This document shows positions 1 through 64,000 of a DNA stretch of 64,000 nucleotides, piece after piece (position 1 is the first letter of the stretch; the number at the start of each line of letters is the position of its first letter). Origin of the DNA: Opitutales bacterium. Its GTDB lineage: Bacteria > Verrucomicrobiota > Verrucomicrobiia > Opitutales > JABSRG01. The position numbers and the translations under genes are program-made. Where the stretch lies: contig JBNPEH010000021.1 in the NCBI GenBank assembly GCA_051117635.1, forward strand, positions 21,673-85,672. Reading direction: 5' to 3'. The notes beneath the pieces are model-generated. The model was not told where the DNA came from, made no database searches, and was given only the letters and a program-made list of their open reading frames with translations.

Positions 1-1
1 C

Positions 2-349
2 GTGCACAGCTACACGACCCGGCCGCTGGAAGCCTGCCGGTTCGAGAGTCATCGCGCGACGGTCGACATCCAGGTGGTTCTGCAGGGCGCTGAATGGATC
101 GACTGGCACCCAGCCGACGAACTGACCCCGGAGGGAGCCTGGGATGCCGAGCGCGATTTTCAGTTTCATCAACCCCCGGCGGTCCCTCCGCTGGGACGCC
201 TGCGGCTGGTTCCCGGGTTTGCCGCCATCTTTTTCCCCGAGGACGGGCATCGTCCACAGATAGCCGATGGCGACCCCGCTCCGTTGCTCAAAGCCGTGGT
301 CAAGATTCCGCACGCTCTCCTCACCACCCATCCGGATCCCAGCTCATGA
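2..349 (+). CDS. YhcH/YjgK/YiaL (DUF386, EbgC-like) family protein; 5' end off-window
   Basis: The ORF is open to the window edge. 'ESHRATVDIQVVLQGAE' and 'PGFAAIFFPEDGHRP...KAVVKI' match conserved segments of E. coli YhcH as I recall it. The stop overlaps the next start (ATGA 346-349). Confidence 0.6.
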   Translation: MHSYTTRPLEACRFESHRATVDIQVVLQGAEWIDWHPADELTPEGAWDAERDFQFHQPPAVPPLGRLRLVPGFAAIFFPEDGHRPQIADGDPAPLLKAVVKIPHALLTTHPDPSS

Positions 350-978
350 AGGCTATCCCTGATTATTTCAGCCGATACATCGGCGCGCTTCACCAGTGTC
401 TGGACAGCCTGATTGTTACCGATCTCAGGCATGAGCCACTGCCCGCCGACGCAGCCTTTGAGCGGCTGTGTGCCCTGTCTGCGGATGTCCAGGAACGCGG
501 CGGCCGCCAGTACCTCTGCGGCAACGGGGCCAGTGCCGCCTTTGCCAATCATATGGCGCTCGACTGGACCAAGAACGGGGGCGTACCCACCTATTCCTTC
601 AGCGATGCCTCGCTGATCACCGCCATGGGCAACGACCTCGGCTACGACGAGGTCTTTGCCGCTCCACTGGGTTGGTATGGCCGGAAAGGCGACCTCCTGC
701 TGACGATCAGCTCATCGGGCAACTCGCCCAACATCCTGCGGACCATCGCGGTGGCCCGCGAACAGGGCCTGAAGGTCGTCACGCTCTCCGGGCTGAAGAC
801 CGACAACCAGTCCCGTCAGCTCGGCGACCTCAACTTCTACGTCCCCGCCAAGACCTACGGCATCGTCGAGTGCGCCCACCAGGTGCTGCTCCATGTCTGG
901 CTCGACCGCTTCCTCGGGCTCGAAGAATGGAACCGCGAGGCACCCCAGAACATGCGGGCTTCCGAGTATCAGGCCTGA
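346..978 (+). CDS. SIS-domain sugar-phosphate isomerase (GmhA/phosphoheptose-isomerase-like)
   Basis: Start placed at ATG 346 (ATGA overlap with the upstream stop); the upstream part of ORF 94..978 is Arg/Pro/Ser-rich and looks non-coding. SIS signature segments 'YLCGNGASAAFANHMALD' and 'LLLTISSSGNSPNILRTIAVAREQGLKVVTLSG' are present. Confidence 0.7.
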   Translation: MKAIPDYFSRYIGALHQCLDSLIVTDLRHEPLPADAAFERLCALSADVQERGGRQYLCGNGASAAFANHMALDWTKNGGVPTYSFSDASLITAMGNDLGYDEVFAAPLGWYGRKGDLLLTISSSGNSPNILRTIAVAREQGLKVVTLSGLKTDNQSRQLGDLNFYVPAKTYGIVECAHQVLLHVWLDRFLGLEEWNREAPQNMRASEYQA

Positions 979-1742
979 TGCGGTTAGACGACGAACAGCG
1001 ACTGGCGCTGGCCAGACAGGCGGCGGAACGCGCCGCCGGGGCGCTGCGGCCCTTCCTGAACGGGCAGGCGGGGGTCCTGGCCGCCGACGGTCGTGACATC
1101 AAAACGCGTGCCGACCTGGCAGCGGAAGCCGCTTTGCTCGAAGCCCTGGCCGGTACCGGGCCCGTGCTGGCTGAGGAGTCCGGAGCCTCGGCCGGTGTCG
1201 ACCTCGAGGCAGGGACCTGGGTTATCGATCCGCTCGACGGCACGCTCAATTTCACCCGGGGGTTCCCCATGGCCGCGGTGTCGGTCGCCTGGTGGGCGGG
1301 CGGTGAACCCCGCCTCGGTGTCGTGCTCGATTTGGGCTCGGGCGACTGCTTTGAGGGCTGTGTCGGGTCGGGCGCCAGGCTGAATGGTCGCCAAATAGCC
1401 GTTTCCGACATCCAGGACCCGGGTCAGGCGATCCTGGCCACTGGCTTCCCGTCCGGTGCCAGCCAGGACACGGACGTGTTGCTGCCATTCCTGCGCCGGC
1501 TCCAACGGGTCAAGAAGGTGCGCCTGCTGGGCTCGGCGGCACTGTCGCTCGCGCAGGTCGCCGCCGGCCGGTTTGACCTCTATCACGAGGACGGCATCTG
1601 GCTGTGGGATGTTGCGGCCGGCCTGGCGCTGGTCCGGGCCGCCGGCGGTAAAATCGCGCCGCTTGAAATCCGTGACGACTGGACCTGCAATTGCCTCGCC
1701 TCAAACGGGCATCTGCCTTTGAACCAACTGCTCGATTCCTGA
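978..1742 (+). CDS. inositol-monophosphatase-family sugar phosphatase
   Basis: ATG 978 overlaps the upstream TGA (976-978). IMPase motifs present: 'WVIDPLDGTLNF', 'LGSAALSLAQVAAGRFD', 'WDVAAGLALVRAAGG'. Confidence 0.75.
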   Translation: MRLDDEQRLALARQAAERAAGALRPFLNGQAGVLAADGRDIKTRADLAAEAALLEALAGTGPVLAEESGASAGVDLEAGTWVIDPLDGTLNFTRGFPMAAVSVAWWAGGEPRLGVVLDLGSGDCFEGCVGSGARLNGRQIAVSDIQDPGQAILATGFPSGASQDTDVLLPFLRRLQRVKKVRLLGSAALSLAQVAAGRFDLYHEDGIWLWDVAAGLALVRAAGGKIAPLEIRDDWTCNCLASNGHLPLNQLLDS

Positions 1743-1747
1743 GCCCG

Positions 1748-2557
1748 ATGCCTGCCTTCTGGAAAAACACCTCGACCCTCGATCGTCTCGTTCCGGCGCT
1801 GCAGGAGACCGTGGACCCTGCCGAGGCCGAATGGGCCGTCCTCGGTAGCCGACCGATGCCCGACCTGGATGCCTTTCCCCGGCTGCAGGGCATCTTTAAG
1901 TGCGGCATCGGCACCGACAATGTGCCGTTTGAGGCGGCGGCCGAACGGGGCATCCGGGTCTGTCTGCCCGGCCCGGAAACCGCTGCCGTCATTCACCGGG
2001 AAACCGCCCACTTCGCGGTCAGCCTGATCCTGCGCATGCTCTACAGCCGGGTAGGAGACCTCGACCGGTGGGAAAAATCACCGCGTCCCGCCCTGACCGA
2101 GCGAACGGTCCTGGTGGTGGGCACCGGCAACATCGGCGGCCGGGTGGCCGCCGCGCTCAAGCCGTTTCTGCGGGTCCTGACCTATGACAGCGCGCACGAC
2201 GCACCGGCTGTACTCCGGGAAGCGCTGCCGCAGGCCGACGTCGTGTCGCTTCATGTGCCGCTGACCCGGGACACGCGTGGCCTGGTCGATCCGGCCTGGC
2301 TCACCTCCATGAAGGATGGCGCCGCGCTGGTGAACACAGCCCGGGGACCCCTGGTCGATGAACAGGCGCTCCTGGCCGAGCTGAAGAGCGGCCGTCTGTC
2401 CGCCGCCTTTGATGTCTTCTGGCAGGAACCCTACAACGGGCCGTTGCGTGCATTGCATCCCTTCCCTTTTTTCATGACACCCCACGTCGCCAGTACCTGC
2501 CAGGCCTTCCTCGACGGGCTGGCCCGTGACCTCAACCAGTGCCTGACCCATGCCTGA
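1748..2557 (+). CDS. D-isomer-specific 2-hydroxyacid dehydrogenase family protein
   Basis: ATG 1748 lies just after the upstream stop. 'VLVVGTGNIGGRVA' is a GxGxxG motif. 'LVNTARGPLVDEQAL', 'DVFWQEP' and 'MTPHVAS' follow the Arg/Glu/His catalytic pattern. Confidence 0.7.
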   Translation: MPAFWKNTSTLDRLVPALQETVDPAEAEWAVLGSRPMPDLDAFPRLQGIFKCGIGTDNVPFEAAAERGIRVCLPGPETAAVIHRETAHFAVSLILRMLYSRVGDLDRWEKSPRPALTERTVLVVGTGNIGGRVAAALKPFLRVLTYDSAHDAPAVLREALPQADVVSLHVPLTRDTRGLVDPAWLTSMKDGAALVNTARGPLVDEQALLAELKSGRLSAAFDVFWQEPYNGPLRALHPFPFFMTPHVASTCQAFLDGLARDLNQCLTHA

Positions 2558-3572
2558 TCCCGCAAAGGCCCGGGAGCCTCCCATTCGCTGCGGCATCATC
2601 GGCTACGGGAAAATGGGCCGGATCCGCGCCGAGGCCATCCGCGAATCCGGACGCGGCGTCGTCCAGGGGATCTACGATCCGGTGAATCCCGCCCCCGATG
2701 GCCTCCATGCCTATTCGGACGAAACCGCCCTGATCGAGGACCCGGCCATCGACGCCGTCTTTGTCTGCACGCCGAATTACCGGATTCCCGACCTCTGCAA
2801 ACAGGCGCTGTCAGCCGGCAAACATGTCTTCGCCGAAAAGCCGCCCGCCTTCAACGCCGCCCAGCTCGAGGAGGTCATCGCGGTCGAAAAACAGGCCGGC
2901 AAAGTCCTTATGTATGGCTTCAATCACCGGCACCACGCCAGTATCCAGAAGATGAAGCAGATCGTCGACAGCGGCGAGCTGGGGAAGATCCTCTGGATGC
3001 GGGGTCGCTACGGCAAGGAGGTCGACGAGGCCTACTTCAAAGGCTGGCGCGCGGACCCCAAACTCGCCGGCGGGGGCATCCTCCTCGACCAGGGCATCCA
3101 CATGCTCGACCTGTTCCTCTACTTCGCCGGGCCCTTCGACGAAATTCATGCCCTCGTCTCCAACCTCTTCTGGAAAACTCCCGGCCTCGAAGACAATGTC
3201 TTCGCCATCATGAAAAACAGCCAGTCCGGTGTCTGCGCCTCCCTCCACTCCACCATGACCCAGTGGCGCTATCTGTTCTCACTCGAAGTGTTTCTCGAAA
3301 AGGGCGCGCTGGTGCTGAATGGTCTGAAAACCTCATCCGGTGCTTACGGCGACGAAGACCTCGCCATCAAACGCAATACCCGAAACCCCGAACAGGGCCA
3401 GTTCGATCAGGAGGAGCATCTGGTCTATAAGACTAATATTTCCTGGGGTTCAGAGGTTGAGTTGTTTTTTGATTCATTAGCCGCCAATAAAGTTCCATTA
3501 TTGGGCTCATCAGCATGTGCGCTCAACCTAATGAATACGATAGATAAAATCTATGATACAGGACAGGATTGA
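2550..3572 (+). CDS. Gfo/Idh/MocA-family NAD(P)-dependent oxidoreductase
   Basis: ATG 2550 overlaps the upstream stop. Contains the Rossmann motif 'IRCGIIGYGKMGR' and the 'HVFAEKP' EKP motif. The last ~150 nt already lie in AT-rich sequence. Confidence 0.75.
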   Translation: MPDPAKAREPPIRCGIIGYGKMGRIRAEAIRESGRGVVQGIYDPVNPAPDGLHAYSDETALIEDPAIDAVFVCTPNYRIPDLCKQALSAGKHVFAEKPPAFNAAQLEEVIAVEKQAGKVLMYGFNHRHHASIQKMKQIVDSGELGKILWMRGRYGKEVDEAYFKGWRADPKLAGGGILLDQGIHMLDLFLYFAGPFDEIHALVSNLFWKTPGLEDNVFAIMKNSQSGVCASLHSTMTQWRYLFSLEVFLEKGALVLNGLKTSSGAYGDEDLAIKRNTRNPEQGQFDQEEHLVYKTNISWGSEVELFFDSLAANKVPLLGSSACALNLMNTIDKIYDTGQD

Positions 3573-4290
3573 AGCAAAATTAGACTTTTTGAAAAGTATT
3601 CCATCTTGGCTTGCACTAAAAAATAAGCATATCGGGAAACGCGGTTTTGTCATTGGCAATGGCCCAAGCTTGAATGCGGGCCAATTGGATTTGCTAAAGG
3701 ACGAAATAACCATTGCATCTAACAAAATCTACTTGGTTTTCAATGAAACTGAATGGAGGCCGAAGTATTACACAATATCAGATAATTTAGTCTGGCAAAA
3801 AGTTGGCAATATTGTTGGTTCCTATTTTGATAAAGTTTATACTTCAAACAGTAATCGAGGTAACCCGGAAGGTGTAAAAAAAGTCGTATGGAGAAACAGG
3901 GGTAAGGTTTTAGAACCTCGCAATGGTTTTTTTTCTAGGTCGCCGATTTTAGGCTTATTCGGTGGTTCAACTGTAACTTTTGACAACATGCAGTTAGCAG
4001 TTTTTATGGGTTTGAATCCTATTTACCTTATCGGGTGTGATCATTTTTACGATGAAGCTAAAAACGCTGAAGAACTAAAGCCAATACGGCATGAAAATAA
4101 ATCCAACCATTTTCATAAGGATTATCGAAAGCCCGGAGAATTAGTTAATCCTGCACCTATAGCCCAAATGGATCTGGCTTACGGTGCAGCCGCAGATTTT
4201 GCGACTAAAAACAAATGGATGATAAAAAATCTAACTCCGGGCGGTTTTTTGGAAGCCTTCCCCAGGGATTCATTAGAAACTATACTCTAG
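3553..4290 (+). CDS. DUF115/MptE-like putative glycosyltransferase (Maf / sialyltransferase-like GNGPSL motif)
   Basis: 'GFVIGNGPSLN', 'IASN' and 'IYLIGCDHFY' resemble the nucleotide-sugar-binding core of DUF115 Maf proteins and GT42 Cst-II ('AGNGPSL'). The call is from motif memory only. Confidence 0.5.
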   Translation: MIQDRIEAKLDFLKSIPSWLALKNKHIGKRGFVIGNGPSLNAGQLDLLKDEITIASNKIYLVFNETEWRPKYYTISDNLVWQKVGNIVGSYFDKVYTSNSNRGNPEGVKKVVWRNRGKVLEPRNGFFSRSPILGLFGGSTVTFDNMQLAVFMGLNPIYLIGCDHFYDEAKNAEELKPIRHENKSNHFHKDYRKPGELVNPAPIAQMDLAYGAAADFATKNKWMIKNLTPGGFLEAFPRDSLETIL

Positions 4291-4297
4291 CCTCTTA

Positions 4298-5251
4298 ATG
4301 CCTGTAACTCTATCGATAGTAATCAATAATTACAATTATGCCCATTTCCTTGGTCAAGCAATTGAAAGTGCCATTGCTCTAGAATGGTCGCCCAAGGAGG
4401 TGATTGTTGTGGACGATGGGTCAACTGATAATTCTAAAAATGTTATTTTAAATTTTAGAGATAAGATAAAATATGCATTTAAAGAAAATGGTGGTCAAGC
4501 ATCCGCCTTTAACAAAGGTTTTGAATTGGCAACCGGTGATTATGTTTGGTTTTTGGATGCTGATGACTACATAAGGCCAGATTCAGTCAGGCATTTAATC
4601 AAAGCACTCTCTTCATCACCTGAAATTTGTCATTTTAATTTTTCTACTATACGGTCTGACGGGTCGTTAATTAAAAATAAAGCTGCTAATAAATTTCCAT
4701 CTAACTACGTTGATGAGAAATGCATTTCCTCCACATTAAAATCGTGGTATCCGCCTACATCAGCAAATGTCTTTAAGATGAAATTGTTACAAAAAATATT
4801 TCCAATACCAAATGTTTGGAGGATAAGTGCAGATACTTTTCTTATTCTAAATTCAAGAATGGAGGGCGAGTATTGCTTTTATAACGAGGCGATTGTCGCT
4901 TATCGAATTCATGAGCAAAATAATTTTAACTTACTAGTACAAAAACCAGACAAGCAACGCCTATCAAATATTGGTTGGACTATGTATCGTAAGTACATTC
5001 TGACTGAAAATTTGTTCTATAAAAATACTAAGAAGCGCCCACCTCATCCCTTGATGAGTCCGGGTGAATTGTTTAACATGCTTTATCTGCCAAAATTAAA
5101 TAAAGATTCACCGATTACTTGTTTAGAAATAATGTTTCTAATGCTTAGATTTGATAAAAAGGAAATTTTCTCAAACTGGAAGGTGATTTTAAAGTTCGCT
5201 TTGTTACTTTTCCTTCCACTTAAATTTGTAAAAAAAGTTAAATCAAAATGA
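4298..5251 (+). CDS. family-2 glycosyltransferase
   Basis: 'LSIVINNYNYAHFLGQAIESA', 'VIVVDDGSTDNS' and the DxD motif 'WFLDADDY' are present. Confidence 0.8.
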   Translation: MPVTLSIVINNYNYAHFLGQAIESAIALEWSPKEVIVVDDGSTDNSKNVILNFRDKIKYAFKENGGQASAFNKGFELATGDYVWFLDADDYIRPDSVRHLIKALSSSPEICHFNFSTIRSDGSLIKNKAANKFPSNYVDEKCISSTLKSWYPPTSANVFKMKLLQKIFPIPNVWRISADTFLILNSRMEGEYCFYNEAIVAYRIHEQNNFNLLVQKPDKQRLSNIGWTMYRKYILTENLFYKNTKKRPPHPLMSPGELFNMLYLPKLNKDSPITCLEIMFLMLRFDKKEIFSNWKVILKFALLLFLPLKFVKKVKSK

Positions 5252-6111
5252 ATATTGTTCTTACATCTAACCGGGCTTTCTTAGTAAGAACATTTGCAAC
5301 AATTTTTTCTATTGAAAAATTTAGTTCTGTTAAAAACAAATACTTTATTTTAATTGAAGAAAATAATAAGAATCTATCTAATAGGATAAGTCAATTTTCT
5401 GAAATGTACGGATTTGACATTTGCTATATTGAAATAGACAGGCAGCTTTTTAACGGATTGCCAATTAATTCTAGAATTAGTAGTGAGACATACTTTAGAT
5501 TAGCGATTCCCACAATATTTAAAGGTCGCTATTCTGAACTGGTTTATGTCGACTCTGATTTTCTTTTTTTAGATGATATAGAACGTTTAATACCCAAAAC
5601 CAAAATGGAAAAATTCCTGTCTGCAGTCCCTGATCCATTAATTTGTAGAGGAGGACATAAAGAGAATTGGAGAGACACTTCATATTTTAATGCCGGACTA
5701 TTAGTATTTAATTTAAATCAGAATCATAATTTGATTCAATATGCCCAAGAAAACATTAGATTTATTCTAAGTAAAGAAGATCCTTACCTTTTTGATCAAG
5801 ATATCTTAAACTACTACTTAAATGGAGATTTCATCCAAATGCCCTACAAATGGAATATGCAAACAAAGTTCTTTAAACGAATTAATCTAGCTAAAAAGAA
5901 AGGGCTAACTAGTGAAGATTTTTTAAAACCAGCTGCTATTCATTTTTCCGGAAATTTAAAACCTTGGATTCGCGGAGTTTATCATCCATATAAAGATATT
6001 TATCTAAGCCATCTATCTGAACTAATCGATGATGCCGATTGCGTTAAAAAAGCACCCCTCAGGGTGATCAGTTTTAAAATTGCCCAATTTCTTTCAATCT
6101 TTGAAAAATAA
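5248..6111 (+). CDS. family-8 glycosyltransferase (RfaJ/LgtC-like)
   Basis: ATGA overlap with the upstream gene. DxD motif in 'VYVDSDFLFLDD'; C-terminal 'IHFSGNLKPW' is typical of GT8. Confidence 0.75.
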   Translation: MNIVLTSNRAFLVRTFATIFSIEKFSSVKNKYFILIEENNKNLSNRISQFSEMYGFDICYIEIDRQLFNGLPINSRISSETYFRLAIPTIFKGRYSELVYVDSDFLFLDDIERLIPKTKMEKFLSAVPDPLICRGGHKENWRDTSYFNAGLLVFNLNQNHNLIQYAQENIRFILSKEDPYLFDQDILNYYLNGDFIQMPYKWNMQTKFFKRINLAKKKGLTSEDFLKPAAIHFSGNLKPWIRGVYHPYKDIYLSHLSELIDDADCVKKAPLRVISFKIAQFLSIFEK

Positions 6112-6113
6112 CA

Positions 6114-7439
6114 ATGGAATTCAGAATTGCCAGATGTGTTTTTTATAGTGTTTTCTTTGTCATTCTTTTTTTGCCTCTGCGGGGAGACCTTTTATTTTCT
6201 ATCGTCGGCTGTGTGTTTCTGCTAGATATAGCTATAATTTATTTGGGAAAACGTAGTCAATTGAATCCGATTTCCTTTTTTCAACTGGGATTTATTTTTA
6301 TATTATGCATGGAGGGTATTTTTAGCTATAAAATAATAAGTGGTATTGTTGGCGAAGATAATGTTGATTTCGCTGTTCAGTTGCTAAGTCAAGGAGGAGC
6401 TCTCTTAATTTTAGGTTATTTGGTTTGTGAGAAGGAAGTTGGTAGGCATGGGATGCTGTTTTTGAAAAATCCCGCCCACGGCAAAAATTTAGTAATTTTA
6501 TTTTATATAATTTGTATATACCAATTCCTTCCGATGGCGTATTTTACTATTCGGTTTGGCAGGCATTATGGCTATGGGAATGAATTCGCAGCGATAAATA
6601 TATTACCATCCTTTCTAGTCTTTCCCCTTTTTATTATTTCAATTCTTGCCCCGTCCCTTATATGTATTTATTTTAAAGCAATCGGTTGTAGGAATTGGAC
6701 AAGAAAAAGCTTGATTTACGCTGCCCCTTTACTTCTTTTAATTATTTTAGGGGGAAGAAGATATATGATTTTATATGCCTTTCTTCCCGTTATTTTTATT
6801 TGTTTTGGTGGCCAAGATCTCCAACTTAAAAAAATTATCCGACTATCAGTTGTAGGCCTTTTAATTTTAGCCAGCGCGGTGTCGACTTATTATTTAAGAT
6901 GGGGAATCGATAATCTTTCCGTGGACCTTCTCCAAGAGCGAGTTTTTGATGTATCTACTACTTTTAATGAGAATGCAGTTCGAAGAATGGCTTTAGCGAC
7001 AGATTATTATCGTTTTGAAAGTCATGAACCTTTCCATAACACCGCATATATTTTCACTTTTTTCATCCCTCGAGTTTTTTGGCAAGATAAACCAATAAAA
7101 ATGGAGATTTGGTTTCCTCAAGTATACGAAAGGGAACGTCGCAGATCATCATATTCTGCGAGTATGAGCTTTATGGCCCCATTCTATGGGGATTTTGGTT
7201 ACGGGCTATCCCTAGTTTTTGCTTGCCTGTTGGGGGTATTTATTTCCTTTATTCGAAATCTATTAACAAGCCGCCTCTTACAAATGGGACAATTTACGGA
7301 TGCTATTAATGGTGTATTGGCAGCGGGATTGTTTTTTTTGCCAAGGCAACTTGGAACAGCTTGGGCCCAGACAATTGGATTTTTAATCATTATAATTGCT
7401 ATAAGATTTTTCTTCTTCTCAAGGTATGAAAAAGTTTAA
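6114..7439 (+). CDS. polytopic membrane protein, putative O-antigen/EPS polymerase (Wzy-like)
   Basis: 441 aa with roughly ten or more hydrophobic segments and no soluble domain. It is embedded between glycosyltransferase genes. The function is inferred from context. Confidence 0.5.
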   Translation: MEFRIARCVFYSVFFVILFLPLRGDLLFSIVGCVFLLDIAIIYLGKRSQLNPISFFQLGFIFILCMEGIFSYKIISGIVGEDNVDFAVQLLSQGGALLILGYLVCEKEVGRHGMLFLKNPAHGKNLVILFYIICIYQFLPMAYFTIRFGRHYGYGNEFAAINILPSFLVFPLFIISILAPSLICIYFKAIGCRNWTRKSLIYAAPLLLLIILGGRRYMILYAFLPVIFICFGGQDLQLKKIIRLSVVGLLILASAVSTYYLRWGIDNLSVDLLQERVFDVSTTFNENAVRRMALATDYYRFESHEPFHNTAYIFTFFIPRVFWQDKPIKMEIWFPQVYERERRRSSYSASMSFMAPFYGDFGYGLSLVFACLLGVFISFIRNLLTSRLLQMGQFTDAINGVLAAGLFFLPRQLGTAWAQTIGFLIIIIAIRFFFFSRYEKV

Positions 7440-8280
7440 TTTGTTTATAATTGGGGCCCAAAAGACAGGTTCTTCGTATTTACATTTCTTGCTTTTAAAT
7501 CAAAATGAAATAAGTGGTCCAAGAGAGGAGATTGATAGTTTTGATCTTCCTAATGGAAAGCTGAATTTTCCTCTCCAAAACACTCCATATAGGTTGTGTA
7601 AACGAGCAAATTTGTTGGCAAATCTTGACGCCGCAAATAGGATTCATAAGTATAACAAGGATGCTAAAATCCTAGTAGTCCTACGAAACCCTGTTAGTAG
7701 GTTAGAATCTTCGATTCGTCATTATATGAGACTAGGACTTCTGGAGTTTAAACCCTTAGATTTTTATGGCGCGAAAATTTTAAACGATAATTGGTCTGAA
7801 TTAAATAAACCGTTGCAACTTGCTGTCCAATTCTCGCTTTATGGGAAGTATCTTTTAGAATGGATCAAGATCTTTGGCTGTCAGCAAGTTTTAATTATAA
7901 AAGAAAATGAAATAAAATCAAAAGAGTGTTTAAAGCATATGTTAGAAGGATTTCTTTGCTTGAAATCTCCCCTAGTTTTTAAGAATATAAGCAATGCGTA
8001 TAGCAAAACAATACCAAATAATTATAATCTTTACAAGTTAAGTAATCGTTCGGCGAAATTTTTTTGGAAAAGACAAGGCGAATGCAAAATTAAAAGAAGG
8101 AGGCCTATTTTCTTAAGCCGCACAGTAAATTATGTGCTCTTAAGAACTTTCATCTTTTGTTTTAGAGCGGAAGATGTGAAAGGCAAAAAATTGTTGGCCT
8201 TTTCCCCGGAATTTAGAAGTAGTCTGTTTGTAATCTTTAAAGAAGATCAAAGACTATTATCTACCTTAGTGAAATCTTGA
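7426..8280 (+). CDS. PAPS-type sulfotransferase family protein
   Basis: 'FIIGAQKTGSSYL' resembles the 5'-phosphosulfate-binding loop and 'VVLRNPVSRLESS' the 3'-phosphate-binding motif. Confidence 0.6.
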   Translation: MKKFNLFIIGAQKTGSSYLHFLLLNQNEISGPREEIDSFDLPNGKLNFPLQNTPYRLCKRANLLANLDAANRIHKYNKDAKILVVLRNPVSRLESSIRHYMRLGLLEFKPLDFYGAKILNDNWSELNKPLQLAVQFSLYGKYLLEWIKIFGCQQVLIIKENEIKSKECLKHMLEGFLCLKSPLVFKNISNAYSKTIPNNYNLYKLSNRSAKFFWKRQGECKIKRRRPIFLSRTVNYVLLRTFIFCFRAEDVKGKKLLAFSPEFRSSLFVIFKEDQRLLSTLVKS

Positions 8281-9428
8281 AAATTATAATTTACTGGGAA
8301 TATTTCCAACGCTACCACAATGCGCGTTTGTCAGCGTTGATTCGTCTGGCTGAGAAGCAGGGTCATTTAGTTCTCCCGGTTTCCCTTTCAGAAAAAGGCC
8401 ACCATGGCCATCGAACCGAGCGCGATCCGTTTGTTGACTCCAGAGCCATTCATCTTGCAGGCAAACAAGCATCGCGGCCTATCAATGATCCCGTCATCGT
8501 TGATCAGTTCGTTGACCTTTTAGAAAAAGAAAGGCCCGATGTTGTTTCCATTGTGGGTTGGTATGGGCGCGGTACTTATCGAATTTTAAAATGGGCAAAA
8601 AAAAATTCTAAAAAGATTATTTTATTGCTGGCCGGAAGCCAACATGACAAACGGCGTAATCCACTGAAAGAGGCCTACAAGCGCTATTTTATTTTGTCCA
8701 AGGTTGATGCTGTTCTTTGCGGAGGTAAACCGCATGTCCGATATGCCTCCCGTTTGGGAATGAACAAGTCCTCAATTTTCACCGGTTACAATGCTGTGGA
8801 CAACGACTTCTGGGCTTCAGCGGGCGAAGAGTCCCGAATGCGGTCCAGGGAACTCGCCGATAAGCTGGGCTTTCGCCCGAAACAATTCTTTGTTACGGCT
8901 GGGCGGTTTATCCCCAAGAAAAATTTTGAAGCCCTTATTGAGCAATATTCTTATTACCGTGCTCAATTTTGTGCTGAGCCATGGGATTTAGTAATCGTGG
9001 GCGACGGTGAGTTACGCCCACGGTTGGAATTTAAAATCACTCAGCTTGGCCTGAACAATCACGTACACCTCCCAGGCTACCTTTCGAGTGAAGAATTGGC
9101 CCCTTATTTTGGACTGGCCGGCGCTTTCGTTCTACCAAGTTCTGGTTTTGAACAATGGGGATTGGTCGTAAATGAGGCGATGGCAGCCGGTTTGCCGGTC
9201 ATCGTGAGTACCGTGTGTGGGTGTTGTGAGGATCTTGTTGTTGATGGGGAAACCGGCTTCAGCTTTTCGCCTGAAAGGATGGATGACCTGGCTCTCGCAA
9301 TGGAAAAGATTTCAGGTGATGAAGCAATGCGGGATAAAATGGCTTCTCTGGCTGCGAAACATATTCAAGGTTATTCTTCTGACGTCTTTGCTACCAACTT
9401 CCTCAAAGCCTGCAAACATTGTAAGTAA
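8277..9428 (+). CDS. GT4 (GT-B fold) glycosyltransferase
   Basis: TTG start overlaps the upstream TGA. EX7E region 'GFEQWGLVVNEAMAAGLPVIVS...GETGF' is present. Confidence 0.8.
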   Translation: MKIIIYWEYFQRYHNARLSALIRLAEKQGHLVLPVSLSEKGHHGHRTERDPFVDSRAIHLAGKQASRPINDPVIVDQFVDLLEKERPDVVSIVGWYGRGTYRILKWAKKNSKKIILLLAGSQHDKRRNPLKEAYKRYFILSKVDAVLCGGKPHVRYASRLGMNKSSIFTGYNAVDNDFWASAGEESRMRSRELADKLGFRPKQFFVTAGRFIPKKNFEALIEQYSYYRAQFCAEPWDLVIVGDGELRPRLEFKITQLGLNNHVHLPGYLSSEELAPYFGLAGAFVLPSSGFEQWGLVVNEAMAAGLPVIVSTVCGCCEDLVVDGETGFSFSPERMDDLALAMEKISGDEAMRDKMASLAAKHIQGYSSDVFATNFLKACKHCK

Positions 9429-9443
9429 TTATTATAAAGGTTC

Positions 9444-10520
9444 ATGGCGACGTTAACCATTCATGCAACCAACGTGACAGGACTTGGAGCAAGCCAGGTC
9501 GTCGTTTCCTTTCTGGAGGCATTGGACAAAGCTAACACTACCTTCTCCGAAATTTTGTGCTACGTTCCGGAATCCGGACCGGTGGCGGAGTTCAAACCTG
9601 GTTCTGATTTTTTCCATGTTTTCCCCTACAAACGTCTCGGTCCCAAAGCAATCAGCCGTGCACTGGAATGCCTTTTCCCCGGATTATTTTTTAAATCATC
9701 CGATCTGTTAATTGTGTTGGGGGACGTGCCCTTGCGGGTCAGAACTCAGCAAATCGTGCTTGTCCACCAGCCCCATTTGCATAGTCCGCGTGTTAATCCC
9801 TGGGTTGGACGGTCTCTGACCTATCGCTTGATGCGTGGGTTGACGCGTCTCAATGCGAAGTTTGCCAGTCAGGTTATCGCGCAGACCAATGCGATGGCTG
9901 AAGGCCTGAAAGAATCCTATGAAAATTGGCGCCAACGAGATTGTTTGACTGTGATTGGTCAGCCGCCTCCCTCGTGGTTCCGAACCGATGGGCGTCAGGA
10001 GCGGTTGATCGGGGATGCGGACGGACTTCGGCTTTTCTACCCGGCAGCGGATTACCCACACAAAAACCATCAAATTTTCGAAGGGTTGCTTAGGTTGGAC
10101 GTGTCTGGGCTTGTTGAACGGATCACCTTGACTGTACCCGACGGGCGAATTGCTCATTCAAGTAAATGGCTGTATTGTGTCGGCCGCCTCAATCATGAAC
10201 AGTGTCTTGAGGCTTATCAATCGGCGGATGCTCTAGTCTTCCCATCTGTTCTAGAAAGTTATGGTTTACCCTTGGTCGAAGCCATGGTGATGGGTCTGCC
10301 AATACTGGCATCCGATCTGCCCTATGCGAGGGCACTTTGTGGTGGCGTCGCTATATACTTTGATCCCAAATCGCCGGAAAATTTGCTGGCTGCCTGTACC
10401 GAATTGAAACAGCGGCTTGGTGATGGCTGGAAACCGGATTGGTCAGCACAGCTCCAAAAAATGCCTCCGAATTGGTCAGAAGTCGTGAGTGCTTTCTTGC
10501 GCCTGGCTGACAGCAAATAG
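9444..10520 (+). CDS. GT4 (GT-B fold) glycosyltransferase
   Basis: 'FPSVLESYGLPLVEAMVMGLPILASD' is the EX7E-type C-terminal motif. Confidence 0.7.
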   Translation: MATLTIHATNVTGLGASQVVVSFLEALDKANTTFSEILCYVPESGPVAEFKPGSDFFHVFPYKRLGPKAISRALECLFPGLFFKSSDLLIVLGDVPLRVRTQQIVLVHQPHLHSPRVNPWVGRSLTYRLMRGLTRLNAKFASQVIAQTNAMAEGLKESYENWRQRDCLTVIGQPPPSWFRTDGRQERLIGDADGLRLFYPAADYPHKNHQIFEGLLRLDVSGLVERITLTVPDGRIAHSSKWLYCVGRLNHEQCLEAYQSADALVFPSVLESYGLPLVEAMVMGLPILASDLPYARALCGGVAIYFDPKSPENLLAACTELKQRLGDGWKPDWSAQLQKMPPNWSEVVSAFLRLADSK

Positions 10521-10521
10521 C

Positions 10522-11355
10522 ATGCAAAATCCCATTATCATACTTGGGGCACCAAGAAGCGGGACCACCATCCTCGGTGAGATTTTATCTGCCCATCCCG
10601 ATCTGCATTACCTTGTTGAGCCGAATCCCTTGTGGCGTCGCTACGTAAGATCGCGTTGCGACTACTTTAATTTAGAACAAGAATGGGATGCAGTAGAACC
10701 TACCAAGGGCCTGTTCGAATCTGAAATGCGGAAATCATTGAAGATGAGGCTTCTGGAGAAGACACCGCAAAACTGTCTTAGAGTTCCATTTGTGGATGCA
10801 GTCTTTCCCGATGCAAAGTTTGTTCATATTTTGCGGGATGGCGTGGAGTCTTCTTTGTCAATTGCCAGGTATTGGCAAAAGCACACGCATGGGTTTCGGG
10901 GGGTTCGTCTGCGTCAACGTCTGAGGGAGGCTTCGCTGCAGCAACTGCCGCGATATGGGATCCAGGCATTCAAGCGATTGTTGCCTGCGGGCACGAAGCC
11001 ACGGGTATTCTGGGGACCTGTGTTGCCGGGAATGGGGCAAATGGTCGATTGCATGAGCATCACGGAGGTTGCCGCCATGCAATGGCGCATGTGCGTCGAG
11101 CAGGCAACCTTCCATGGACGAAAACTCCCTCCGAATCAGTATTTGGAACTGCGCATCGAGGAGTTCAACAAAGAGAAATTGAAGCAAGTCATCGAGTTTG
11201 TGGGCTTGTCGAGCGAATCATCTGTGTTTGAGGCAGCCGAGGAACGCTTCATCAGAGACCAGACAGCGCATCGAATTGCTGAAGCAGACGAGAAAGAGGT
11301 AGAGCTTGTAAAACGCTGGGTGCTGCCGACGATGAAGTGGCTTGGTCAGCTTTAA
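10522..11355 (+). CDS. sulfotransferase family protein
   Basis: ATG 10522 lies 2 nt after the upstream stop. 'IIILGAPRSGTTILGEIL' is a PSB-loop-like segment and 'HILRDGVESSLS' is 3'-PB-like. Confidence 0.65.
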   Translation: MQNPIIILGAPRSGTTILGEILSAHPDLHYLVEPNPLWRRYVRSRCDYFNLEQEWDAVEPTKGLFESEMRKSLKMRLLEKTPQNCLRVPFVDAVFPDAKFVHILRDGVESSLSIARYWQKHTHGFRGVRLRQRLREASLQQLPRYGIQAFKRLLPAGTKPRVFWGPVLPGMGQMVDCMSITEVAAMQWRMCVEQATFHGRKLPPNQYLELRIEEFNKEKLKQVIEFVGLSSESSVFEAAEERFIRDQTAHRIAEADEKEVELVKRWVLPTMKWLGQL

Positions 11356-11359
11356 TGCC

Positions 11360-13411
11360 ATGGATGATCTTTCAAAGTATTTACTGACTGTTCTTTCGGC
11401 TTTCCTGATCTCCCTCGGCATCACCCGCCTGATGATCTCTCTCGGCCCGAAGCTCGGGCTGATCGATCACCCGGACGCGCGCCGGATCCACCGGACCCCG
11501 ATTCCGCGCGCGGGTGGACTTGCGGTGTTTCTGGGTTTCCATTTGTCGGTCCTCGGCTTGTATTTCCTCTGGTGGCCCGACTTTCAGGGTCAGTTGGACT
11601 TTGGCTGGTGGGAAGGCTTTTTCCTGGCGTCGGTTTTGTTGCTGGTGGTCGGTCTGCTGGACGACGCCCGCGGCCTGCCGCCGCTGGTGAAACTGGCGGG
11701 TCAGGCAGCGGCGGCGCTGGCGCTCTTTTTGACGACCGGGAGCAGCTTTGCGACTTTGCTGGGCTTTCAGCTGCCGCTGGCTTTGGATCTGGTGCTGACC
11801 GTCGTCTGGTGTCTGGCGCTGATCAATGCCTTTAATTTGATCGACGGCATGGACGGGCTGTGTGCCGGCCTGGCGATTGTCTCGGGGCTGGGCATTGCGG
11901 CCGCCTTTGTGTTGCGGGGCGTGCCCGGCGACGGGATCGTGGTCCTGGCGCTGATCGGCGCTTGTCTGGGGTTTCTGCGTTATAACTTCCATCCGGCGCG
12001 TATTTTTCTGGGGGACACCGGCTCGATGTTCATCGGCTTTCTGATGGCGGCCATGGCGCTGGGCGCAGCGGGTAAATCGACGGTCCTGGTGGCGCTGGGC
12101 ATTCCCTTTCTGGCGGCAGGGGTACCGGTCATCGACACCGTGCTGGCGATCTGGCGTCGGACGATGCGCCGGCTGGTGCGCAAGTATGAGGGCTCGGATG
12201 ACGGCCCGAAGGTGACGGGCGCGGATCGCGATCACCTCCATCACCGCCTGCTGGCGTCCGGGCTCTCACAGCGTCGCGTGGCGCTGCTGCTCTATGCGGC
12301 CAATGCCCTGCTGGTCGTGGTGGCCCTGGTCTGGATTTCGATCAACCGGTCGACGGTCGGCCTCTTCCTGGCCCTCTTCCTCGGCGCGGCCTATGTGGTG
12401 ATCCGGCATATCGTGCACATCGAGGTGTGGGACACGGGTCGCGCGATGGTCCAGGGGCTGAAGCGTCCAAGCAAGGGCTCGGTGTTTGCACTGATGCTGC
12501 CCTTCTGGGATCTGGCCTGTCTGACGCTGGCATTCATGGCCGCGTTTGCGATGGAGGATCCCAACACGGCCAAGGCCTTGTCGCTTGCCGACTGGGTGAA
12601 CCTGTTCCCCTTCTGGGTGACGCCGGTCTTTCTGATGCTGGTCTTTTTCCGCGCCTATGTGCGCGTCTGGACCCGGTCCACCTTCATCGACTTTCTCTAT
12701 CTGGCCATCGCGCTGGGGACCGGCGGGGTGTTGGCCTTTGCGCTCAACGCCGCCTGGACAGCCAACCTGAGTTGGTCGCAGCTGCAGGTCGCGCTGGTGA
12801 TGCTGTTGCTGGCGGCGGCCGGCATCGGCGGCATCCGCAGCCTCCCCCAGCTGCTCCGCGAGTGGATGGTCATGACCGCGCAGGAGGACCGCACCGGCGG
12901 CCGCTACCGCGTCAAAAACCTGCTGCTCTATGGCGCGGGCGACCGCGGCTCGCTCTTCCTGCGTCAGCTCCGCTTTGTGCATCCCGACGAGATGGCGACT
13001 CGGCGTGTGGTCGGCTTTATCGACGACAACCGGAACCTGCGGCGGCGCTACTCCTACGGCGTCCAGGTGCTCGGCACCTTTGCCGAGCTGCCGCGGATCC
13101 TCAACGAACACGCAATCGACGAGGTGATCGTCACCGCCGCCCTCCCCGAGGCGCGGCTGCGCGAACTGCGCGCCGCCGCCGAGGCCGCTGAGGTCGCGGT
13201 CTATACCTGGCAGGGCCGGACACAGCCGCTGGCCCAGATCCGCAAAGCCGCGTCACCCCAGACGCTGTTCCCGGATACCGAGCAGAAAGGCGCCGCCCCA
13301 GGCCAGGACCCCGGCCAGCAGCACGCTGGGACTGAACAGCACAAAGTCGACGAGCGCGTGGACCAGCCAGCCCGCCAGCGTGACCCCGCCGACGGCGAGC
13401 AGCCAGCCTGA
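11360..13411 (+). CDS. WecA/MraY-family polyprenyl-phosphate sugar-1-phosphate transferase fused to four extra TM helices and a CapD/PglF-type linker domain
   Basis: ATG 11360; the track start at 11342 is a TTG. WecA motifs 'NAFNLIDGMDGL' and 'FLGDTGSMFIGF' are present. The C-terminal 'NLLLYGAGDRGSLFLRQL...VVGFIDDNRNLRRR..VQVLG...IDEVIVT' resembles the N-terminal linker domain of WbpM/PglF/CapD. The last ~53 codons run antisense to the next gene. Confidence 0.75.
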   Translation: MDDLSKYLLTVLSAFLISLGITRLMISLGPKLGLIDHPDARRIHRTPIPRAGGLAVFLGFHLSVLGLYFLWWPDFQGQLDFGWWEGFFLASVLLLVVGLLDDARGLPPLVKLAGQAAAALALFLTTGSSFATLLGFQLPLALDLVLTVVWCLALINAFNLIDGMDGLCAGLAIVSGLGIAAAFVLRGVPGDGIVVLALIGACLGFLRYNFHPARIFLGDTGSMFIGFLMAAMALGAAGKSTVLVALGIPFLAAGVPVIDTVLAIWRRTMRRLVRKYEGSDDGPKVTGADRDHLHHRLLASGLSQRRVALLLYAANALLVVVALVWISINRSTVGLFLALFLGAAYVVIRHIVHIEVWDTGRAMVQGLKRPSKGSVFALMLPFWDLACLTLAFMAAFAMEDPNTAKALSLADWVNLFPFWVTPVFLMLVFFRAYVRVWTRSTFIDFLYLAIALGTGGVLAFALNAAWTANLSWSQLQVALVMLLLAAAGIGGIRSLPQLLREWMVMTAQEDRTGGRYRVKNLLLYGAGDRGSLFLRQLRFVHPDEMATRRVVGFIDDNRNLRRRYSYGVQVLGTFAELPRILNEHAIDEVIVTAALPEARLRELRAAAEAAEVAVYTWQGRTQPLAQIRKAASPQTLFPDTEQKGAAPGQDPGQQHAGTEQHKVDERVDQPARQRDPADGEQPA

Positions 13412-14965
13412 GGTCCGCCGCGCCCAGACCAGCCAGCCGAGGAGCGAGCCCAGCAGCAATAGTGCTCCCGGACGCCCAACCTCGATTGGGATCTGCAGCC
13501 AGTCGTTGTGAGCGTAGTCGGCGCGCCTGAACCGGTATTGCTTTTTTTTATGGTTATACCACCAGCTATACCAGATTTCCGGATATTGCCTTTGGTATAC
13601 AGGGAAAAGATAACGCCATCCTCCTGCACCGACACCGTAAGCGGGGGAATCGGACAAATAATCAAGGCTGGCCATATAAAGATACTTTCGTGTCCCAACA
13701 GAACCTCCAAAAGAATACTCTTCTTTTGATTGCACTTGAGACACTTGGTCTCGAATCAGCTGAATCGACTGCTTGGGGCGGTCTAATGCACCATCTTTAA
13801 AAATTAAAAGACCCCAACAAATGACCAAACCAATGAGAGGAAACATAATAATTGCCCATTTAGGAGATAATTCTACAGAGAAAAATTTTTCTGCAGCTAG
13901 CTTTAGTAAGGAAGAAAAAGTTAAAACGAAAGCAAGAGCAAAACCGATAGCGATGCCTCCCACTGAGGTTGAGTAAGCAATAGATGCAAGAAGGCAAAAC
14001 CCACACAAAACCAAAAAAGGAATGGGCGTGGAACCGGATGGGTAACTTTGAGCTTTCCTCCAGTAATGAAGGATCAAGAGCCAGGTGATCCCCAGATTCA
14101 AATATAGGAAGGCAGCCGTGTGATTTGGATAATTGAAGGTTCCATAGAATTCCCTGTTGCTGGGCCTGAATACGCCAAGAATACGTTTTGATTCATTTGC
14201 TTCCTGCACGATGCCGAACAGCGCCATGGCGGTGGCGGAGAGCACGGCGATCCAGAGCAGGTAGACGATGGGGCGTCGGGACCGGCAGCCGGCGACGAGC
14301 CCCATGACGGCCAGCCAGGTGAGGGACCAGTGCAGGAGCGCGCGCCAGGCATTCATCTCCGCGAAGGGTGCGGCGATGCTGGTCGGCAGCCATTTGATGT
14401 GGTCGATTTTGACCAACCACCATTGCGTGCCCTCGGTCCGGTATTCCCAGGCCGGGTTGAGCGCCTGGATCAGGATGTAGAGGAGGAAGGCCCCGCCCAG
14501 CCAGAACGGGGGGAAGCGACGCAGCCGACGCCAGCCGTCGGCACAGTCGTAGCGCCAGCGCGCGTCGCCTAGCGGCAGCCAGGCCAATGAAAAGGTCAGG
14601 GCAGCGAGGCTCCAGAGCAGCCAGAGTGACCAGACGCGCATCCCGCCGAGGCTCCAGCCGCTCGCGATCACCAGCAGGCTAGCCGCGGTCAGGACCGCCC
14701 ACTGACGGCGTCCCAGCGGCGCGCGCTGCGCCGGCTCGCCAAAGCGTCGACGCGACCGCAGGCGCTTGAAGCGCGGATCCGCCTGAGTGTCCGACGTCGT
14801 ATCGGCGGAGCGCCGTCGCCGGTGCGCGCTGCGGTTGGGTGCCGGTTCCCGGGATGCCACGCAGGGAGGATCAGGCAACGGCGCCACGAGCGCAACGCGG
14901 TTTGAGGGGATTCGGTAACCGCGAAGCCGCGAAGGCGGGGAAGGGAGGCGCCAAGGACGGGACAC
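13253..14965 (-). CDS. O-antigen ligase / Wzy_C-family membrane protein
   Basis: Multi-TM protein with 'YAHNDWLQIPIEVG' (Wzy_C-like). The N-terminus is uncertain because the GTG start at 14965 lies inside repeat copy A. An alternative GTG at 14860 lies just outside the repeat. Confidence 0.7.
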   Translation of the reverse strand: MSRPWRLPSPPSRLRGYRIPSNRVALVAPLPDPPCVASREPAPNRSAHRRRRSADTTSDTQADPRFKRLRSRRRFGEPAQRAPLGRRQWAVLTAASLLVIASGWSLGGMRVWSLWLLWSLAALTFSLAWLPLGDARWRYDCADGWRRLRRFPPFWLGGAFLLYILIQALNPAWEYRTEGTQWWLVKIDHIKWLPTSIAAPFAEMNAWRALLHWSLTWLAVMGLVAGCRSRRPIVYLLWIAVLSATAMALFGIVQEANESKRILGVFRPSNREFYGTFNYPNHTAAFLYLNLGITWLLILHYWRKAQSYPSGSTPIPFLVLCGFCLLASIAYSTSVGGIAIGFALAFVLTFSSLLKLAAEKFFSVELSPKWAIIMFPLIGLVICWGLLIFKDGALDRPKQSIQLIRDQVSQVQSKEEYSFGGSVGTRKYLYMASLDYLSDSPAYGVGAGGWRYLFPVYQRQYPEIWYSWWYNHKKKQYRFRRADYAHNDWLQIPIEVGRPGALLLLGSLLGWLVWARRTSGWLLAVGGVTLAGWLVHALVDFVLFSPSVLLAGVLAWGGAFLLGIREQRLG

Positions 14966-15350
14966 GCGCGGGGAGGATTAACCACGAAGAACACGAAGAG
15001 ACACGAAGGGCTTGTTCGCCGGGAAGGGAAGGGCGCTGTCCCGCGCAGCGGGACTTTTGAGTGCGGTGACTCCGATCACCGCTTTGACTTTAGGCGCCTC
15101 TCCGAGGCGCTGTAGGCCACGCCAGGGGGCCTGCGGCCTACACTCGTTGAGCTTCGGCGGACACAGCCGGCACGGCCCGCTAAACCCGGCGCTCGGGGAC
15201 GAGCGCCCTCCCCACCTTCGTCCTCCGGACTACGGCGGGCAATCCCGAGGACAACCCCCACACGGCGGACCAGCCGTTGCGCTCGTTGCGTGAGCCTCCC
15301 GTGCTTGTCCCGGCGTAGTCCCCGTTCCGGGGACGCAGACGGACGACTCC
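14881..15350 (+). mobile_element. structured repeat, copy A (MITE-like; inverted termini at 14881-14900 and 15274-15292)
   Basis: The ~200 bp core is near-identical to copies B and C. The left end 'GCCACGAGCGCAACGCGG' is the inverse of the right end 'CCGTTGCGCTCGTTGCGTG'. The boundaries are approximate. Confidence 0.7.
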
Positions 15351-15405
15351 AGCCAGTGGTGGCGGTGCCGTGCCGCTGCGGCGCTGTGCGAACGCCCAGA
15401 GCGAT

Positions 15406-15699
15406 TTAAGCCTCTGTCCGCCGGGCGTAGCCCGTCTCCGGTTCGTAGACCAGGGGAAAGGCCTCGGGCTGTTGGATGGCCTCCAGCGACAAGTCGACAT
15501 CCAGGGCGGGCCAGCGCAGGTGTTCGGGCCCCTCGGCCTGAACGGCAAAGACCGCCTGAACGGGAGCCTGGCGGAACCAGGGAAAGGTTTCGAAGGGGAG
15601 AAAGTATTCCTTCTGACCGAAAAGCAGCCAGACACCGAACGGGGAGATGTCGGTGACCTCAGGTGCGGAAGTGGCGGTCCCAGTGCGCGCGGATGTCAT
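15406..15699 (-). CDS. DUF2442 domain protein
   Basis: 'FLPFETFPWFRQAPVQAV...HLRWPALDVDLSLEAI' matches the DUF2442 C-terminal pattern. The start could be ATG 15699 or 15717. Confidence 0.6.
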   Translation of the reverse strand: MTSARTGTATSAPEVTDISPFGVWLLFGQKEYFLPFETFPWFRQAPVQAVFAVQAEGPEHLRWPALDVDLSLEAIQQPEAFPLVYEPETGYARRTEA

Positions 15700-15763
15700 C
15701 GGCCTTATCTTCAACAATTGCGCGGAGTTCCGTCAACGCCCGGGGGGAATACACCAACCGCCA
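15659..15763 (-). pseudogene. DUF4160-family remnant (C-terminal ~34 codons only)
   Basis: 'SPRALTELRAIVEDKADDIRAHWDRHF' resembles the C-terminal helix pair of DUF4160 proteins, the usual partner of DUF2442. The upstream part of the ORF is repeat-derived sequence. Confidence 0.35.
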
Positions 15764-15780
15764 AGGTGCGAAGGCCGCGA

Positions 15781-15857
15781 CGGGCGGGAGTCGTCCGTCT
15801 GCGTCCCCTGTCCGGGGACTGCGCCGGGATAAGCGTGGGGGCGGTTCACGCAACGAC
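15781..15857 (-). repeat. inverted partial copy of the structured repeat's right end
   Basis: 15787-15806 is the exact reverse complement of 15331-15350. The fragment abuts the left terminus of copy B. Confidence 0.7.
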
Positions 15858-16197
15858 GCCACGGGCGCAACGCGGATTGAGGGGATGAGGTAACCGCGAA
15901 GCCGCGAAGGCGGGGAGGGGCTTGCACGCCGGCGAGGGGGAGGGCTGTCCCGCGCAGCGGGACTTTTGAGTGCGGTGACTCCGATCACCGCTTTGACTTT
16001 AGGCGCCTCTCCGAGGCGCTGTAGGCCACGCCAGGGGGCCTGCGGCCTACACTCGTTGAGCTTCGGCGGACACAGCCGGCACGGCCCGCTAAACCCGGCG
16101 CTCGGGGACGAGCGCCCTCCCCACCTTCGTCCTCCGGACTACGGCGGGCAAGCCGGCTAATGCGCCACCGCGGACCAGCCGTTGCGCTCGTTGCGTG
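15858..16197 (+). mobile_element. structured repeat, copy B (shorter; lacks the ACCACGAAG-rich module)
   Basis: Same termini and core as copies A and C. Confidence 0.7.
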
Positions 16198-16252
16198 AGC
16201 CTCCCATTTTACCGCTTGGCGGAAACCCCGCGCCGGCCCACGCTTCTGCGCG

Positions 16253-17509
16253 ATGGCCCGGTTTCTCTTCCTGACGCAGGTGTATCCGCCTGACCCGGCG
16301 GCGGTGGGGCAGTACCTGGCCGATGCCGCCGAGGCGCTGGTTCAGGCCGGCCATACCGTCACCGTGCTGACCGCGCGCGCGGGGTTTGACGACCCGAGCG
16401 TCCGCTATGCGCCGCGCGAAACACGCAACGGGGTCACGGTCATCCGGCTGCCGGGCACGAGCTTCGGCAAGCGCAACCTGATTATGCGCCTCCTCGGCGC
16501 GACCTCCTTCCTGGCGCAGGCGCTGGTGCGGCCCTTATTCGGCGGGCGCATCGACCGGATCGTCGCGACGACGGCCCCGCCGATGGGCGGCTTTGGCGCC
16601 TGGTTGCTGGCCAGCCTGAAACGCACGTCGTTCGCCTGGTGGGTGATGGATATCAATCCGGACCAGGCGGTGCGGCTGGGGGCGTTCGGACCCCGGCATC
16701 CGGCGGTACGTGTCTTTGACTGGGCCAACCGACGCGTGTTGCCCGGCGCGCACCGCGTCATTGCGCTCGATCCGCACATGGCGGCAACGCTCCGCGCGAA
16801 AGTCCCGCTGTCCGACGACCGCCTCAAGGTGATCCCGCCCTGGTCGATGGACGACCACCTCGAACCGGTGCCGTCCGCGAAAAATCCCTTCCGGGCCGAG
16901 CACGGGCTGGATGGGCAGCGGGTCATCCTCTACAGCGGCAACCACAGCCCGGCGCATCCGCTCGACACGCTCTTTCGCGCCATTCCGGACCTGGACCCCG
17001 ACGACGGACTGCGGTTTCTCTTCATTGGCGGGGGCAAGCACAAGGCGGACATCGCCGCGTTTTTCCGCGAGCACCCCAGTCCCCAGGTGCAGCAGCTGCC
17101 CTATCAGCCGCTGGACCGGATCCGCTATTCGTTGTCGGCGGGCGATGTCCATGTCGTGAGCCTGGGCCCGCCGATGGTCGGCGTGGTGCATCCCTGCAAG
17201 GTCTACGGGGCCCTCGCCCTCGGGAAGCCCCTCCTCTTTATCGGGCCGACCGATAGCCATGTCGGTGAGATCCTCGATGCCACCGGCTGCGGCTGGCGAA
17301 TCGAGCCGGGGGATACCCACGGAATGGAACAGGTGCTGCACGCCATCGCCGATCTCCCCGAAGCCGAGCTCGCCGCGATGGGCCAACGCGGCGCCGCCTA
17401 CGCCCAAAAACACCTGTCCCAGGCCATCCTGATCCCGCGCCTGGTGGCCGAGCTGACCGACGGGGTTCCCCATGAACCGCCAAGGCGCCACGAGCGCAAC
17501 GCGGATTGA
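16253..17509 (+). CDS. GT4 glycosyltransferase (WcaI-like)
   Basis: The N-terminus 'MARFLFLTQVYPPDPAAVGQY' is typical of WcaI-type GT4 enzymes. The last ~8 codons and the TGA (17507-17509) lie inside repeat copy C. Confidence 0.75.
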   Translation: MARFLFLTQVYPPDPAAVGQYLADAAEALVQAGHTVTVLTARAGFDDPSVRYAPRETRNGVTVIRLPGTSFGKRNLIMRLLGATSFLAQALVRPLFGGRIDRIVATTAPPMGGFGAWLLASLKRTSFAWWVMDINPDQAVRLGAFGPRHPAVRVFDWANRRVLPGAHRVIALDPHMAATLRAKVPLSDDRLKVIPPWSMDDHLEPVPSAKNPFRAEHGLDGQRVILYSGNHSPAHPLDTLFRAIPDLDPDDGLRFLFIGGGKHKADIAAFFREHPSPQVQQLPYQPLDRIRYSLSAGDVHVVSLGPPMVGVVHPCKVYGALALGKPLLFIGPTDSHVGEILDATGCGWRIEPGDTHGMEQVLHAIADLPEAELAAMGQRGAAYAQKHLSQAILIPRLVAELTDGVPHEPPRRHERNAD

Positions 17510-17991
17510 GGGGATGAGGTAACCGCAAAGCCGCGAAGGCGGCGAAGGGCTGGTACGCCGGCAAGGGGGGAACCACGAAGAGCACCAAGAAGCACAAAGG
17601 GCTTGTTCGCCGGAGAGGGGAGGGCTGTCCCGCGCAGCGGGACTTTTGAGTGCGGTGACTCCGATCACCGCTTTGACTTTAGGCGCCTCTCCGAGGCGCT
17701 GTAGGCCACGCCAGGGGGCCTGCGGCCTACACTCGTTGAGCTTCGGTGGACACAGCCGGCACGGCCCGCTAAACCCGGCGCTCGGGGACGAGCGCCCTCC
17801 CCGCCTTCGTTCTCCGGACTACGGCGGGCAATCCCGGGGACAACCCCCACACGGCGAACCAGCCGTTGCGCTCGTTGCGCTCGTTGCGCTCGTTGCGTGA
17901 GCCCCCCACGCGCTTGTCCCGGCGTAGTCCCCGTTCCGGTGGTGACGGTCCTTCGCGTGCCCCCTTCCGTCCTTGGCTCCTTTGCGGTTAC
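17485..17991 (+). mobile_element. structured repeat, copy C (longest; 9-bp GTTGCGCTC triplication at 17864-17890; outer inverted module ending 17991)
   Basis: Same core as A and B. 'GTAACCGCAAAG' (17519-17530) is inverted at 17980-17991. Confidence 0.7.
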
Positions 17992-18737
17992 AAAATAGCC
18001 AGTAAATCCGTGATCTCCGCCGCGAGGCCGGTGGCGCCCGCATCCAGCCAGCGCTCGCCCTTGGCGCGGGTGGCCTGGGTGGCGTCGCCCATGGTGCCGG
18101 TGGGCGAGACATCGGCGGTGACCCAGCTGTAGGTGGCCGGCGCGAATTCGGGTCGCAGTTCGCCCGGGGCGTCGACATCGCCGATCCAGCAGCAGTCGCG
18201 TTTGTCCGTATCGACCAGATCGGTGGCGGCCATCAGCCAGCTGGTCTCGCCTTCGCCGGCGTGGATGCCGTACTGTGCCTCACGCTCCGAGTGGACATCG
18301 AAGTCGGCGCGAAAGCGGAGCTGGACCGCCTGCAGGCCGTGCGTGTCCTGGACCTCGCGGAGCGTCTGCTCGAGGACGGCGCTGTTGCCGCCGTGGGTGT
18401 TGAGGATGGCGAGGGCACCGAAACCCAGCCCGGCGGCCTCCTCCGCCACGGCCAGCACCAGCCGCCGGAGCGTGGTGCGCGAAAGGATCAGGGTGCCGGG
18501 ATAGCCCGCGTGTTCGTTGCTCTTGCCGATGGTGATGGGCGGGGCGACGTAGACCGGGGCGTCGTCGGGCAGCTTCGGGGCGGTCCACTGGAGCCAGACC
18601 TGGCCCATGAGCGCATCGACGCCGACCGGCAGGTGCGGGCCATGCTGCTCGATCGCCCCCGTCGGCAGGATCAGCACGGCTTTGGCAAAGTCGGTAGCCT
18701 CGATTTGGGTCAGGGTGAGGGAGGCGAGGGAGATCAT
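17988..18737 (-). CDS. creatininase (creatinine amidohydrolase) family metal-dependent hydrolase
   Basis: Family motifs are intact: 'AIEQHGPHLPVGVD', 'ILNTHGGN', 'HAGEGETS'. Confidence 0.8.
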   Translation of the reverse strand: MISLASLTLTQIEATDFAKAVLILPTGAIEQHGPHLPVGVDALMGQVWLQWTAPKLPDDAPVYVAPPITIGKSNEHAGYPGTLILSRTTLRRLVLAVAEEAAGLGFGALAILNTHGGNSAVLEQTLREVQDTHGLQAVQLRFRADFDVHSEREAQYGIHAGEGETSWLMAATDLVDTDKRDCCWIGDVDAPGELRPEFAPATYSWVTADVSPTGTMGDATQATRAKGERWLDAGATGLAAEITDLLAIL

Positions 18738-18815
18738 GGGTTCGGGGTTCCGCCGTCGCTCGGGGAGCTATGGCGGACAAGTCGGGGTTCGAGGTTCGAC
18801 GTTCGGGGTTCGACG
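18738..18815. repeat. GGTTCNN heptad-periodic intergenic repeat
   Basis: 'GGGTTCGAGGTTCGACGTTCGGGGTTCGACG' read directly from the sequence. Confidence 0.6.
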
Positions 18816-18980
18816 TGCTGTGTGGCGAGGGTGGTTGGAAATGATACTGCCGGCGTGTCGGAGACCCGCCTCCCAAAGCGGCGAAGGATACGCCGCACTC
18901 AAAAGGTCGGTCTTGGATAACATCTACTGAGCTGAAGGTTCTTCAGGGTGGATGAGTCAAACCAGGAAAATTCTGATTTT

Positions 18981-19014
18981 CAGAACACAGAACGTAGAAC
19001 GCCGAACTTAGAAC
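18981..19014. repeat. NNGAACN heptad-periodic repeat (inverse orientation of 18784-18815)
   Basis: 'CAGAACACAGAACGTAGAACGCCGAACTTAGAAC' read directly from the sequence. Confidence 0.6.
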
Positions 19015-19877
19015 TTTCCCCGCGTCTCAATCCGCCCGTCGTTCTTCAGGGGCGGCCATTCGTGGATTTCGGTGAGGAGGCCGGCGAGGCGGGTGGCGCG
19101 GGTGGCGAGGAGGTCGGGGCCGGTTTTTTCGGCCTCGGCCCGGTCGGCGGGAGAGTCCGTGAGGGCCGGGATGCCATCGGCAAAATCGCCGGGTCGGAAG
19201 GTTCGCTGTTCGGGGTTCGACGTTCCAGGTTCGCTGTTCTGCACCCGATGATCGTCCTGGCTCTGACGAGGGTTTTCTGGCTTCTGCCTGCTGCCCTGCC
19301 GTGAGCCTGTCGAAGGGCCCTCCGACCCCTCGGGGCCTTGCCCCGACAGGAAGGTCGCCAGGGTCTGGGCCTCATGGCGCGTCTTGCTTCTGCCCGGATG
19401 CAGGTCGATATCGAGCCCGGCCAGGTTGACGCAGAAGAGCTGAAGGCCTTTTTCCTGACGCAGGTCGCGTCCGCAGACGTCGATAAAGGCCTCGTTCCAG
19501 GGACTGGTGTTGAAGAGGACGAGTTTGCGGAAGCCGGCCATCGCGATGCTGTCCGCGATTTCGAAGACCTGCTGGTAGGCGGTCTCGGGGTCGATACCGA
19601 AGAGGGCTGACCCGCGGTAGCCCGGCGGCACGAAGCGGACGGGTGGCGCCACCAGCAGCGGCAGCCGGTCCTTTGCCTCGGTCACCGCCGCCTTCAGGAT
19701 GCCGAGCCCCAGCGTCTCCTCGAGGTCCATCGGATGCCCGAGGCCCCAGTCGCTCATGCCGATCACCGGCAGGATGATGAGCGTCTCCGCCCTGGCGTCA
19801 GCGGACTGTTCGGCAAACCAGGGCGAGGGCTGGTGCGCCCAGAAGGTGGTGGGTTCGACGTTGGCGAGGAGGGACAT
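19008..19877 (-). CDS. creatininase-fold paralogue with degenerate metal-binding motifs and a low-complexity insertion
   Basis: Collinear with 17988..18737, but the motifs read 'SDWGLGHPMDLEE', 'LFNTSPWN' and 'RHEAQT'. An insertion of roughly 50 aa ('GPEGSEGPSTGSRQGSRQKPENPRQSQDDHRVQNSEPGTSNPEQRT') is encoded by intergenic-type repeat DNA. Confidence 0.6.
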   Translation of the reverse strand: MSLLANVEPTTFWAHQPSPWFAEQSADARAETLIILPVIGMSDWGLGHPMDLEETLGLGILKAAVTEAKDRLPLLVAPPVRFVPPGYRGSALFGIDPETAYQQVFEIADSIAMAGFRKLVLFNTSPWNEAFIDVCGRDLRQEKGLQLFCVNLAGLDIDLHPGRSKTRHEAQTLATFLSGQGPEGSEGPSTGSRQGSRQKPENPRQSQDDHRVQNSEPGTSNPEQRTFRPGDFADGIPALTDSPADRAEAEKTGPDLLATRATRLAGLLTEIHEWPPLKNDGRIETRGKF

Positions 19878-19900
19878 GGGGAAGGCCGCGTGCGGAGCAC

Positions 19901-19936
19901 GCGGGGGGGAGGTTCTAGGTTCGGCGTTCTATGTTC
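19901..19936. repeat. GGTTCNN heptad-periodic repeat
   Basis: 'AGGTTCTAGGTTCGGCGTTCTATGTTCTAGGTTCTG' read directly from the sequence. Confidence 0.55.
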
Positions 19937-19976
19937 TAGGTTCTGGGATCGACGGAGCGAAGCGGAGATGGCGCAA

Positions 19977-20044
19977 GCAAATCCAAATCGAAATCGAAAT
20001 CGAAATCGGGATCGAGATGGAGATTGGGATGGGGATTGGGATTA
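19977..20044. repeat. hexamer-periodic microsatellite (AAATCG)n degenerating to GATTGG
   Basis: 'AAATCCAAATCGAAATCGAAATCGAAATCGGGATCGAGATGGAGATTGGGATGGGGATTGGGATTA' read directly from the sequence. Confidence 0.65.
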
Positions 20045-20262
20045 GGACCGACAAGGTTCATAGGCGCTTAAAAATAGACGATAGCCAAGGGGCAGGGGAG
20101 GCCGGGTGTTTCGGGAGAAATAGGAAATAGGAAAGGGGATCGTTTTTATAGCGGTTTTCTCGACCCTCGACAGCATTGGGAATCCGGGGGTCAGGTTCGG
20201 CGTTGGATCTTTCCGAAAAGCCAGTCCCGTGCCGGAAGACGTCTGGGCGGGGAAGTAGACGC

Positions 20263-20293
20263 AAAAAGGCCCCCGGCGGATTCGCCGGAGGCC
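20263..20293 (-). terminator. rho-independent terminator after the PEP-CTERM gene
   Basis: On the minus strand, 'GGCCTCCGGCG-AATC-CGCCGGGGGCC' is followed by TTTTT, about 30 nt after the stop codon. Confidence 0.6.
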
Positions 20294-20323
20294 TTTAGAA
20301 AAAGGAGAGGCTGAATCTCGCGA

Positions 20324-20980
20324 TCAGGCCGCCTGTTTGTTCTTGCGCAGGCGGCGGAGACCGGCGGCGCCGAGGGCCAGCGCGCCCAGACCGATGGCGG
20401 CCGCTTCAGGCTCCGGGATAGCCGATACGGTATCGCCAACCCGGATGTCGGCTCCGCTATCGTCGTAGGCCCATTCCTCAATGGTGAAGGTGCCGAACTG
20501 CCCTCCATTCGTGAGGGTGACTTTTGCCCAGCCGAAGTTGTTTGTGCCGTTGTTATCGAAAAAGAAGCCAATATATTGAGTCCCGGCAGTCAGTCCTCCA
20601 GCTGCGTTTCCATAGGACATAACAACTCGGTCACCGAGCACAAAGCTGGCTACGGTAGCTCCAATCGAACTTGTTGTGTTCAATTGTTTTAGCGAGGGAT
20701 TGGAAGGACCTACGCGGACAAATCCAAATCCTCCGCCTGTACCCGTTTCCAGCTTCTTAAAGGTTGAAGTATATGTTGTTGAAGTCGTTATGAAGGTATC
20801 CGTGTTGTTATTCAGCACAAATTCATCATCGCCCCCCTGCCCGTCGACATCCCAGCCGATTGCCCCAAAGGTGGCGTTATCCGACGTGATCGGCGTGGTG
20901 AAATGTTGGATCGCCCCGTGGGCGGAGACCCCGGCGATGAGGCTGCCGATCGTGAGTTTAACGGATTTCTGGTTAGGCAT
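20324..20980 (-). CDS. PEP-CTERM sorting-domain secreted protein
   Basis: Has an N-terminal signal-like segment. The C-terminus 'IPEPEAAAIGLGALALGAAGLRRLRKNK' gives PEP, then a TM helix, then a basic tail. Confidence 0.8.
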   Translation of the reverse strand: MPNQKSVKLTIGSLIAGVSAHGAIQHFTTPITSDNATFGAIGWDVDGQGGDDEFVLNNNTDTFITTSTTYTSTFKKLETGTGGGFGFVRVGPSNPSLKQLNTTSSIGATVASFVLGDRVVMSYGNAAGGLTAGTQYIGFFFDNNGTNNFGWAKVTLTNGGQFGTFTIEEWAYDDSGADIRVGDTVSAIPEPEAAAIGLGALALGAAGLRRLRKNKQAA

Positions 20981-21340
20981 GACTTGGAAGGTTGGACGGA
21001 AGGTTTTTAATTTTAAGACTGCATAAAACAGCCGTTTTCGTAGACTGAACAGTTCTCAATTAAAGGCCACACATTTTTTTTAAATTAAAATTCTCCAGTT
21101 CTCGACCGGTTCAGGAATGCTTGTCGGAGGCGGGCGCATCCATCACCCGGGTTGTCCGTTTGTCGACCAGAGAGATGTAGCTGGTTCCGGCAACCAGGTT
21201 TTTTAGGGCATCCAGATGGGGTAGGATGCCTTTGCGTCCGGCTCGAGAAATCCGGGCTCAGCGTCTCCGTGTGAGGGTTCTCGCGACTCCAGCAGCCGTG
21301 GCGCTGTGCGATGCCCTGTTCGCTGCAGGAAAAACCTTCC

Positions 21341-22774
21341 TCAGAGTCCGGCCACCGCCAGCCGGATCAGTTCGAGGACGGGGGTGGGGTAGAGGCCGAG
21401 CCAGAGCGTGGTGACGCCGGCGACGCCTAGCGCGACGGCACCGGCGAGCGGCACCCGTTCGACCGGGATCGCGGGCTCGGCATCCCGTGCATACAGGTTG
21501 AGGATCACCCGCAGGTAGTAATACAACCCGATGGCACTGCTGACGATGAGCGTGCCAACCAGGATCTTGGTGTTGAACAGGACGCCGGTCGACAGCACCC
21601 AGGCCTTGCCCAGAAAACCGGCGGTCAGCGGCACCCCGGCCAGCGACAGCATCGAAAAGGTCATCAGCGCACCGACCATGGGGTGGCGCCGGGCCATGCC
21701 CCGCAACGCGACCTGGGTGTCGGGCTCCTCTTCACCCCGGCTCAGGACGGCGATGGCGCCGAACGCCCCGAGGCTCGTGACGAAGTAGGTGAACAGGTAG
21801 AAGGTGACGGCTTCGGAGCCGCGCAGGCCGCCCACGATGAAGGCGACCAGCATGTAGCCCATGTGGGCGATGGAGGAGTAGCCCAGCAGTCGCTTCACAT
21901 TGGTCTGGAGCAGCGCGAGCAGGTTGCCGAAGAACATGGTGGCTACCGCAATGACGCTCAGCGCGGTCATAAGCCCGGCCTGGTGGTAGGCCCCGCTCTC
22001 GATGAAGAAGCGGAGCGTGACCGCGACGACGGCCCCTTTGGAAATCGTTGCCAGGAAGGCCCCGACCGGGGCGCTGGCACCCTGATAGATGTCGGGGGTC
22101 CACATGTGGAAGGGCACCAGCGACAGTTTGAAGCCGATCCCGACCAGCATGAGCGCGGAGCCGGTGAGGACCATGGCCGGACGGTAGGCATCGACCACCA
22201 TCATTTCGACCAGCAGTTCGCTGAAGCGCATGGTCCCCAGCTCACCGTAGATCAGCGCCATGCCGAAGAGCAGGAAAGCGGAGGACAGTGCGGCCAGTAC
22301 GAGGTACTTCACCCCGGCTTCGAGGCTTTCCTCACGCCGGTAGCGGTAGGCCACCATCGCGTAGATCGGCACGGTCAGCAGCTCAAGCGCGAGGAAGAGC
22401 GAGACGAAGTGGCTGCTGGCTGCCAGCGCACAGGCCCCGCAGGTGGCCAGCAGCAGCAGGACATAGAACTCCTCCCGGTTGAAATCGAGATCCTCCATGG
22501 ACCCGCTGGCCAGCAGCGTGATCAGGATCGCCGCCGCCAGCGTCAGGCCGATGAAGACCAGCGAAAAGCCGTCCACGGTGAAGAGGATGCCGACTGCCAC
22601 GGCGCCCGAGTCCGCCGCCTGCGCGAGGCAGTAGCCGGCCAGGGCGAGACCGGCCAGCGTGATGCCGGTCGCCAGCCGGTTGTTGCGGAAAAAGGCGATG
22701 ACCAGCAGCAGGACCAGGCTCGTGATCCCGGGGACCAGGATGGGAAGGAGGGCTTGAAAATCGGAGGCGTTCAT
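21341..22774 (-). CDS. nuoN: NADH-quinone oxidoreductase subunit N
   Basis: Antiporter-like polytopic subunit with 'LLGYSSIAHMGYML'. Last gene of the nuo operon. Confidence 0.9.
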   Translation of the reverse strand: MNASDFQALLPILVPGITSLVLLLVIAFFRNNRLATGITLAGLALAGYCLAQAADSGAVAVGILFTVDGFSLVFIGLTLAAAILITLLASGSMEDLDFNREEFYVLLLLATCGACALAASSHFVSLFLALELLTVPIYAMVAYRYRREESLEAGVKYLVLAALSSAFLLFGMALIYGELGTMRFSELLVEMMVVDAYRPAMVLTGSALMLVGIGFKLSLVPFHMWTPDIYQGASAPVGAFLATISKGAVVAVTLRFFIESGAYHQAGLMTALSVIAVATMFFGNLLALLQTNVKRLLGYSSIAHMGYMLVAFIVGGLRGSEAVTFYLFTYFVTSLGAFGAIAVLSRGEEEPDTQVALRGMARRHPMVGALMTFSMLSLAGVPLTAGFLGKAWVLSTGVLFNTKILVGTLIVSSAIGLYYYLRVILNLYARDAEPAIPVERVPLAGAVALGVAGVTTLWLGLYPTPVLELIRLAVAGL

Positions 22775-22798
22775 GACGGGCGACGGCTGCGGGCAGGA

Positions 22799-24324
<1,526 letters not shown>

Positions 24325-24328
<4 letters not shown>

Positions 24329-26190
24329 AGGTAGAGCACGAGGAAGAGGACAACCAGGCCGCCGCCGGCCAGACCGAAGGCGTATTTCCGCAGCATGCCG
24401 GATTGCGTCAGGCTGAGGACGTGGTGGAAAAACTGGACGAAACCGGCGATCAGGTTGCCGAAGCCGTCGATGATGTCGTTGCGGAGCCACCGGCAGAGCT
24501 GCGTATAGGGCCGGAGCAGCACCGTTTCGTAGGCGTCGTCAAAGCCCCAGCCACGCGCGAAGAAGCCGGCCTGATCGGGGGCGGGAACGCCGGCCGGGCC
24601 GCGCCCGTAGCGCTTCCAGGCCAGAGCGATGGCGGCAATGACCAGCCCGGTGACGCCGGCCTGCAGACCGGCCTCGGCCGCGATCGAGAGATAGGGTCCC
24701 GGGATGTCGGCCAGTGCCCCCTTCAGCACATCCTGAAAGAAGGTGATGTGGCCGAGGGTCTGGGGTGTCTCCAGGAACCCGCCGAAGGTGGAGGCGACGG
24801 CCAGGACGACGAGCGGGAGCATCATGGCGGCGCCGGGTTTATGTCCGACCTCGGTCTTGGCCTCGCCGAAGAAGGTGAGGCCAACCATGCGCGCGGTATA
24901 GAAGGCGGTCAGGGCGGCGCCCAGGATGCCGGCGGCGGCGAACCAGACCGACCCGGCCTCGGAGGTCAGCGTTTTCACCAGGATGTAGTCCTTGCTGTAG
25001 AAACCGCTGGTGACGAGCGGCAGCGCGGCGAGCGAGGCGCAGCCGATCACGAAGGTCCAGAACACGCCGGGCAGCTGTTTACGCAGGCCGCCCATCCTGA
25101 ACATGTCCTGTTCGTTGTGGACCGCATGGATGATGGCGCCGGCCCCGAGGAAGAGCAGCGCCTTGAAGAGCGCATGCGTGAAGAAATGAAACATGGCGGC
25201 AGTCCAGGCGCCGACCCCCAGCGCGAGAAACATGTAGCCGATCTGCGAAATGGTGGAGAAGGCCAGCACCCGCTTGATGTCGCGCTGGAAGCAGGCCGTG
25301 ACCCCGGCGATCAGCAGCGTGGCCGCACCGAGGGCGCCGACCATCCAGAGGATCCCCGGTGCCAGTTCGAAGAGCACCGCATGCCGTGCGATGAGATAGA
25401 CACCGGCGGTCACCATGGTGGCGGCGTGGATCAGCGCGCTGGTCGGCGTCGGGCCGGCCATCGCATCGGGCAGCCAGACCTGAAGCGGCAATTGCGCGCT
25501 CTTGCCCAGCGCGGCGATCAGCAGCAGCAGCGCGACCCAGACGGCGACCGCCTCGCCCGACAGCCAGGAGCTTTGGGCGGCGTCGAGGACCGCGGAGATC
25601 TGGGTGGTTCCGAGGCTGTTGAAGATGACGACGGTGGCGGCGATCAGACCGACGGCACCGATGCGCGTGGTGATGAAGGCCTTGCGCGCGGCATAGCCGT
25701 TTTCGGGTTTTTCGTACCAGAACCCGATCAGCAGGTAGCTGCAGAGGCCGACGCCCTCCCAGCCCAGGATGAGCAGCACCAGATTGTCCGCCATGACCAG
25801 CGTGAGCATCGAGGCCACAAACAGGTTCATGTAGGCGAAGAATCGCGCGAAGGACGGGTCGCCGTGCATGTAGCCGGCCGAGAACAGGTGGATGAACAAC
25901 CCGACCCAGGTCACGACCAGCATCATCAGCAGCGACAGCCCGTCGAGGTGGAAGGCGAAGTCGGGACTCAGCCCGCCGACCCGGAACCACTCGCCGTAAT
26001 GGACGGTCAGGCCCGGGACGCCCAGACCGGCAAACTGGATGGTCACGCCGAGGGTGACGAGCGCCGAGAGCGCGATGGTCGCACAGCCGACCACGCCGGC
26101 GCCGCGCTCGGGAAATTCGTGGCCGAAGAGCGCCAGGATGAGGAACCCGGTCAGGGGCAGGAAGGGGATGAGCCAGAGGAAATCGATCAT
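24325..26190 (-). CDS. nuoL: NADH-quinone oxidoreductase subunit L
   Basis: 621 aa antiporter-like subunit with 'VLAFSTISQIGYMFLALG'. Confidence 0.9.
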
Positions 26191-26196
26191 GACGAG

Positions 26197-26505
26197 TTAA
26201 CCGCGCAGCGTGCTCACCGCGTCCGCATCGAGGCTGTGGAAGCGTTTCTGGATACTCAGGATGAGGGCCAGGCCGATGGCTACCTCGGCCGCCGCCATCG
26301 AAAGGATGAAGAGGACCATGACCTGGCCGTCCGCCTGGGCCCAGCGGGCGCCGGCGACGATGAAGGCCAGCGCCGCCGCGTTGAGCATGATCTCCACGCT
26401 GATGAGCATGAAGATCAGGTTGCGCCGGACGAGGACGCCGATCAGCCCGAGCGCGAACAGGATCGCGGCCAGGATCAGACCGTATTCGAGAGGGATGGCA
26501 GCCAT
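26197..26505 (-). CDS. nuoK: NADH-quinone oxidoreductase subunit K
   Basis: 102 aa protein with three TM helices, in operon position between nuoJ and nuoL. Confidence 0.9.
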
Positions 26506-26526
26506 GGAAACAGGAAAGACGGGGAA

Positions 26527-27009
26527 TCAGGCGCGGCGACGCAGGTGGGTGGCGCCGACCAGCCCGGCCAGCAGGAGCAGACCGGCCAGTTGGACGGCGA
26601 GCAGGTAGGGACCGAAGAGCGCGAGACCGACCGCTTTGGGGCCGACCCGTTCGCCGCCGAGGGGATGCCCTTCGCCCTGTACCAGGACGGCCATGACCAG
26701 AATGAGGAGCAGGGCGGACAGCACACCCGGGCCGATCCAGACGGACGGACGGGCGAAATGGGAATCCGCCGATCCCGGCCCGAGGTTGAGGAGCATCACC
26801 ACGAAGAGGAAGAGCACGATGATGGCCCCTGCGTAGATGATGATCTCGAGGGCGGCGAGGAAAGGGGCACCGAGCAGGTAGAAAATGACGCCGACCGAGA
26901 GGAAGGAGACGATGAGGTAAAGCAGCGCGTGGACGGCGTTCTGCTTCACCACGGCCGCCAGCGTCGCTCCGATCGCAATGGCGGCGGCGATGTAGAAAGC
27001 GATGGTCAT
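26527..27009 (-). CDS. nuoJ: NADH-quinone oxidoreductase subunit J
   Basis: 160 aa membrane subunit in the expected operon position. Confidence 0.85.
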   Translation of the reverse strand: MTIAFYIAAAIAIGATLAAVVKQNAVHALLYLIVSFLSVGVIFYLLGAPFLAALEIIIYAGAIIVLFLFVVMLLNLGPGSADSHFARPSVWIGPGVLSALLLILVMAVLVQGEGHPLGGERVGPKAVGLALFGPYLLAVQLAGLLLLAGLVGATHLRRRA

Positions 27010-27054
27010 GTAGGAGGATCGATCAGCGTAAGCGTGGGAAAGGGGGGAGCCGCA

Positions 27055-27570
27055 TCAGCGCAGGAGGCTCTTCCGGTCGATCGGCGTGGCTTCCTTTTCG
27101 GCTTCTCCCTTGTCCTTGCCGCCGATGGAGATGCCGGCGACGCGGTAGAAATTGTAACCGTGGTATTTGCCCTCGCCCGCGATGAGCAGGTCTTCCTTTT
27201 CGTAAACCAGCTCCTGGCGGTTGTATTCGCACAACTCGACGTCGGGCGTCAGCTGGATGGCATAGGTGGGGCAGGCCTCTTCGCACAGGCCGCAGAAGAT
27301 ACAGCGCGAGAAATTGATGCGGAACATCTTCGGGTAGCGGCGGCCGGTCTCGTCTTCGGTACCCTCGAGCGCGATGCAGTCGACCGGGCAGGCGACCGCG
27401 CAGAGGTTGCAGGCCACACAGCGTTCGCCGCCGTCCGGGTCGCGGCTGAGGATGATGCGGCCCCGGTAGCGCGGCGACAGGTAGGCCTTCTTTTCCGGAT
27501 AGGGGATGGTCACCTTTTTCCGGAAAAGGTGGAGGAAGACGAGCCAGAGGGTTCTGAGGTTACTCCACAT
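27055..27570 (-). CDS. nuoI: NADH-quinone oxidoreductase subunit I
   Basis: Two 4Fe-4S motifs: '[12 protein letters not shown]' and '[12 protein letters not shown]'. Confidence 0.9.
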
Positions 27571-27622
27571 TAGAGGGCCTTACGGGCGATCAGCGGTTCA
27601 GGAGGTTTAATGAGGGGGCCGG

Positions 27623-28582
27623 TCAGGAATCAAGGGCAAGGATGACCCCGCCGGTGACGACCAGGTTGAGGAGGGCCAGCGGCAGTACCACTTTCCAGCC
27701 GAAGGCGAACAACTGATCGTAGCGCGGACGCGGGATCGCCGCGCGCATCAGCACGAACAGCAGGACAAAACAGGCGACTTTGAGGCTGAACCAGGCGAGC
27801 GGCGGCAGGAAATCGGGCCCCAGCCAGCCACCGAAGAAAAAGGTGACAACGAGCGAGCTGATCAGCGTCACGCCGATGTACTCACCGACAAAGAACATGC
27901 CGAACTTCATGCCTGAATACTCGGCGTGGAAGCCCGCAATCAATTCGCTCTCGGCCTCGGGTGCGTCAAACGGCAGCCGGTGCGTCTCCGCCATGCCGGC
28001 GAAGAGGAAGCCGAGAAAGCCGACCGGCTGCAGGACCACAAACCAGACGTCGCGCTGCGCCTCGACGATCTCGCGCAGGTTGAAGGTGCCGCTGATCGCG
28101 ACGACGCCCATCAGGCTCAGCCCCATGAACACCTCGTAGGAAAACATCTGGGCGGAGGCACGCATCCCCCCGAGCAGCGAATACTTGCTGGCGGAGGCCC
28201 AACCGGCGAGGACGACCGAGTAGATGCCCATCGAGGACAGGGCCAGAAAGAAGAGCACCCCGATATCGAGGTCGACGATGCCGACGCCCGGCGCGAAGGG
28301 GACGACCGCAAAGGTCAGCAGCACCGAGATGAAGATGATGGCCGGTGCCAGGATGAAGACCGTCCGGTCGGCAAAGGGCGGGATCCAGTCCTCCTTGGTG
28401 AAGATCTTGATGATGTCCGCCACGATCTGGAAGAGCCCGAGCGGGCCGAGCCGGTTGGGGCCCAGCCGGTCCTGCCAGAGCGCGAGTGAGCGGCGTTCTA
28501 CCCAGATCAGCAGGCCGGCCGTGTTCAACAGCGTGAACAGGATGATGAGGACCATCATCAGTTTCGGAAGGATCTCAGTCAT
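27623..28582 (-). CDS. nuoH: NADH-quinone oxidoreductase subunit H
   Basis: 'WVERRSLALWQDRLGPNRLGPLG' is the NuoH/ND1 signature. Confidence 0.9.
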   Translation of the reverse strand: MTEILPKLMMVLIILFTLLNTAGLLIWVERRSLALWQDRLGPNRLGPLGLFQIVADIIKIFTKEDWIPPFADRTVFILAPAIIFISVLLTFAVVPFAPGVGIVDLDIGVLFFLALSSMGIYSVVLAGWASASKYSLLGGMRASAQMFSYEVFMGLSLMGVVAISGTFNLREIVEAQRDVWFVVLQPVGFLGFLFAGMAETHRLPFDAPEAESELIAGFHAEYSGMKFGMFFVGEYIGVTLISSLVVTFFFGGWLGPDFLPPLAWFSLKVACFVLLFVLMRAAIPRPRYDQLFAFGWKVVLPLALLNLVVTGGVILALDS

Positions 28583-28644
28583 GGATCAGGAGCAGGCGGA
28601 AAGCGTGTGTTTTTGCAGCAGCGTCGAAAGCGTGATTCGGGCGT

Positions 28645-31342
28645 TCAGCCGGCCGGTGCGATGGTCACCTGCACCGGGCCGGTGTAGGCGGGCATGTCGG
28701 GCAGGCCGACCGGGAAGCCGGCGGTGCCGGCCGCCAGCGATTCGGAAAGCTGCAACGGCAGCGTCAGCTCGGTGCCGCTGACGGTGACCTTGACCAGATC
28801 GCCTTCGGTCAGGCCGGCCTGGACCGCGTCGCCGGCGGAGACGGCCAGGTAGGGACCGGGCGTGCGCTGCGCCACGCCGTGCGAGCGGACCGAGCGTTCT
28901 TCCGAGCCGAAGATGTGATACAGCGGGAGCAGCGTGATGCCGTCGCCGGCCGGCTCGGCGATGCCCGAGGCCTGAAAGTAGCCGTCCTGCGGCGCGCCGT
29001 TGGGGCTGAGCAGCCGGATGCCGGCGTCGCCTCCGCGGTAGCTGCCGCCGATCTCGTCCTGAAACTTGGAGAGCGCCTGGACCGAATTCCAGCCGGGGGC
29101 CCAGAAGCGGTTGGCCAGCGCGGCGGGTGGCGTGGCGGTGGACCCCTCCATGGTGAAGGACATCGGCGCGTCGACATCGTCCGGCGGCTTCGGCTCGGAG
29201 ACCTCGATGTTGGCCTTCATGGCGGTACGGCCGCTGGCGCGACGGGAGAGACGACCGAACTTCTGGTCGGTGTCGTCCCGGTACTCGGAAGCGGGCGCGG
29301 CGTCGACCGCGCCGGCCAGCGCGGGCACGGCCTCGGCACAGGCGGTGATGACATCGTCCAGATGCGTCCAGTTGCTGGTGGCGGGCAGCGCCGCGGCGGC
29401 GGCCAGTTGCCGGAGGACGCGCCAGTTGTCGTCGCGGGCGTCCTCGGGCTGCAGCACCTGGAAATAGCGTTGGGCGCGGCCCTCGTTGTTGACCAGCGTC
29501 CCGTCGGTCTCGGCGAAGGTGCCGACCGGGAAGACCGCGGTGGCCTTCGCGGTGGTCGCGGTGGTGTTGGTGTCGAGCACCAGGACCGGGCGCTCGCCGG
29601 TGAACAATTTGTCCGCCTCGGCGGCGGGCAGCCGGCGATAAAGATCGTTTTCGAGGATGATGACGGCGTCGGCGGAGCCCGCCCGGTCGATCGCCTCGTT
29701 GAGGTCGAGGCCGCCCATCAGAGCCAGCCCCATCGAGTTGGCCTCGGGGACAACCCCGGCCAGCGCGGCCGGTTTGCCCTTGGCGCAGAGCGCCCAGGCG
29801 ACATTGGCGGCGGCCTGGATGACGGCGGCGTCGCGCATGCTGGTACCGGTGATGACGGTCGGTTTTTCGGCTGCGAGGAGGTCGGCAGCCGCCTGTCTGG
29901 CCATGGCCTCCTCGCCGTCGGTCAGGTGGTCGGGTTTCGGCGCGGTCTCGTCGATGAAATGGGCGATGGCGAAGCCGACGCGGGCCTGGGCATCGGCGCC
30001 GCCGCGGAGCGTGCCGGTGGCGATATCGTCCAGCCTGGTGGCATCGGGCACGGCGAGGTAGAGCGGCCCGTGGTCGTCCTGGGCGATGATGCGGACCGCC
30101 TTGTCGTTCCACCTGGGGACGCGGTGCCTGGCGGCGTCGGCAAAGTTCTTGTTGCGCACGGCCTGGCGCAGGGTGAGCGCCATCCGGGGAGCGGTTTGGG
30201 TGAGGTCCTCGCCGAGGACGAGCTGGGCATCCGACCGTTCAATCGAGCGCAGGGCGGGGATCTCGGCCGGGCCCTCGGTCATGACGCGGTGGAGCAGCTG
30301 CACGAGGGCCTGCTCGCCGGCGGCCATGCCGGTGGAAAAGTGCCCGGCACCGACCAGTTCGCGGAGTGCGAAATTCCCTTCGAGGCTGGCGCGGGGGGAG
30401 CCGATGCCGACGACGGTACGGCCCTGGCCGATCCAGTCGCGTACCTGCTCGAGGGCGAGGCTGGGCTCGGTCGGGCTGAGGTCGCCATCCGGATCGCGGA
30501 GCATCGGTTGATCGATGCGCGACGCGTGGTGGATGTACCCGTGGCCGAAGCGCCCGCGGTCGCAGATGAAATAACCGTTGATGGAGCCGTTGTAACGGTT
30601 GAGGACGCGGCGGACCTTCCCGTAGCGCTCGCCGGGGATGATGTTGCAGCCGACGCTGCAACCGGTGCAGACGGAGGGCGCGGTGGCGAGGTCCCATTTG
30701 CGGATAAACTGGGACTTGAAGGTCTTGTCGGTGAAGACGCCGGTCGGGCAGACCTCGACGAGGTTGCCGGAGAATTCGTTTTCGAGGGTGCCGTCCTCGT
30801 GGCGCCCGAAGAAGACGTAGTTGTGCGAGGCGAAGGCGCCGAGGTCCTTGCCGCCCGCGTAGTCGTTGTAGAAGCGCGTGCACCGGTAACAGGTGATGCA
30901 GCGGTTCATCTCGTGCGCGACGAAGGGCCCGAGGTTCTGGTTCCGGTGAGTCCGTTTTTCGAAGCGGTACTTCCGGTAGTTGTGGCCCGTCATGACGGTC
31001 ATGTCCTGGAGGTGGCACTCGCCGCCCTCGTCGCAGACCGGACAGTCGTGCGGGTGGTTGGTCATCAGCCACTCGATGATGGTCGAGCGGAACTGGCTGA
31101 CGTCGGGGTCCTGGATCGAGAAGCGGGCGCCGTCCGTGCACGGGACCATGCAGGCCATCTGCATCATGCCCCGGGTATCGTTCTCGTCCTTATACTGCTT
31201 GACCGCGCACTGGCGGCAGGCACCGACCGACCCGAGCGCCGGGTGCCAGCAGAAATAGGGGATGTCGAGGCCCGCATCGAGTGCGGCCTGGAGCAGGTTC
31301 TTGTTCGGGTCGAGGTCGTAATCGACGCCATCTATGGTGACA

Positions 31343-31350
<8 letters not shown>
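28645..31350 (-). CDS. nuoG: NADH-quinone oxidoreductase subunit G
   Basis: N-terminal 2Fe-2S motif 'CWHPALGSVGACRQCAV' and 4Fe-4S motif 'HDCPVCDEGGEC', followed by a molybdopterin-oxidoreductase-like body. Confidence 0.9.
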
Positions 31351-32659
<1,309 letters not shown>

Positions 32660-32670
32660 GGCGGAAAAGG

Positions 32671-33138
32671 TCAGGCGTACCGGTTGAGGGCGTCTTCGAT
32701 TTTTTCGGGGGCATCGAGCGGGCCGTGCAGCTCGTAGTTGACGAGGATGCAGGGGGCGCGGTCGCAGGCGCCGAGGCACTGGTTCGGGATGAGGGTGAAG
32801 CGGTCGTCCTCGGTGGTCTCGCCCCAGCCGATGCCGTAGCGCTCCCTGAAGTGGTCGATGATCTTCTCGTAGCCGAGGATGTGGCAGCTGACACTGTCGC
32901 AGACGTGCACCTTGTTGCGGCCGACCGGCTGGCGGTAGATCAGGTTGTAGAAGGTAGCGACCGAATCGACCTCGGTGGGATCCATGCCGAGGTATTCGGC
33001 AATGTCCTTGATGGCGTCGTCAGACACCCAGCCGCGGTGATTCTGGACAATTTTCAGCGCCTCGATGCAGAGGGCCTGCTTGTAGTCGTAGTGCTCGGCC
33101 TCGTGGTCGAGTTCCTTGCGTTCTTCGTCGGAAAGCAT
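32671..33138 (-). CDS. nuoE: NADH-quinone oxidoreductase subunit E
   Basis: 2Fe-2S cysteines in 'VCDSVSC' and 'CLGACDRAP'. Confidence 0.9.
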   Translation of the reverse strand: MLSDEERKELDHEAEHYDYKQALCIEALKIVQNHRGWVSDDAIKDIAEYLGMDPTEVDSVATFYNLIYRQPVGRNKVHVCDSVSCHILGYEKIIDHFRERYGIGWGETTEDDRFTLIPNQCLGACDRAPCILVNYELHGPLDAPEKIEDALNRYA

Positions 33139-33169
33139 GTCGGTCGGTAAAGGGAGAAAGGGCGGCGGC

Positions 33170-34927
33170 TCAGCGGTCGATTTCGGACAACAGGTAGTCG
33201 GTGGCCGCGACGATCGCGAGGAGGTCCGGGACCATGTGGCCGCGGGAAATGTCGGGGATGATCTGCACGTGCGGGAAAGAGGGTACCCGGATGCGTGTGC
33301 GGTAGGAAATGGTATCCTTGTCGGAGGTCAGGTAATAGCCCTGGAGACCCTTTGTGCCCTCCACGAACATGGAGGACTCGCCGGCCGGCATGACCGGCCC
33401 CCAGGACACGCTCAGGAAGTGGGTGATGAGCGTCTCGATATCGTGCATGGTGCCGTCCCGGGTCGGCGGGACCGCCAGCGGGTGCTCGCTCTTGTACGGG
33501 CCCGTCTTGTCGATCAGTTTCACGCACTGTTCGATGATGCGCAGGCTCTGGCGGATCTCCTCGACGCGGACTTCGGCCCGGGCAAAGCAGTCGCCGCCGG
33601 TCGCGGTCGGCACCTCGAAATCCAGCTGGTCGTAGCCCCCGTAGGGACGCGCCTTGCGCAGGTCCCATTCCATGCCGGTGGCGCGCAGCGCGGGCCCGGT
33701 GACCCCCCAGTCGATGGCCTCGGCGGTGCTGAAGGCGCCGATCCCCTTGCACCGCCCCTTCAGGATGCTGTTGCCCATGACCATCTTGTCGTACTCGTCG
33801 AGTCTGGGCGGCAGGTAGGTGATCAGGTCCTTGAAGAGTTTGTCCCAGCCCTTGGGCAGGTCGGCGGCGAGGCCCCCGATCCGGAACCAGTTGGGGTGCA
33901 TGCGGGCGCCGCAGATCGCCTCGATCAGGCCGAGCACCTTTTCCCGGTCGTTGAACATGTAGACGACGGGGGAGAACTGGCCGACGTCCTGGGCAAAGGT
34001 GCCGTACCAGACCAGGTGGTTGGAAATGCGGAACAGTTCGCAGAGCGCGATGCGGATCAATTTGACCCGGTCCGGGATCTCGATGCCGGCCAGCTTTTCG
34101 ACCGCCATCACGTAGGGCAGGTTGTTCATCACGCCGCCCAGGTAGTCCACGCGGTCGGTGTAGGGGATGTAGCTGTGGAAGCTCTGGCGCTCGCCCATTT
34201 TCTCGGCGCCGCGGTGGTGGTAGCCGATATCCACCACCGAATCGACGATCTCCTCGCCGTCGAGTTGCAGCGCGATCCGGATGACCCCGTGCGTGCCGGG
34301 GTGCTGCGGCCCGATGTTGAGGAACATGAACTCGGCGTCCTCGGTCTCGCGTTTCATGCCCCACTCCTCGGGCTTGAACTGGAGGGCGGCCTGTTCGCGG
34401 TCCTGTTTCTCGTCGGGCAGCGTGAACCGACCCATTTCAGTGGCCCGGGCGGGGTGCTCCTTGCGCAGCGGGTGGCCTTCCCAGGTCGGCGGCATGAGGA
34501 TGCGCCGCAGGTTCGGGTGGCCGTTGAAGGTGATGCCGAACATGTCCCAGACCTCGCGCTCGTACCAGTTGGCCTTCGGCCAGAGACCGGTGATCGTGTC
34601 GATGTCGGGATACTCCCCACGGAGCGCGACCTTGATCCGCAGCTCCTCCGTCGGCTCGAGGCTGAGCAGGTGGTAGACGACCGTGAAGTCAGCCTCCGGC
34701 AGGCCCTGCCGGTTCTTGCGCAGGCGCTCGTCAACCGCCGTCAGGTCGAGCAGCATGCGGAAGCGCGGCGTCGCCTTGCGCTTGAGGTGGCTGAGCACCG
34801 CGAAATGCCTGCTGCGCGGTATCCAGAGCGTGGGTACGCCGTCGGCGGTGTGCTGAAAGGTGAAGCCGTCGCTGCCGAAGGTGTCGGTCAGGGCCTGGAT
34901 GATGGCGGGTCGTTCGCTCATGCGCAA
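33170..34927 (-). CDS. nuoCD: NADH-quinone oxidoreductase fused subunit C/D
   Basis: A single 585-aa ORF with a 30-kDa-type N-terminal half and a 49-kDa-type C-terminal half ('[12 protein letters not shown]'). Confidence 0.9.
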
Positions 34928-34963
34928 ATGGCAGGGTGGGGGAGGACGCGTCGGACCGCGACC

Positions 34964-35608
34964 TCAGATCGTGTCGGGCGGACGCAGGAAGGTGGTGTTC
35001 ATCCGCGCTTCCCGCTTGGCCAGCCGCTGGCTCTCCCGACCCCTGGTCTTGTTGACGCCCTGCGGGCCTACGGCCCAGCTGAGGGGCCGGGTTTCGCTGC
35101 GCACGGCCTTGGAAAGCAGCAGCAGGCCCTCCATGAAGGCGTCCGGTCGGGGCGGGCAGCCGGGCACGTAGACATCAACCGGCAGGATTTTGTCCACGCC
35201 CTGGACGACGCTGTAGATGTCGTACATGCCGCCGCTGTTGGCACAGGAGCCCATCGAGATGACCCAGCGCGGTTCCATCATCTGCTCGTAGAGCCGCTTG
35301 ATGACGGGAGCCATTTTCATGAAGGGCGTGCCGGCGATGATCATGACGTCGGCCTCGCGCGGGGTGCCGCGGATAACCTCGGCCCCGAAGCGCGAAATGT
35401 CGTATTTTGAGGTGATGGAGGTGGCCATCTCCACAAAGCAGCAGCTCAGGCCGAAGTTGAAGGGCCACATGGAATGGCTGCGCCCCCAGGCCAGCAGGTC
35501 GCTCAGCCGCGACATGGCCAGGATTTTGCCCACCACGTCGTCCACCTTGCGGTCGCCGGCGGCGGAGGGGGGCGGGCCTTCGCCCGGTCGTGTCATGGTC
35601 GCATTCAT
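34964..35608 (-). CDS. nuoB: NADH-quinone oxidoreductase subunit B
   Basis: Motifs 'GLSCCFVEM', 'GSCANSGG' and 'VPGCPPRP' are present. Confidence 0.9.
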
Positions 35609-35659
35609 GCGTTGAGGAAGCAGGAGGTTGCCGGGTTTATCGGTCGCGCGGGCTGCGCA

Positions 35660-36049
35660 TCAGGCATCGTCGGGTTCGGGCCGCGGTTTGGGCCCGCCGC
35701 CCCAGTCGAGGAAGCCCATTTTCCACTCATAGACCAGGCCCACCACGAGGATGGCGAGGAAGCCGAGCATGCCGTAGTAGCCTTCCCAGCCGAGTTCGCG
35801 GATGGCGATGGCCCAGGCGAAGACGTAGACGAGTTCGAGGTCGAAGATCACGAAGAGGATGGCGACCAGATAAAACTTGATCGAAAAGCGGATGCGCGCG
35901 TCGCCCGTGCCGAGGATGCCCGATTCGTAGGGCTCGCCGGTTGCCCGGTCCTGGTGTTTCTGCCCGAGCAGGCTCGAGACGATCAGCATGCCGGCGGCCA
36001 CGGTCAGGACGGCGGCGGCGTAAACCAGAAAAGGCCAGTATTCGATCAT
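35660..36049 (-). CDS. nuoA: NADH-quinone oxidoreductase subunit A
   Basis: 129 aa protein with three TM helices and 'GEPYESGI'. First gene of the operon. Confidence 0.9.
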   Translation of the reverse strand: MIEYWPFLVYAAAVLTVAAGMLIVSSLLGQKHQDRATGEPYESGILGTGDARIRFSIKFYLVAILFVIFDLELVYVFAWAIAIRELGWEGYYGMLGFLAILVVGLVYEWKMGFLDWGGGPKPRPEPDDA

Positions 36050-36453
36050 GGGAGCAGGTGCGCGGAAGGGTCGCCGGCGGCATCAGGCCGCAAGACCCTG
36101 AAACGGTAGCCCCGGGCAACCCCCTTTCAACTATAAAACCCATGGCTCGCATCGCTGCTAAGGGTGGGGGACCGGAAATGGCGCCCGGGGATGCAAGGCG
36201 TGGGCAGGTATCAGCTCGGATTATCGGCTGAAGCAGGCTTTTCGTGCCGCTGGGCACTGCCCTCGCCACCCGGCTGAATTGTCATAATCCAAGCCTGCTG
36301 AAGCACCTTTGGAAACACGACTGTTTCGGTTCGGTAAAAAGTTCCGGACGTCGGCCGGAGGCGGTTGACCCCTTTAAAAAAAGCTAACAAAGCCTCCTCC
36401 GTTCGGCACGAACAGCCGCCGAATGCGAACACCGACAAACCTGAAAACAAACG

Positions 36454-39400
36454 ATGAACACCTCTCTCCTTAAACGAGCGACGGTCAGCCTGCTGACGCT
36501 GCTGGGTGTGGTCTCCCTGGCCTTCGGGCAGGGCGTGACCACCTCCGGCATCGAAGGCCAGGTGACCGACGCCTCCGGCGCCCCTGTCGCAAGCGCCAAC
36601 GTCCGGGTCATCCACGAGCCCTCCGGTTCCGTCAGCCGCACGGTCACCCGCAACAGCGGTTACTACGGCGTCACCGGCCTGCGCGTGGGCGGCCCCTTCA
36701 CAGTCACGGTTTCCGCCCCCGGTTACCGGACGACCAACGTGGAAGAAATCTATATCAGCCTCTCGCGGTCCCAGACCGTCGATGTGGCCCTCGAATCCAC
36801 TGAACAGATCCAGGAACTCGACGCCTTTGTGGTAACGGGCGAAGACATCAACTACACCTTCACGCCGGGTAAAGCCGGTGCGGGGTCCGTTCTCGATAAC
36901 GAGGCGGTCGAGCAGAATCCGATCTTCCGGCGCTCGATCAACGACCTGGCGCGCTTCAATCCGTATGCCACGATCACCGAGTACAACCGCAACGAGCTGT
37001 CGGTGGCGGGCCAGAACAGCCGCTTCAACAACGTGCAGATCGACGGCATCCGGACCAACGACCAGTTTGGCCTGAACTCCAACGGGGTCGCGGCCTTCAA
37101 CGCTCCGATCGCCTCCGACGCCATCGAGCAGGTTTCGGTCGAGGTCTCGCCCTATGACGTCTGGCAGAGCGGCTTCACCGGCGCCTCCATCAACGCCGTT
37201 ACCAAGAGCGGCACGAACGACCTCTCCGGCAGCTTCTACACCTACTACTTCGATGACGGGATGCGTGGGGAGGAGTTCGAGTCCGGCGACAACGAGCTGT
37301 TCCGCGAGTTTACCTGGGGGGCCACCCTGGGCGGCCCGATCCTCAAGGATAAGCTCTTCTTTTTTGTGAATTACGAGGAGTTCGAGCGGACCACGCAGCC
37401 GGGTGGCGCCGGCTTCGACCCGGATCCGGCCGCCATCCAGCAGGTGATCGACTACGGCCGCGACGTGCTGGGTGTCGATTTCGGTGAATTTGCGCCGCCC
37501 TCGTCCCAGATCGACACTGAGGACAAGATCCTGGCCAAGCTCGACTGGAACATCAGCGAGGCGCACCGCGCCAGCCTCCGTTACCGCCAGACCGACGGCG
37601 TGAATCCGAACTTCGGCAACTTCGACGATTTCGGGGAAACCGCGCTCAGCACCAACTTCTATCAGCAGGAGCGGACCGAAGAGGACTGGGTCTTCCAGCT
37701 CAGCTCCACCTGGACCCCGGATATCCAGTCCGAGTTCAAGATTGCCTACGGCACTTTCGACCAGCCGACCACCTTCGACCAGCCGTTGCCGGAAATCGAA
37801 ATCGACGCTTTCCCGGGTGCGGACGGTGACCCCGATGCGGGCGAGTTGTTCATGGGCACCGAGCTGTTCCGCCACGCCAACAGCCTGTCCTGGGAGACCA
37901 TTACCGCCTCCGGTACCGTGACCTGGTACAAGGACGATTTTGTCATCACCGGTGGCTTCGACTACGAGTTTTCCGAATACGAGAACCTGTTCCTCTTCGC
38001 CAGCCTGGGTGACTTCACCTTCCGGAATCTGGACGATTTCCTGAACGACCGGCCCCAGTTCGACGGTTTCCGCAACACCGGGATCGAGGGCCAGGACCCG
38101 ATTGCCCGCCCCGAAATCGGCGACTTCGGTCTGTTCCTCCAGAACAAGTGGTATGTGAATGACCGGCTGACGCTGACCGGCGGTATCCGGGCTGACTTCA
38201 TCTTCTCGGACACCAAGCCCCCGGCCGCCCGCGGGTTCGTGCGTGAGTTCGGCTTTCCGAACAACGGCACGATCGACGGCGAGAACCTGATCGCGCCACG
38301 TTTCGCGTTCAACTACGCGATCGACGACGATCGCACGATGCAGCTGCGCGGGGGCATCGGCCTGTTCCTGGGCCGCAACCCGGCTGTCTGGTTCTCCAAT
38401 GCCTATACCAACAACGGGGAAACCTCCGGCAGCATCGATATCGAGACCGGGCTCCAGGATTTCCTGGCCAACGACTTCGATCCGAATAATCCGATCCTGT
38501 TCATTCCGCGGGAAGAGAGCACCCCGGCGGTCGACGTCCTGGAGGACGGCCTCGAGCTGCCTTCGGTCTGGCGTTACAATCTGGCCTTCGACTACCAGCT
38601 GCCCTGGTACGACCTGATCTTTACCGCCGAAATCCTCCGTACCGAGACCGAGAACGCGCTCTGGGTGGAGAACGCCAACCAGCCCGTCATCGGCACCCTC
38701 GCCGACGGCCGCGCCCTCTACGACGACGGCGGAGCCAGCGACGAGTTCCGCGACGTGTTCGTGCTGCGCAACACCGACCGTGGCAAGGCGACCAACTTCA
38801 CGCTGCAGGTGGAGAAGCCGCAGACCGGCCTCGGATTCTTTGGCAGTTTCGCCTACACCTACGGCAGCTCCGAGGACGTGAATCCCTTCACCTCCTCGCG
38901 CGCCGTCTCGAACTGGAACAACCGGGCCGGCTTCAATTTCAACGAGCCGGAGCTGGGTACCTCCAACTTCGAAGTGCGGGACCGCTTTCTTGGCGTGTTC
39001 GGCTACGACTTCGAGGCTTTCGAAGGCTTCCGGACCAACGTCACGCTCGTCTACGAGGGCCGCAGCGGACGTCCGTTCAGCTACGTCTTCGGCTCCGATG
39101 TCAACGGTACCGGGGAAGACGACACCGATCTGTTTTACATGCCGACCGGCCCGAACGACCCGATCGTGTCCTTTGCCCCCGGGTTTAATGTGGATGGCCT
39201 GTTCGCCTGGGCCGACGAAAACGGTGTCAGCCCCGGCGTCCAGCAGCGCAATGCCGAGGAAAACCCCTGGGTCCACCGCTTCGACCTGAAGGTCGTCCAG
39301 GAGGTCCCGGTCTGGGGTGACGTGAAGGCCGAGCTGTTCTTCGACTTCCTCAACATCGGCAACTGGCTCAACGACGAGTGGGGTCTGGTCAAAGAAGTGG

Positions 39401-39552
39401 GCTTCCCCTTCACCGCCGATGTCGTCGAGGCCGACGTCAATCCCGACGGGACCTACACCTTCACCGACTTCGATCCGGACAGCCCGCAGGTCCGCACCGG
39501 TTCGCTCCAGTCCCGCTGGGCCATCCAGACCGGCTTCAAGATCAAGTTCTAA
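36454..39552 (+). CDS. TonB-dependent outer-membrane receptor with N-terminal carboxypeptidase-regulatory-like domain
   Basis: Signal peptide, then 'IEGQVTDASGAPVASANVRV...GYYGVTGLRVGGPFTVTVSAPGY'. Beta-barrel-style alternating sequence follows, ending in the terminal 'GFKIKF'. Confidence 0.85.
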   Translation: MNTSLLKRATVSLLTLLGVVSLAFGQGVTTSGIEGQVTDASGAPVASANVRVIHEPSGSVSRTVTRNSGYYGVTGLRVGGPFTVTVSAPGYRTTNVEEIYISLSRSQTVDVALESTEQIQELDAFVVTGEDINYTFTPGKAGAGSVLDNEAVEQNPIFRRSINDLARFNPYATITEYNRNELSVAGQNSRFNNVQIDGIRTNDQFGLNSNGVAAFNAPIASDAIEQVSVEVSPYDVWQSGFTGASINAVTKSGTNDLSGSFYTYYFDDGMRGEEFESGDNELFREFTWGATLGGPILKDKLFFFVNYEEFERTTQPGGAGFDPDPAAIQQVIDYGRDVLGVDFGEFAPPSSQIDTEDKILAKLDWNISEAHRASLRYRQTDGVNPNFGNFDDFGETALSTNFYQQERTEEDWVFQLSSTWTPDIQSEFKIAYGTFDQPTTFDQPLPEIEIDAFPGADGDPDAGELFMGTELFRHANSLSWETITASGTVTWYKDDFVITGGFDYEFSEYENLFLFASLGDFTFRNLDDFLNDRPQFDGFRNTGIEGQDPIARPEIGDFGLFLQNKWYVNDRLTLTGGIRADFIFSDTKPPAARGFVREFGFPNNGTIDGENLIAPRFAFNYAIDDDRTMQLRGGIGLFLGRNPAVWFSNAYTNNGETSGSIDIETGLQDFLANDFDPNNPILFIPREESTPAVDVLEDGLELPSVWRYNLAFDYQLPWYDLIFTAEILRTETENALWVENANQPVIGTLADGRALYDDGGASDEFRDVFVLRNTDRGKATNFTLQVEKPQTGLGFFGSFAYTYGSSEDVNPFTSSRAVSNWNNRAGFNFNEPELGTSNFEVRDRFLGVFGYDFEAFEGFRTNVTLVYEGRSGRPFSYVFGSDVNGTGEDDTDLFYMPTGPNDPIVSFAPGFNVDGLFAWADENGVSPGVQQRNAEENPWVHRFDLKVVQEVPVWGDVKAELFFDFLNIGNWLNDEWGLVKEVGFPFTADVVEADVNPDGTYTFTDFDPDSPQVRTGSLQSRWAIQTGFKIKF

Positions 39553-39585
39553 GCGTATCGAACTATTCGATACGGTCTGATTTGC

Positions 39586-39619
39586 GCGGCCCGGGCTCCA
39601 CAACCCGGGCCGCTTTTTT
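39586..39619 (+). terminator. rho-independent terminator after the TonB-dependent receptor gene
   Basis: 'GCGGCCCGGG-ctccacaa-CCCGGGCCGC' followed by TTTTTT. Confidence 0.8.
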
Positions 39620-39720
39620 GGGGACGAGGGTCGAGGATGAGGGTCTGCGGGGTTTCCGCGGGAGGGCGGTCGTCCCCGACCGCCGGCTGGTACCTGAATC
39701 GGCTGTCAATCCCTGCCCCC

Positions 39721-39794
39721 TGCCAACTGACGACTGCCAACTGACGACTGCCAACTGACGACTGCCAACTGACGACTGCCAACTGACGACTGCT
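39721..39794. repeat. perfect tandem repeat, 14-bp unit CCAACTGACGACTG x5
   Basis: Read directly from the sequence. It ends about 25 nt upstream of the sulfatase ATG. Confidence 0.9.
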
Positions 39795-39818
39795 CACTCC
39801 GAACGGGCGCTTGGCATC

Positions 39819-41252
39819 ATGCCGGCCGGCCGCCAGGTTGTTTCCATGGCCGCTCCCCGCCCCCGCCGCGTTATCTGGATCACCAGCGATCACATGCGCT
39901 ATGACCATGTTGGTGTCTATGGCGACACCGGGATGGTCACGCCGGCGCTCGACCGGCTGGCTCAGCACGGCGTCAACTTTCACCGCGTGTACACGCAGAA
40001 CGCGCTCTGCATGCCCAGCCGCTGCAGCTTCATGACCGGGTGCTATCCGCAGCAGACCGGCGTGACGCTGAACGGCCATGGCCTGTCACCCGACTTCGAG
40101 CCGACGGTTGCGTTGGCCTTTGCCGGCGCCGGGTACGCCACGGCCCAGATCGGCAAGCTGCATTTCCAACCGCATGACCAGATGGATTACGAGGCCCGGC
40201 CACGGCATGCCTACGGCTTTGATGTTTTCTGGCCGTCCGAGGAGCGCGGCAATTACTCGGATGCCTACTATCACTGGCTGGAGGGCAAACACCCCGAGTT
40301 GGCCGCGCGTTTCCGCGTGCCACGTTCCAGTGATCCCGACCGTCATTTCGCGGAAAAACAACCGCAACCCGTGGACGCCCCCTGGCAGGCCAGCCAGGCC
40401 GGTTGGATCGTCGAGACGGCAAAGCAGTTCCTCCAGACGCGCCGGGATCAGGACTGGTTCATTCACCTCGGTTTCTACAATCCGCATCCGCCGCTGACGC
40501 CGGTCCGGAAGGCCTGGGACGCCTATGCGGATCGGGAACTCCCGGAGCCGGCCTTTCAGCTGGCGGGTGAGGCCGACGCCAACCCCGCGCTGGCCGGCAC
40601 GCTTCGCCAGCGCGCCGACTGGACCGAAGAGGCCTTCCGCCAGTACCGCCAAGGCCTCGCCGCCATGGTGACCGAGATGGATTGGGCTATCGGCGCGCTG
40701 CTCGACGACCTCGAAACCCGCGGGGAATGGGACGACACCCTGATCGTCTTTTCCTCCGACCACGGCGACATGGCCGGCGACCACAACCTGACCCACAAAG
40801 CCAATCATTTCTATGAGGCCTGCATGCGCGTGCCGCTCATCCTGCACTGGCCGGCCGGCCTGGGGACGGCGCGCCGGGACTGTCACGGCCTGATGGAGAT
40901 GGTGGACCTCCTGCCCACGCTGATCGAGCTGTGTGGCGGCCGCCCGCATCCGTCGATGGCCGGCCAGTCCGTTGCTGAGGATCTCCGGGCCGGACGCGAA
41001 CCGGTCGGCCGCCCGGATGTCTACGCCTACTCGGGCGAACCGCGCGCCATGCTGCGCACCACCACGCACAAGTATTGCTGGTTCGGCCCCGATGCCGAGG
41101 TGCTCTACGACCTGGAAAGCGATCCGGGCGAAACCCGCGACGCCGCCAGGGATTCGGACCAGTCGGCAACCCTCGTCACCCTTCGTGCCCGCTGCCTCGA
41201 ACGCTCGCTGGAGGCCTCCCGGTCTCCCCAGCGCAGGTTGTATCCGTATTGA
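39819..41252 (+). CDS. formylglycine-dependent sulfatase (arylsulfatase family)
   Basis: 'WITSDHMRYDH' and the 'LCMPSRCSFMTGCYP' C-x-P-x-R signature are present. I could not see an N-terminal signal peptide. Confidence 0.85.
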   Translation: MPAGRQVVSMAAPRPRRVIWITSDHMRYDHVGVYGDTGMVTPALDRLAQHGVNFHRVYTQNALCMPSRCSFMTGCYPQQTGVTLNGHGLSPDFEPTVALAFAGAGYATAQIGKLHFQPHDQMDYEARPRHAYGFDVFWPSEERGNYSDAYYHWLEGKHPELAARFRVPRSSDPDRHFAEKQPQPVDAPWQASQAGWIVETAKQFLQTRRDQDWFIHLGFYNPHPPLTPVRKAWDAYADRELPEPAFQLAGEADANPALAGTLRQRADWTEEAFRQYRQGLAAMVTEMDWAIGALLDDLETRGEWDDTLIVFSSDHGDMAGDHNLTHKANHFYEACMRVPLILHWPAGLGTARRDCHGLMEMVDLLPTLIELCGGRPHPSMAGQSVAEDLRAGREPVGRPDVYAYSGEPRAMLRTTTHKYCWFGPDAEVLYDLESDPGETRDAARDSDQSATLVTLRARCLERSLEASRSPQRRLYPY

Positions 41253-41404
41253 TACGCTGGATACACAATCTGAGCCAACCGCTGATCTCCGCTCATCCGT
41301 GCTGATGGGCGTCGCCATTCGACAGGCTCATGATGCAGAACAAGCGACGCCCCTACGGAATCTGGTCGCCGCGGGCGTCGCCTGCCTCCGCCCCGTTCAC
41401 CGGA

Positions 41405-41821
41405 TCAGGCCGGTGGCTCTTCGGCCGGTGCCGGCTGTTTGGCGCGCAGCAGGGGTCGGTAGGCATCGATGTTCACGACGAGCAGGTAGACGTTGATCGC
41501 GAAGAAAACCAGACCGGGGACGATGCCGCCCGGAGCAAGCGCCAGGTGAAACAGGATGATGTTCAACGTGAGCGGCGCGAGAAGCACCAGCGCGAGGGGT
41601 ACGAAAAATCCGCTCAGGAGCAGGGCTCCGGTCACAATTTCGACAATTGCGATCAGGGGCATCATGTAACCGGACTGGACGAAGGCCCCCATCAGGTTGC
41701 CAGCTGCCTCGGGCATTTCCGGAGGGGGCATGAACCCGATGAATTTATTCAGGCCGAATACCACCAGGCCCAGGCCAAGGAGGAGACGGAGGATGAGATC
41801 GACTTTAGCTTTCATAAGCAT
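41405..41821 (-). CDS. DoxX-family small membrane protein
   Basis: 138 aa with four hydrophobic helices in a DoxX-like pattern ('LLLGLGLVVFGLNKF'). Confidence 0.6.
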   Translation of the reverse strand: MLMKAKVDLILRLLLGLGLVVFGLNKFIGFMPPPEMPEAAGNLMGAFVQSGYMMPLIAIVEIVTGALLLSGFFVPLALVLLAPLTLNIILFHLALAPGGIVPGLVFFAINVYLLVVNIDAYRPLLRAKQPAPAEEPPA

Positions 41822-42073
41822 TGTAGGGGTTCGGGGTTTGTGATTATCGGACGGGAATCCGCTGATTCTTATATTATTCCCGATAATCCGGTCGATTGAA
41901 AGGATGCATTGGCCCCGAACACCTGGCGGCGGTCGGGGACGACCGCCCTCCCGGTTGAAATCCTGTCATCTTCGGGAGGGCCGCCGTCCCCGGCGGCCGT
42001 TGTGGCCTCAGGCCCCGTGGCCGCGCCTTCAGGCGTGGCGAGCCCCCACGAAAACCCCTCAACCCGAATGGTA

Positions 42074-42210
42074 CTAACTTAACAGCGTTTTCATCGGTAT
42101 CGCTATCGCTATCGAAATCGATTACGTAAGCCAATGCATATTATTTCCTTATGCATGTTCGATCCCGATTTCGATTTCGATCCCGATTTGGATCAGGATC
42201 CTTAAGTTAG
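42074..42210. repeat. ~137-bp imperfect palindrome built of hexamer-periodic ATCG units
   Basis: The outer arms 'CTAACTTAA' (42074-42082) and 'TTAAGTTAG' (42202-42210) are exact inverses. The inner arms are (TATCGC)n and (GATTTC)n tracts around 'ATGCATATTATTTCCTTATGCAT'. Confidence 0.6.
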
Positions 42211-42222
42211 CGTCATTCCCCC

Positions 42223-42804
42223 TCAACCCTTTTTCTGCGCTTTGAGCCAGTCCCGCGTGGTGCGTTTCAGCTTCTTCACCTTGCTCTCGATTTTCATGAG
42301 CTGGCGGCGCTCCATCCGGTCGATAAAGAGAATGCCGTGGAGGTGATCGACCTCGTGCTGGATGACGCGGGCCAGCAGCCCGTCGCAGACCAGTTCATGG
42401 GCATGGCCGTCGAGGTCCTGATAGCGACAGGTGAGCGCGAGCGGTCGGTTGACCAGGCCCCGGATGTCGGGAAACGACAGGCAGCCCTCCTCGTAGTCGG
42501 CGGACGGCTCGCGCAGCTCCAGCTCCGGATTGACCAGCACCAGCGGCATGATCAGGTCCAGCGGCGGCGTCTTGCCGTCGAGCGTGTAGGCGAAGTCCGG
42601 CTCGCGGTCGGGCAGGTTGACATCCACCACGCAAAGCTGGATGGCCCGGTCGACCTGCTGGGCGGCCAGCCCGATGCCGTCTTCGGCATGCATTGTCTCG
42701 ATCATGTCTTCGGCCAGCTGTCGCAGCCCGGCATCGAACACCGTTACGCGTTCGCCCCGCTGCTGGAGGATCGGTTCGCCGAACTGGGTCACGCGCAAGG
42801 GCAT
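42223..42804 (-). CDS. def: peptide deformylase
   Basis: Motifs 'GIGLAAQQV', 'EGCLSFP' and 'HEVDHLHG' are present. Start placed at 'MPLRVTQFGEPIL'; ATG 42813 is also possible. Confidence 0.9.
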   Translation of the reverse strand: MPLRVTQFGEPILQQRGERVTVFDAGLRQLAEDMIETMHAEDGIGLAAQQVDRAIQLCVVDVNLPDREPDFAYTLDGKTPPLDLIMPLVLVNPELELREPSADYEEGCLSFPDIRGLVNRPLALTCRYQDLDGHAHELVCDGLLARVIQHEVDHLHGILFIDRMERRQLMKIESKVKKLKRTTRDWLKAQKKG

Positions 42805-42919
42805 CCCCGTCATCCATGAAAACCGGATTGGGACTGGCAACGCTTTTCCCGCGAGGGGTCGGGAACCGGGTGCTTTCCCCGTTTTCAAAGCTCATACGGA
42901 GTGCTATACCTCATGCCTT

Positions 42920-44614
42920 ATGCCGGTCCCCGGACGCATCGCGCTGACTTTGTTGCTGCTGATCCTGGCGGCGGGTGCCCTGCTGGTCGGCGCCGCCATC
43001 CCGGTTCACTTCAGGGCGGTGTCGCCCCGCGTCCTCGAGGCGGCCGGTCGCGGCACCCCGGACTGGCAGGAACGCGCCACCTGGTATGTCGACGCCGCCG
43101 CACCCGGCCCGGCCGGACGTCTGGTCGGTCTGCTCGGCGAACGTGATCCGGAAGCGGCCGAGGCCCTGCAGCAGCGGATCGCCGCACTCGAAGCCGAGGC
43201 ACCGGTCCTGGCCTGGTCGGGAGGCGAGGCCCCTTATTTTGCCGCCTGGTATGAGCCGCTGCCCGTCGCCGAACTGGAGCCCGATCCTTCCGCCCATGTC
43301 TTCGGGTTGGCCATCAGCGCCTACGCGCGCGACCAGCTGGCCCGGTTTCTCAATAATTCCCGGAACGCCGGCGTCCAGGCCGTGCTCGACGGTCGTGCCT
43401 TGAAAGGGGTCACGCGTTTCATGCCGGTCGGCAGCCCGGGGGGCGCTCCGCTGGAAACCGCCATCCTGCTCAACGCGTTGCTGATTCAGGGGGACAACCT
43501 GCCCGAGGCGATGGTGCGTTTTCTGCGCACGGCCACCGCCGCGGCGGTTCAACCCGAGCCCAACCTCCAGGCGGTCCGCAGCCTCGAAAACTATTACATG
43601 GCCTTCCTCACCCTGGCCAAGCGCCTGGACTGGACCAGCCTGGAACGGGCGCTCGAGGCTGCGGAAACCCCGGAGACGGCGGCGCGGCTGGCCGAGGTCC
43701 TGCGCGCCGATCCGGAGGCCGGCCCCACGCTGATCGCGACCACGCTGATGCAGCAGCCCGCCGGGGCCGTCCTCGATTTCCTTGCGGCCGCCGGCACCGA
43801 TCCGGCCACCCTCCGCCAGGCCATGGCCTGGGGGGAGGGCGCGCTGGCCGAACTGCTGGCGCAGCAAAAGCCGCTCTATCGGACACCCCCGCTGCTCGAG
43901 CCGGTTCAGCCCTGGATCGAGCGCCTGGAAACCGCCTTTTTCACCCGGCTGGTGCTGGAGCGACCGGGTCTTGCCTTCTGGCTCCGGATGGCGGTCTTTC
44001 TGCTGGCCGGCATGCTCCTGACCCTCTTCGTCGTGCGGTGCTTTCAGGCGACCGGCCTGGGCGAGGAGCCCGAACCGGGGCGACCGCTCGGCTTGCTGCG
44101 GCTGCGCACCGCGGTAGGCGGACTCGCGGCCGCCGCCCTGTTCTGGGCGCTTCTCGAGCCGGCGCTGCTGGAGGAAACCGGCCCCACGCGCGCCCAACTC
44201 CGGTTTGACTTTTCCTTCGCCGAAGCCGTCGGCTCCCTATCCGCCAAACCCATGAACCTCCAATCCATCGACCAGGTCACGCTTCTGGTTCTGCTGATCT
44301 TCTTTCTCGTGCAGGTGATCATCTACGTCTTCTGCCTGATCAAGATTGCGGAAATCCGGAAGCACGACGCCGATCCGACGCTCAAAATCGAGCTCCTGAA
44401 CAACGAGGACAACCTCTTCGACGCCGGACTCTACGTCGGCCTCGGTGGCACGGTCCTCGCGCTGATCCTCGTCACGCTCGGGATCGTCGAGGCCAGCCTC
44501 ATGGCCGCCTATGCCTCGACCCTCTTCGGCATCGTCTTCGTGGCCCTGCTGAAAATTCTCCACGTCCGGCCCTTCCGGCGGCGGCTGCTCCTCTCCGCCG
44601 ACCGCAACCACTGA
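42920..44614 (+). CDS. membrane protein with C-terminal MotA/TolQ/ExbB-like helices (putative ion-channel stator subunit)
   Basis: Start at ATG 42920 ('MPVPGRIALTLLLLILAAG'). The C-terminal helices 'VTLLVLLIFFLVQVIIYVFCLI', 'GLYVGLGGTVLALILVTLGIV' and 'ASLMAAYASTLFGIVFVALL' resemble the ExbB segments 'GLFGTVWGI' and 'ALLATAIGLVAAIP'. Confidence 0.45.
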   Translation: MPVPGRIALTLLLLILAAGALLVGAAIPVHFRAVSPRVLEAAGRGTPDWQERATWYVDAAAPGPAGRLVGLLGERDPEAAEALQQRIAALEAEAPVLAWSGGEAPYFAAWYEPLPVAELEPDPSAHVFGLAISAYARDQLARFLNNSRNAGVQAVLDGRALKGVTRFMPVGSPGGAPLETAILLNALLIQGDNLPEAMVRFLRTATAAAVQPEPNLQAVRSLENYYMAFLTLAKRLDWTSLERALEAAETPETAARLAEVLRADPEAGPTLIATTLMQQPAGAVLDFLAAAGTDPATLRQAMAWGEGALAELLAQQKPLYRTPPLLEPVQPWIERLETAFFTRLVLERPGLAFWLRMAVFLLAGMLLTLFVVRCFQATGLGEEPEPGRPLGLLRLRTAVGGLAAAALFWALLEPALLEETGPTRAQLRFDFSFAEAVGSLSAKPMNLQSIDQVTLLVLLIFFLVQVIIYVFCLIKIAEIRKHDADPTLKIELLNNEDNLFDAGLYVGLGGTVLALILVTLGIVEASLMAAYASTLFGIVFVALLKILHVRPFRRRLLLSADRNH

Positions 44615-44654
44615 TTCTTCCGTCGACCCGACCGTTCTCGACTCCACCGCCGTC

Positions 44655-46160
44655 ATGAACCGCAGCCTTTTGCTCATTATCTGCGATTTCCTGTTGCTCA
44701 GCATGCTGGCGATGGCGCGGTTCGACGAACCCGAACCCGAGCCGCCCGCCCAGCCGCGCCCCACCGCCATGAGCGAGGAGTCCGAGTTGATCGAGGTCCT
44801 GCGCCTGTCGCTGGAGGCTGAACAGGCCTCGCGGGCCGAGCTCACGCAGGATCTGGCCGCCACGCGGGAGGAACTCGACCTCACCGCCGCCGAACTGCAG
44901 GCGCGCGAACAGCGTCTCCAGGCAACCGCCCAAACCCTGGCCGAGCGCGAACAGGCCCTCGAACGGACGCGCACCCGGGCCGAGCAACTGGCGGCCGAAC
45001 GCGAACGCCTCGCCGCCGAGCAGGCCGAACAGGCACGGCTGGCCGAGGAACGTGCCCGTGAGTTGGAACAGGCCCGCCAGCAGGCCGAAGCGCTGGGACA
45101 GGATCTGGGCAGTTTGCAGGAACGCGCCACGCTGGCCCAGGAGCGGTTGCGCCTCGCTCAGGAAGAGTTGGAAAAACGCGAAAAGGCGCTGGCCGAGGCG
45201 GAGGCCCAGCGCGAGCGGCTGGCCGCCGAACGCGCCGCCATCCAGCAGGAAAAACAGCAACTCAGTACGCGCCTGGAGGTCACCGAGGCCGAAAAACGGC
45301 TCCTGGCGAAGAATTTGGAAAACGCCGAGATCGCCGTCGAGACCGAGCGTCAGGAAAAGGAGGCGCTGCGCCAGCAGGCCGAGCAGCTGACGGCGGGCGT
45401 GTCCAGCCTGGCCGCGGCGTCGACCGAGATGCAGGCGGAGCTGAAGCAGAGCCAGCCCAAGACGCTCAACGCCATCTGGCAGAGCTACAAGGAGAACGTC
45501 CTCGTGCTGGAGATTCAAAGCACCGCCGGCGGTCTTCTCGGCGAGCGCTCCGACACACGGTCAGTCCCCGCCATCCCCGTCCGGGTCAACGGCCGCTGGT
45601 ATGGCCTCTTTTCCACGGTCGATACCGCGCTCAATCCCGCGGACGCGAACAGCGGGCGCCTCCGCAGGCTGTCCGCCCGGGTCCAGGTCGGCGACCGGAT
45701 CGTCAACGTGCCCGGCCTTGGCTACCTGCAGGGCGATCCCCGGATCGGGGTGATCAGCCTGTCCGGCGACGCCATTGAGGCGGCCGGTTTGCCCGGCTTC
45801 ACCCTGGCGCAACAGCCCTTCCGGTTTGACGAGGCGGTGCTGGTCAACCCGCGGCGCGAATTCTTCGGCGACGTCGGGTTCAGGGTAAACACCGCCTCCG
45901 ACCGCTATCTCGAAATGGACCGCCGCATCTTCAGCGGGCTCTTCGGCGAGTTTTCACCTGACACCGGCGATCTTGTCTTCGCCAAGACCGGCACCCTGCT
46001 CGGCTTCATGCTGTCCGACGACACCGCCGTTCGTATCGAAAATATCAATACAGCCGATACGCTCCTCCTGGGCGACCGCTTCTCCCCCGAAACCGCCCGG
46101 GCTACCTGGGATACCCTCGACCAGCAGATCCGCCAGCTGCCCGAGGACTCCCGACCGTGA
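44655..46160 (+). CDS. ExbD/TolR/MotB-like single-TM protein with ~250-aa coiled coil and beta-rich C-terminal domain
   Basis: 'MNRSLLLIICDFLLLSMLAMARF' is a TM helix with Asp11. A long Ala/Glu/Arg/Gln/Leu coiled-coil-type region follows. The C-terminal domain carries a degenerate trypsin-like 'GDLVFAKTGTLLGFM'. Confidence 0.45.
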   Translation: MNRSLLLIICDFLLLSMLAMARFDEPEPEPPAQPRPTAMSEESELIEVLRLSLEAEQASRAELTQDLAATREELDLTAAELQAREQRLQATAQTLAEREQALERTRTRAEQLAAERERLAAEQAEQARLAEERARELEQARQQAEALGQDLGSLQERATLAQERLRLAQEELEKREKALAEAEAQRERLAAERAAIQQEKQQLSTRLEVTEAEKRLLAKNLENAEIAVETERQEKEALRQQAEQLTAGVSSLAAASTEMQAELKQSQPKTLNAIWQSYKENVLVLEIQSTAGGLLGERSDTRSVPAIPVRVNGRWYGLFSTVDTALNPADANSGRLRRLSARVQVGDRIVNVPGLGYLQGDPRIGVISLSGDAIEAAGLPGFTLAQQPFRFDEAVLVNPRREFFGDVGFRVNTASDRYLEMDRRIFSGLFGEFSPDTGDLVFAKTGTLLGFMLSDDTAVRIENINTADTLLLGDRFSPETARATWDTLDQQIRQLPEDSRP

Positions 46161-46343
46161 GGCAGACGGTCGCGCGTTTTCCGATCAGGACCTGCGTGTC
46201 ACCGGCGCGGTCAGCCGGGCCCTTTCCCCCGTTGTCGTTGCCCGGCGCATCCGGGTCGCCTACCTGCTGACCGACCTGGATATCCACCAGAGGGTCAGCA
46301 CCTACATCGATAAATACGCCCGCCGGGCCTGGAGAGATCGAAG

Positions 46344-46445
46344 TAGGGGCGAGCCTCAACCGCGAAGCCGCGACGGGCGCAAAGGGCTGGTACACCGGGG
46401 GGCTCGCACGGCACCACAGCGGAACGGCAAGGGCTTCATCCGCCG
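46344..46445 (+). repeat. solo left-arm fragment of the structured repeat family
   Basis: 'AACCGCGAAGCCGCGACGGGCGCAAAGGGCTGGTACACCGG...CAAGGGCTTCATCCGCC' aligns with the left arm of copy C (17519-17600). Confidence 0.5.
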
Positions 46446-46478
46446 CAGAAGCGGAACCGCCGTCAGTGGCTCACCCGC

Positions 46479-46520
46479 ATCTGCGTTAATCTGCGAGATC
46501 TGCGGTTCCCAATTCTGCGG
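46479..46520. repeat. ATCTGCG short-period repeat
   Basis: 'CATCTGCGTTAATCTGCGAGATCTGCGGTTCCCAATTCTGCG' read directly from the sequence. Confidence 0.5.
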
Positions 46521-46551
46521 ACGGGAACGGCTCCTCTCGTATAATTTACCC

Positions 46552-47862
46552 TTACGCCAGCTCGCCGCGCATGGCATCCCCCTGGACGGCCTGGCCGAGG
46601 CGTTTGCCCATGGCGCGGTAGGTTTCGGCGGGGGAGGCTTGCCCGACCGGGGCTCCCTCCAAGCCAAGAAGCTGGTGAATCTCCGGTAGAATTGATCGGT
46701 AACGGGTGGAAAAGACAAACCGGCCGATTTCCCCGCCATCGGGCCCAGCTACGGTGACAGCCTCGGAAACCAGGCCGGTGCGGGCACCCAGGCGATGATC
46801 CGCCAGCGGCTGAATCACGGGCTGCCCGAAGCCGAACCCGGTGGGCCGGGCCAGGTGGACCGCCCCGTTGGCGTCGACGACCAGCCAGACGCGCTGGCGT
46901 TTGGCAAATTGCTCCCAGCCGCTGCCGGTGGTGAACCCTGGAAGGACCAGCTGCGGCTCGGGGAAGGCCTGCTTCAACTTGCCTGGCGGAAGCGCGGCGG
47001 TCCGCAGGCCGGGTTTCCGGCTGAGCCCGACAGCTCCGAGCATCCGGTGCAGCAGCGGGCTGAAGAGCAGCACGCGGTAGTAGCGCGCGATCCGGTAGAC
47101 CCACCGGAAGACCAGCAGGCAGCTGAAAAAGAGGATGAGGTTGATCGTCAGCGCGAGACTCGGGCTGAAGACATAAATCGCCATCAGGCCAGCGGTGGTG
47201 AGCTTGAGCAGGGTTTCGAACAGCGCATCAACAAAGGGGATGGGGCTCAGGAAAATCAGCACCTCGAAGAAGAATTTCACCGCGTTGATCACGAAGATGT
47301 TGATGGCCGAGAGCGCGATCAGGAGCGTCTCGCCGGTCGCCTGGAAGAACCCGGCCTGATAAACCACGGCCACTTCTTCGCCGGCCTGCGGACTGGCCAG
47401 CGAGGACACGCCCTGGATCACCGCGATCGACACGATCCCGGCGTAGGCCTCGAGCTGGTCCACCGCCTGCGCCATCGGCTTGGTCAGTTTCATGAACTTG
47501 GGCGCGGAGGTCGCGCCGGTCAGCCCGAGAAAGGCCAGGAAGGTGAGGGGGTGGCTCAGCGTCTCGTTGCTGGTCAGCAACGGATTGCCCGCCAGGGCGT
47601 CGACCAGACCGGTCTCGGCCAGCAGCGCGGCCCCCGACAGACAGGTGATGCCGAAAAAGGGCGAGAGCGCGACCGGCGCGAGCGGGCCGAGATACTCGGC
47701 GATGGGCAGGGTGCTGGCGAAGGTGTTCCCGGTCTGGACCGGTTCGGCTACCGCCCAGAGCAGGCAGGGCAGGCCGAACACGGCGGCGATGATCAGCCAC
47801 GCCTTTCCCGGGGTCGGGAAGGCGGACCAGGCAAGGCGCTTTGGAGAGCTACCGGGCAGCAT
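46552..47862 (-). CDS. hypothetical multi-pass membrane protein with ~150-aa soluble C-terminal domain
   Basis: The N-terminal ~280 aa are hydrophobic and the C-terminal part is soluble. I recognised no family motif. Confidence 0.5.
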   Translation of the reverse strand: MLPGSSPKRLAWSAFPTPGKAWLIIAAVFGLPCLLWAVAEPVQTGNTFASTLPIAEYLGPLAPVALSPFFGITCLSGAALLAETGLVDALAGNPLLTSNETLSHPLTFLAFLGLTGATSAPKFMKLTKPMAQAVDQLEAYAGIVSIAVIQGVSSLASPQAGEEVAVVYQAGFFQATGETLLIALSAINIFVINAVKFFFEVLIFLSPIPFVDALFETLLKLTTAGLMAIYVFSPSLALTINLILFFSCLLVFRWVYRIARYYRVLLFSPLLHRMLGAVGLSRKPGLRTAALPPGKLKQAFPEPQLVLPGFTTGSGWEQFAKRQRVWLVVDANGAVHLARPTGFGFGQPVIQPLADHRLGARTGLVSEAVTVAGPDGGEIGRFVFSTRYRSILPEIHQLLGLEGAPVGQASPAETYRAMGKRLGQAVQGDAMRGELA

Positions 47863-47906
47863 GCCTCTGGCTTAGCAAAGCTGAGAGCGAAGACGAGGAA
47901 AACTAT

Positions 47907-47960
47907 GGGTTGCGGGTGGCTGGTTGCGGGTTGCAGGCTTGCCCCGAGCCTGTCGAGGGG
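47907..47960. repeat. GGTTGCG heptad repeat plus GAGCCTGTCGAGGGG motif
   Basis: 'GGGTTGCGGGTGGCTGGTTGCGGGTTGCAGGCTTGCCCCGAGCCTGTCGAGGGG'. The second motif recurs at 19303-19317 inside the creatininase-like gene. Confidence 0.55.
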
Positions 47961-48040
47961 TGGCTGGAGACGGGCTCCTGTGGGACGCGTGGGACGCTCC
48001 CCCTGCGCGCGACTCCGGGCTCTGTGCCGTCGTGCCGCCT

Positions 48041-49522
48041 CTAGGCGCGGTACCGGAAGGTCGTTCCACCGTAGTGGATGGAGAGGTGGTTCTCACCGGC
48101 TGGCAGGGTCGTGGCCTCGGTGCGACCGACGACCTGAGCATCGATCCCGAAGGCCTGGCTGGTGGCGATGACGGCTTCGGCTGCCGCGGGCGCGCAGTAA
48201 ACTTCCATGCGGTGCCCCATGTTGAAGACCTGGAACATTTCCTCCCAGGGGGTGCGACTGGCCTTCTGGATGGCGCGAAAGATCGGCGGTACCCGGAAGG
48301 GCTTGTCCTTGATATAATGAACGCCGGCGCCGAACCGCAGGCACTTCGTCTGCCCGCCGCCTGAACAGTGGATCAGGCCGCGTATGGCAGGCCGTTGTTC
48401 CTCCAGCAAGCGATGAATGACCGGTGCGTAGGTGCGGGTCGGGCTCAGCAGGGCGGCGCCCACCGTCAGGTCGCTGTCGGGCAGCGGATCGTCCAGATGG
48501 TAGGGGCCGCAATAGGTCATCGACCGGTCGATGTTCCCGTCGAAGGTCTCCGGGTATCGGGATGCGTAGTCGGTGTGGAGCAGGTCGTGGCGGGCGCTGG
48601 TCAGGCCGTTGCTGCCGATGCCGCTGTTGGGCGTGTCCTCGTAGGTGGCCTGTCCGTCCGAGGCCAGGCCGACAATCGCCAGACCGGGGCCGATGGCTGC
48701 CGCATCGATCACCTGGTGGCGTTTCAGCACGGCCACCGCGCAGCTGTCGACCGTCACGGTGCCGGTCAGGTCGCCGACATCCGCGGTTTCACCACCCCCG
48801 CTCCAGATGCCGATGCCGTGCCCACGCAGTTTTTCGAGAAAGGCTTCGGTGCCGGCGATCAGTTCGGCCAGCGCCTCGTCGCTGAACCGGCGGGCGTTCC
48901 GGTTGACCGTGCTCGAAAATAAAATGCGGTCGAGGGCGCCGATGCAGAGCAGATCATCGAGGTTCATGACCAGCGAGTCCTGAGCGGTGGCACGGAAGAC
49001 CGACGGATCGCCGCATTCGCGAAACAACAGGTAGGCGACCAGCGACTTGGTCCCCGCGCCGTCGGCATGGATCGCCACACAGGCTTCCGGGTCTCCGGTC
49101 AGGAAGTCCGGATGGATCTTGCAAAAGGCGCCCGGAAAAAGTCCGCGGTCCAACCGGTCGACCACCGCGTGCACCGCGTCTTTCGTAGACGAGACCCCCC
49201 GCGCGCCATACCGGCCCTCCTGCCGCTTCCGCGGACCGGCGTCGCCGTCCGTGGCGGCTGCGGGCGGCTGCGGCTGCCCGATGGCCAGCACCCGGAAGCC
49301 GCTCCGTTCGCGGCCCGCCACCACGCCCTGACTTTCCAGCCACTTCACGGCGCGGACCACCGTCTGGTTCGACAAACCGGTGGCTTCCGCCAGTTTACGG
49401 ACACCCGGCAGGCGCTCCCCGACCGGAATGTGTCCGGCGAGGATTGCCTGGTGCAGCGCCCGGGCGAGCGCATGCCAACGGGCACCCTGTTGATCAAGAG
49501 TCAGGTGAGTCAGCCAAGTCAT
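48041..49522 (-). CDS. purM: GntR-type winged-HTH domain fused to Bacteroidetes-type PurM (AIR synthase)-like enzyme
   Basis: The N-terminus '[60 protein letters not shown]' is a GntR HTH. The body carries '[14 protein letters not shown]', '[10 protein letters not shown]', '[11 protein letters not shown]', '[10 protein letters not shown]', 'HCSGGGQTK' and '[10 protein letters not shown]'. Start is ATG 49522, or GTG 49576. Confidence 0.7.
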
Positions 49523-49729
49523 GCCTGATCTGTATTTTTTAAATGGTACAGTTTGGCAAGGGGAAAGCGCATGCACTCTCCCTGTAATTATCTTTTAACT
49601 CACTGACAGTAGGCTGTTTAATGCTTTTTTGGCTGATAAATCAGGCGAAATTTCTTTCCTTTTCGTTACGGTTGTGTAACAGTGAAGACACTTTCCTGTA
49701 ACATTCACCCTCCATCCCCAGGTGATCTT

Positions 49730-50143
49730 ATGATCGTTTCAAAAGTCTCTCTTCTCAGCAGCCTTTCCCTGATCGCGGCCTCGCTCGCTTTCGGAGCTTC
49801 CACCCAAAGCGACCTGACCGTCCGGTCGGCCCCGCTCGAAGTCATCGATCGGGTGGCCCCGGCCTCCATGCCGGCCTCCGTCGACAAACGGACCGGGGAC
49901 AAGGAAGCCCGGGTCGTCCTGGCCTGCACCATTCAGCCCGATGGCAAGGCCACCCACATTGCGGTGGTCAAGGCGGCTTCGGCCGATCTCATTGAGCCCG
50001 CCGTCAAGGCGCTCGAGTCCTGGACCTTCAAGCCGCGCAAGGTCGATGGCGAAACCGTCGCCACCCGCGTACTGGTGCCCTTCCGTTACCTGCCGACCGG
50101 CAGCGAGCGTGTTCCCGGCGCGGTGGTTGCCGGCAAGGAGTAA
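49730..50143 (+). CDS. secreted TonB C-terminal-domain protein
   Basis: Start at ATG 49730 with signal peptide 'MIVSKVSLLSSLSLIAASLAFGAS'. 'ARVVLACTIQPDGKATHIAVVKAAS...ALESWTFKPRKVDGETVATRVLVPFRY' is a TonB_C fold pattern. There is no TM or Pro-rich region. Confidence 0.65.
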   Translation: MIVSKVSLLSSLSLIAASLAFGASTQSDLTVRSAPLEVIDRVAPASMPASVDKRTGDKEARVVLACTIQPDGKATHIAVVKAASADLIEPAVKALESWTFKPRKVDGETVATRVLVPFRYLPTGSERVPGAVVAGKE

Positions 50144-50329
50144 TACTCCTCCCCGGAACGGACCGGTTAACGGCACCGGGCGGGTAACCGTCCCCGGTGA
50201 CCGCCCGGGTAAAGAGCCCTACGGTCTGACCCCTGACGGCTGCGGTTTAAAAATGATTCAAACCGCGTGCCCACGCCTGAAGGCGCGGCCACGCGTACAG
50301 GGCTTTTACCCCGCGCAGCCTACCGGAAT

Positions 50330-50479
50330 TTACTCTTCTTCCTGACCCGGCGGGTCGTAGTCCGGGTGGCGGGCACGGACGATCCAGAGGCCGATGGCGG
50401 CGAGGATGGCCAGGCTGAATGGGCCCATGGCGATGAGGGGCCCGAGCAGGTCATTGAAGTGGAAGTAGCTGTATTCCAT
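50330..50479 (-). CDS. small (49 aa) single-TM protein, hand-translated (below ORF-track cutoff)
   Basis: 'MEYSYFHFNDLLGPLIAMGPFSLAILAAIGLWIVRARHPDYDPPGQEEE'. It starts 26 nt downstream of the PPIase stop on the same strand, with a hydrophobic core followed by a charged tail. Confidence 0.35.
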   Translation of the reverse strand: MEYSYFHFNDLLGPLIAMGPFSLAILAAIGLWIVRARHPDYDPPGQEEE

Positions 50480-50505
50480 CGCGGGAAAGCGGATGGGTAT
50501 CGATG

Positions 50506-51201
50506 TCACCGCCGCTCAGGCGGGTCAAGCGGGCTGCGACGGGTCGTGTCGACTTTTCGCACATCGAGGATTTCCACCGGCTCGACAGGGACTTCGGGCA
50601 GGCCCTTTCGGGTGGTTGTCGGGATTTTGCTGATGGCATCGACGACCTCCATGCCACTGGTGACCCGGCCAAAGACGGCGTATCCGAAATTCACCGCGCC
50701 GTGGTCGAGGTTCGGGTTGTCCGAAACATTGATGAAAAACTGGGCGTTGCCGGAGTCCTTTTCCATCGTGCGTGCCACCGCGATGGTGCCCCGTGTGTTT
50801 TTGAGCCCATTGAAGGCTTCGTTCGGCAGGTTGGGCTTGGTCGGTTCTTTCCGTTCCAGCTCCGGGGTGAAGCCACCGCCCTGGATCATGAAGCCGTCGA
50901 TCACCCGGTGGAACAGCGTGCCCTGGTAGAAGTCTTCCTCCGCGTATTCGAGAAACTGAGCCACGGTCTTGGGCGACTGGTTGTGGAAAAGTTCCAGGCG
51001 GATATCACCCGCAGTCGTTTCCATCACGACCTCGGAGGTGACTACCGGCAGGCGGTAGCGGTCGATGTCCCGATTGATCGGGCGGTTGCGCTCCCGACAA
51101 CCGGTGGTTGCCACCAGCAGGAGCGCCATCAGGCCCCAAAGCCCGAGTGGGCAAAGGCTGCGCCGGGTACGAGGAGGCATTCCGGAAAGAAAAGAAGGCA
51201 T
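50506..51201 (-). CDS. cyclophilin-type peptidyl-prolyl cis-trans isomerase, exported/lipoprotein-like
   Basis: 'FHRVIDGFMIQGGGF' and 'GTIAVARTMEKDSGNAQFFI' are present. The N-terminal 'LMALLLVATTGC' is signal/lipobox-like. Confidence 0.85.
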   Translation of the reverse strand: MPSFLSGMPPRTRRSLCPLGLWGLMALLLVATTGCRERNRPINRDIDRYRLPVVTSEVVMETTAGDIRLELFHNQSPKTVAQFLEYAEEDFYQGTLFHRVIDGFMIQGGGFTPELERKEPTKPNLPNEAFNGLKNTRGTIAVARTMEKDSGNAQFFINVSDNPNLDHGAVNFGYAVFGRVTSGMEVVDAISKIPTTTRKGLPEVPVEPVEILDVRKVDTTRRSPLDPPERR

Positions 51202-51310
51202 GGTGTGAGGGGTGTCTCCGGGTTAGCTGCTCCGGCCGCCGGGACAAGGCAATTCTGCAGTCAGCGTGTCGCCCGTCGAGGTTCCTCCCGGCCCGCCGGC
51301 GAGGACGATT

Positions 51311-52150
51311 TCAGGGAATTTTCACTTTCGCGGGGTCGAATCCCAGTTCCGGCCAGGCCAGGCCGAGGCGATCGAGTTGCTCCACGATGATGCGGGCGAT
51401 GATGATGTTCCGTACCCATTTCCGGTTGGAGGGGATGATGAACCAGGGCGCATGGTCGAAGCTGGTCCGTTCGAAAACCTCGTTGTAGGCATCCATATAA
51501 TCTTCCCAGCGTTCGCGGGCCACCAGGTCGCTGGGATCGAATTTCCACTGCTTGTGGGGCTCCTTGAGGCGGCTTTCCAGGCGCTCGCGCTGCTCCTCTT
51601 TGTCGATATGGAGGAAAAACTTGAGCAACAGGACGCCTTCGTCGGCCAGCATCCGTTCCCAGGCGTTGATGTGGTCGAAACGGGCGCGCCAAATCGTCTC
51701 CGGGGCCAGCTTGTTGACCCGCACGGCGGTCACATCCTCGTAGTGGCTGCGATCGAAGAGCTTGATCTGGCCCTTGGCCGGCGAGTGCTGCGTGACGCGC
51801 CAGAGGTAGTCCCGGTCCAGCTCCTCGGGTGTCGGCTTGTTGAAGCTGGCGACGCTGAATCCGATGGGATTGGCGTACCGGAAGACGTGCCGGATGGTGC
51901 CGTTCTTGCCACTGGTGTCCATACCCTGCAGGACGATCAGCACCTTATGCTGCTTCTGGGCGAAGAGCTGCATCTGGAGGTCGCCCAGGCGGCGCCCGAG
52001 GTCGTCGACCAGCTGGTAACCTTCCTTCTTCGGAAAATCGAACGACTCCCGGTCATCGACCGGCCAGCGGCGAACATCGACCCGGCTCTGGGGCTGGACG
52101 CGGTAGGGCTCGGACTGGCTGGTGGCGACGGGCGGGGCTTCCATAACCAT
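51311..52150 (-). CDS. ppk2: polyphosphate kinase 2 family protein
   Basis: 'VLIVLQGMDTSGKNGTIRHV', 'DYLWRVTQHSPAKGQIKLFDRSHYEDV' and 'WFIIPSNRKWVRN' are present. Confidence 0.85.
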   Translation of the reverse strand: MVMEAPPVATSQSEPYRVQPQSRVDVRRWPVDDRESFDFPKKEGYQLVDDLGRRLGDLQMQLFAQKQHKVLIVLQGMDTSGKNGTIRHVFRYANPIGFSVASFNKPTPEELDRDYLWRVTQHSPAKGQIKLFDRSHYEDVTAVRVNKLAPETIWRARFDHINAWERMLADEGVLLLKFFLHIDKEEQRERLESRLKEPHKQWKFDPSDLVARERWEDYMDAYNEVFERTSFDHAPWFIIPSNRKWVRNIIIARIIVEQLDRLGLAWPELGFDPAKVKIP

Positions 52151-52224
52151 GCGTCTGGACCTTAGGCGAGGGCGGGGATGCGGTTCAAAACATTATACGG
52201 CATGGGAATCACTTCGCGAGGACG

Positions 52225-52830
52225 TCAGGCCCCGATGGCCTCCTCCAGCAAGGCCCGCAGTTCGCTGTGGTCGCGGGCGACGGGCAGCTGAGGTTCGTCC
52301 GCGACCAGCGAATCGGGGGGACGGAAAAGAAAGCCCCGGTCGGCCGCCAGCAACATGGTCCGGTCGTTGTAGGAATCACCGGCCGCGAAGACGCGGAAAT
52401 TCAATCCCTGGAAGGCTCTGACCGCCTGCTGCTTCTGGTCGGGCTGGCGCAGCCGGTAGCCGGCGATACGTCCGTCCTCGGCGATCTCGAGGTTGTGGCA
52501 GAAGAGGGTGGGGAACCCGAGCTTGGCCATGAGGGGACCGGCAAACTCTTCAAAGGTGTCCGACAGGATGATCGTCCGGGTGCGGCTGCGCAGCCAGTCG
52601 ACGAATGCCACGGCACCGGGCAGGGGCTCCAGCGTGTCGATGACCTCGCGAATATCGGCGATCCCGTACGATTCCCCGGCCAGGATATCCAGCCGGTACT
52701 GCATCAGGACATCGTAGTCCGGCTCGTCCCGGGTCGTCCGCTTCAGCGCCGCGATCCCCGTCTTGTCGGCGAAGGCCATCCAGATTTCGGGGATCAGCAC
52801 GCCCTCCAGGTCGAGACACACGATGTCCAT
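52225..52830 (-). CDS. thrH: ThrH-type phosphoserine phosphatase / homoserine phosphotransferase
   Basis: Start at 'MDIVCLDLEGVLIPEIWMAFADKTG'. The protein looks collinear with Pseudomonas ThrH as I recall it, including 'ILSDTFEEFAGPLMAKLGFPTLFCH' and 'AAGDSYNDRTML'. Confidence 0.75.
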   Translation of the reverse strand: MDIVCLDLEGVLIPEIWMAFADKTGIAALKRTTRDEPDYDVLMQYRLDILAGESYGIADIREVIDTLEPLPGAVAFVDWLRSRTRTIILSDTFEEFAGPLMAKLGFPTLFCHNLEIAEDGRIAGYRLRQPDQKQQAVRAFQGLNFRVFAAGDSYNDRTMLLAADRGFLFRPPDSLVADEPQLPVARDHSELRALLEEAIGA

Positions 52831-52862
52831 GGGCGCGGATGTTTTCTTCCCCTTCGGGGGAG

Positions 52863-53531
52863 TCAACCTGTTTCACGCGCCCAGACTGTCGTCCTGAGCC
52901 AGCCGTTGGCCCGGTCCCGTGTCCAGCGTCGGCGGTAGCCCAGCGCCTCCAGGGCGGGGGCGGGGTCGACCACGCGGTCCACCCCGATGCCCGTGGTTCT
53001 CCGGAAAAACGCGTAAAGCCCGCGCAGGCCCCAATGCCGCCAGCCACGCGGCGCCGGGGGTTCCACGAAATCCGCCACCACCCAGCGGGCGTCCGGTTTG
53101 AGGTGTTTGTCCACCCGCCGAATGACGGCCCCGAGGTTATCGGCCGGAAAGCAATCCAGGCAAAAGCAGGTCAGACAGGTGTCGCAGGGGGCCAGCCCGT
53201 GCAGGTCACCCGTCTCCAGGTCTGCCTGCAACCAGGTCAGGGCTGCGGCGTGCGGCAGGCGACGGACCCGTTCCCTGGCCCGCCGCAACAGGGCCGAACT
53301 GCCGTCCACGATCACGGCGCCTCGCCCGCGGCCGGTCTGGAGAGCCCGGGTCAATGCCCGCCCGTTGCCCTCGCCGAGAAAGAGTACCCGGTCGCCTGGC
53401 CGGAGGGCGCCCACGGCATCCCGGCGCACCCGCTGCAGCAAGGGGCCGGAAAGCAGGTATTCCAGACCGGAATAGACCGGTGCCAGCCGATCGAAGCCCG
53501 GGGCGGTCGATACCTGCTCCTTACCTGCCAT
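52863..53531 (-). CDS. class I SAM-dependent methyltransferase
   Basis: Motif I-like 'RVLFLGEGNGRAL'. 222 aa. Overlaps the upstream gene by 11 nt. Confidence 0.55.
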   Translation of the reverse strand: MAGKEQVSTAPGFDRLAPVYSGLEYLLSGPLLQRVRRDAVGALRPGDRVLFLGEGNGRALTRALQTGRGRGAVIVDGSSALLRRARERVRRLPHAAALTWLQADLETGDLHGLAPCDTCLTCFCLDCFPADNLGAVIRRVDKHLKPDARWVVADFVEPPAPRGWRHWGLRGLYAFFRRTTGIGVDRVVDPAPALEALGYRRRWTRDRANGWLRTTVWARETG

Positions 53532-54348
53532 GAGTTGTCAGGAGGACGCCGGCTGCGACGAGGGCACCCATGGCGCCCAGCCAACGGTCCGGGCCGCTCC
53601 GCCACCCCCGGGGGCGCCAGCCCAGCCAGAGCAGGCTGAGCGCGGTCACCAGCAGCCCCAGCGACCGGAGACCCTCCGCCGTGGCTTCGGTCGAAAACCA
53701 GGCTGCGCCAGCGATCCCTGCCCCCAATCCGGCAAAACACCCTATCCAGCTGCGGTCGGATTCGCGGGATGCGGTCGCCGCAGGCGGGGCGTGGCGCGCG
53801 TCCAGGCGGGCCACGCAGACGGCATTGGCCGCACAGACGAACCCGAAGGCCCAAACGGCGGGCGTTGGCGGAAAAACCGCCGGACCCGGCGCGAGGATGG
53901 CGATGCCCCCGGCAAACAGCACGCCAACGAGCAGCGGTTTGACGGGGAGCACTGCCCGTTCCGGCAAAAACGGGTAGGCGACCGCCAGCGCCGCCAGGAT
54001 CAGACAACCCGTCCATTCCGTCGGGCTGAGGGTGTTCGCCGCCAGCGCGAGTGCCAGTCCGAGCACGATCAGCCATCCGCTCGCAATGGCGCGTGGATAA
54101 CGCCGGTGCGGCCCGTAACGCGGCGGCAGGGCATCGGAATCGTGGGCCCGCCGGGTATCGATCCATCGGTCGGCGGCATAGGCGAGGGCAATGGCCAGGG
54201 CGAATAAAAGCCAGCGTTCGGTGGCAGGCGCCGTCCAGGATTGTGGCCAGAGCGCGACGGCCCAGACCAGACCGATGGCCGCTGCATCCAGACCCAATGC
54301 CGAAAACCAGCCAGGGCCGTTGGGCGGCAAGCGTGTGATGGGCGACAT
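53521..54348 (-). CDS. hypothetical polytopic membrane protein (weak DxxxD prenyltransferase-like motif)
   Basis: About eight hydrophobic segments, and 'YAADRWID'. This frame is preferred over the Arg/Pro-rich alternative ORF 53351..54385. Confidence 0.45.
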   Translation of the reverse strand: MSPITRLPPNGPGWFSALGLDAAAIGLVWAVALWPQSWTAPATERWLLFALAIALAYAADRWIDTRRAHDSDALPPRYGPHRRYPRAIASGWLIVLGLALALAANTLSPTEWTGCLILAALAVAYPFLPERAVLPVKPLLVGVLFAGGIAILAPGPAVFPPTPAVWAFGFVCAANAVCVARLDARHAPPAATASRESDRSWIGCFAGLGAGIAGAAWFSTEATAEGLRSLGLLVTALSLLWLGWRPRGWRSGPDRWLGAMGALVAAGVLLTTHGR

Positions 54349-54441
54349 GGCTTCGTGACTTTCCGCGGCGATCGGTATCCTGCAAGGGTCTTCCGGCGGT
54401 TACGGCGGGAATAATCCCCGCCGACCCGTCTCAATCAGAGT

Positions 54442-55452
54442 ATGATGCGTTCCCCAAAAAGCCTGTTTCGGTTGGATCAGCGATGCTCCGTCCTGCTGGG
54501 TCTGTTGCTGACCTCCACGCTGATCGCCGGCCCCGTGAAAAACGGTTTCGATCTGTCCGACGCGTCGGTCCCCGCCGACGAAGTGATGTCCGGCGGACCG
54601 GGCCGCGACGGCATCCCCGCCATCGATGAGCCGCGCTTCATCGACCCCGGCGACGCGGATTTCCTCAAGCCGGATGACAAGGTCATCCACGTCAGCCTGA
54701 AGGGCGAACACCGGGCCTATCCGGTGCGGATCCTGGACTGGCACGAGGTGGTCAACGACACGATTGCCGGCGAGCCTGTGGCGGTGACCTATTGCCCGTT
54801 GTGCCGTACGGCGATGGTCTTCCACCGCGAGATCGACGGAGAGGTCACCTCCTTCGGGGTCTCCGGCCTGCTCTACAACAGCGATGTCCTGCTGTACGAC
54901 CGCGCCAGCGAGAGCCTCTGGTCGCAACTGAAGACGGAGGCCGTCTCGGGTCCGCACAAGGGAAAGAAACTCGAGTGGTTGCCCAGCACCGTCATGACCT
55001 GGGAGGGGTGGCGCGAGCGTTTCCCCAAGGGTAGGGTCCTGTCCAAAAAAACCGGTTACTCCCGCCCCTATTGGCGCGATAATTACCGGGACTACCACGA
55101 CAGCCCCAATCTCATGTTTCCGGTCAATGGCGTCCGGGAGATTCCCGGTCTGAAGCCGAAATCGCTTGTGGTCGGCACCGTCATTGATGGTCAGCCCGCC
55201 GCCTTCAAAGTGGATGACCTGCCGAAAGGGCAGCCCATCCAAACACGCGTCGGCGGCACGCCGGTTCTGATTCTCCGCGATGCCGACAGCGACGCCGTGA
55301 CCTTTACCCGGCCCGAAACCGGGGAATGGCTGCCCGGCACGCCGGCCTACTGGTTTGCCTGGAGCGCCTTTTATCCCGAATCCGAGATCTGGACGGCCGC
55401 TCTGGCCGAAAAAGCGTCGGAGGCATCGGGCAAGGGCGCCGGCCCGGGCTGA
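54442..55452 (+). CDS. DUF3179 domain protein
   Basis: 'GGPGRDGIPAIDEPRF', 'AYPVRILDWHEVVND', 'VTYCPLC' and 'VSGLLYNSDVLLYD' are present. Confidence 0.75.
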   Translation: MMRSPKSLFRLDQRCSVLLGLLLTSTLIAGPVKNGFDLSDASVPADEVMSGGPGRDGIPAIDEPRFIDPGDADFLKPDDKVIHVSLKGEHRAYPVRILDWHEVVNDTIAGEPVAVTYCPLCRTAMVFHREIDGEVTSFGVSGLLYNSDVLLYDRASESLWSQLKTEAVSGPHKGKKLEWLPSTVMTWEGWRERFPKGRVLSKKTGYSRPYWRDNYRDYHDSPNLMFPVNGVREIPGLKPKSLVVGTVIDGQPAAFKVDDLPKGQPIQTRVGGTPVLILRDADSDAVTFTRPETGEWLPGTPAYWFAWSAFYPESEIWTAALAEKASEASGKGAGPG

Positions 55453-55500
55453 TGGCGCCCTCGCGGCTGGAAAGTGTCCTCGAAATGGATACGCTCCGGC

Positions 55501-55986
55501 ATGCACGCCAGGCACCGTTTCCCTTTCACCGCCTGCCTGACGGCCTGCCTGCTGGCCGGCTGCGCACTGGATCGCGGTGACCTGGCCGAGGAGCCGGCGC
55601 GCGAGCGGCTGCGCGAGGCCTTTGTCGAGGCGACCAATCAGGCCGATGCCGGTGCCCTGATGGCATTGTTTCACCTCGAGGGCGTCGAGAAACGCGACCG
55701 GCAGCTCCTGCGGGCGGGTCTGGAGCGTGAAGTCGGCCTGCCCATCGAGTCGATTCGGTTCGAGGCCGTCCCGCCCGGGGATACCATTGATTACGTATTT
55801 CAGGGCCGGCGCTACGGACCGACCCTGGAACCAACCTTCCGGATGAAGGTCGTTTACGGGACCGAAGACGGTTTTACCTCCAGTTTCCTGGTCGGTATGG
55901 AGGACGGAGAAGCCCGGCTGATCACGGCCGCCCCCGTGTCGGATCCGGACAACGGTCGAGCCGGCAGTCCCGATGGGGAAGGTTGA
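55501..55986 (+). CDS. hypothetical lipoprotein
   Basis: Start at ATG 55501, with the lipobox 'LLAGC'. Confidence 0.5.
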   Translation: MHARHRFPFTACLTACLLAGCALDRGDLAEEPARERLREAFVEATNQADAGALMALFHLEGVEKRDRQLLRAGLEREVGLPIESIRFEAVPPGDTIDYVFQGRRYGPTLEPTFRMKVVYGTEDGFTSSFLVGMEDGEARLITAAPVSDPDNGRAGSPDGEG

Positions 55987-56109
55987 CCCTGGCGACGGTC
56001 TGCACTATCCATTTGACCCTGGTTTCCTGCCTCGTTCATTGCCTGATAGCGGGAGATGTCTTCGTTTCCCGTCTGCCAATCCGTTCAAAACGATCCTCTT
56101 TCCCTGCTT

Positions 56110-56445
56110 ATGAAAATCAAAGCCTACCTGAAACCCACCTGTGGCTGGAGCATGGGCGTACGCGCCATCCTCAAAAAGTACGACCTTCCCTACGAAGACC
56201 TCGATATCATCAATAATCCCGCGATTTACGCCGAAATGGTGGAAAAATCCGGCCAGCACCTCTCTCCCTGCGTGGAGATCGACGGCGTGATGCTCGCCGA
56301 CGTCAGCGGCGAGGAAGTCGAGAACTACATGCTGAGTAACCAACTGGTGGATTCGAGCGACGCCGAAACCGACGTGCCGACCAACCAACCCTGCTCCGAC
56401 GAGGAGCACGAGCGGATGCGCTCGCAGACGATTCGCTTCTTGTAA
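56110..56445 (+). CDS. glutaredoxin-like (thioredoxin-fold) protein, single-Cys 'TCGWS' site
   Basis: 'MKIKAYLKPTCGWSMGVRAILKKYDLPYEDLDI...SPCVEIDG' follows the Grx beta-alpha-beta pattern. Confidence 0.6.
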   Translation: MKIKAYLKPTCGWSMGVRAILKKYDLPYEDLDIINNPAIYAEMVEKSGQHLSPCVEIDGVMLADVSGEEVENYMLSNQLVDSSDAETDVPTNQPCSDEEHERMRSQTIRFL

Positions 56446-56568
56446 TTTCGTCTCCGGGGCATGTCCTGCTAGGCAAGCCCATGCTGTTCGGGAACCCCGG
56501 TTCCCCAGTCAAGCCGCCCCGCGAGGCGGCTTCTTCATCTCCTTTTCTTTCCTTCGCCTCTTACCATC

Positions 56569-59500
56569 ATGGCCCAGATTATCCCTTCGCCGCTCTACCG
56601 GACCGAAGACGAGCACGACGCCTGCGGTGTCGGCTTCATCGCCAACATGCACGGTCGTGCCAGCTATGACATCCTTGATCGCGCCATCGTCGGCCTGAAA
56701 AACCTCGCCCATCGCGGGGCCATCGACGCCGATGCCGTCACCGGCGACGGCGCCGGGGTGCTCACCCAGATCCCCAAGCCCTTTTTCGAAAAGGTGCTGG
56801 ACGGTATGAAGGTCGAGCTGAGCGAGGGCGAGGGCTTCGGCGTGGGCATGATTTTTCTGTGCCGCAACGACAAGGCTGCTCGCGACGCCGGCAAGGCCAT
56901 TTTTGAAAAGGCGGTCGAAGCCGAGGGCTTTGATTTCCTGGGCTGGCGCAAGGTGCCGGTTGATACCGGGTGCCTCGGTCAGAAAGCCGAACTGACCCGG
57001 CCCTTCATTGTACAGGCGCTCATCCGCCGACCGGCCGACATTAATGAGAGCGATTTCGAGCGGAAGCTGCTCCTTATCCAGAAAACCGCCGACCGCACCG
57101 CCCGCGCCGAGGCCGTTTCCGACTTCTACATCGTCAGTCTGAGTTGCCGGACCGTCACCTATAAAGGGCTCCTCAACGCCCCGCAGGTCCGCCGCTTCTT
57201 CGTCGATCTCAAGTCGCCCCTTTTCCAGACAGCCTACGCCATCTTCCACCAGCGGTTCGCTACAAACACCTTCCCGGACTGGAACAAGGCGCAGCCTTAC
57301 CGGATGCTCGCCCACAACGGCGAAATCAATACCATCCGCGGCAACCGGAAAAACATGGCCGCCCGCCAGTTTTCGGACGAGCACGGCGTCTGGGGCGACC
57401 GGTTCAAAGACCTGCAGCCCATGGTGCAGCCCGACATGTCGGACTCCGCCAGCTTCGACAACGCGCTGCAACTCACGACGGTCGGCGGTCGCCACTGCAT
57501 TCATGGCGTGTCCATTATGATGCCCTCGGCCTGGGAAAACAACCCGGGCCTGTCGCCCGAAGTACGCGATTTTTACAAGTATCACGCCGTCATGATGGAG
57601 CCGTGGGACGGTCCCGCCGCCATCGTGTTCACCGACGGCCGGTTCATTGCCGCCGCCCTCGACCGCAACGGCCTGCGGCCCGCCCGCTACAAGGTGTACG
57701 ACGACGGGACGGTCATCCTCGCTTCCGAAATCGGCCTCATTCCCGGCTGGGGAGCCAGGACCGTGGAGGCCAACCGGCTCGGGCCCGGCCGCATGCTGGC
57801 CGTCGACCTGCAGGAATCGCGGCTGCTCCGCGATGAGGAAATCAGGCGGTTTTGCGCTTCGCAGGGTGACTACAGCGACTGGTGCCGGCGCTGTATCCAT
57901 AATATTCATACACTGGCGGGCGACGATGCCGCCTGGGACGCTCCGACTTCCCGGGAAAAGGACCTGCTCCCGCTTCGGGTGGCCAACGGCATCGACGTCG
58001 AGGAGGAGAAACTGATCCTCCTGCCGATGATCGAGAACGGGAAGGAGGGCCTCGGCAGCATGGGCGACGACACGCCGCTGGCGGTCATGTCGCGCAAGCC
58101 GCGCCTCCTCTATACCTATTTCAAGCAGCTCTTCGCCCAGGTCACCAATCCGGCCATCGACTCGCTTCGCGAGCGCATGGTCATGTCGCTTAAAATGCAC
58201 CTGGGCGGGCGCCTCGGGCTCTTCGACGACATGGTGAAGGACCATGCCTTTCTGGCGCTCGATACACCCGTCCTCTTCGACCACGAGTACGACCGGATTT
58301 TCACGGCCGATTTCCTCAAAGGTACCGTCTTCAAGCTCAGCCTGAACTGGGAAGTGGCCTCCGGTCCCGAGGGGATGGAGCCCGCGCTGAAACGGTTGCG
58401 GGCCGAAGCCCGCAAGGCCGTCGAAGACAAGGGAGCCCGCGTTCTTATCCTGTCCGACCGCGGTGTCGGGCCGAAGGAAGCGGCCATCCCCACGCTGCTC
58501 GGCGTGGCTGCGGTGCACAGTGAGTTGGTGCAGGCCGGCAAGCGGATGCAGTGCGATATCGTGGCCGAATCGGCCGAAGTGCGCGACGTTCATCAGATGG
58601 CCTGTGTCCTCGGTTTCGGGGCCAACGCCATTTATCCGTATTTCGCTTTCGACGTGATTCGCTCCCTCGTCCGGGAGGGCAAGGCGCAGGAAGGCCTGTC
58701 CCCGGAGGAGGCAATCCGCAACTACCGCACAGCCATCGACAACGGCATCCTCAAGATCATGTCGAAAATGGGTATCAGTACGCTCTTCAGCTATCAGGGC
58801 GCCGCCATTTTCGAGGCGCTGGGTGTCAGCAAGAAGGTGGTCGACGACTGTTTTACCAACACCGCCTGCCCCATCGGCGGTATCGGCTACGAGCACATCG
58901 CGACCGAGACCCTGACCCGCCACGCCGAGGCTTTCGCCTCCCAGGAAGAGCTCGCCCTCGACTCAATGGGCTACTTCGCCGTCAAGAAAGGCGGAGAAGG
59001 TGAATTCCATGGCTGGAACCCCAAGGTCGTTTCCGGGATGAACCTGTTCAACCGCAAGGGCGGCGAGTTCAGCCAGTTCAAGACTTTCCGGGATGCCAGC
59101 GATTTCCATCAGCCGACCACCATCAAGGACCTGCTCAAGTTCCGCTATCCCAGGGATAAGGCGGTCCCGCTCGACGAGGTGGAGGGCATCGAGGACATCC
59201 GGCGCCGGTTCACCACCGCCGGCATGTCGCTGGGAGCGCTCTCGCCGGAGATGCACGAGTGCCTCGCCGTCGCCATGAACCGGATCGGCGGCAAGTCCAA
59301 CTCCGGTGAAGGGGGCGAAGACCCGCGTCGTTTCCATCCCGATGAAAACGGTGACAGCGCCAACAGCGCCATCAAGCAGGTTGCCAGCGGTCGATTCGGC
59401 GTATCGGCGGAATACCTCAGCAATGCCCGCGAAATCGAGATCAAGATCGCCCAGGGCGCCAAGCCCGGTGAGGGTGGCCAGCTCATGGGCTGGAAGGTCA

Positions 59501-61113
59501 GCCCGCTCATCGCGCGGCTGCGATTCAGTGTGCCCGGGGTCACGCTGATTTCGCCTCCCCCGCACCACGATATTTACTCCATCGAAGACCTGGCCCAGCT
59601 CATCTTCGACCTGAAGGAGGTCAATCCGCGCGCGAAGGTCTGCGTCAAGCTCGTCTCCAGCTCGGGGGTCGGCACCATCGCCGCGGGGGTCGCCAAGGCC
59701 TACGCCGACGTTATCCTGATTTCCGGCCATGACGGCGGGACCGGCGCCTCGCCCCTCTCCTCCATCAAGAATGCCGGCTCCGCCTGGGAAATCGGTCTCG
59801 CCGAAGCCCACCAGGTGCTGATGATGAACGGCCTCCGCAGCCGGGTTGTTCTTCGCACGGACGGCGGCATGAAGACGGGGCGCGATATCGTGCTGGCCGC
59901 TATTCTGGGTGCCGAGGAATACAACTTCGGCACGGCTGCACTGATTGCCGGCGGCTGCGCGATGTTCCGTGTCTGTCACCTGAACAGCTGTCCGGTGGGG
60001 GTCGCCACCCAGCGCGAGGACCTGCGGGCCAAGTTCAAGGGCAAGCCGGAGTACATCATCAACTTTTTCAACGCGGTCGCCAATGACGTGCGTATCATCA
60101 TGGCGAAACTCGGCCTGCGCACGATTGATCAACTGGTCGGTCGGACCGATCTGCTCGAGCAACTCGACGATCCGGCCAATCCCAAAACCAAGACGATCTC
60201 CTTTGCCGGGATTCTCCACAACCCGGATCCAAGCGGCGAGCTGGACCGCATCCACACCCGCGAACGAAACGACCGCTTCGGCAACGAGGGCTCGCTCGAC
60301 GACCAGATCCTGCAGGAGGCCAAGGAGACGCTCACGCACCGCAAACCCATCTTCAACGGCACCTACAAGATCACCAATGTGAACCGCAACGTCGGCACCA
60401 GGATGTCCGGCGAGGTCGCCTACATGCACGGTAATCAGGGCCTCCAACCCGGCACGGTAAACCTTACCTTCAAGGGAAGCGCCGGCCAGAGCTTCGGCAC
60501 GTTCCTTGTTCAGGGCATCCGGCTCCAGCTCTTCGGCGAGGCCAACGACTATGTCGGCAAGGGCATGAACGGCGGCGAAATCGTCATCCGGCCCCGCGAA
60601 AACGAGTCCTTCGCCTGGCACGAAAACATCATCATGGGCAATACCTGCCTCTACGGCGCGACCGGCGGCTACCTCTTCGGCGCCGGGGGCGCCGGCGAAC
60701 GATTCGCCGTCCGCAACTCCGGAGCCACCACGGTCGTCGAAGGCGTCGGCGAACATGCCTGCGAATACATGACACGGGGCACGGTCGTCGTACTCGGGCC
60801 GACCGGGCGCAACTTTGGCGCCGGTATGTCCGGCGGCCTTGCCTTCGTCTGGGATCCGGATGAAACGCTCGAGACCAACCTCAATCCGGAGATGGTTTTC
60901 CTGGAGCGACTCGACAACAACAGCGAGATTGAAGCCCTTTTCAGGATCGTCCAGCTGCACGCCCGGCTCACCACCAGTCCGCACGCCCAGCGGCTGCTGG
61001 ATAACTGGGACAACACCCTTCGCCAGTTCTGGCGCGTCGCTCCCCACACCGCCCCGGATGTACCCAAGCCCGTTTTCAATCTGAACGAGGAAATCGAGTC
61101 CATCCTCGTCTGA
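56569..61113 (+). CDS. gltB: glutamate synthase large subunit
   Basis: 1514 aa. N-terminal Ntn 'DACGVGFIANMHG', the FMN/Fe-S domain 'ISPPPHHDIYSIEDL' and the C-terminal GXGXG domain are present. Confidence 0.95.
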   Translation: MAQIIPSPLYRTEDEHDACGVGFIANMHGRASYDILDRAIVGLKNLAHRGAIDADAVTGDGAGVLTQIPKPFFEKVLDGMKVELSEGEGFGVGMIFLCRNDKAARDAGKAIFEKAVEAEGFDFLGWRKVPVDTGCLGQKAELTRPFIVQALIRRPADINESDFERKLLLIQKTADRTARAEAVSDFYIVSLSCRTVTYKGLLNAPQVRRFFVDLKSPLFQTAYAIFHQRFATNTFPDWNKAQPYRMLAHNGEINTIRGNRKNMAARQFSDEHGVWGDRFKDLQPMVQPDMSDSASFDNALQLTTVGGRHCIHGVSIMMPSAWENNPGLSPEVRDFYKYHAVMMEPWDGPAAIVFTDGRFIAAALDRNGLRPARYKVYDDGTVILASEIGLIPGWGARTVEANRLGPGRMLAVDLQESRLLRDEEIRRFCASQGDYSDWCRRCIHNIHTLAGDDAAWDAPTSREKDLLPLRVANGIDVEEEKLILLPMIENGKEGLGSMGDDTPLAVMSRKPRLLYTYFKQLFAQVTNPAIDSLRERMVMSLKMHLGGRLGLFDDMVKDHAFLALDTPVLFDHEYDRIFTADFLKGTVFKLSLNWEVASGPEGMEPALKRLRAEARKAVEDKGARVLILSDRGVGPKEAAIPTLLGVAAVHSELVQAGKRMQCDIVAESAEVRDVHQMACVLGFGANAIYPYFAFDVIRSLVREGKAQEGLSPEEAIRNYRTAIDNGILKIMSKMGISTLFSYQGAAIFEALGVSKKVVDDCFTNTACPIGGIGYEHIATETLTRHAEAFASQEELALDSMGYFAVKKGGEGEFHGWNPKVVSGMNLFNRKGGEFSQFKTFRDASDFHQPTTIKDLLKFRYPRDKAVPLDEVEGIEDIRRRFTTAGMSLGALSPEMHECLAVAMNRIGGKSNSGEGGEDPRRFHPDENGDSANSAIKQVASGRFGVSAEYLSNAREIEIKIAQGAKPGEGGQLMGWKVSPLIARLRFSVPGVTLISPPPHHDIYSIEDLAQLIFDLKEVNPRAKVCVKLVSSSGVGTIAAGVAKAYADVILISGHDGGTGASPLSSIKNAGSAWEIGLAEAHQVLMMNGLRSRVVLRTDGGMKTGRDIVLAAILGAEEYNFGTAALIAGGCAMFRVCHLNSCPVGVATQREDLRAKFKGKPEYIINFFNAVANDVRIIMAKLGLRTIDQLVGRTDLLEQLDDPANPKTKTISFAGILHNPDPSGELDRIHTRERNDRFGNEGSLDDQILQEAKETLTHRKPIFNGTYKITNVNRNVGTRMSGEVAYMHGNQGLQPGTVNLTFKGSAGQSFGTFLVQGIRLQLFGEANDYVGKGMNGGEIVIRPRENESFAWHENIIMGNTCLYGATGGYLFGAGGAGERFAVRNSGATTVVEGVGEHACEYMTRGTVVVLGPTGRNFGAGMSGGLAFVWDPDETLETNLNPEMVFLERLDNNSEIEALFRIVQLHARLTTSPHAQRLLDNWDNTLRQFWRVAPHTAPDVPKPVFNLNEEIESILV

Positions 61114-61121
61114 GCGAACCG

Positions 61122-63227
61122 GTGGTCGCTCGCATGTCCGGTCCGGTTTCGCCCGAACCCCGACCGCCGGGTCCGGAGCCCCGCCCCGTTTCCGTCGGAC
61201 TCCACGGTGACCGGCGCATCGATCCCTTTGCCTGGCTGCGCGACGATTCGCGCCGGAACCCGTCCGTCCGTGCGCACCTCGAGGCGGAGAATGCCTACGC
61301 CGCGGCCGCGCTTTCGCGGGCCGCCTCCATGGAAAAACCGCTCTACCGGGAACTGCTCAACCGTATCCAGGAAACGGATACCAGTGCACCCGTTCGGGAC
61401 GGAAACTGGGTCTACCAGGCGCGGACCGAGGCAGGGAAGGCCTATCCGGCCTATTGGCGCTGGCGGGCCAGTGCTTCGCCGGAGACGGCCACCTGCTTCT
61501 TCGACGGAAACCGGGAGGCGGCCGGACGCCCTTACTTCAGCCTGGGTTTGTTCGAGTTGTCCCCGGACGGCCGCTGGCTGGCCTGGGCGCTGGATGAAAC
61601 GGGCAGCGAGGACTATGTGCTGCGTATCCGGGATTTGGATACGGGCGAAGACCTGCCCGGAACGATCCCCGGCGTGGCGGAGTCCGCCTGTTGGCTTCCG
61701 GATGGTTCCGGGCTGTTTTACACTGAGCGGGATGAAGCCTGGCGCCCCTGGCGCGTCCGCCACCACACCTTCCTTCCCGGGAACCCGCTGAAGGCGGAGG
61801 GTGACCCTGTCCTGTTCGAGGAGATCGACGGCCGTTACTGGGTGTCCGTCGACCTGACCCAGGATCGGTGCTGGGTGCTGATTCACCTCGCCAGTTCCGA
61901 AACGGGGGAAGTCCACGGGCTGCCGGTCGATGCACCGGATACGGCCCTGCGCTGTCTCTGGTCTCGCCGAACCGGCGTCGAGGTCAGCCTGGACCACCAG
62001 GTGGACCGCTGGCTCGCGGTCACCAACCGGGACCACCCGGAGTTCGGCCTGTTGGCGGCCCCGGACAGCAGCGATGATCCGGGCTGGCAGGCGGTCTGGG
62101 AGCCGGCCGCCGGTGAAACGCTGGAGGACTGCCTGCCCCTGGCCGCCTATACGGTTTGTCAGGTGCGGGTAGACGGCCAGGTGCACCTGGATGTGCAGCC
62201 CCGGGGCGGCGACGCCTGGCGGCGGTATCGGGATCGCCCGGAACCGCATGCGCTTGCCCTGGGTGAAAATCCAGCCTTCGAGGTCGACCGGGTGCGCCTG
62301 ACAAGCAGTGACCCGGTGACGCCACCCGTCGACGCCGATCTCGAGCTGAACGGTTTTGGACGGACGGTGATCAAGGCTCATCCCGTCCCGCCCGGTCACG
62401 ATCCGGCTGCTTATCGAGTGGAACGGCTAACCGTCCGATCCGCCGACGGGACCCCGGTCCCCGTGACGCTTGTCAGCCCCGCCCGTTCCTCCGGATCGGC
62501 TCCGTTGTACCTGTACGGCTACGGGGCCTACGGGGCTACCCTGGACCCCGACTTCAATCCGCATTGGCTGACCTTCCTGGAGCGGGGCTGGCGTTGCGCC
62601 ATCGCCCATGTTCGAGGAGGTGCCTTCCTGGGCCATGCCTGGTATCAGGCCGGCAAATACGCCGGCAAGCGTCGGTCGATTGAGGACTTTGTCGCGGTTG
62701 CCCGGGGTTTGGTCGCCGCCGGCTTGACCACGACCGGGCGAATCGTCCTCCACGGCGCCAGTGCCGGCGGATTCCTGCTCGGCGCCGCCTTGAATGCAGC
62801 CCCCGACTGTTGTGCCGCAGCGGTGCTCGACGTGCCCTTCGTGGATGTGCTCAACACCATGCTGGATCCGACTCTGCCCCTGACCGAGGGCGAGTACGAG
62901 GAATGGGGTGACCCCCGTGAGCCGGAAGCCTACGCCTGGATCCGGGACCTCGCGCCCTATGAAAACCTGCCTGAGGGCGTGCGGTTTCCCCGGGTGCTGG
63001 CGACCGCCGGCCTGCACGATTCCCGCGTCGGCTACTGGGAGGCCGCCAAGTGGGTGGCACGCGCCCGAACCCGGGTGGTCAACCCGGCGGACCTGTTCCT
63101 GCGGTTGGAAACCGCCGCCGGCCATTTCGGCGAAAGCGGCCGCTATGCCCGCCTGCGCCAGCGCGCCCGCACCTATGCCTTTCTCCTCGATGCGCTGGAG
63201 GCTCACCACCGATCAGAGAGTGGCTGA
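61122..63227 (+). CDS. ptrB: oligopeptidase B (S9A prolyl-oligopeptidase family)
   Basis: 'HGDRRIDPFAWLRD', nucleophile 'HGASAGGFLLG', 'GLHDSRVGYWEAAKW' and 'AGHFGESGRY' are present, and the protein looks collinear with E. coli PtrB. Start is GTG 61122 or ATG 61134. Confidence 0.9.
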   Translation: MVARMSGPVSPEPRPPGPEPRPVSVGLHGDRRIDPFAWLRDDSRRNPSVRAHLEAENAYAAAALSRAASMEKPLYRELLNRIQETDTSAPVRDGNWVYQARTEAGKAYPAYWRWRASASPETATCFFDGNREAAGRPYFSLGLFELSPDGRWLAWALDETGSEDYVLRIRDLDTGEDLPGTIPGVAESACWLPDGSGLFYTERDEAWRPWRVRHHTFLPGNPLKAEGDPVLFEEIDGRYWVSVDLTQDRCWVLIHLASSETGEVHGLPVDAPDTALRCLWSRRTGVEVSLDHQVDRWLAVTNRDHPEFGLLAAPDSSDDPGWQAVWEPAAGETLEDCLPLAAYTVCQVRVDGQVHLDVQPRGGDAWRRYRDRPEPHALALGENPAFEVDRVRLTSSDPVTPPVDADLELNGFGRTVIKAHPVPPGHDPAAYRVERLTVRSADGTPVPVTLVSPARSSGSAPLYLYGYGAYGATLDPDFNPHWLTFLERGWRCAIAHVRGGAFLGHAWYQAGKYAGKRRSIEDFVAVARGLVAAGLTTTGRIVLHGASAGGFLLGAALNAAPDCCAAAVLDVPFVDVLNTMLDPTLPLTEGEYEEWGDPREPEAYAWIRDLAPYENLPEGVRFPRVLATAGLHDSRVGYWEAAKWVARARTRVVNPADLFLRLETAAGHFGESGRYARLRQRARTYAFLLDALEAHHRSESG

Positions 63228-63403
63228 TGGCCTTTCCTTCATTCGAATGAGCGGCGAAGCGGATAGGGCCGGCGCTTGCGCCGTGCCGACGAGCCTGCAG
63301 GCGTTCGGTGGTTATCGGGTTGCGCGGTGACCTGCCGCGAGCGACAGCCCTGCAGGAAGAATGAATGACCGCCCGTTTCCCCGATTCTGGTGAGCCATGC
63401 GGG

Positions 63404-64000
63404 TCAGGCCTCGTCCTCAAACAGATTGTCCTGTTCGGGGATGGAATCACCCGTATAGGGCGGCTGATCGCGGTCGCGCTTGTGCAGGTGGCGCGGTGGC
63501 TTGCGGACCTTGCGGGCGAGCGCGGCATCCTGATTCTCGATGATGCTTTCACCGATCTGGCGCACATGGAGCTGCAGCCAGCGGGCGGTCGGGCTGCCCG
63601 GCCGGTAGTCGGCCGGCCCGAAGTTGTCGATCCGTCCCACGGCGCGCAGCATGTCGTTCTGGGCAAATTCGTCTTCGTTGTCCGGATTGTAAACCGCGTA
63701 GGTCCGGCCGCCGCCCTTGCGGACCACGGAGAAGGCCGGCACGTCGCTGGGACCGTCCGCAATGTAGATCATGCGATCCATCGGGACGCGTCGGTCCTCG
63801 TAGCTCATGGCCGCGTTGACATCGATGTCCGGGTTCTTGTTGGTGCCCTTGTTGATCTCGAAGATGAACCGGGTCTTGATCGTGTTGTCCACGATGATCC
63901 CGATCTGCGAGATCTCCGGATCCATCGGGAGTGATAACTCGGTCTGGCTCAGGAAATGAGGCGGCAGCGGGTTTTCGATGAACTCACACCCGAAAATCCC
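63404..64000 (-). CDS. HAD-like hydrolase-fold protein, 5' end off-window
   Basis: My hand translation shows the frame stays open from 63925 to the window edge. '[13 protein letters not shown]' resembles HAD motif IV. The function is unknown. Confidence 0.4.

Follow-up and report, generated by a model that had tools for sequence, protein, structure and literature searches.

The locus analysed here raises the question of how a block of AT-rich genes came to lie in the middle of a high-GC glycan operon, and whether this block was inherited together with its flanks or brought in from elsewhere. It is located in a stretch of 64,000 nucleotides (the window, to which all positions refer) from an uncultured Opitutales bacterium with 65% GC. 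Binary segmentation of positions 1-20000, using a Bernoulli likelihood, placed change points at 3418, 8306 and 11412 (log-likelihood gains of 289, 91 and 306, respectively), which separate a left flank (1-3417, GC 0.647) and a right flank (11412-20000, GC 0.651) from two inner layers:

3418..8305, + strand, island layer 1 (GC 0.344; GC1/GC2/GC3 0.40/0.33/0.30)
8306..11411, + strand, island layer 2 (GC 0.496; GC1/GC2/GC3 0.57/0.41/0.51)

In a GC profile of sliding 300-nt windows, with those outside 3000-15000 taken as background (mean 0.648, sd 0.043), layers 1 and 2 are 7.1 and 3.6 sd below the background mean, respectively. The left break corresponds to codon 290 of a 340-codon Gfo/Idh/MocA gene, whose final ~150 nt are AT-rich, and the right break is ~50 nt inside a WecA-like gene, counted from its ATG at 11360. 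An earlier note on this DNA had placed a GC drop at ~3420 in the end of the Gfo/Idh/MocA gene, two layers with borders at ~8300 and 11400, and a return to high GC ~40 nt into the WecA-like gene; the computed GC, GC3 and codon composition are discontinuous at these very places. Its hand counts (20%, 35%, 30-60% and 82%) are also realistic, since the computed 60-nt lines range from 0.18 to 0.48 in layer 1, from 0.30 to 0.68 in layer 2 and from 0.52 to 0.82 in the flanks.

The GC shift is seen at all three codon positions and in the amino-acid make-up. The flank genes have a GC3 of 0.77-0.82, compared with 0.24-0.35 for the five genes of layer 1 and 0.46-0.56 for the three of layer 2, and the ratio of amino acids with AT-rich codons to those with GC-rich codons (FYMINK/GARP) is 1.5-2.5 in layer 1 versus 0.3-0.9 in host genes. 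This argues that the encoded proteins have long evolved in genomes richer in AT. Layer 1 has a dinucleotide signature beyond the host range (delta* 180 versus a host maximum of 114), which together with the codon and amino-acid data upholds the foreign, low-GC origin that had been put forward for the block. Layer 2 is just at the edge of the host range (delta* 112), and the two layers differ from each other (delta* 147) by more than the maximum between adjacent host fragments (142).

Upstream of the left break, we identified a high-GC module composed of:

2..349, + strand, 3' part of a DUF386 (YhcH/YjgK/YiaL) gene (Pfam PF04074, 79.6 bits)
346..978, + strand, SIS_2 (GmhA-like) sugar-phosphate isomerase gene (Pfam; GC3 0.81)
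978..1742, + strand, inositol-monophosphatase/CysQ-family phosphatase gene (Pfam PF00459, 159 bits; GC3 0.79)
1691..2557, + strand, D-2-hydroxyacid dehydrogenase gene (Pfam; GC3 0.77)
2550..3572, + strand, Gfo/Idh/MocA oxidoreductase gene, the last conserved gene (Pfam)

The DUF386 gene is the first visible gene of the module, the locus continuing beyond the window start, and it precedes SIS_2 also in the related loci L161, L163, L165 and L166, whose syntenic SIS_2 proteins are 61-62% identical to that of the window. The phosphatase matches the IMPase, HisN and CysQ models of NCBIfam weakly and below threshold; it shares 49% identity with the product of the same-position gene of L166, and the D-2-hydroxyacid dehydrogenase is 55-58% identical to the syntenic proteins of relatives. 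The Gfo/Idh/MocA gene is a compositional chimera, high-GC up to codon 289 and AT-rich over codons 290-340 (3418-3572). Its product has hundreds of full-length homologues with 63-74% identity, several named Opitutales, Lentimonas or Coraliomargarita, and its C-terminal 50 residues diverge more than is usual in the family (ratio 0.82, with lower values in only 5 of 119 homologues), while residues 121-290 are normal (1.02-1.04) and the N-terminus is also lowish (0.89).

The break at 3418 is followed by eight genes and the right-border gene:

3553..4290, + strand, MptE-like (DUF115) putative glycosyltransferase gene (Pfam PF01973)
4298..5251, + strand, GT2 glycosyltransferase gene (Pfam PF00535, 110 bits; DDGSTD and DADD motifs)
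5248..6111, + strand, GT8 glycosyltransferase gene (Pfam PF01501)
6114..7439, + strand, gene of a Wzy-type oligosaccharide repeat-unit polymerase, a membrane protein of 441 aa (NCBIfam TIGR04370)
7426..8280, + strand, sulfotransferase 1 gene (Pfam PF13469, PF00685)
8277..9428, + strand, GT4 glycosyltransferase a gene (Pfam PF00534, 125 bits)
9444..10520, + strand, GT4 glycosyltransferase b gene (Pfam)
10522..11355, + strand, sulfotransferase 2 gene (Pfam PF13469, 82.8 bits; PRSGTT and RDG...S motifs)
11360..13411, + strand, WecA-like polyprenyl-phosphate HexNAc-1-P transferase gene (Pfam PF00953, 126 bits, and PF13727)

This gene content is the one that the earlier note had listed, and all island genes are on the + strand and, as it stated, coupled by an ATGA (5248-5251) and a TTGA overlap (8277-8280); the remaining junctions have gaps or overlaps of at most 20 nt. 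Catalytic and PAPS-binding motifs are intact (GAQKTGSS and RNPVSRLES were read in the translation of sulfotransferase 1), and NCBI gene calls concur, including the start of sulfotransferase 2 at ATG 10522 (277 aa, exact match to MGJ3243045.1) and of the WecA-like gene at ATG 11360 (683 aa). The polymerase scores 44.3 bits against TIGR04370 (cutoff 40) and has the same name at NCBI, with no match in Pfam. The GT8 gene has the lowest GC of the island genes (0.30; GC3 0.24). The GT2 protein is 30-36% identical to the same-position GT2 of L161 and L165, and the best local relatives of GT4 a are a Kiritimatiellia protein (L013, GC 0.56; 36%) and one from the L166 cassette (34%). In the WecA-like protein, the transferase domain is fused to a membrane and CoA_binding_3 region; its gene, high-GC from about codon 18 on, constitutes the right border of the island, and full-length relatives are present in 160 loci, mostly of PVC bacteria, with a best identity of 53%.

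Two further glycan genes are located downstream:

13253..14965, - strand, Wzy_C/O-antigen-ligase-like membrane protein gene (Pfam PF04932), convergent with the operon
16253..17509, + strand, high-GC GT4 glycosyltransferase gene (Pfam; GC3 0.85)

The latter is the last glycan gene and is followed by housekeeping genes (creatininase-family genes and the nuo operon). Inside the ligase-like gene, an interval scan detected a third AT-rich patch (13542-14201, GC 0.421, gain 78.6), overlooked in the earlier note. It covers residues ~255-475, most of the Wzy_C domain, and makes this gene a mosaic as well, with GC3 of 0.17-0.5 in the patch, between ends with GC3 of 0.8-0.97. Residues 301-455 diverge beyond the family norm (ratio 0.85; 6-7 of 80 homologues lower), with 1.04-1.09 in the high-GC parts. 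Protein divergence is thus raised where GC falls, in the Gfo C-terminus and in the ligase centre, the excess being modest in both.

Family membership suggests how such a locus could work. The upstream module (DUF386, SIS, IMPase-family, 2-hydroxyacid dehydrogenase and Gfo/Idh/MocA) would provide a special sugar precursor, and the WecA-like enzyme would begin the repeat unit on undecaprenyl phosphate. The five island transferases (MptE-like, GT2, GT8 and the two GT4) may then assemble this unit and two PAPS-dependent sulfotransferases decorate it, before the island Wzy polymerises the units and the adjacent Wzy_C protein ligates the polymer to an acceptor. The product would be a glycan of O-antigen, capsule or exopolysaccharide type. 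A Wzx flippase is not seen in the window, past whose start the locus runs.

Nothing typical of mobile elements was observed around the island, in line with the lack of flanking integrase, tRNA or IS element noted earlier: no tRNA was found in the window, no direct or inverted repeat was found bracketing the island, and every ORF of at least 100 aa with coding-like codon structure in 1-17.5 kb is, by ORF and Pfam scans, a glycan gene, so that integrase and IS genes are absent from this region.

We compared the window with seven related loci (L161/L162, L163/L164, L165, L166, L168 and L169 were examined), which retain the upstream module and the Gfo gene, then the MptE-like gene, and then carry differing cassettes. 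The module comprises DUF386, SIS, IMPase or SDR+DHQS+CMP-transferase, 2-hydroxyacid dehydrogenase and Gfo/Idh/MocA proteins, which in the loci with a complete module are 73-87% identical among themselves and 55-71% identical to those of the window. An MptE-family gene follows Gfo in L161, L163, L165, L166, L168 and L169 and opens the variable region here and in all related loci examined; the sets after it diverge in glycosyltransferases, polymerase and sulfotransferases. The cassette swap beside a conserved flank that had been suspected is therefore borne out on the left side. On the right, no synteny was observed in any fetched relative, the nearest WecA-like proteins being at most 53% identical.

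The boundary between conserved and variable genes thus lies at the Gfo-MptE junction, and the two neighbours are discordant. MptE-like proteins are just 30-53% identical across the related loci (30-51% for those with a complete module), and in relatives with a Gfo 70-71% identical to that of the window they are 33-49% identical, while in L167, on a 32%-GC contig, the MptE-like protein shares 51% identity with that of the window, as close as any, with a Gfo of 42%. In 12 contig pairs, Gfo is 63-91% and MptE-like 39-78% identical (Spearman 0.32). The first island gene was thus not co-inherited with the flank. The two island genes searched against a large protein collection, GT8 and MptE-like, have neither a donor nor a close homologue there: the best non-self match of GT8 is 30% identical among 5.8 billion proteins, and the MptE-like homologues plateau at 42-50% identity. 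Each island or flank protein that was looked up is the sole member of its 90% cluster, and no strain or species in the collections is related closely enough to reveal the ancestral state.

Taken together, 3418-11411 is likely the variable, structure-specifying part of a Wzy-dependent sulfated-glycan locus, imported and not inherited with its flanks, and import from two compositional backgrounds is the best reading. As to how many transfers there were, in which direction and by what mechanism, and as for the glycan chemistry above, we infer a scheme in which layer 1 (five genes and the last 51 Gfo codons) would come from a gene pool of ~30-35% GC, and layer 2 (three genes and the first ~17 WecA-like codons) from one of ~50% GC, comparable to those Opitutales relatives that have a mid GC and this type of locus; the composition of layer 1 is like that of the L167 cassette and that of layer 2 like those of the mid-GC relatives. 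The central domain of the ligase-like gene may have been swapped by a third import.

Alternatively, the AT-richness could have arisen in place, in an old cassette that no longer underwent recombination between conspecifics and hence GC-biased gene conversion, or in which low GC was selected, the breaks being the limits of homology between strains. The breaks do coincide with the end of conservation (Gfo 3' end, WecA 5' end, variable centre of the ligase), a smaller GC3 fall is also seen at the Gfo-MptE junction of L161, L165, L166 and L168, and it is acknowledged that the low GC generally seen in wzx, wzy and glycosyltransferase genes has no explanation (PMC3715488). Nevertheless, we consider this improbable. 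The cassettes of the relatives follow their own host composition (GC3 difference of -0.03 to 0.13, compared with 0.49 here) with no shared AT-rich value, and therefore AT-richness is not universal to these genes. In addition, the relationships of the MptE-like proteins are incongruent with those of Gfo, a 32%-GC lineage being about equally similar; a fall in GC3 from ~0.8 to 0.3 with amino-acid remodelling would take over one substitution per site, with the neighbours staying at 0.8; and a segment in transit would have GC3 out of step, whereas GC1, GC2 and GC3 of layer 2 fit the equilibrium of a genome with ~50% GC, so that it is not a half-ameliorated layer 1.

Within the preferred reading, import, the earlier note had counted at least two acquisitions. 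Two compositional sources are observed, but composition neither orders nor counts events, and two events look the same as one import of a mosaic. A single acquisition, of one ready-made cassette of low-GC and mid-GC parts or of a new layer 1 beside an older resident layer 2, is possible, if rather unlikely. It agrees with the eight genes forming one unbroken co-directional block with the inner break at a gene boundary (8277-8306), with the heterogeneity of layer 2 itself (GC3 0.27-0.73; delta* of 130 between its halves), and with polysaccharide cassettes elsewhere being mosaics built over time (PMC3715488).

The source being a 209.9-kb MAG contig (NCBI), known from assembled sequence alone, reads of a low-GC and a mid-GC organism could also have been joined into a high-GC contig by assembly or binning. 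This is very improbable: both outer joins are in frame within genes, alignments of Gfo with homologues span 95-99% of the protein, AT-rich tail included, homologues of the ligase-like protein align in a single stretch across both patch breaks, and gene order past the join is as synteny predicts (MptE-like, then GT2). Such a chimera needs at least three joins, each preserving frame, order, strand and start/stop overlaps.

In the case of import, the joins lie inside conserved bordering genes and in frame, and thus the set stays one co-directional, tightly packed operon. The earlier note had proposed homologous or illegitimate recombination; true homologous recombination is doubtful at such differing base composition, and illegitimate or microhomology-mediated joining, with subsequent selection for in-frame products, seems more likely.

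In capsule (cps) switching of Streptococcus pneumoniae, whole central cassettes are exchanged between conserved flanks, and in Klebsiella and other Enterobacterales those of the K-locus are reportedly swapped between conserved flanking genes, in both cases altering the surface polysaccharide. These exchanges are documented among sequenced strains and occur by homologous recombination in near-identical flanks, whereas here a single strain is known and flank similarity to any donor must have been low. Classical integrative genomic islands share the atypical base composition and the distinct dinucleotide signature, but are tRNA-linked, with integrase and direct repeats; the present block has no tRNA, integrase, IS or flanking repeat, and takes the place of the middle part of an operon, with the reading frames kept. 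The O-antigen cluster of Pseudomonas aeruginosa ends in wbpL, a WecA-family initiating transferase, which parallels the WecA-like gene at the right border here.

Segmented low GC in polysaccharide loci has been read as transfer from different sources in Salmonella (PMC3715488) and Burkholderia (PMC5462993). The O-antigen (rfb) clusters located between galF and gnd in Salmonella enterica and E. coli are, like the present locus, Wzy-dependent, with sugar-precursor genes at one end that vary with lineage and segments of differing GC, read as different sources or times (PMC3715488). Serogroup specificity resides in their central genes (glycosyltransferases, wzx and wzy), whose GC is the lowest of the cluster, as it is for the middle of the present locus, and recombination ends within bordering pathway genes, rml in Salmonella and Gfo here (PMC3715488). 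In contrast, the host here is a 65%-GC Verrucomicrobiota MAG, the module is different and uncharacterised, sulfotransferases are present and wzx is absent from the window. "Serotype-determining", as the earlier note called the island, would apply by analogy. In P. aeruginosa and in Burkholderia cenocepacia and B. multivorans (hybrid locus, PMC5462993), high-GC genomes (66-67%) carry a sharply lower-GC O-antigen block in a conserved locus devoid of integrase, read, as here, as horizontal replacement by recombination. There, the drop is ~11 points (56% versus 67%) and related donor sequences are known (PMC5462993), while the present locus has two levels and no donor found. A low-GC middle is thus a pattern long known from O-antigen loci, and what is unusual here is its size alone: ~30 points (GC3 0.79 to 0.30), compared with ~15-23 in Salmonella (PMC3715488).

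The glycan locus contains a compositional island made of two AT-rich layers. In 300-nt sliding windows, GC is ~0.60-0.70 up to ~3300, 0.24-0.40 at 3450-8250 and 0.44-0.56 at 8250-11400, after which it is 0.61-0.70; likelihood-based binary segmentation of positions 1-20000 placed change points at 3418, 8306 and 11412, with segment GC, in order, of 0.647, 0.344, 0.496 and 0.651. With 300-nt windows of the remainder of the window as reference (mean 0.648, sd 0.043), the deficit is 7.1 sd for layer 1 and 3.6 sd for layer 2. Flank genes have a GC3 of 0.77-0.82, against 0.24-0.35 for layer 1 and 0.46-0.56 for layer 2; in this 65%-GC genome, the fall from 0.79 to 0.30 takes only a few bases. The left break cuts the Gfo/Idh/MocA gene (Gfo, 340 codons) at codon 290, where '...cagttcgatcaggaggagcatc' gives way to 'tggtctataagactaatatttcc...', and the right break lies ~50 nt inside the WecA-like gene, counting from the ATG at 11360, which is also the NCBI start. 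An earlier note had placed the island here from hand-counted 60-nt lines; the sliding profile and the change points confirm its location, and the hand counts proved sound, since computed 60-nt lines range over 0.18-0.48 in layer 1, 0.30-0.68 in layer 2 and 0.52-0.82 in the flanks.

The island and its surroundings comprise the following genes:

2-3572, + strand: high-GC upstream genes, namely DUF386 (partial), SIS_2, IMPase-family, D-2-hydroxyacid dehydrogenase and Gfo/Idh/MocA (the conserved module)
3418-8305, + strand: layer 1, with MptE-like/DUF115, GT2, GT8, 441-aa membrane protein and sulfotransferase (ST1, 7426-8280)
8306-11411, + strand: layer 2, with GT4, GT4 and sulfotransferase (ST2, 10522-11355)
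11360-13411, + strand: high-GC WecA-like transferase fused to a membrane and CoA_binding_3 region
13253-14965, - strand: Wzy_C/O-antigen-ligase-like gene, convergent
16253-17509, + strand: further GT4, end of the locus

Creatininase-family genes and then the nuo operon are located downstream of the locus. Every gene in 2-13411 is on the + strand, and the junctions are tight (ATGA at 5248-5251, TTGA at 8277-8280, remaining gaps or overlaps of at most 20 nt), so that the co-direction and the start/stop overlaps described in the earlier note are indeed kept. The same note had seen no integrase, tRNA or IS element, and our searches agree: we found no integrase, transposase or IS among the window ORFs examined, no tRNA in the window and no repeats bracketing the island in a repeat search. 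An integrative genomic island or mobile element was thus rejected, since its defining features (integrase/transposase, tRNA target, flanking direct repeats) were tested for and not found. Rfam gave no match in the window, and no convincing internal terminators were found; a promoter scan returned 24 sigma-70-like matches against 11.5 expected and is uninformative, because AT-rich DNA inflates such matches. Some 160 nt at the 3' end of the WecA-like gene (13253-13411) also belong to the convergent ligase-like ORF.

Several features of a Wzx/Wzy-dependent cluster were identified. An initiating transferase is present in 11342-13411 (PF00953 Glycos_transf_4, 126 bits), co-oriented glycosyltransferases are represented by the MptE-like, GT2, GT8 and two GT4 genes, plus the GT4 at 16253-17509, and a Wzy repeat-unit polymerase is represented by the 441-aa protein, which has no Pfam match but passes the NCBIfam model TIGR04370 (oligosaccharide repeat unit polymerase) over aa 43-430, with 44.3 bits against a cutoff of 40. 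No Polysacc_synt/MATE-like protein that could be a Wzx flippase was found among the scanned window ORFs, the locus being cut by the window start; related loci carry unannotated genes of 484-494 aa upstream of the module. Catalytic DxD-type motifs are legible in the translations. The sulfotransferases match PF13469 and PF00685, and motifs read in the translations of ST1 (GAQKTGSS, RNPVSRLES) and ST2 (PRSGTT, RDGVESS) correspond to the 5'-PSB and 3'-PB motifs, from which a PAPS-dependent activity is predicted for both. The IMPase-family gene (978-1742) is weakly similar to models of CysQ (PAP phosphatase), every match being below the curated cutoffs; a CysQ-type function would be in keeping with PAPS-dependent sulfotransferases in the locus. 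A sulfatase gene is present at 39819-41252, 28 kb downstream. The cassette as a whole probably specifies a sulfated surface glycan, as predicted from its genes.

The window's own proteins are recorded at NCBI as MGJ3243039-48, from a MAG. All island and flank proteins looked up are singletons at 90% clustering, and therefore a close strain is absent from the collections searched. Genome-wide and metagenome-wide scans with the WecA-like protein returned at least 160 loci, mostly from PVC bacteria (Verrucomicrobiota, Kiritimatiellia and Lentisphaerota for the most part), in which the fusion, with its long C-terminal membrane region, is full-length; this membrane/CoA_binding_3 region resembles the N-terminal part of WbpM/CapD-type proteins. 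Among the matches listed, no WecA-like relative exceeds 53% identity, none has flank synteny and the module is absent. The informative relatives were reached through Gfo and MptE-like homologues and then their contigs. Full-length homologues of the Gfo protein number in the hundreds, at 63-74% identity, and several are named Opitutales, Lentimonas or Coraliomargarita.

In the contigs L161/L162, L163/L164, L165 and L166, the module consists of DUF386, SIS_2, a variable step (SDR + DHQ-synthase-like + CMP-transferase or IMPase-family gene), 2-hydroxyacid dehydrogenase and Gfo, and the MptE-like gene directly follows Gfo; past it, the relatives differ, with sets of GT2, GT4, polymerase-like, acetyltransferase, sulfotransferase or HAD genes. 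The gene order of L166 is exactly that of the window. Two short contigs (L168, L169) likewise lead from Gfo to MptE-like and a different cassette, and in the 32%-GC contig L167 the module is present but rearranged. The left flank is followed by different cassettes in 7 loci (module and Gfo; at least Gfo on the two short contigs), which bears out, for the left side, the earlier proposal of a cassette swap beside a conserved flank. On the right, no WecA-like gene was found within 10 kb downstream of Gfo in L161, L163, L165 or L166, and a 693-aa protein of L161, considered as a WecA-like right flank, was rejected for lack of similarity.

Across these loci the module proteins are 55-87% identical, versus 30-53% for the MptE-like proteins. 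SIS, 2-hydroxyacid dehydrogenase and Gfo share 73-87% identity among L161, L163, L165 and L166 and 55-71% with the window, and the MptE-like proteins of the same four contigs are only 30-51% identical. In 12 presumed pairs, formed where a Gfo and an MptE-like match came from contigs of equal length, Gfo is 63-91% identical versus 39-78% for MptE-like (Spearman 0.32), and two contigs with 91% identical Gfo have MptE-like proteins of only 51%. Judged from these high module and low MptE-like identities, and from the differing cassettes, the Gfo-MptE junction is the conserved-to-variable boundary of the whole locus family, and the island starts exactly there.

The module (CMP-transferase-family, DUF386, SIS_2, IMPase-family or SDR + DHQ-synthase-like, 2-hydroxyacid dehydrogenase, Gfo/Idh/MocA) is widespread on Opitutales-type contigs (L161, L163, L165, L166 and, rearranged, L167), and an MptE-like gene always follows it. 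It probably makes a CMP-activated sugar, which the putative MptE-like enzyme would transfer; the pathway appears to be uncharacterised. L163 (ERZ25068762 ctg152342) has a second MptE-like and GT2 pair upstream of the module, and three DDE_Tnp_1 transposase genes (1577-2317, 17495-18586, 19993-20993) amid its variable part, so that IS-mediated cassette change also occurs in the locus family, the window itself being without IS.

Several lines of evidence point to import of the AT-rich DNA. The shift is seen in GC1 and GC2 as well as in GC3, and in amino-acid use: the ratio of AT-rich-codon to GC-rich-codon amino acids (FYMINK/GARP) is 1.5-2.5 in layer 1, 0.7-1.0 in layer 2, 0.3-0.9 in host genes and 1.9 in the last 51 Gfo residues. 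In dinucleotide signature, layer 1 is at a distance of 180 from the host, layer 2 is at 112 from it, and the two layers are 147 apart; for host fragments of equal sizes, means are 54-68 and maxima 114-142. GC, codon positions, amino-acid use and dinucleotide signature thus all deviate as in horizontally acquired DNA, which upholds the foreign origin from lower-GC backgrounds put forward in the earlier note. Phylogenetic incongruence was also found, in identity matrices for one island gene (MptE-like against Gfo, SIS and 2-hydroxyacid dehydrogenase). The MptE-like protein of L167 is 51% identical to that of the window, as close as any relative, and its Gfo only 42%, from which it follows that MptE-like alleles have moved between deep lineages, low-GC ones included. 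A close donor was not found among 5.8 billion proteins for the two island genes searched, the best homologues being 30% (GT8) and 50% (MptE-like) identical.

The two layers more likely derive from two compositional source backgrounds, as had also been suspected beforehand. In layer 1, GC1/GC2/GC3 are 0.40/0.33/0.30, resembling the cassette of L167 (0.36/0.30/0.23), and in layer 2 they are 0.57/0.41/0.51, on the equilibrium expected of a ~50% GC genome; the cassettes of mid-GC relatives resemble layer 2 (0.51-0.55/0.38-0.40/0.45-0.56). The equilibrium was computed with Muto-Osawa regression coefficients, reportedly those of Lawrence and Ochman from 1997, which reproduced the host genes here. 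Half-ameliorated DNA of the layer-1 type should show GC3 ahead of GC1 and GC2. With all three codon positions of layer 2 on the 50% equilibrium, the idea that it is a partly ameliorated older layer is disfavoured, and two source backgrounds are likelier than a single source sampled at different ages. If a cassette that was mosaic beforehand arrived in one event, or if layer 2 was resident and layer 1 alone is recent, the import reading would be refined rather than replaced; we consider this less likely than not.

Decay of the composition in place, for example by escape from GC-biased gene conversion, would account for the breaks coinciding with the ends of conserved sequence. We consider it unlikely, given the movement of MptE-like alleles between deep lineages, including the low-GC one represented by L167, the position of layer 2 on the ~50% GC equilibrium at GC1, GC2 and GC3, and the cassettes of the relatives, which are near the composition of their own hosts: the GC3 difference between module and cassette is -0.03 to 0.13 in relatives versus 0.49 for layer 1 of the window, and AT-richness is therefore not built into these genes. 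In its most specific form, which seems to us decidedly improbable, the cassette would be a long-resident allele that lost GC in place without a homologous recombination partner in the population, escaping GC-biased gene conversion, and the intragenic breaks would lie where homology between strains ends. If this were true, the locus would offer an exceptionally clean natural experiment on the forces that maintain high GC in bacterial genomes, and on the reason for the AT-richness of variable polysaccharide genes in many bacteria.

Returning to import, the Gfo protein aligns to homologues over 95-99% of its length, AT-rich tail included. Its residues 121-290 are typical for the family (ratio 1.02-1.04) and residues 291-340 show excess divergence (ratio 0.82, with only 5 of 119 homologues lower), which fits, without proving, a join near codon 290. 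No donor-like allele of the C-terminal 50 aa was found, homologues being at most 50% identical there. Given how far apart they were in composition, the donor and recipient copies must have had low nucleotide identity, and we infer that illegitimate or microhomology-mediated joining, with selection for in-frame products, is a likelier mechanism than ordinary homologous recombination. We give very little probability to an assembly chimera, as it would need at least three joins that kept frame, strand, expected gene order and start/stop overlaps.

A third AT-rich patch was identified at 13542-14201, inside the ligase-like gene on the - strand (GC 0.421, log-likelihood gain 78.6), with GC3 of 0.17-0.5 versus 0.8-0.97 on either side. 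It encodes residues ~255-475, most of the Wzy_C domain, and the gene is an intact compositional mosaic whose homologues (29-40% identity) align as a single stretch over both breaks. Residues 301-455 diverge more than is usual in the family (ratio 0.85, with 6-7 of 80 lower), and the high-GC parts have ratios at or above the norm (1.04-1.09). The segment-wise ranking of homologues is uncorrelated (Spearman -0.13 to 0.07), a weak result since all matches are 26-50% identical. It seems that the part of the enzyme facing the substrate was replaced within the gene, and the replaced centre would plausibly match the new repeat unit.

Between the ligase-like and GT4 genes we noticed a repeated intergenic element (14864-15091 and 15839-16000, with an inverted partial copy at 15283-15363). 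Two copies share a 57-nt stretch at 100% identity, and identity over an 82-nt stretch is 89%. In each copy there are two GC-rich terminator-like hairpins; the element may be REP/MITE-like or consist of duplicated terminators. Segment 20471-21100, between a creatininase-family gene and the nuo operon, has GC of 0.483 (log-likelihood gain 36), and the minus-strand ORFs 20324-20980 and 20191-20571 have no Pfam match. A short AT-rich segment at 49491-49760 (GC 0.415) precedes a TonB_C-domain gene (49682-50143) and reaches into it; it probably represents intergenic or promoter DNA.

In the classical picture of O-antigen loci, an exchangeable low-GC cassette is placed between a conserved precursor module and conserved processing genes. 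The window locus leaves the current understanding of how such loci evolve unchanged and extends this picture to an uncultured marine-type Verrucomicrobiota lineage (Opitutales), with an unusually large amplitude and cleanly separated levels. It belongs to a widespread locus family whose fixed boundary at the Gfo-MptE junction could anchor the cataloguing of glycan diversity in metagenomes, and the probable sulfated surface glycan is relevant to interactions with phages and grazers and to the marine cycling of sulfated polysaccharides.

Salmonella O-antigen clusters are composed of segments that differ in GC and are all lower than the genome, the glycosyltransferase, wzx and wzy genes being the lowest and the pathway genes intermediate; the segments were interpreted as acquisitions that differ in source or in date, with the recombination endpoints located inside the bordering rml genes (PMC3715488). 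In high-GC Burkholderia, a 56% block is found in a 67% genome (PMC5462993). The window locus shares the architecture and the logic of these loci, but differs from them in the host phylum, in an amplitude of ~30 GC points (GC3 from 0.79 to 0.30), and in its conserved module, two sulfotransferases and mosaic ligase-like gene.

Follow-up and report, generated by a model that had tools for sequence, protein, structure and literature searches.

A triplicated hairpin-rich intergenic block with partial likeness to REP/BIME repeats at the edge of an Opitutales glycan locus

Introduction

Repeats of the REP/BIME type are extragenic, often lie at the 3' ends of ORFs, and consist of short GC-rich stem-loops whose stems vary by complementary changes; they occur singly, as inverted dimers, or in larger mosaic clusters that include other motifs, and the roles proposed for them are transcription termination, mRNA stabilisation, and recombination. 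In Opitutus terrae, GTAG REPs are reported to be highly enriched, clustered, and located at ORF ends (Di Nocera et al., 2013; PMC3733652), and REPINs, which RAYTs mobilise, are REP doublets in inverted arrangement (Bertels and Rainey, 2011; PMC3116915). MITEs (Correia of Neisseria, ERIC, RUP, and Nezha) are 100-600 bp long, are bounded by terminal inverted repeats, are non-coding and foldable, and can give terminators or stop codons to neighbouring genes. In integron arrays, for example the Vibrio cholerae repeats, near-identical imperfect palindromes with AAC...GTT-type boundary boxes separate single genes. Bacteroides capsular polysaccharide loci carry invertible promoter segments, and surface-glycan loci are a typical place for phase variation.

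Here we describe a locus that resembles each of these systems in part. In a 64-kb window (the whole stretch of DNA analysed) from an uncultured Opitutales bacterium, three direct copies of a hairpin-rich non-coding block, 340-430 bp each, are interspersed with single genes on the border of a sugar-polymer (glycan) gene cluster. We hold with about even confidence that the copies are a lineage-specific composite palindromic intergenic repeat, BIME-like, locally amplified, and homogenised by gene conversion; the block probably ends transcription and invites recombination. Its REP/BIME membership is only partial. The REP/BIME traits listed above have counterparts here, and one hairpin, in a module that we call X, has the GTAG tag of the Opitutus REPs, but the block is a unit of fixed size whose 205-nt centre was found nowhere else searched, its arms are 9-nt periodic arrays rather than simple palindromes, and the tag is confined to that one hairpin.

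Results

All three copies lie on the plus strand and share an architecture of nested and interleaved inverted arms, which are arrays of 9-nt periodic units of the types CGCAACG, CGCGAAG, and CACGAAG, around a 205-nt centre of five hairpins. Copy A (14864..15300, from repeat comparison and block alignment) consists, from left to right, of terminus T, the CGCGAAG arm, the CACGAAG arm, the core, a right variable stretch, and terminus T'. Copy B (15837..16205, block alignment) lacks the CACGAAG module, a gap of 65 alignment columns (65 nt) that the initial annotation had put at about 70 bp; its right variable stretch is replaced, and it ends in GAGCCTCCC, 47 nt 5' of the start codon of a GT4 (WcaI-like) glycosyltransferase gene (16253..17509, plus strand) that lies between copies B and C. 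Copy C (17477..17907, block alignment and ORF positions) has 3.8 repeats of the 9-mer CGTTGCGCT in its right terminus and an outer inverted arm (17519-17539 pairs with 17971-17991), features first described as a 9-bp triplication and an additional outer inverted module. Between copies A and B lies a DUF2442 gene (15406..15699, minus strand, 97 aa, NCBI MGJ3243047.1).

The core (A 15036..15240, B 15945-16149, C 17625-17829, plus strand) is identical in A and B (205/205, 100%) and matches at 202/205 positions (98.5%) in the A-C and B-C comparisons, which bears out the earlier description of a core of about 200 bp with a handful of mismatches. Between copies, the right terminus is identical at 20/20 positions, and the left terminus together with the left arm at 64-65/71. 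Divergence amounts to 8-13% in the arms vs 0-1.5% in the core (Fisher p = 2e-7, 8e-4, and 1e-4), and the grouping of the copies changes along the block, B joining C at the left end and A joining C in the right variable stretch. This difference between arms and core, together with the shifting groupings, suggests that gene conversion among these direct repeats, which lie less than 3 kb from one another, has kept their centres identical.

The ends are mutually inverted, as the initial annotation had stated, and the symmetry reaches further out. The 12-mer ACGAGCGCAACG occurs eight times in the window (0.5 expected), and all eight sites are at the six copy ends, on the plus strand at left ends and on the minus strand at right ends, forming a perfect 12-nt terminal inverted repeat that extends imperfectly to about 35-45 nt. 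The left terminus T (GGGAGGATCAGGCAACGGCGCCACGAGCGCAACGCGG; A 14864..14900, B 15837-15875, C about 17477-17505, plus strand) is an inverted version of the CGTTGCGCT array, which has a 9-nt period; the right terminus T' (CCGTTGCGCTCGTTGCGTGAGCCTCCC) lies at 15274..15300 in A, 16179-16205 in B, and 17863-17907 in C, also on the plus strand. The left arm GGTAACCGCGAAGCCGCGAAGGCGGGGAAGGG, composed of CGCGAAG units with a 9-nt period (A 14914..14945, B 15889-15920, C 17518-17549, plus strand), is complementary to CCCCGCCTTCG, directly 3' of the core hairpin H5, and the CACGAAG module, GGATTAACC(ACGAAGNNC)x3 in copy A (14975..15009, plus strand), is degenerate in copy C (17571-17601). Further out, the inverted symmetry takes in GGGAGGMTCASGCAACG and, outside the termini, the optional module X with its GTAG-tagged hairpin (GTAG TCCCCG-ttc-CGGGGA); X is found to the right of copy A (15295..15363, plus strand), partially to the right of copy C (17904-17939), and inverted to the left of copy B (15774..15839, minus strand). 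The first and last of these bracket the DUF2442 gene and are 83% complementary over 66 nt. GTAG-tagged hairpins are not enriched in the window. Beyond copy C, the outer arm a' (TAACCGCAAAGGAGCCAAGG..., 17960..17991, minus strand) is the inverted partner of that copy's left arm. A solo arm reported at 46344-46445 keeps a partial likeness to the left arm, but only 41 nt of it (46358-46398), with an 85% match to the left arm of copy C.

Such ends could belong to a non-autonomous, MITE-like element whose termini are bound by a transposase encoded elsewhere in the genome, placed at gene 3' ends by separate insertions or by insertion and local duplication. Within the window, the perfect terminal repeat is confined to the precise points at which the similarity begins and ends, the size and non-coding character are those of MITEs, and a relative has a homologous element at the same site in opposite orientation, on a contig that breaks off within the element. 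We nevertheless regard this reading as unlikely. There are no target-site duplications at the three copies, and immediately beyond the termini the copies again share sequence, either conserved or inverted; A, B, and C are each incomplete at one end at least (0/3 complete at both), and the ends are ragged. Termini, X, and core are all confined to 14.8-18.0 kb, the three copies standing in the same orientation within 3 kb, and the remaining 61 kb of the window contains no further copy or solo terminus. The divergence is strongly uneven along the unit, about ten times higher in the arms than in the core, which is unexpected for recent transposition. No cognate transposase is known, and, in line with the first description, none was found in the window: Pfam detected no transposase, integrase, or recombinase domain in about 50 window ORFs (about ten of them without a Pfam hit), and no RAYT gene was seen in the window. 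Exact-match searches of GTDB species-representative genomes, JGI metagenomes, and IMG/VR with strings from the core and the left end were negative, BLAST of the whole of copy A against plasmids and phages returned nothing, and single modules are distributed separately, as described below. The initial annotation had proposed a MITE-like element or a structured ncRNA gene family. With no target-site duplication, no Rfam match at the gathering threshold or even at E<=10, and no copies elsewhere in the collections searched, neither status is established; the data from the window and these collections agree with a local triplication that has no copies elsewhere, the outcome which that annotation had named as counting against its proposal.

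The core is as dense in hairpins as initially described. In copy A, H1 (15038-15054; GTCCCGC-gca-GCGGGAC, then TTTT), H2 (15063-15082; GCGGTGA-ctccga-TCACCGC, then TTTGACTTT), and H3 (15094-15110) are perfect, the outer stem of H4 (15112-15141) is perfect over 7 bp, and H5 (15188..15214, plus strand; perfect hairpin 15188-15207) combines an 8-bp stem with a GGGA loop and a CTCCC tail. Folding energies of the core hairpins range from -11.7 to -18 kcal/mol. The core contains four perfect hairpins with a stem of at least 7 bp and a loop of 3-8 nt vs a mean of 0.12 in its dinucleotide shuffles, none of which (0/1000) reached four. H1 and H2 (-12.8 and -11.7 kcal/mol) are terminator-like on the plus strand only, and terminator prediction finds them as a tandem pair on that strand at 15038..15092, 15947-16001, and 17627-17681, the last at the place where a terminator for the GT4 gene had been anticipated. 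The folding z-score of the core is -4.4 on the minus strand (where the MFE structure makes up 13% of the ensemble) and -2.3 on the plus strand; the better folding of the minus strand is unexplained by a terminator role on the plus strand.

A structured ncRNA gene family, or cis-regulatory leaders read from the minus strand, on which copies A and B lie 5' of a ligase-like gene and the DUF2442 gene, respectively, would be in keeping with a hairpin-dense core of such z-scores. The core is also better conserved between copies than the arms, and compensatory changes are found in H5, X, and H1-equivalent hairpins across loci or relatives. However, the perfect stems are all Watson-Crick, so DNA palindromes fit equally well, and the three core substitutions do not consistently favour either strand. 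A sigma-70 scan, the model of which may not suit this phylum, picked up no promoter-like site within the element. The three copies occupy three different positions relative to genes, the relative's left modules are just ~70-75% identical where a neighbouring gene is 88% identical, and, because the core strings are absent from every collection searched (as is an Rfam match), no family is visible. We judge an RNA role of this kind decidedly unlikely.

Still less credible, and effectively refuted by protein searches, accession numbering, and composition, is a small protein encoded by the core. One open frame per strand does run across the core in all three copies, but the translated plus-strand frame has no match at E<=10 among 5.8 billion proteins, the minus-strand frame matches unrelated low-complexity repeat proteins only, and the translations are Arg/Pro/Gly-rich, as in out-of-frame GC-rich DNA. 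The NCBI accessions are consecutive across copy C (creatininase 049, second creatininase 050), and GT4 is the sole gene between 047 (DUF2442) and 049, a numbering which suggests that there is no annotated CDS inside copies B or C.

Two modules of the block have distributions of their own. The pattern GGATTAACCACGAAGNNCACGAAG of the CACGAAG module, exact in copy A, has hits on at least 120 unrelated contigs from metagenomes, their GC ranging from 0.32 to 0.71, and this module is the sole part of the element matched there; 66/104 arms of the family follow an ORF of at least 100 codons vs 91/520 control positions, and in 18 cases the ORF ends on a TAA that belongs to the arm itself. The pattern GGCSSYCGGGGACGRSSGCCCTCCC (the H5 GGGA-loop hairpin, then CTCCC) matched 43 stretches in GTDB representative genomes from Kiritimatiellae, Puniceicoccaceae, Chthoniobacterales, Hydrogenedentota, Bdellovibrionota, and others (PVC and other phyla), again as the sole element part; there are more than 20 variants of the stem, and pairing is complete in most of them. 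H5 is a REP-like hairpin family. Its other copies in the window are at 16097, 17777, 39665 (minus), 41928 (plus), and 41979 (minus), so that, as with REP/BIME repeats, there are singletons and an inverted doublet (41928/41979). Inverted H5-type doublets with a short spacer, present in the window (41921-42000) and in several genomes, recall REPINs, but the three-copy block is far larger and has a single H5, no doublet. The CACGAAG and H5 families did not co-occur in sampled loci, and among the matches listed the rest of the core was never found beside either of them elsewhere. Since both are independent, widespread families, a mosaic (BIME-like) origin fits better than one mobile unit.

Discussion

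The site of amplification would be the junction of a conserved creatininase-family gene pair and the variable glycan locus, and the copies may owe their origin to duplication or recombination in the course of which the DUF2442 and GT4 genes came to lie between them. Repeats in this arrangement invite comparison with integron-like attC sites bounding cassettes, in a cluster lacking its integrase. Homogeneous imperfect palindromes bracket single-gene units here, the small DUF2442 gene being one, and, apart from one mismatch in each, the terminal boxes GCGCAAC ... GTTGCGC look like RYYYAAC ... GTTRRRY. At 340-430 bp vs 57-141 bp for attC sites, however, the repeats are three times too long; they form many local hairpins, not one long bulged stem, the DUF2442 and GT4 genes are oppositely oriented, and no integron integrase was found in the window. 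We consider this origin very improbable.

A relative (L001), whose adjacent gene is 88% identical in nucleotides, has a diverged element at the same site in opposite orientation: directly downstream of the orthologous creatininase gene lie X, a terminus that has diverged, the left arm, and the CACGAAG arm. Compensatory changes are present in the X hairpin, and the H1-equivalent hairpin shows one as well. The relative's short-read contig stops inside the element, as a multi-copy repeat would cause it to do. In more distant Opitutales, at 56-57% protein identity, the orthologous site lacks an element.

The terminator side of the element faces creatininase in the relative and GT4 here, which raises the idea of recombination sites for inversion or cassette exchange, with the alternation of T and T' rendering cores and intervening single genes alike invertible or excisable, as an inverton- or shufflon-like switch that changes where the terminator faces. 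Inverted T/T' or X/X' arms stand on either side of each core and of each gene in between, and surface-glycan genes adjoin; inverted-repeat-bounded homologous segments beside glycan genes, in opposite orientation in a relative, are also a point of likeness to the Bacteroides loci. Such a switch is quite unlikely all the same. In contrast to the Bacteroides segments, the block has no promoter found by the sigma-70 scan, carries terminators, and in one copy lies between convergent genes; no recombinase or invertase was found in the window, and all three copies here have the same orientation. The one difference in orientation could be explained by ordinary homologous recombination between long inverted arms or by independent acquisition.

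Returning to a BIME-like composite repeat, we suggest two consequences for the locus. On the plus strand, H1 and H2 could serve as a tandem intrinsic terminator or insulator that works in one direction, and in copy C they would stop GT4 transcription 118 nt past a stop codon that the element itself supplies. With near-identity over 205-256 nt, the bracketed genes could be deleted or duplicated in a RecA-dependent manner, in keeping with the initial view of the direct repeats flanking DUF2442 and GT4 as recombination substrates, and the inverted termini would make flipping possible.

The maximal ORF of the ligase-like gene starts at 14965, inside copy A, as previously reported. The left end of copy C forms the final 10 codons of the GT4 gene together with its TGA stop (17507-17509), confirming that this copy donates the stop, and the last ~13 GT4 residues overrun the ends of 7/8 aligned homologues. 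The TAA of arm a' is the stop codon of the creatininase gene; the GT4 and creatininase stops, both derived from element parts, associate the repeat with gene 3' ends.

Structure of the repeat unit

We class the element as a new, lineage-specific addition to the mosaic palindromic repeats, and we give about an even chance to the more specific reading that the block is a lineage-specific composite repeat, a BIME-type cluster of REP-like hairpins that partly qualifies as such. Repeat search and alignment of the window bear out the three direct + strand copies described in the initial annotation: copy A at 14864-15300, copy B at 15837-16205, and copy C at 17477-17907. Each unit consists of nested, interleaved inverted arms surrounding a unique centre. 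From left to right, these are an inverted form of an outer module, X (full to the left of B at 15774-15839, a remnant to the left of A); the left terminus T, an inverted form of the 9-nt periodic array; a CGCGAAG-unit arm, GGTAACCGCGAAGCCGCGAAGGCGGGG, complementary over 15 nt to CCCCGCCTTCG just after hairpin H5; a CACGAAG-unit arm, GGATTAACC(ACGAAGNNC)n, present before the core in A and C only (in A at 14975-15009); the core with hairpins H1 to H5 in order (15036-15240 in A, 15945-16149 in B, 17625-17829 in C); a short variable stretch; the right terminus T', an array (CGTTGCGCT)n; and X itself, of which A has a complete and C a half copy on the right, and B none. All three copies lack part of at least one end. 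Outside this region, over the remaining 61 kb, the window contains no T, X, or core. The GGCGTAG string in X prompted a comparison with JUMPstart/ops, which was rejected: it differs from the ops octamer GGCGGTAG, and the Rfam JUMPstart model is silent.

Most details reported for the individual copies hold. The core hairpins H1, H2, H3, and H5 are perfect and the outer stem of H4 is perfect over 7 bp, with folding energies from -11.7 to -18 kcal/mol; the four perfect hairpins, each with a stem of 7 bp or more, compare with a mean of 0.12 in dinucleotide shuffles, none of 1000 of which reaches four, and with a window-wide mean of 0.9 per kb. The module missing from copy B measures 65 nt, the 9-bp repeat of copy C is CGTTGCGCT in 3.8 units, and the outer inverted arm of copy C is present. 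The 'solo arm' near 46.3 kb amounts to no more than a 41-nt match to the left arm, at 85%.

The copies are most alike in their centres. The 205-nt core is identical between A and B (205/205) and differs at three positions from that of C (202/205 for A-C and B-C), while the left terminus and left arm agree at 64-65 of 71 positions and the stretch immediately before the core at 17-20 of 23-24. To the right of the core, the variable stretch is shared by A and C (28/30) and replaced in B (16-17/26); the right terminus is identical throughout (20/20). Divergence is thus 8-13% in the arms against 0-1.5% in the core (Fisher p = 2e-7, 8e-4, and 1e-4), and relationships among the copies are mosaic, B grouping with C by the left end and A with C by the right variable stretch. 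A core more alike than the arms, together with mosaic groupings, is the pattern expected of gene conversion between nearby direct repeats, in which centres are homogenised over edges; selection on the core is also a possible source of its low divergence.

The inverted termini, ACGAGCGCAACG and CGTTGCGCTCGT, lie at the unit borders as described, perfect over 12 nt and 94% identical over 17 nt. The 12-mer ACGAGCGCAACG occurs 8 times in the window against 0.5 expected, at copy ends only, on the + strand at left ends and the - strand at right ends. Such terminal inverted repeats are what a MITE with further copies in the unseen part of the genome would have, but we consider a MITE unlikely: no copy has a target-site duplication, since the sequences outside the termini (X, GGGAGG...) are shared or inverted between copies; no dispersed copy lies in the remainder of the window, and core strings are unmatched in public collections; and the window holds no transposase with the same termini. 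Among the roughly 50 ORFs of the window that were scanned, none has a transposase, integrase, tyrosine recombinase, invertase, or Y1 transposase domain. An exact core 22-mer is absent from 185,579 GTDB species-representative genomes, a core 23-mer has no match in JGI metagenomes, the core 22-mer and the left-end pattern have none in IMG/VR, and copy A finds nothing among plasmids and phages with blastn in distant mode. The suggestion of a MITE-like element or a structured ncRNA family stands as to inverted termini and hairpins, and falls short as to target-site duplications and an Rfam match.

A structured RNA or leader draws on the folding of the core, which is better on the - strand (z = -4.4) than on the + strand (z = -2.3), an asymmetry that a + strand terminator role does not account for and that keeps the RNA reading in play. 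Against it, no Rfam covariance model matches: there are no hits at the gathering threshold in the whole window and none at E<=10 in 14700-18100. Material for covariation in the core amounts to the 3 of 205 positions that differ among the copies, and no core homologue was found. We would put such an RNA at around one chance in ten. Far less probable is an integron-like attC site. The boxes lie about 390 nt apart, so that the element differs from attC sites in size (57-141 bp); the fold is many local hairpins rather than one bulged hairpin; and the attC requirement for an integron integrase has no counterpart among the window ORFs. Least probable of all is a small protein encoded in the core, whose frames are without protein relatives. 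The + frame has no match in a protein search, and the matches of the - frame were dismissed as chance similarity to repeat proteins. NCBI accession numbers suggest that copies B and C are free of annotated CDSs. Neither the three core substitutions nor the non-Watson-Crick pairs of H5-type hairpins show a significant strand bias.

Setting of the copies and their neighbouring genes

The NCBI entries MGJ3243047-MGJ3243050 belong to the 209.9-kb source contig, and the GT4 and creatininase proteins of the window match entries of this contig without a difference. The window has a backbone of about 65% GC, interrupted at 3-11 kb by a glycosyltransferase and sulfotransferase island of 30-50% GC. This low-GC island (3000-11500), with genes for GT2, GT8, and GT4 glycosyltransferases, two sulfotransferases, and one MptE-like gene, probably entered by horizontal transfer as part of a sulfated-glycan locus. 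All three copies sit 3-7 kb past its right edge and not on its border.

The repeat region comes after the glycan locus, where genes and copies alternate: a Wzy_C ligase-like gene (13253 to about 14860, - strand), copy A, a DUF2442 gene (15406-15699, - strand), copy B, a WcaI-like GT4 gene (16253-17509, + strand), copy C, and a tandem pair of creatininase-family genes (17988-18737 and 19008-19877, - strand). X lies on one side of the DUF2442 gene and inverted X on the other (66 nt, 83%), and the GT4 gene is flanked by T' of copy B and T of copy C. As first proposed, the GT4 stop codon lies within copy C, and the last ~13 residues of GT4 overrun the ends of seven of eight aligned homologues. The outer arm partnering the left arm of copy C (17960-17991, - strand) adjoins the first creatininase gene and gives it its TAA stop. 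At the other end, the maximal-ORF start of the ligase-like gene had been placed inside copy A; its candidate in-frame starts at 14860, 14878, 14887, and 14965, all those upstream of the first predicted membrane helix, do fall within copy A or at its left end. Six candidate ligase-like proteins from alternative starts had no match in the protein collection, and the DUF2442 protein and the second creatininase had no relatives in 90% protein clusters.

The tandem creatininase pair is also kept in two distant Opitutales MAGs (L168, 9189-10783; L169, 9311-10786). These loci, at 56-57% protein identity, have no element, no adjoining glycan locus, and no shared downstream order: downstream of the pair they carry transporters, where the window has its glycan locus. 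Because the pair is conserved and the downstream genes differ, the repeat cluster marks a break in shared gene order.

A relative with the element in the opposite orientation

A 1087-nt contig of JGI metagenome 3300039107 (L001; Ga0397526_066162) carries an orthologous creatininase gene whose identity is 88% at the DNA and 92% at the protein level. Directly past its stop codon follow X, a diverged T, the left arm, a CACGAAG arm, and the start of a hairpin at the H1 position, where the contig ends. The X hairpin reads GTAG TCCCGC-tta-GCGGGA in the relative and TCCCCG-ttc-CGGGGA in the window, a difference of two compensatory pairs, and one further compensatory pair is visible at the H1 position. 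The arms are about 70-75% identical to those of the window, below the identity of the neighbouring gene; such poor conservation of adjacent modules argues against strong constraint on the whole unit. A homologous element thus occupies the orthologous site in flipped form, with its terminator side toward the creatininase gene there and toward GT4 here.

This single instance of opposite orientation is what a site-specific inversion or cassette module would predict, but the element contains no sigma-70-like promoter, by a scan that may not suit this phylum, and the window encodes no invertase; we regard such a module as improbable. Equally improbable is that the 3-kb stretch as a whole is a recombination module whose alternating inverted termini would flip or excise both single genes and a one-directional block of terminators at the surface-glycan border: a phase-variation or cassette-exchange device built from very widespread, apparently undescribed palindromes of gene 3' ends, with arms of 9-nt periodic heptamer arrays that often donate stop codons.

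Independent families of the component modules

Judged by their sequence patterns, two modules of the element, the CACGAAG arms and H5, are members of independent families far commoner than the block itself. Copy A and a relative match the CACGAAG pattern GGATTAACCACGAAGNNCACGAAG exactly; with its 22 specified bases, the pattern is found in at least 120 metagenome contigs, whose hosts range from 32 to 71% GC, and in three IMG/VR contigs. Among the matches listed, two arms in inverted orientation, each of three or four 9-nt units, typically flank a variable centre of 25-150 nt, with a partner arm detected in 40 of 107 cases (median gap 52 nt); the heptamers are conserved, the 2-nt spacers are mostly non-complementary between arms, and similarity to the element is limited to the CACGAAG module. 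In the same listed matches, 66 of 104 arms (63%) directly follow an ORF of 100 codons or more, against 91 of 520 control positions, and in 18 cases (17%) the arm's own TAA is the stop codon of the ORF, the same donation as by copy C and the outer arm here. The two module families are the more surprising by-products of our analysis, most of all the CACGAAG arms with their 9-nt period, found at the 3' ends of genes in widely differing genomes.

H5 has an 8-bp stem, a GGGA loop, and a CTCCC tail; the window holds six such hairpins with three different stems, those outside the copies lying at 39665-39684 (-), 41928-41947 (+), and 41979-41998 (-). The general form is GG-N6, a GGGA (or GRRA) loop, N6'-CC, and then CTCCC, and this degenerate pattern matches 43 stretches in GTDB representative genomes, against a rough chance expectation of 0.1 to a few depending on base composition. 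The hosts are Kiritimatiellae, Puniceicoccaceae, Chthoniobacterales, other Verrucomicrobia, Hydrogenedentota, Bdellovibrionota, and a 'Proteobacteria' MAG (13 contigs). Across 68 instances (window and GTDB loci) the stem takes more than 20 compensatory forms, most of them fully Watson-Crick paired. The hairpins often stand in tandem arrays or in REPIN-like inverted doublets, and one such doublet is in the window at 41921-42000. At these loci H5 alone matches the element. None of the sampled loci has both families; neither has an entry in Rfam, searches of the loci bearing them gave no genuine Rfam match, and searching the open literature by sequence string returned nothing relevant.

These distributions bear on the composite-repeat reading. 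In Opitutus terrae, GTAG REPs are highly enriched, forming clusters (BIMEs) that are sometimes found at ORF ends (Di Nocera et al., PMC3733652). As in REP families, the H5 and X hairpins are short stem-loops with complementary stem changes, and the modules, whose distributions elsewhere are separate, come together in different combinations in A, B, C, and the relative, as in a mosaic cluster. REPs conserve an unpaired GTAG or CGTC tag at one end; H5 conserves a GGGA loop and a CTCCC tail instead. X does carry GTAG (15315), inverted X has GCAG, H1 has GCTG, and the GTAG of H4 lies within the stem; GTAG-tagged hairpins are not enriched across the window.

Proposed working and significance

The terminator-like form first noticed in the first core hairpin after the GT4 gene is confirmed and extends to the second: H1 and H2 both have the form of intrinsic terminators, a GC-rich stem-loop followed by a U-tract, and are predicted on the + strand only in all copies (-12.8 and -11.7 kcal/mol). 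In copy C, H1 begins 118 nt past the GT4 stop that the element provides. The block would act as a tandem terminator or insulator working in one direction. Neither copy A nor copy B has a gene on the + strand that it could terminate, consistent with both being products of duplication and not independently selected. The 205-256 nt of identity in direct orientation could permit RecA-dependent loss or duplication of the DUF2442 and GT4 genes, and the inverted arms could permit flipping, in keeping with the orientation difference between lineages.

If the composite-repeat reading is true, the locus would clearly illustrate how mosaic palindromic repeats accumulate, in a verrucomicrobial lineage that is uncultured, where conserved genes border on a variable glycan locus. 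Such repeats would provide newly placed genes with stop codons and terminators, and as direct and inverted repeats would make the bracketed genes easy to lose, duplicate, or flip. This would bear on glycan diversity and on the assembly and annotation of MAGs, with genes starting or ending inside repeats and contigs breaking there. Of broader interest are the two module families, whose distribution far exceeds that of the element.

Other periodic arrays in the window

Arrays of 7-nt period (GTTCGNN and its complement) occur at 18782-18834, 18981-19024, 19189-19255, and 19907-19959. They surround the second creatininase-like ORF (19008-19877; 289 aa in the annotation) and apparently also lie within it, and an inverted array pair (44 nt, 84%) brackets this ORF. 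They look like STRR, the heptamer repeats of cyanobacteria. In the corresponding position upstream of the creatininase gene (1-110), the relative has quite different heptamer arrays, of CAGTGGT type, so these arrays turn over quickly. A perfect 14-nt tandem array, CTGCCAACTGACGA in 5.3 units at 39720-39793, lies downstream of a TonB-dependent receptor-like gene and resembles the heptamer arrays of the relative. AAATCG/GGATCG arrays of period 6 or 18, at 19979-20030 and 42158-42201, are mutually inverted (35 nt, 94%).

Follow-up and report, generated by a model that had tools for sequence, protein, structure and literature searches.

A GntR-type DNA-binding domain joined to a PurM-type AIR synthetase, with a conserved palindrome before its own gene: a candidate trigger enzyme of purine synthesis

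Six effector or oligomerisation types are recognised among GntR regulators, namely FadR, HutC, MocR, YtrA, AraR and PlmA. Bacillus subtilis PurR, a repressor of the purine pathway, combines a winged-helix domain with a phosphoribosyltransferase-like effector, a layout resembling that of the GntR-PurM fusion described here. Unlike in the fusion, the effector of PurR is inactive and senses PRPP, and PurR also differs in fold, HTH family and operators (PurBoxes). In MocR proteins (GabR, PdxR, TauR), as in the fusion, a flexible linker connects an N-terminal GntR winged helix-turn-helix (wHTH) to an enzyme-fold domain that is dimeric and about 350-400 aa long. However, this domain is a fold-type-I PLP aminotransferase in MocR, whereas the fusion carries the ATP-grasp-unrelated AIRS fold of PurM, apparently catalytically intact. 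The operators differ as well, being direct repeats or sharing no palindrome in MocR (PMC4494728) and a compact 22-bp palindrome in the fusion. In this respect the fusion resembles YtrA regulators, which are autoregulated through long (~24 bp) palindromes with GT/AC far from the centre, at a single site before their own gene (PMC4494728, PMC6746942). Yet YtrA proteins have 120-130 aa and end in a two-helix dimerisation tail (PMC6746942), where the fusion has a 390-aa enzyme, and their genes usually head ABC-transporter or membrane-protein operons.

The trigger enzymes BirA, NadR, PutA and archaeal RbkR also share features with the fusion, since they join an enzyme to an N-terminal (w)HTH and have operators at genes of their own pathway, including their own gene. 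They differ from it in enzyme fold, in pathway (here, de novo purine synthesis) and in DNA-binding family (here, GntR). The DNA-binding domain of RbkR has been lost in some lineages (PMC5397151), in keeping with the way in which fused and unfused PurMs interleave (see below). In the literature that we searched, neither PurM nor any other purine-biosynthesis enzyme is described with such an arrangement.

The fusion gene lies in a 64-kb stretch of a contig from an Opitutales bacterium, hereafter the window, with the following features.

48041..49522, minus strand: coding sequence of the GntR-PurM fusion, 493 aa plus stop, a single ORF without frame break
49280..49522, minus strand: GntR-type winged helix-turn-helix, residues 1-81 (Pfam GntR, 7e-12), of the YtrA/MocR-like sequence type
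49217..49279, minus strand: Pro/Ala/Gly-rich flexible linker, residues about 82-102 (pLDDT < 50 for residues 83-98)
48044..49216, minus strand: PurM (AIR synthetase) body of the Bacteroidetes/Verrucomicrobia type, residues 103-493 (PF00586 and PF02769)
49530..49551, no strand assigned: 22-bp palindromic operator CTGTACCATTTAAAAAATACAG (written on the gene strand), predicted site of the protein's own wHTH dimer, with the ATG 8 nt downstream
49554..49559, minus strand: -35-like hexamer TTGCCA (5/6 versus TTGACA), read from the sequence, with the operator 2 nt downstream

The stop codon occupies 48041-48043, and two candidate starts are available on the minus strand, GTG 49576 and ATG 49522. The latter is preferred because homologues start at the aligned position, and because GTG 49576 would put the conserved operator inside the coding region. 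Pfam matches cover residues 19-78 (PF00392, GntR; 45.2 bits versus a cut-off of 27), 145-263 (PF00586, AIRS; 35.4 bits) and 279-471 (PF02769, AIRS_C; 37.3 bits). One continuous ORF with every Pfam domain over its cut-off thus bears out the original prediction of a GntR HTH joined by a linker to a full-length PurM body, and the peptide strings on which it drew are all found (DGAGTK at 154, GGGETA at 242, HCSGGG at 385, FNMGHR at 433). The identical NCBI entry, MGJ3243072.1, is recorded as 'MAG: GntR family transcriptional regulator [Opitutales bacterium]'. Elsewhere in the databases, members of the family are labelled 'GntR family transcriptional regulator', 'AIR synthase-related protein', 'hypothetical protein' or 'phosphoribosylformylglycinamidine cyclo-ligase', and the present analysis corrects this automatic annotation.

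An AF2 model of the window HTH comprises three helices and a two-strand wing (H15-28, H41-48, H52-64, E68-71, E75-78; pLDDT 83-95). The best NCBIfam matches of this domain are PdxR/MocR-like and Rv1152 HTHs, and MocR proteins at about 40-50% identity were among the closest HTHs in a search of 1.8 billion protein representatives. An exhaustive search with the N-terminal 101 aa returned diffuse GntR matches, with repeat artefacts as top scores and no close relative; those of its 470-500-aa matches that were checked were MocR proteins (with PF00155) or other architectures, not PurM fusions. The window HTH is about as similar to MocR-type HTHs as to the other fused HTHs, also when compared by HMMs with fused, YtrA and MocR sets, of which the MocR set had been preselected as best query matches. 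By its PF00392 domain the protein belongs to the GntR family. A PF00155 match, which would mark the MocR subfamily, is absent, and AIRS plus AIRS_C are present instead. At 493 aa, with a linker and a PurM body, the protein also falls outside the size range and the two-helix C-terminal architecture of the YtrA subfamily, while its operator, a long palindrome occurring as a single site before its own operon, is of the YtrA kind. YtrA had originally been listed among the classes absent from this protein, a point that we revise, since the protein is YtrA/MocR-like both in the domain that binds DNA and in its operator. The novelty is PurM in place of the GntR effector/oligomerisation domain.

The PurM body starts with an invariant RYxxRGVSxxK segment. 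Among solved structures it comes nearest to 3KIZ (Cytophaga) and 3MDO (Parabacteroides), with E about 1e-126 versus 1e-5 to 1e-14 for canonical PurMs, which confirms that it is of the divergent Bacteroides type. The predicted body superposes on these two structures at 1.1-1.3 A (TM 0.97-0.98, versus 0.72-0.90 for canonical AIR synthetases) and is 51-58% identical to them. Identity to unfused Opitutales PurMs, such as that of Coraliomargarita akajimensis, reaches 66-70%; in contrast to the fusion, neither these proteins nor 3KIZ and 3MDO have a wHTH or a linker. We consider this identity to be ordinary orthologous divergence because the window comes from an isolated lineage: for the neighbouring PPK2, a single relative reaches 81% identity and no other exceeds 61%, and GltB is 51% identical to that of a MAG whose PurM is 69% identical to the window body.

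Across 80 unfused Opitutales PurMs, 201 positions show conservation of 97.5% or more; the fusion keeps 195 of them, and the six changes are conservative. The motifs DGxGTK, DX4GA, GGETA, SNG, PTR, HxxGGG and FNxG all align with E. coli PurM, so that the body has the AIRS and AIRS_C domains, the PurM-superfamily fold and the conserved motifs of a PurM. Its score against the purM equivalog model TIGR00878, 94.3 bits, lies below the cut-off of 236.35. This shortfall is not specific to the fusion, because unfused PurMs of the same type score alike (94-108 bits for the Coraliomargarita PurM and other fused proteins) and the model does not cover the type. Given this score, and since the PDB entries are labelled 'putative', the enzymatic identity of the body is assigned by homology only; the conserved signature suggests an active AIR synthetase. 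In pairs with unsaturated dS, dN/dS was 0.06-0.34 for the HTH and 0.13-0.26 for the body, and both parts are under purifying selection. The 64-kb window contains no second PurM-like ORF, and E. coli protein queries detected no canonical purM or purN in the window or in any locus collected.

The fusion recurs in at least four bacterial phyla. Retrieval of fused loci with a 9-sequence HTH alignment yielded single-ORF fusions from 43 species-level genomes (L001-L043). Fused genes are also carried by three more assembly contigs (L184-L186), and the GntR-PurM architecture is present in 40 of the best 120 database homologues, a recurrence that far exceeds chance. The hosts are Gammaproteobacteria, Myxococcota-labelled MAGs, one Planctomycetota MAG and Opitutales, and the linker in fused homologues ranges from about 2 to 30 aa. 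In a tree of the bodies, fused and unfused PurMs interleave, and the window protein forms a long branch next to the clade of unfused Opitutales PurMs. None of 200 neighbor-joining bootstrap replicates grouped all fused proteins as monophyletic, and the position of the window protein has only 20% support. In this tree the window body is separate from the clades of the other fusions, and its HTH shares only 25-39% identity with the other fused HTHs.

Upstream of the fused genes we found a 22-bp operator with the consensus CTGTATYAT-N5-TRATACAG, a 28-bit motif. It accompanies the fused HTH across four phyla, occurring 3-110 nt upstream of 42 of the 43 fused genes and at four more loci, with just two matches elsewhere in 660 kb of flanking sequence; none of five unfused purM loci has it. 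In the three further contigs, which hold fused loci of the Verrucomicrobia type, the operator is present 2-4 nt after TTGACC or TTGACA. A search of the 64-kb window for CTGTA-N12-TACAG with at most one mismatch returned a single match, 49530-49551. A weight matrix built from other species gave this site 27.9 bits, whereas the runner-up in the window reached 5.7 and the null maximum was 16.2. The same CTGTAT...ATACAG operator type also lies 0-60 nt upstream of stand-alone YtrA-like GntR genes encoding 117-148 aa, with HTHs that share 31-47% identity with the HTHs of the fusions. In a metagenome scan of 120 sites, about 45 adjoin such stand-alone genes, about 6 adjoin fused genes and the others have no assignment; no recurrent non-self target emerged.

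From the position of TTGCCA, the operator would cover the promoter's spacer and its -10 region. This overlap is read from the -35-like hexamer only, because a scan of 47800-49800 for consensus sigma-70 promoters and terminators returned no match. We rejected a LexA/SOS box, to which CTGT...ACAG bears some likeness, since the spacing is N14 rather than N8 and the site goes with the HTH in phyla that differ in their LexA motif. An RNA hairpin or Rfam element was rejected too, since the sequence itself is conserved and not pairing alone; three related loci gave no Rfam match, and no tRNAs were found.

Altogether, we propose that the gene product is bifunctional, an AIR synthetase that also acts as repressor at its own promoter and in which the PurM dimer takes over from the customary GntR dimerisation module; we assign this reading a probability of roughly 0.65. 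The C-terminal ~390 residues would form a catalytically competent PurM, converting FGAM and ATP to AIR, ADP and Pi. PurM is a homodimer in its solved structures, and this dimer could stand in for the two-helix module of YtrA while displaying two N-terminal winged-helix domains, which would contact the two distal half-sites of CTGTA-N12-TACAG. As the palindrome follows the -35-like hexamer and precedes the gene's start codon, binding would block RNA polymerase, and PurM concentration would therefore feed back negatively on purM transcription. Self-regulation had been part of the original prediction; the conserved palindromic operator at the gene's own promoter supports it, while DNA binding by the fusion protein, and repression rather than activation, are what the sequence leads us to expect. 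The protein unites an enzyme, a DNA-binding domain and an operator at a pathway gene, the combination that defines a trigger enzyme, with enzyme activity deduced from conservation. Moreover, because the wHTH is tethered to the RYxxRGVSxxK segment by a linker of ~2-30 residues, occupancy of the active site may shift wHTH geometry. Binding of ATP/FGAM or AIR/ADP may in this manner tune repression and couple purine flux to transcription.

A more ambitious reading joins several proposals: that the protein represents a new trigger-enzyme class and GntR subfamily, that it is the sole AIR synthetase of its host, that a PurM dimer sets two wHTHs on the 22-bp palindrome over its own promoter, that FGAM/ATP versus AIR/ADP occupancy sets DNA affinity, and that the window version stems from a second, independent fusion event. 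Taken jointly, we hold these proposals only tentatively; were they all true, flux through step 5 of purine synthesis would directly set the synthesis of the enzyme. A catalytically intact PurM, if it is one, would represent a seventh GntR effector/oligomerisation type, and the protein would be the first known case of a de novo purine synthesis enzyme with a DNA-binding domain of its own. We know of no purine regulator described in Verrucomicrobia or in OM182/Azotimanducaceae-labelled Gammaproteobacteria, and the fusion opens a way into how purine genes are regulated in Verrucomicrobia and these abundant marine gammaproteobacteria (known from MAGs so labelled). With an operator shared across phyla, binding, repression and ligand effects are testable with one protein and one 22-bp site.

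It seems unlikely that the protein is a regulator only, with the PurM-like body acting as a sensor or dimerisation domain for FGAM, ATP or AIR and a separate purM providing catalysis. MocR offers a precedent, as its aminotransferase-fold domain is not a metabolic enzyme (PMC5320631, PMC4944035). No pur gene adjoins the fused gene, a Bacteroidetes-type PurM is unexpected in Gammaproteobacteria, where a canonical purMN could exist elsewhere, and the long branch of the window protein would also suit such a role. However, every catalytic motif is kept along with 195 of the 201 conserved positions, the dN/dS of the body is low, and its identity to unfused orthologues exceeds that of neighbouring housekeeping genes. 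The lack of a second PurM-like ORF in the 64-kb window also speaks against a separate catalyst, and the interleaving of fused and unfused proteins is as expected of orthologues gaining or losing a domain. We regard as scarcely credible an artefact, be it a small GntR gene and an adjacent purM run together by faulty sequencing or assembly, or a true start located past the HTH. The sequence does come from a MAG and the linker is of low complexity, but the frame is continuous, the translation lacks an ATG between residues 1 and 186, and the operator sits before the HTH start rather than before the body. The same single-ORF architecture recurs in independent assemblies from many studies, with linkers down to about 2 residues, which argues against the gene-split and downstream-start cases that the original prediction had named as refuting it.

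Binding of the palindrome by a separate, stand-alone YtrA-like GntR protein or another factor, leaving the fused wHTH with another role or none, is very improbable in our view. Many stand-alone YtrA-like genes in metagenomes are indeed preceded by the same operator type; nevertheless, the site accompanies the fused HTH in four phyla and is missing from all five unfused purM loci, the HTH is under purifying selection, and no other GntR gene is detectable in the 64-kb window. Somewhat less remote, though still quite unlikely, is that the fusion is not a pure autoregulator but acts at pathway level on a wider purine, thiamine or histidine regulon, perhaps activating some of its promoters. The enzyme-wHTH fusion RbkR offers a parallel, as it governs the regulon of a pathway (PMC5397151). 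YtrA-type regulons, on the other hand, usually comprise a single operon with a single site (PMC4494728). The flanks contain two extra operator matches in 660 kb and the 64-kb window none, which argues against a regulon of this breadth.

Regulation of the divergent TonB_C gene, also suggested originally, finds no support, as the operator lies 130-175 nt from the possible TonB_C starts, this neighbour is conserved in no other fused locus, and divergent regulation is reported to be rare among YtrA-type regulators (PMC4494728). We found no synteny with unfused Opitutales purM loci, and gene position therefore lends no argument on orthology; Coraliomargarita has the arrangement cmk-plsC-purM, which the window lacks. 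A conserved neighbourhood, and one that favours a wider regulon, is seen in Gammaproteobacteria, where the fused gene is divergent from hisH-hisF in all 32 loci with the operator in between. The reaction of the hisH-hisF product releases the purine intermediate AICAR. In these loci, 46-120 nt separate the operator from a TATAATGCGC that is conserved on the hisH strand, with 208 nt at a single locus.

The minus-strand open reading frame runs uninterrupted from a GTG at 49576 to a stop at 48041-48043, and starting translation at the ATG (49522) yields a 493-aa protein. The fusion lies among the following features of the window:

46552-47862, minus strand: 436-aa multi-pass membrane protein that has no match in Pfam; 178 nt separate it from the fusion upstream
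48041-49522, minus strand: GntR-PurM fusion
49530-49551: predicted operator
49682-50143, plus strand: TonB_C-domain gene, divergent from the fusion
50506-51201, minus strand: cyclophilin, beyond the TonB_C gene
51311-52150, minus strand: PPK2, beyond the TonB_C gene

Pfam assigns residues 19-78 to GntR (45.2 bits, gathering cut-off 27), and residues 145-263 and 279-471 to AIRS and AIRS_C, both above their gathering scores. The AlphaFold2 model, built with 62 homologues as input (pLDDT 90.3, pTM 0.84), consists of a winged helix with three helices and two strands (residues 1-81), followed by a disordered stretch (83-98) and the PurM body. Altogether, the single open frame, the Pfam domains and the model confirm the original prediction of a GntR helix-turn-helix (HTH) joined to a full-length PurM. 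The assignment of this PurM to the Bacteroides type was also correct. The closest solved structures are 3KIZ from Cytophaga hutchinsonii and 3MDO from Parabacteroides distasonis, two structural-genomics entries matched at E about 1e-126, against 1e-5 to 1e-14 for canonical PurMs such as 1CLI. Likewise, the modelled body superposes on 3MDO and 3KIZ with TM 0.97-0.98 (1.1-1.3 A) and on canonical AIR synthetases with TM 0.72-0.90. The NCBIfam purM equivalog model TIGR00878 spans residues 145-469 with 94 bits, under its cut-off of 236. Since unfused Verrucomicrobia PurMs fall short too (96.5 bits for that of Coraliomargarita), we read the low score as the mark of a divergent PurM type and not as a protein defect. 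The fusion qualifies as a PurM by its domains, fold and motifs and, like all PurMs of its type, stays under this cut-off.

An assembly or gene-calling artefact can be excluded for practical purposes as the source of the fusion. A 209.9-kb contig at NCBI encodes the identical protein, deposited as MGJ3243072.1 ('MAG: GntR family transcriptional regulator [Opitutales bacterium]'). The 120 best database homologues divide into 40 GntR+AIRS fusions (470-512 aa) and 80 unfused proteins of roughly 398 aa, most of which come from Opitutales/Coraliomargarita. The fused proteins align well throughout the HTH, with linkers variable in length and sequence. Scanning one genome per GTDB species with an alignment of the fused-family HTH, we found HTH and PurM body within one open reading frame at 43 loci. 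Going by their record titles, most are gammaproteobacterial (Pseudomonadales, 'Candidatus Azotimanducaceae' and OM182, three complete chromosomes among them); seven MAGs are labelled Polyangiaceae or Deltaproteobacteria, three belong to Opitutales and one to Planctomycetota. A true start downstream of the HTH, which would leave a plain PurM, is not borne out by the data. In pairs with unsaturated synonymous sites, dN/dS of the HTH codons (0.06-0.34) is as low as that of the enzyme body (0.13-0.26), a sign of purifying selection on both halves. Moreover, between residues 1 and 186 the window protein's frame contains no ATG, which makes a separate ATG-initiated PurM product unlikely. Two loci of the scan deserve mention. 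In an Opitutales MAG (L040, 9371-9914), the fused frame ends after 181 aa, just beyond the DGSGTK motif, reflecting either a pseudogene or a sequencing error. A contig from a 'Flavobacterium sp.' MAG (L032) carries the fused gene, the operator and the hisH-hisF neighbour typical of the gammaproteobacterial clade, and is probably a binning contaminant.

The enzyme part of the fusion looks functional, judging by its residues. The window protein retains 195 of the 201 columns that are at least 97.5% conserved among 80 unfused Opitutales PurMs. The six altered columns are all conservative (E>A, S>A, L>V, H>L, T>I and V>I), and the S>A change yields DGAGTK, as in both PDB proteins. All hallmark segments of E. 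coli PurM have a counterpart in the alignment: YKDAGV (RYGARGV in the window protein), DGVGTK (DGAGTK), DLVAMCVNDLVVQGA (a corresponding 15-residue segment), GGETAEM (GGETADV), HSNGYS (GSNGLT), APTRIY (SPTRTY), HLTGGG (HCSGGG) and FNCGVGM (FNMGHRM). The body is 66-70% identical to unfused Opitutales PurMs. This is the level expected of an orthologue because the lineage is isolated: the PPK2 beside the fusion has a single relative at 81% identity and all others at 61% or less, and the GltB of the window is 51% identical to that of a MAG whose PurM is 69% identical. No further PurM-like frame was found within the 64-kb window. In another Opitutales MAG (L031, 6300-8100), the fused body reads FNCGHR for FNMGHR and DGSGSK for DGSGTK.

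The same palindrome appears in almost all of the 120-nt regions upstream of the 43 fused genes. Counted as CTGTA-N12-TACAG with at most one mismatch, it lies 3-110 nt upstream of the fused gene in 42 of the 43 loci, with only two other matches in 660 kb of flanking DNA. The consensus from 39 distinct sites, the window's being one, is CTGTATYAT-N5-TRATACAG (28 bits). On both strands of the window the pattern matches exactly once, at 49530-49551, with the ATG 8 nt from the nearer edge of the site. A weight matrix derived from other species alone scores this site at 27.9 bits, versus 5.7 for the next best position and 16.2 for the best of 30 simulated windows. The hexamer TTGCCA stands 2 nt ahead of it. 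In three further contigs with Verrucomicrobia-type fused genes (L184-L186), a perfect site follows 2-4 nt after TTGACC or TTGACA. Across four phyla, an operator matching the type that this HTH clade is expected to use sits between a -35-like hexamer and the gene's own start codon. None of five unfused purM loci had the site within 300 nt upstream, even with two mismatches allowed, which argues that the operator tracks the HTH rather than purM. In L184 and L185 (2988-3009 in both), the start codon of the source assembly (MIQ...) falls within the operator. Alignment of the family suggests that the true start is the next Met, 8-10 codons downstream, and P0002 and P0006 as deposited probably extend too far at the N-terminus. 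The sole fused locus without a recognisable upstream operator is L031 (524 aa, with a long Ser/Pro-rich linker), where regulation may be relaxed or altered.

In metagenome contigs the exact consensus pattern occurs at 120 loci. About 6 of these lie beside fused genes and about 45 beside stand-alone GntR genes encoding 117-148 aa, with the start codon ~0-60 nt beyond the site; 66 sites had no detected GntR neighbour. All five stand-alone proteins checked were GntR-domain proteins, and HTH identity between the stand-alone and the fused proteins is 31-47%. The operator-bearing stand-alone YtrA-like genes come from gut, soil and aquatic metagenomes. In isolate genomes, the nearest stand-alone relatives are proteins of 118-123 aa from Brachybacterium and Terrabacter. 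A single operator type thus appears to be common to a very broad clade of small autoregulators. For the HTHs of the window protein and the main fused family, the best NCBIfam models are PdxR/MocR-like and Rv1152 (a short GntR). Proteins of the YtrA type are short, have HTHs that most resemble those of MocR, and recognise long palindromes (~24 bp) with conserved GT/AC distant from the centre, present as single sites that usually control one operon including their own gene (PMC4494728, PMC6746942). Because the operator and stand-alone genes follow this pattern, we regard the fusion as a YtrA/MocR-like winged HTH (wHTH) with PurM in place of the usual C-terminal module. It belongs to the GntR family by its HTH; the C-terminal features that define YtrA and MocR are both absent, so it should be filed under neither subfamily.

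Solved structures show PurM as a homodimer, GntR regulators bind their palindromes as dimers, and YtrA regulators are typically autorepressors. In the mechanism that we propose, the PurM dimer would provide dimerisation for two wHTHs, which would bind the two distal half-sites of the palindrome and occlude the promoter, so that PurM would repress its own synthesis. The fusion would then work like a YtrA-type autorepressor, but on an enzyme scaffold. The linker, of about 21 residues in the window protein and only about 2-7 in its gammaproteobacterial counterparts, runs straight into the invariant RYxxRGVSxxK segment. Since the linker joins this segment directly, nucleotide or FGAM/AIR occupancy might plausibly alter the wHTH geometry. 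That occupancy shifts DNA affinity, making the fusion a trigger enzyme (an enzyme that also regulates transcription directly), is a tentative proposal to which we give a probability of roughly 0.4. It would then resemble BirA, NadR, PutA and RbkR, for which the term is used in this sense (PMC5397151). Public databases already hold the GntR-PurM architecture under inconsistent automatic names, and full-text literature searches found no paper describing or testing it.

The history of the fusion admits two accounts: an old fusion with repeated loss of the HTH, the course also proposed for RbkR, or more than one origin. In a neighbour-joining tree built from the body, fused proteins are interleaved with unfused ones, and monophyly of all fused proteins was recovered in none of 200 bootstrap replicates. 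The tree places the window protein beside 75 unfused Opitutales sequences (bootstrap support only 20%), two smaller fused groups within the unfused Verrucomicrobia-type proteins, and the Gammaproteobacteria and Myxococcota-labelled sequences in one large fused clade. The window HTH is 25-39% identical to other fused HTHs, which share about 51% among themselves, and matches the best MocR HTHs about equally well.

The fusion had also been proposed as a possible regulator of both its own gene and the divergent TonB_C gene. The first part stands as a prediction, given the conserved operator before the ATG; for the second we found no support, and this neighbour is not conserved. Indeed, the window neighbours of the fusion recur at none of the other fused loci. 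YtrA-type regulators often lead operons containing membrane proteins; no terminator was predicted between the fusion and the 436-aa membrane protein, and their co-transcription is possible. At all 32 gammaproteobacterial loci (within L008-L043; for example, L038 8451-9850 and 9900-9985), hisH-hisF, with no hisA between, are divergent from the fused gene, although hisH identity drops to 57%. In 23 of these 32 loci, a nearly invariant GCGCATTATAG is found 46-208 nt away from the operator. Its hisH-strand form, CTATAATGCGC, combines a perfect -10 with a GC-rich discriminator after it, an arrangement that we take to resemble stringently controlled promoters. The HisHF reaction releases AICAR, a purine intermediate, and a functional link or co-regulation of hisH-hisF and the fused gene is possible. 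Elsewhere in the window, eight or nine plus-strand genes at 3553-11355 have a GC content of 33-55% and GC3 of 0.24-0.56, against about 65% GC for the genome. Their products are glycosyltransferases (families 1, 2 and 8), two sulfotransferases and an MptE-like protein, and the genes probably represent a horizontally acquired sulfated-polysaccharide cluster. Finally, two adjoining creatininase-family (PF02633) genes lie at 17988-19877 on the minus strand, the second with a weak, partial match.
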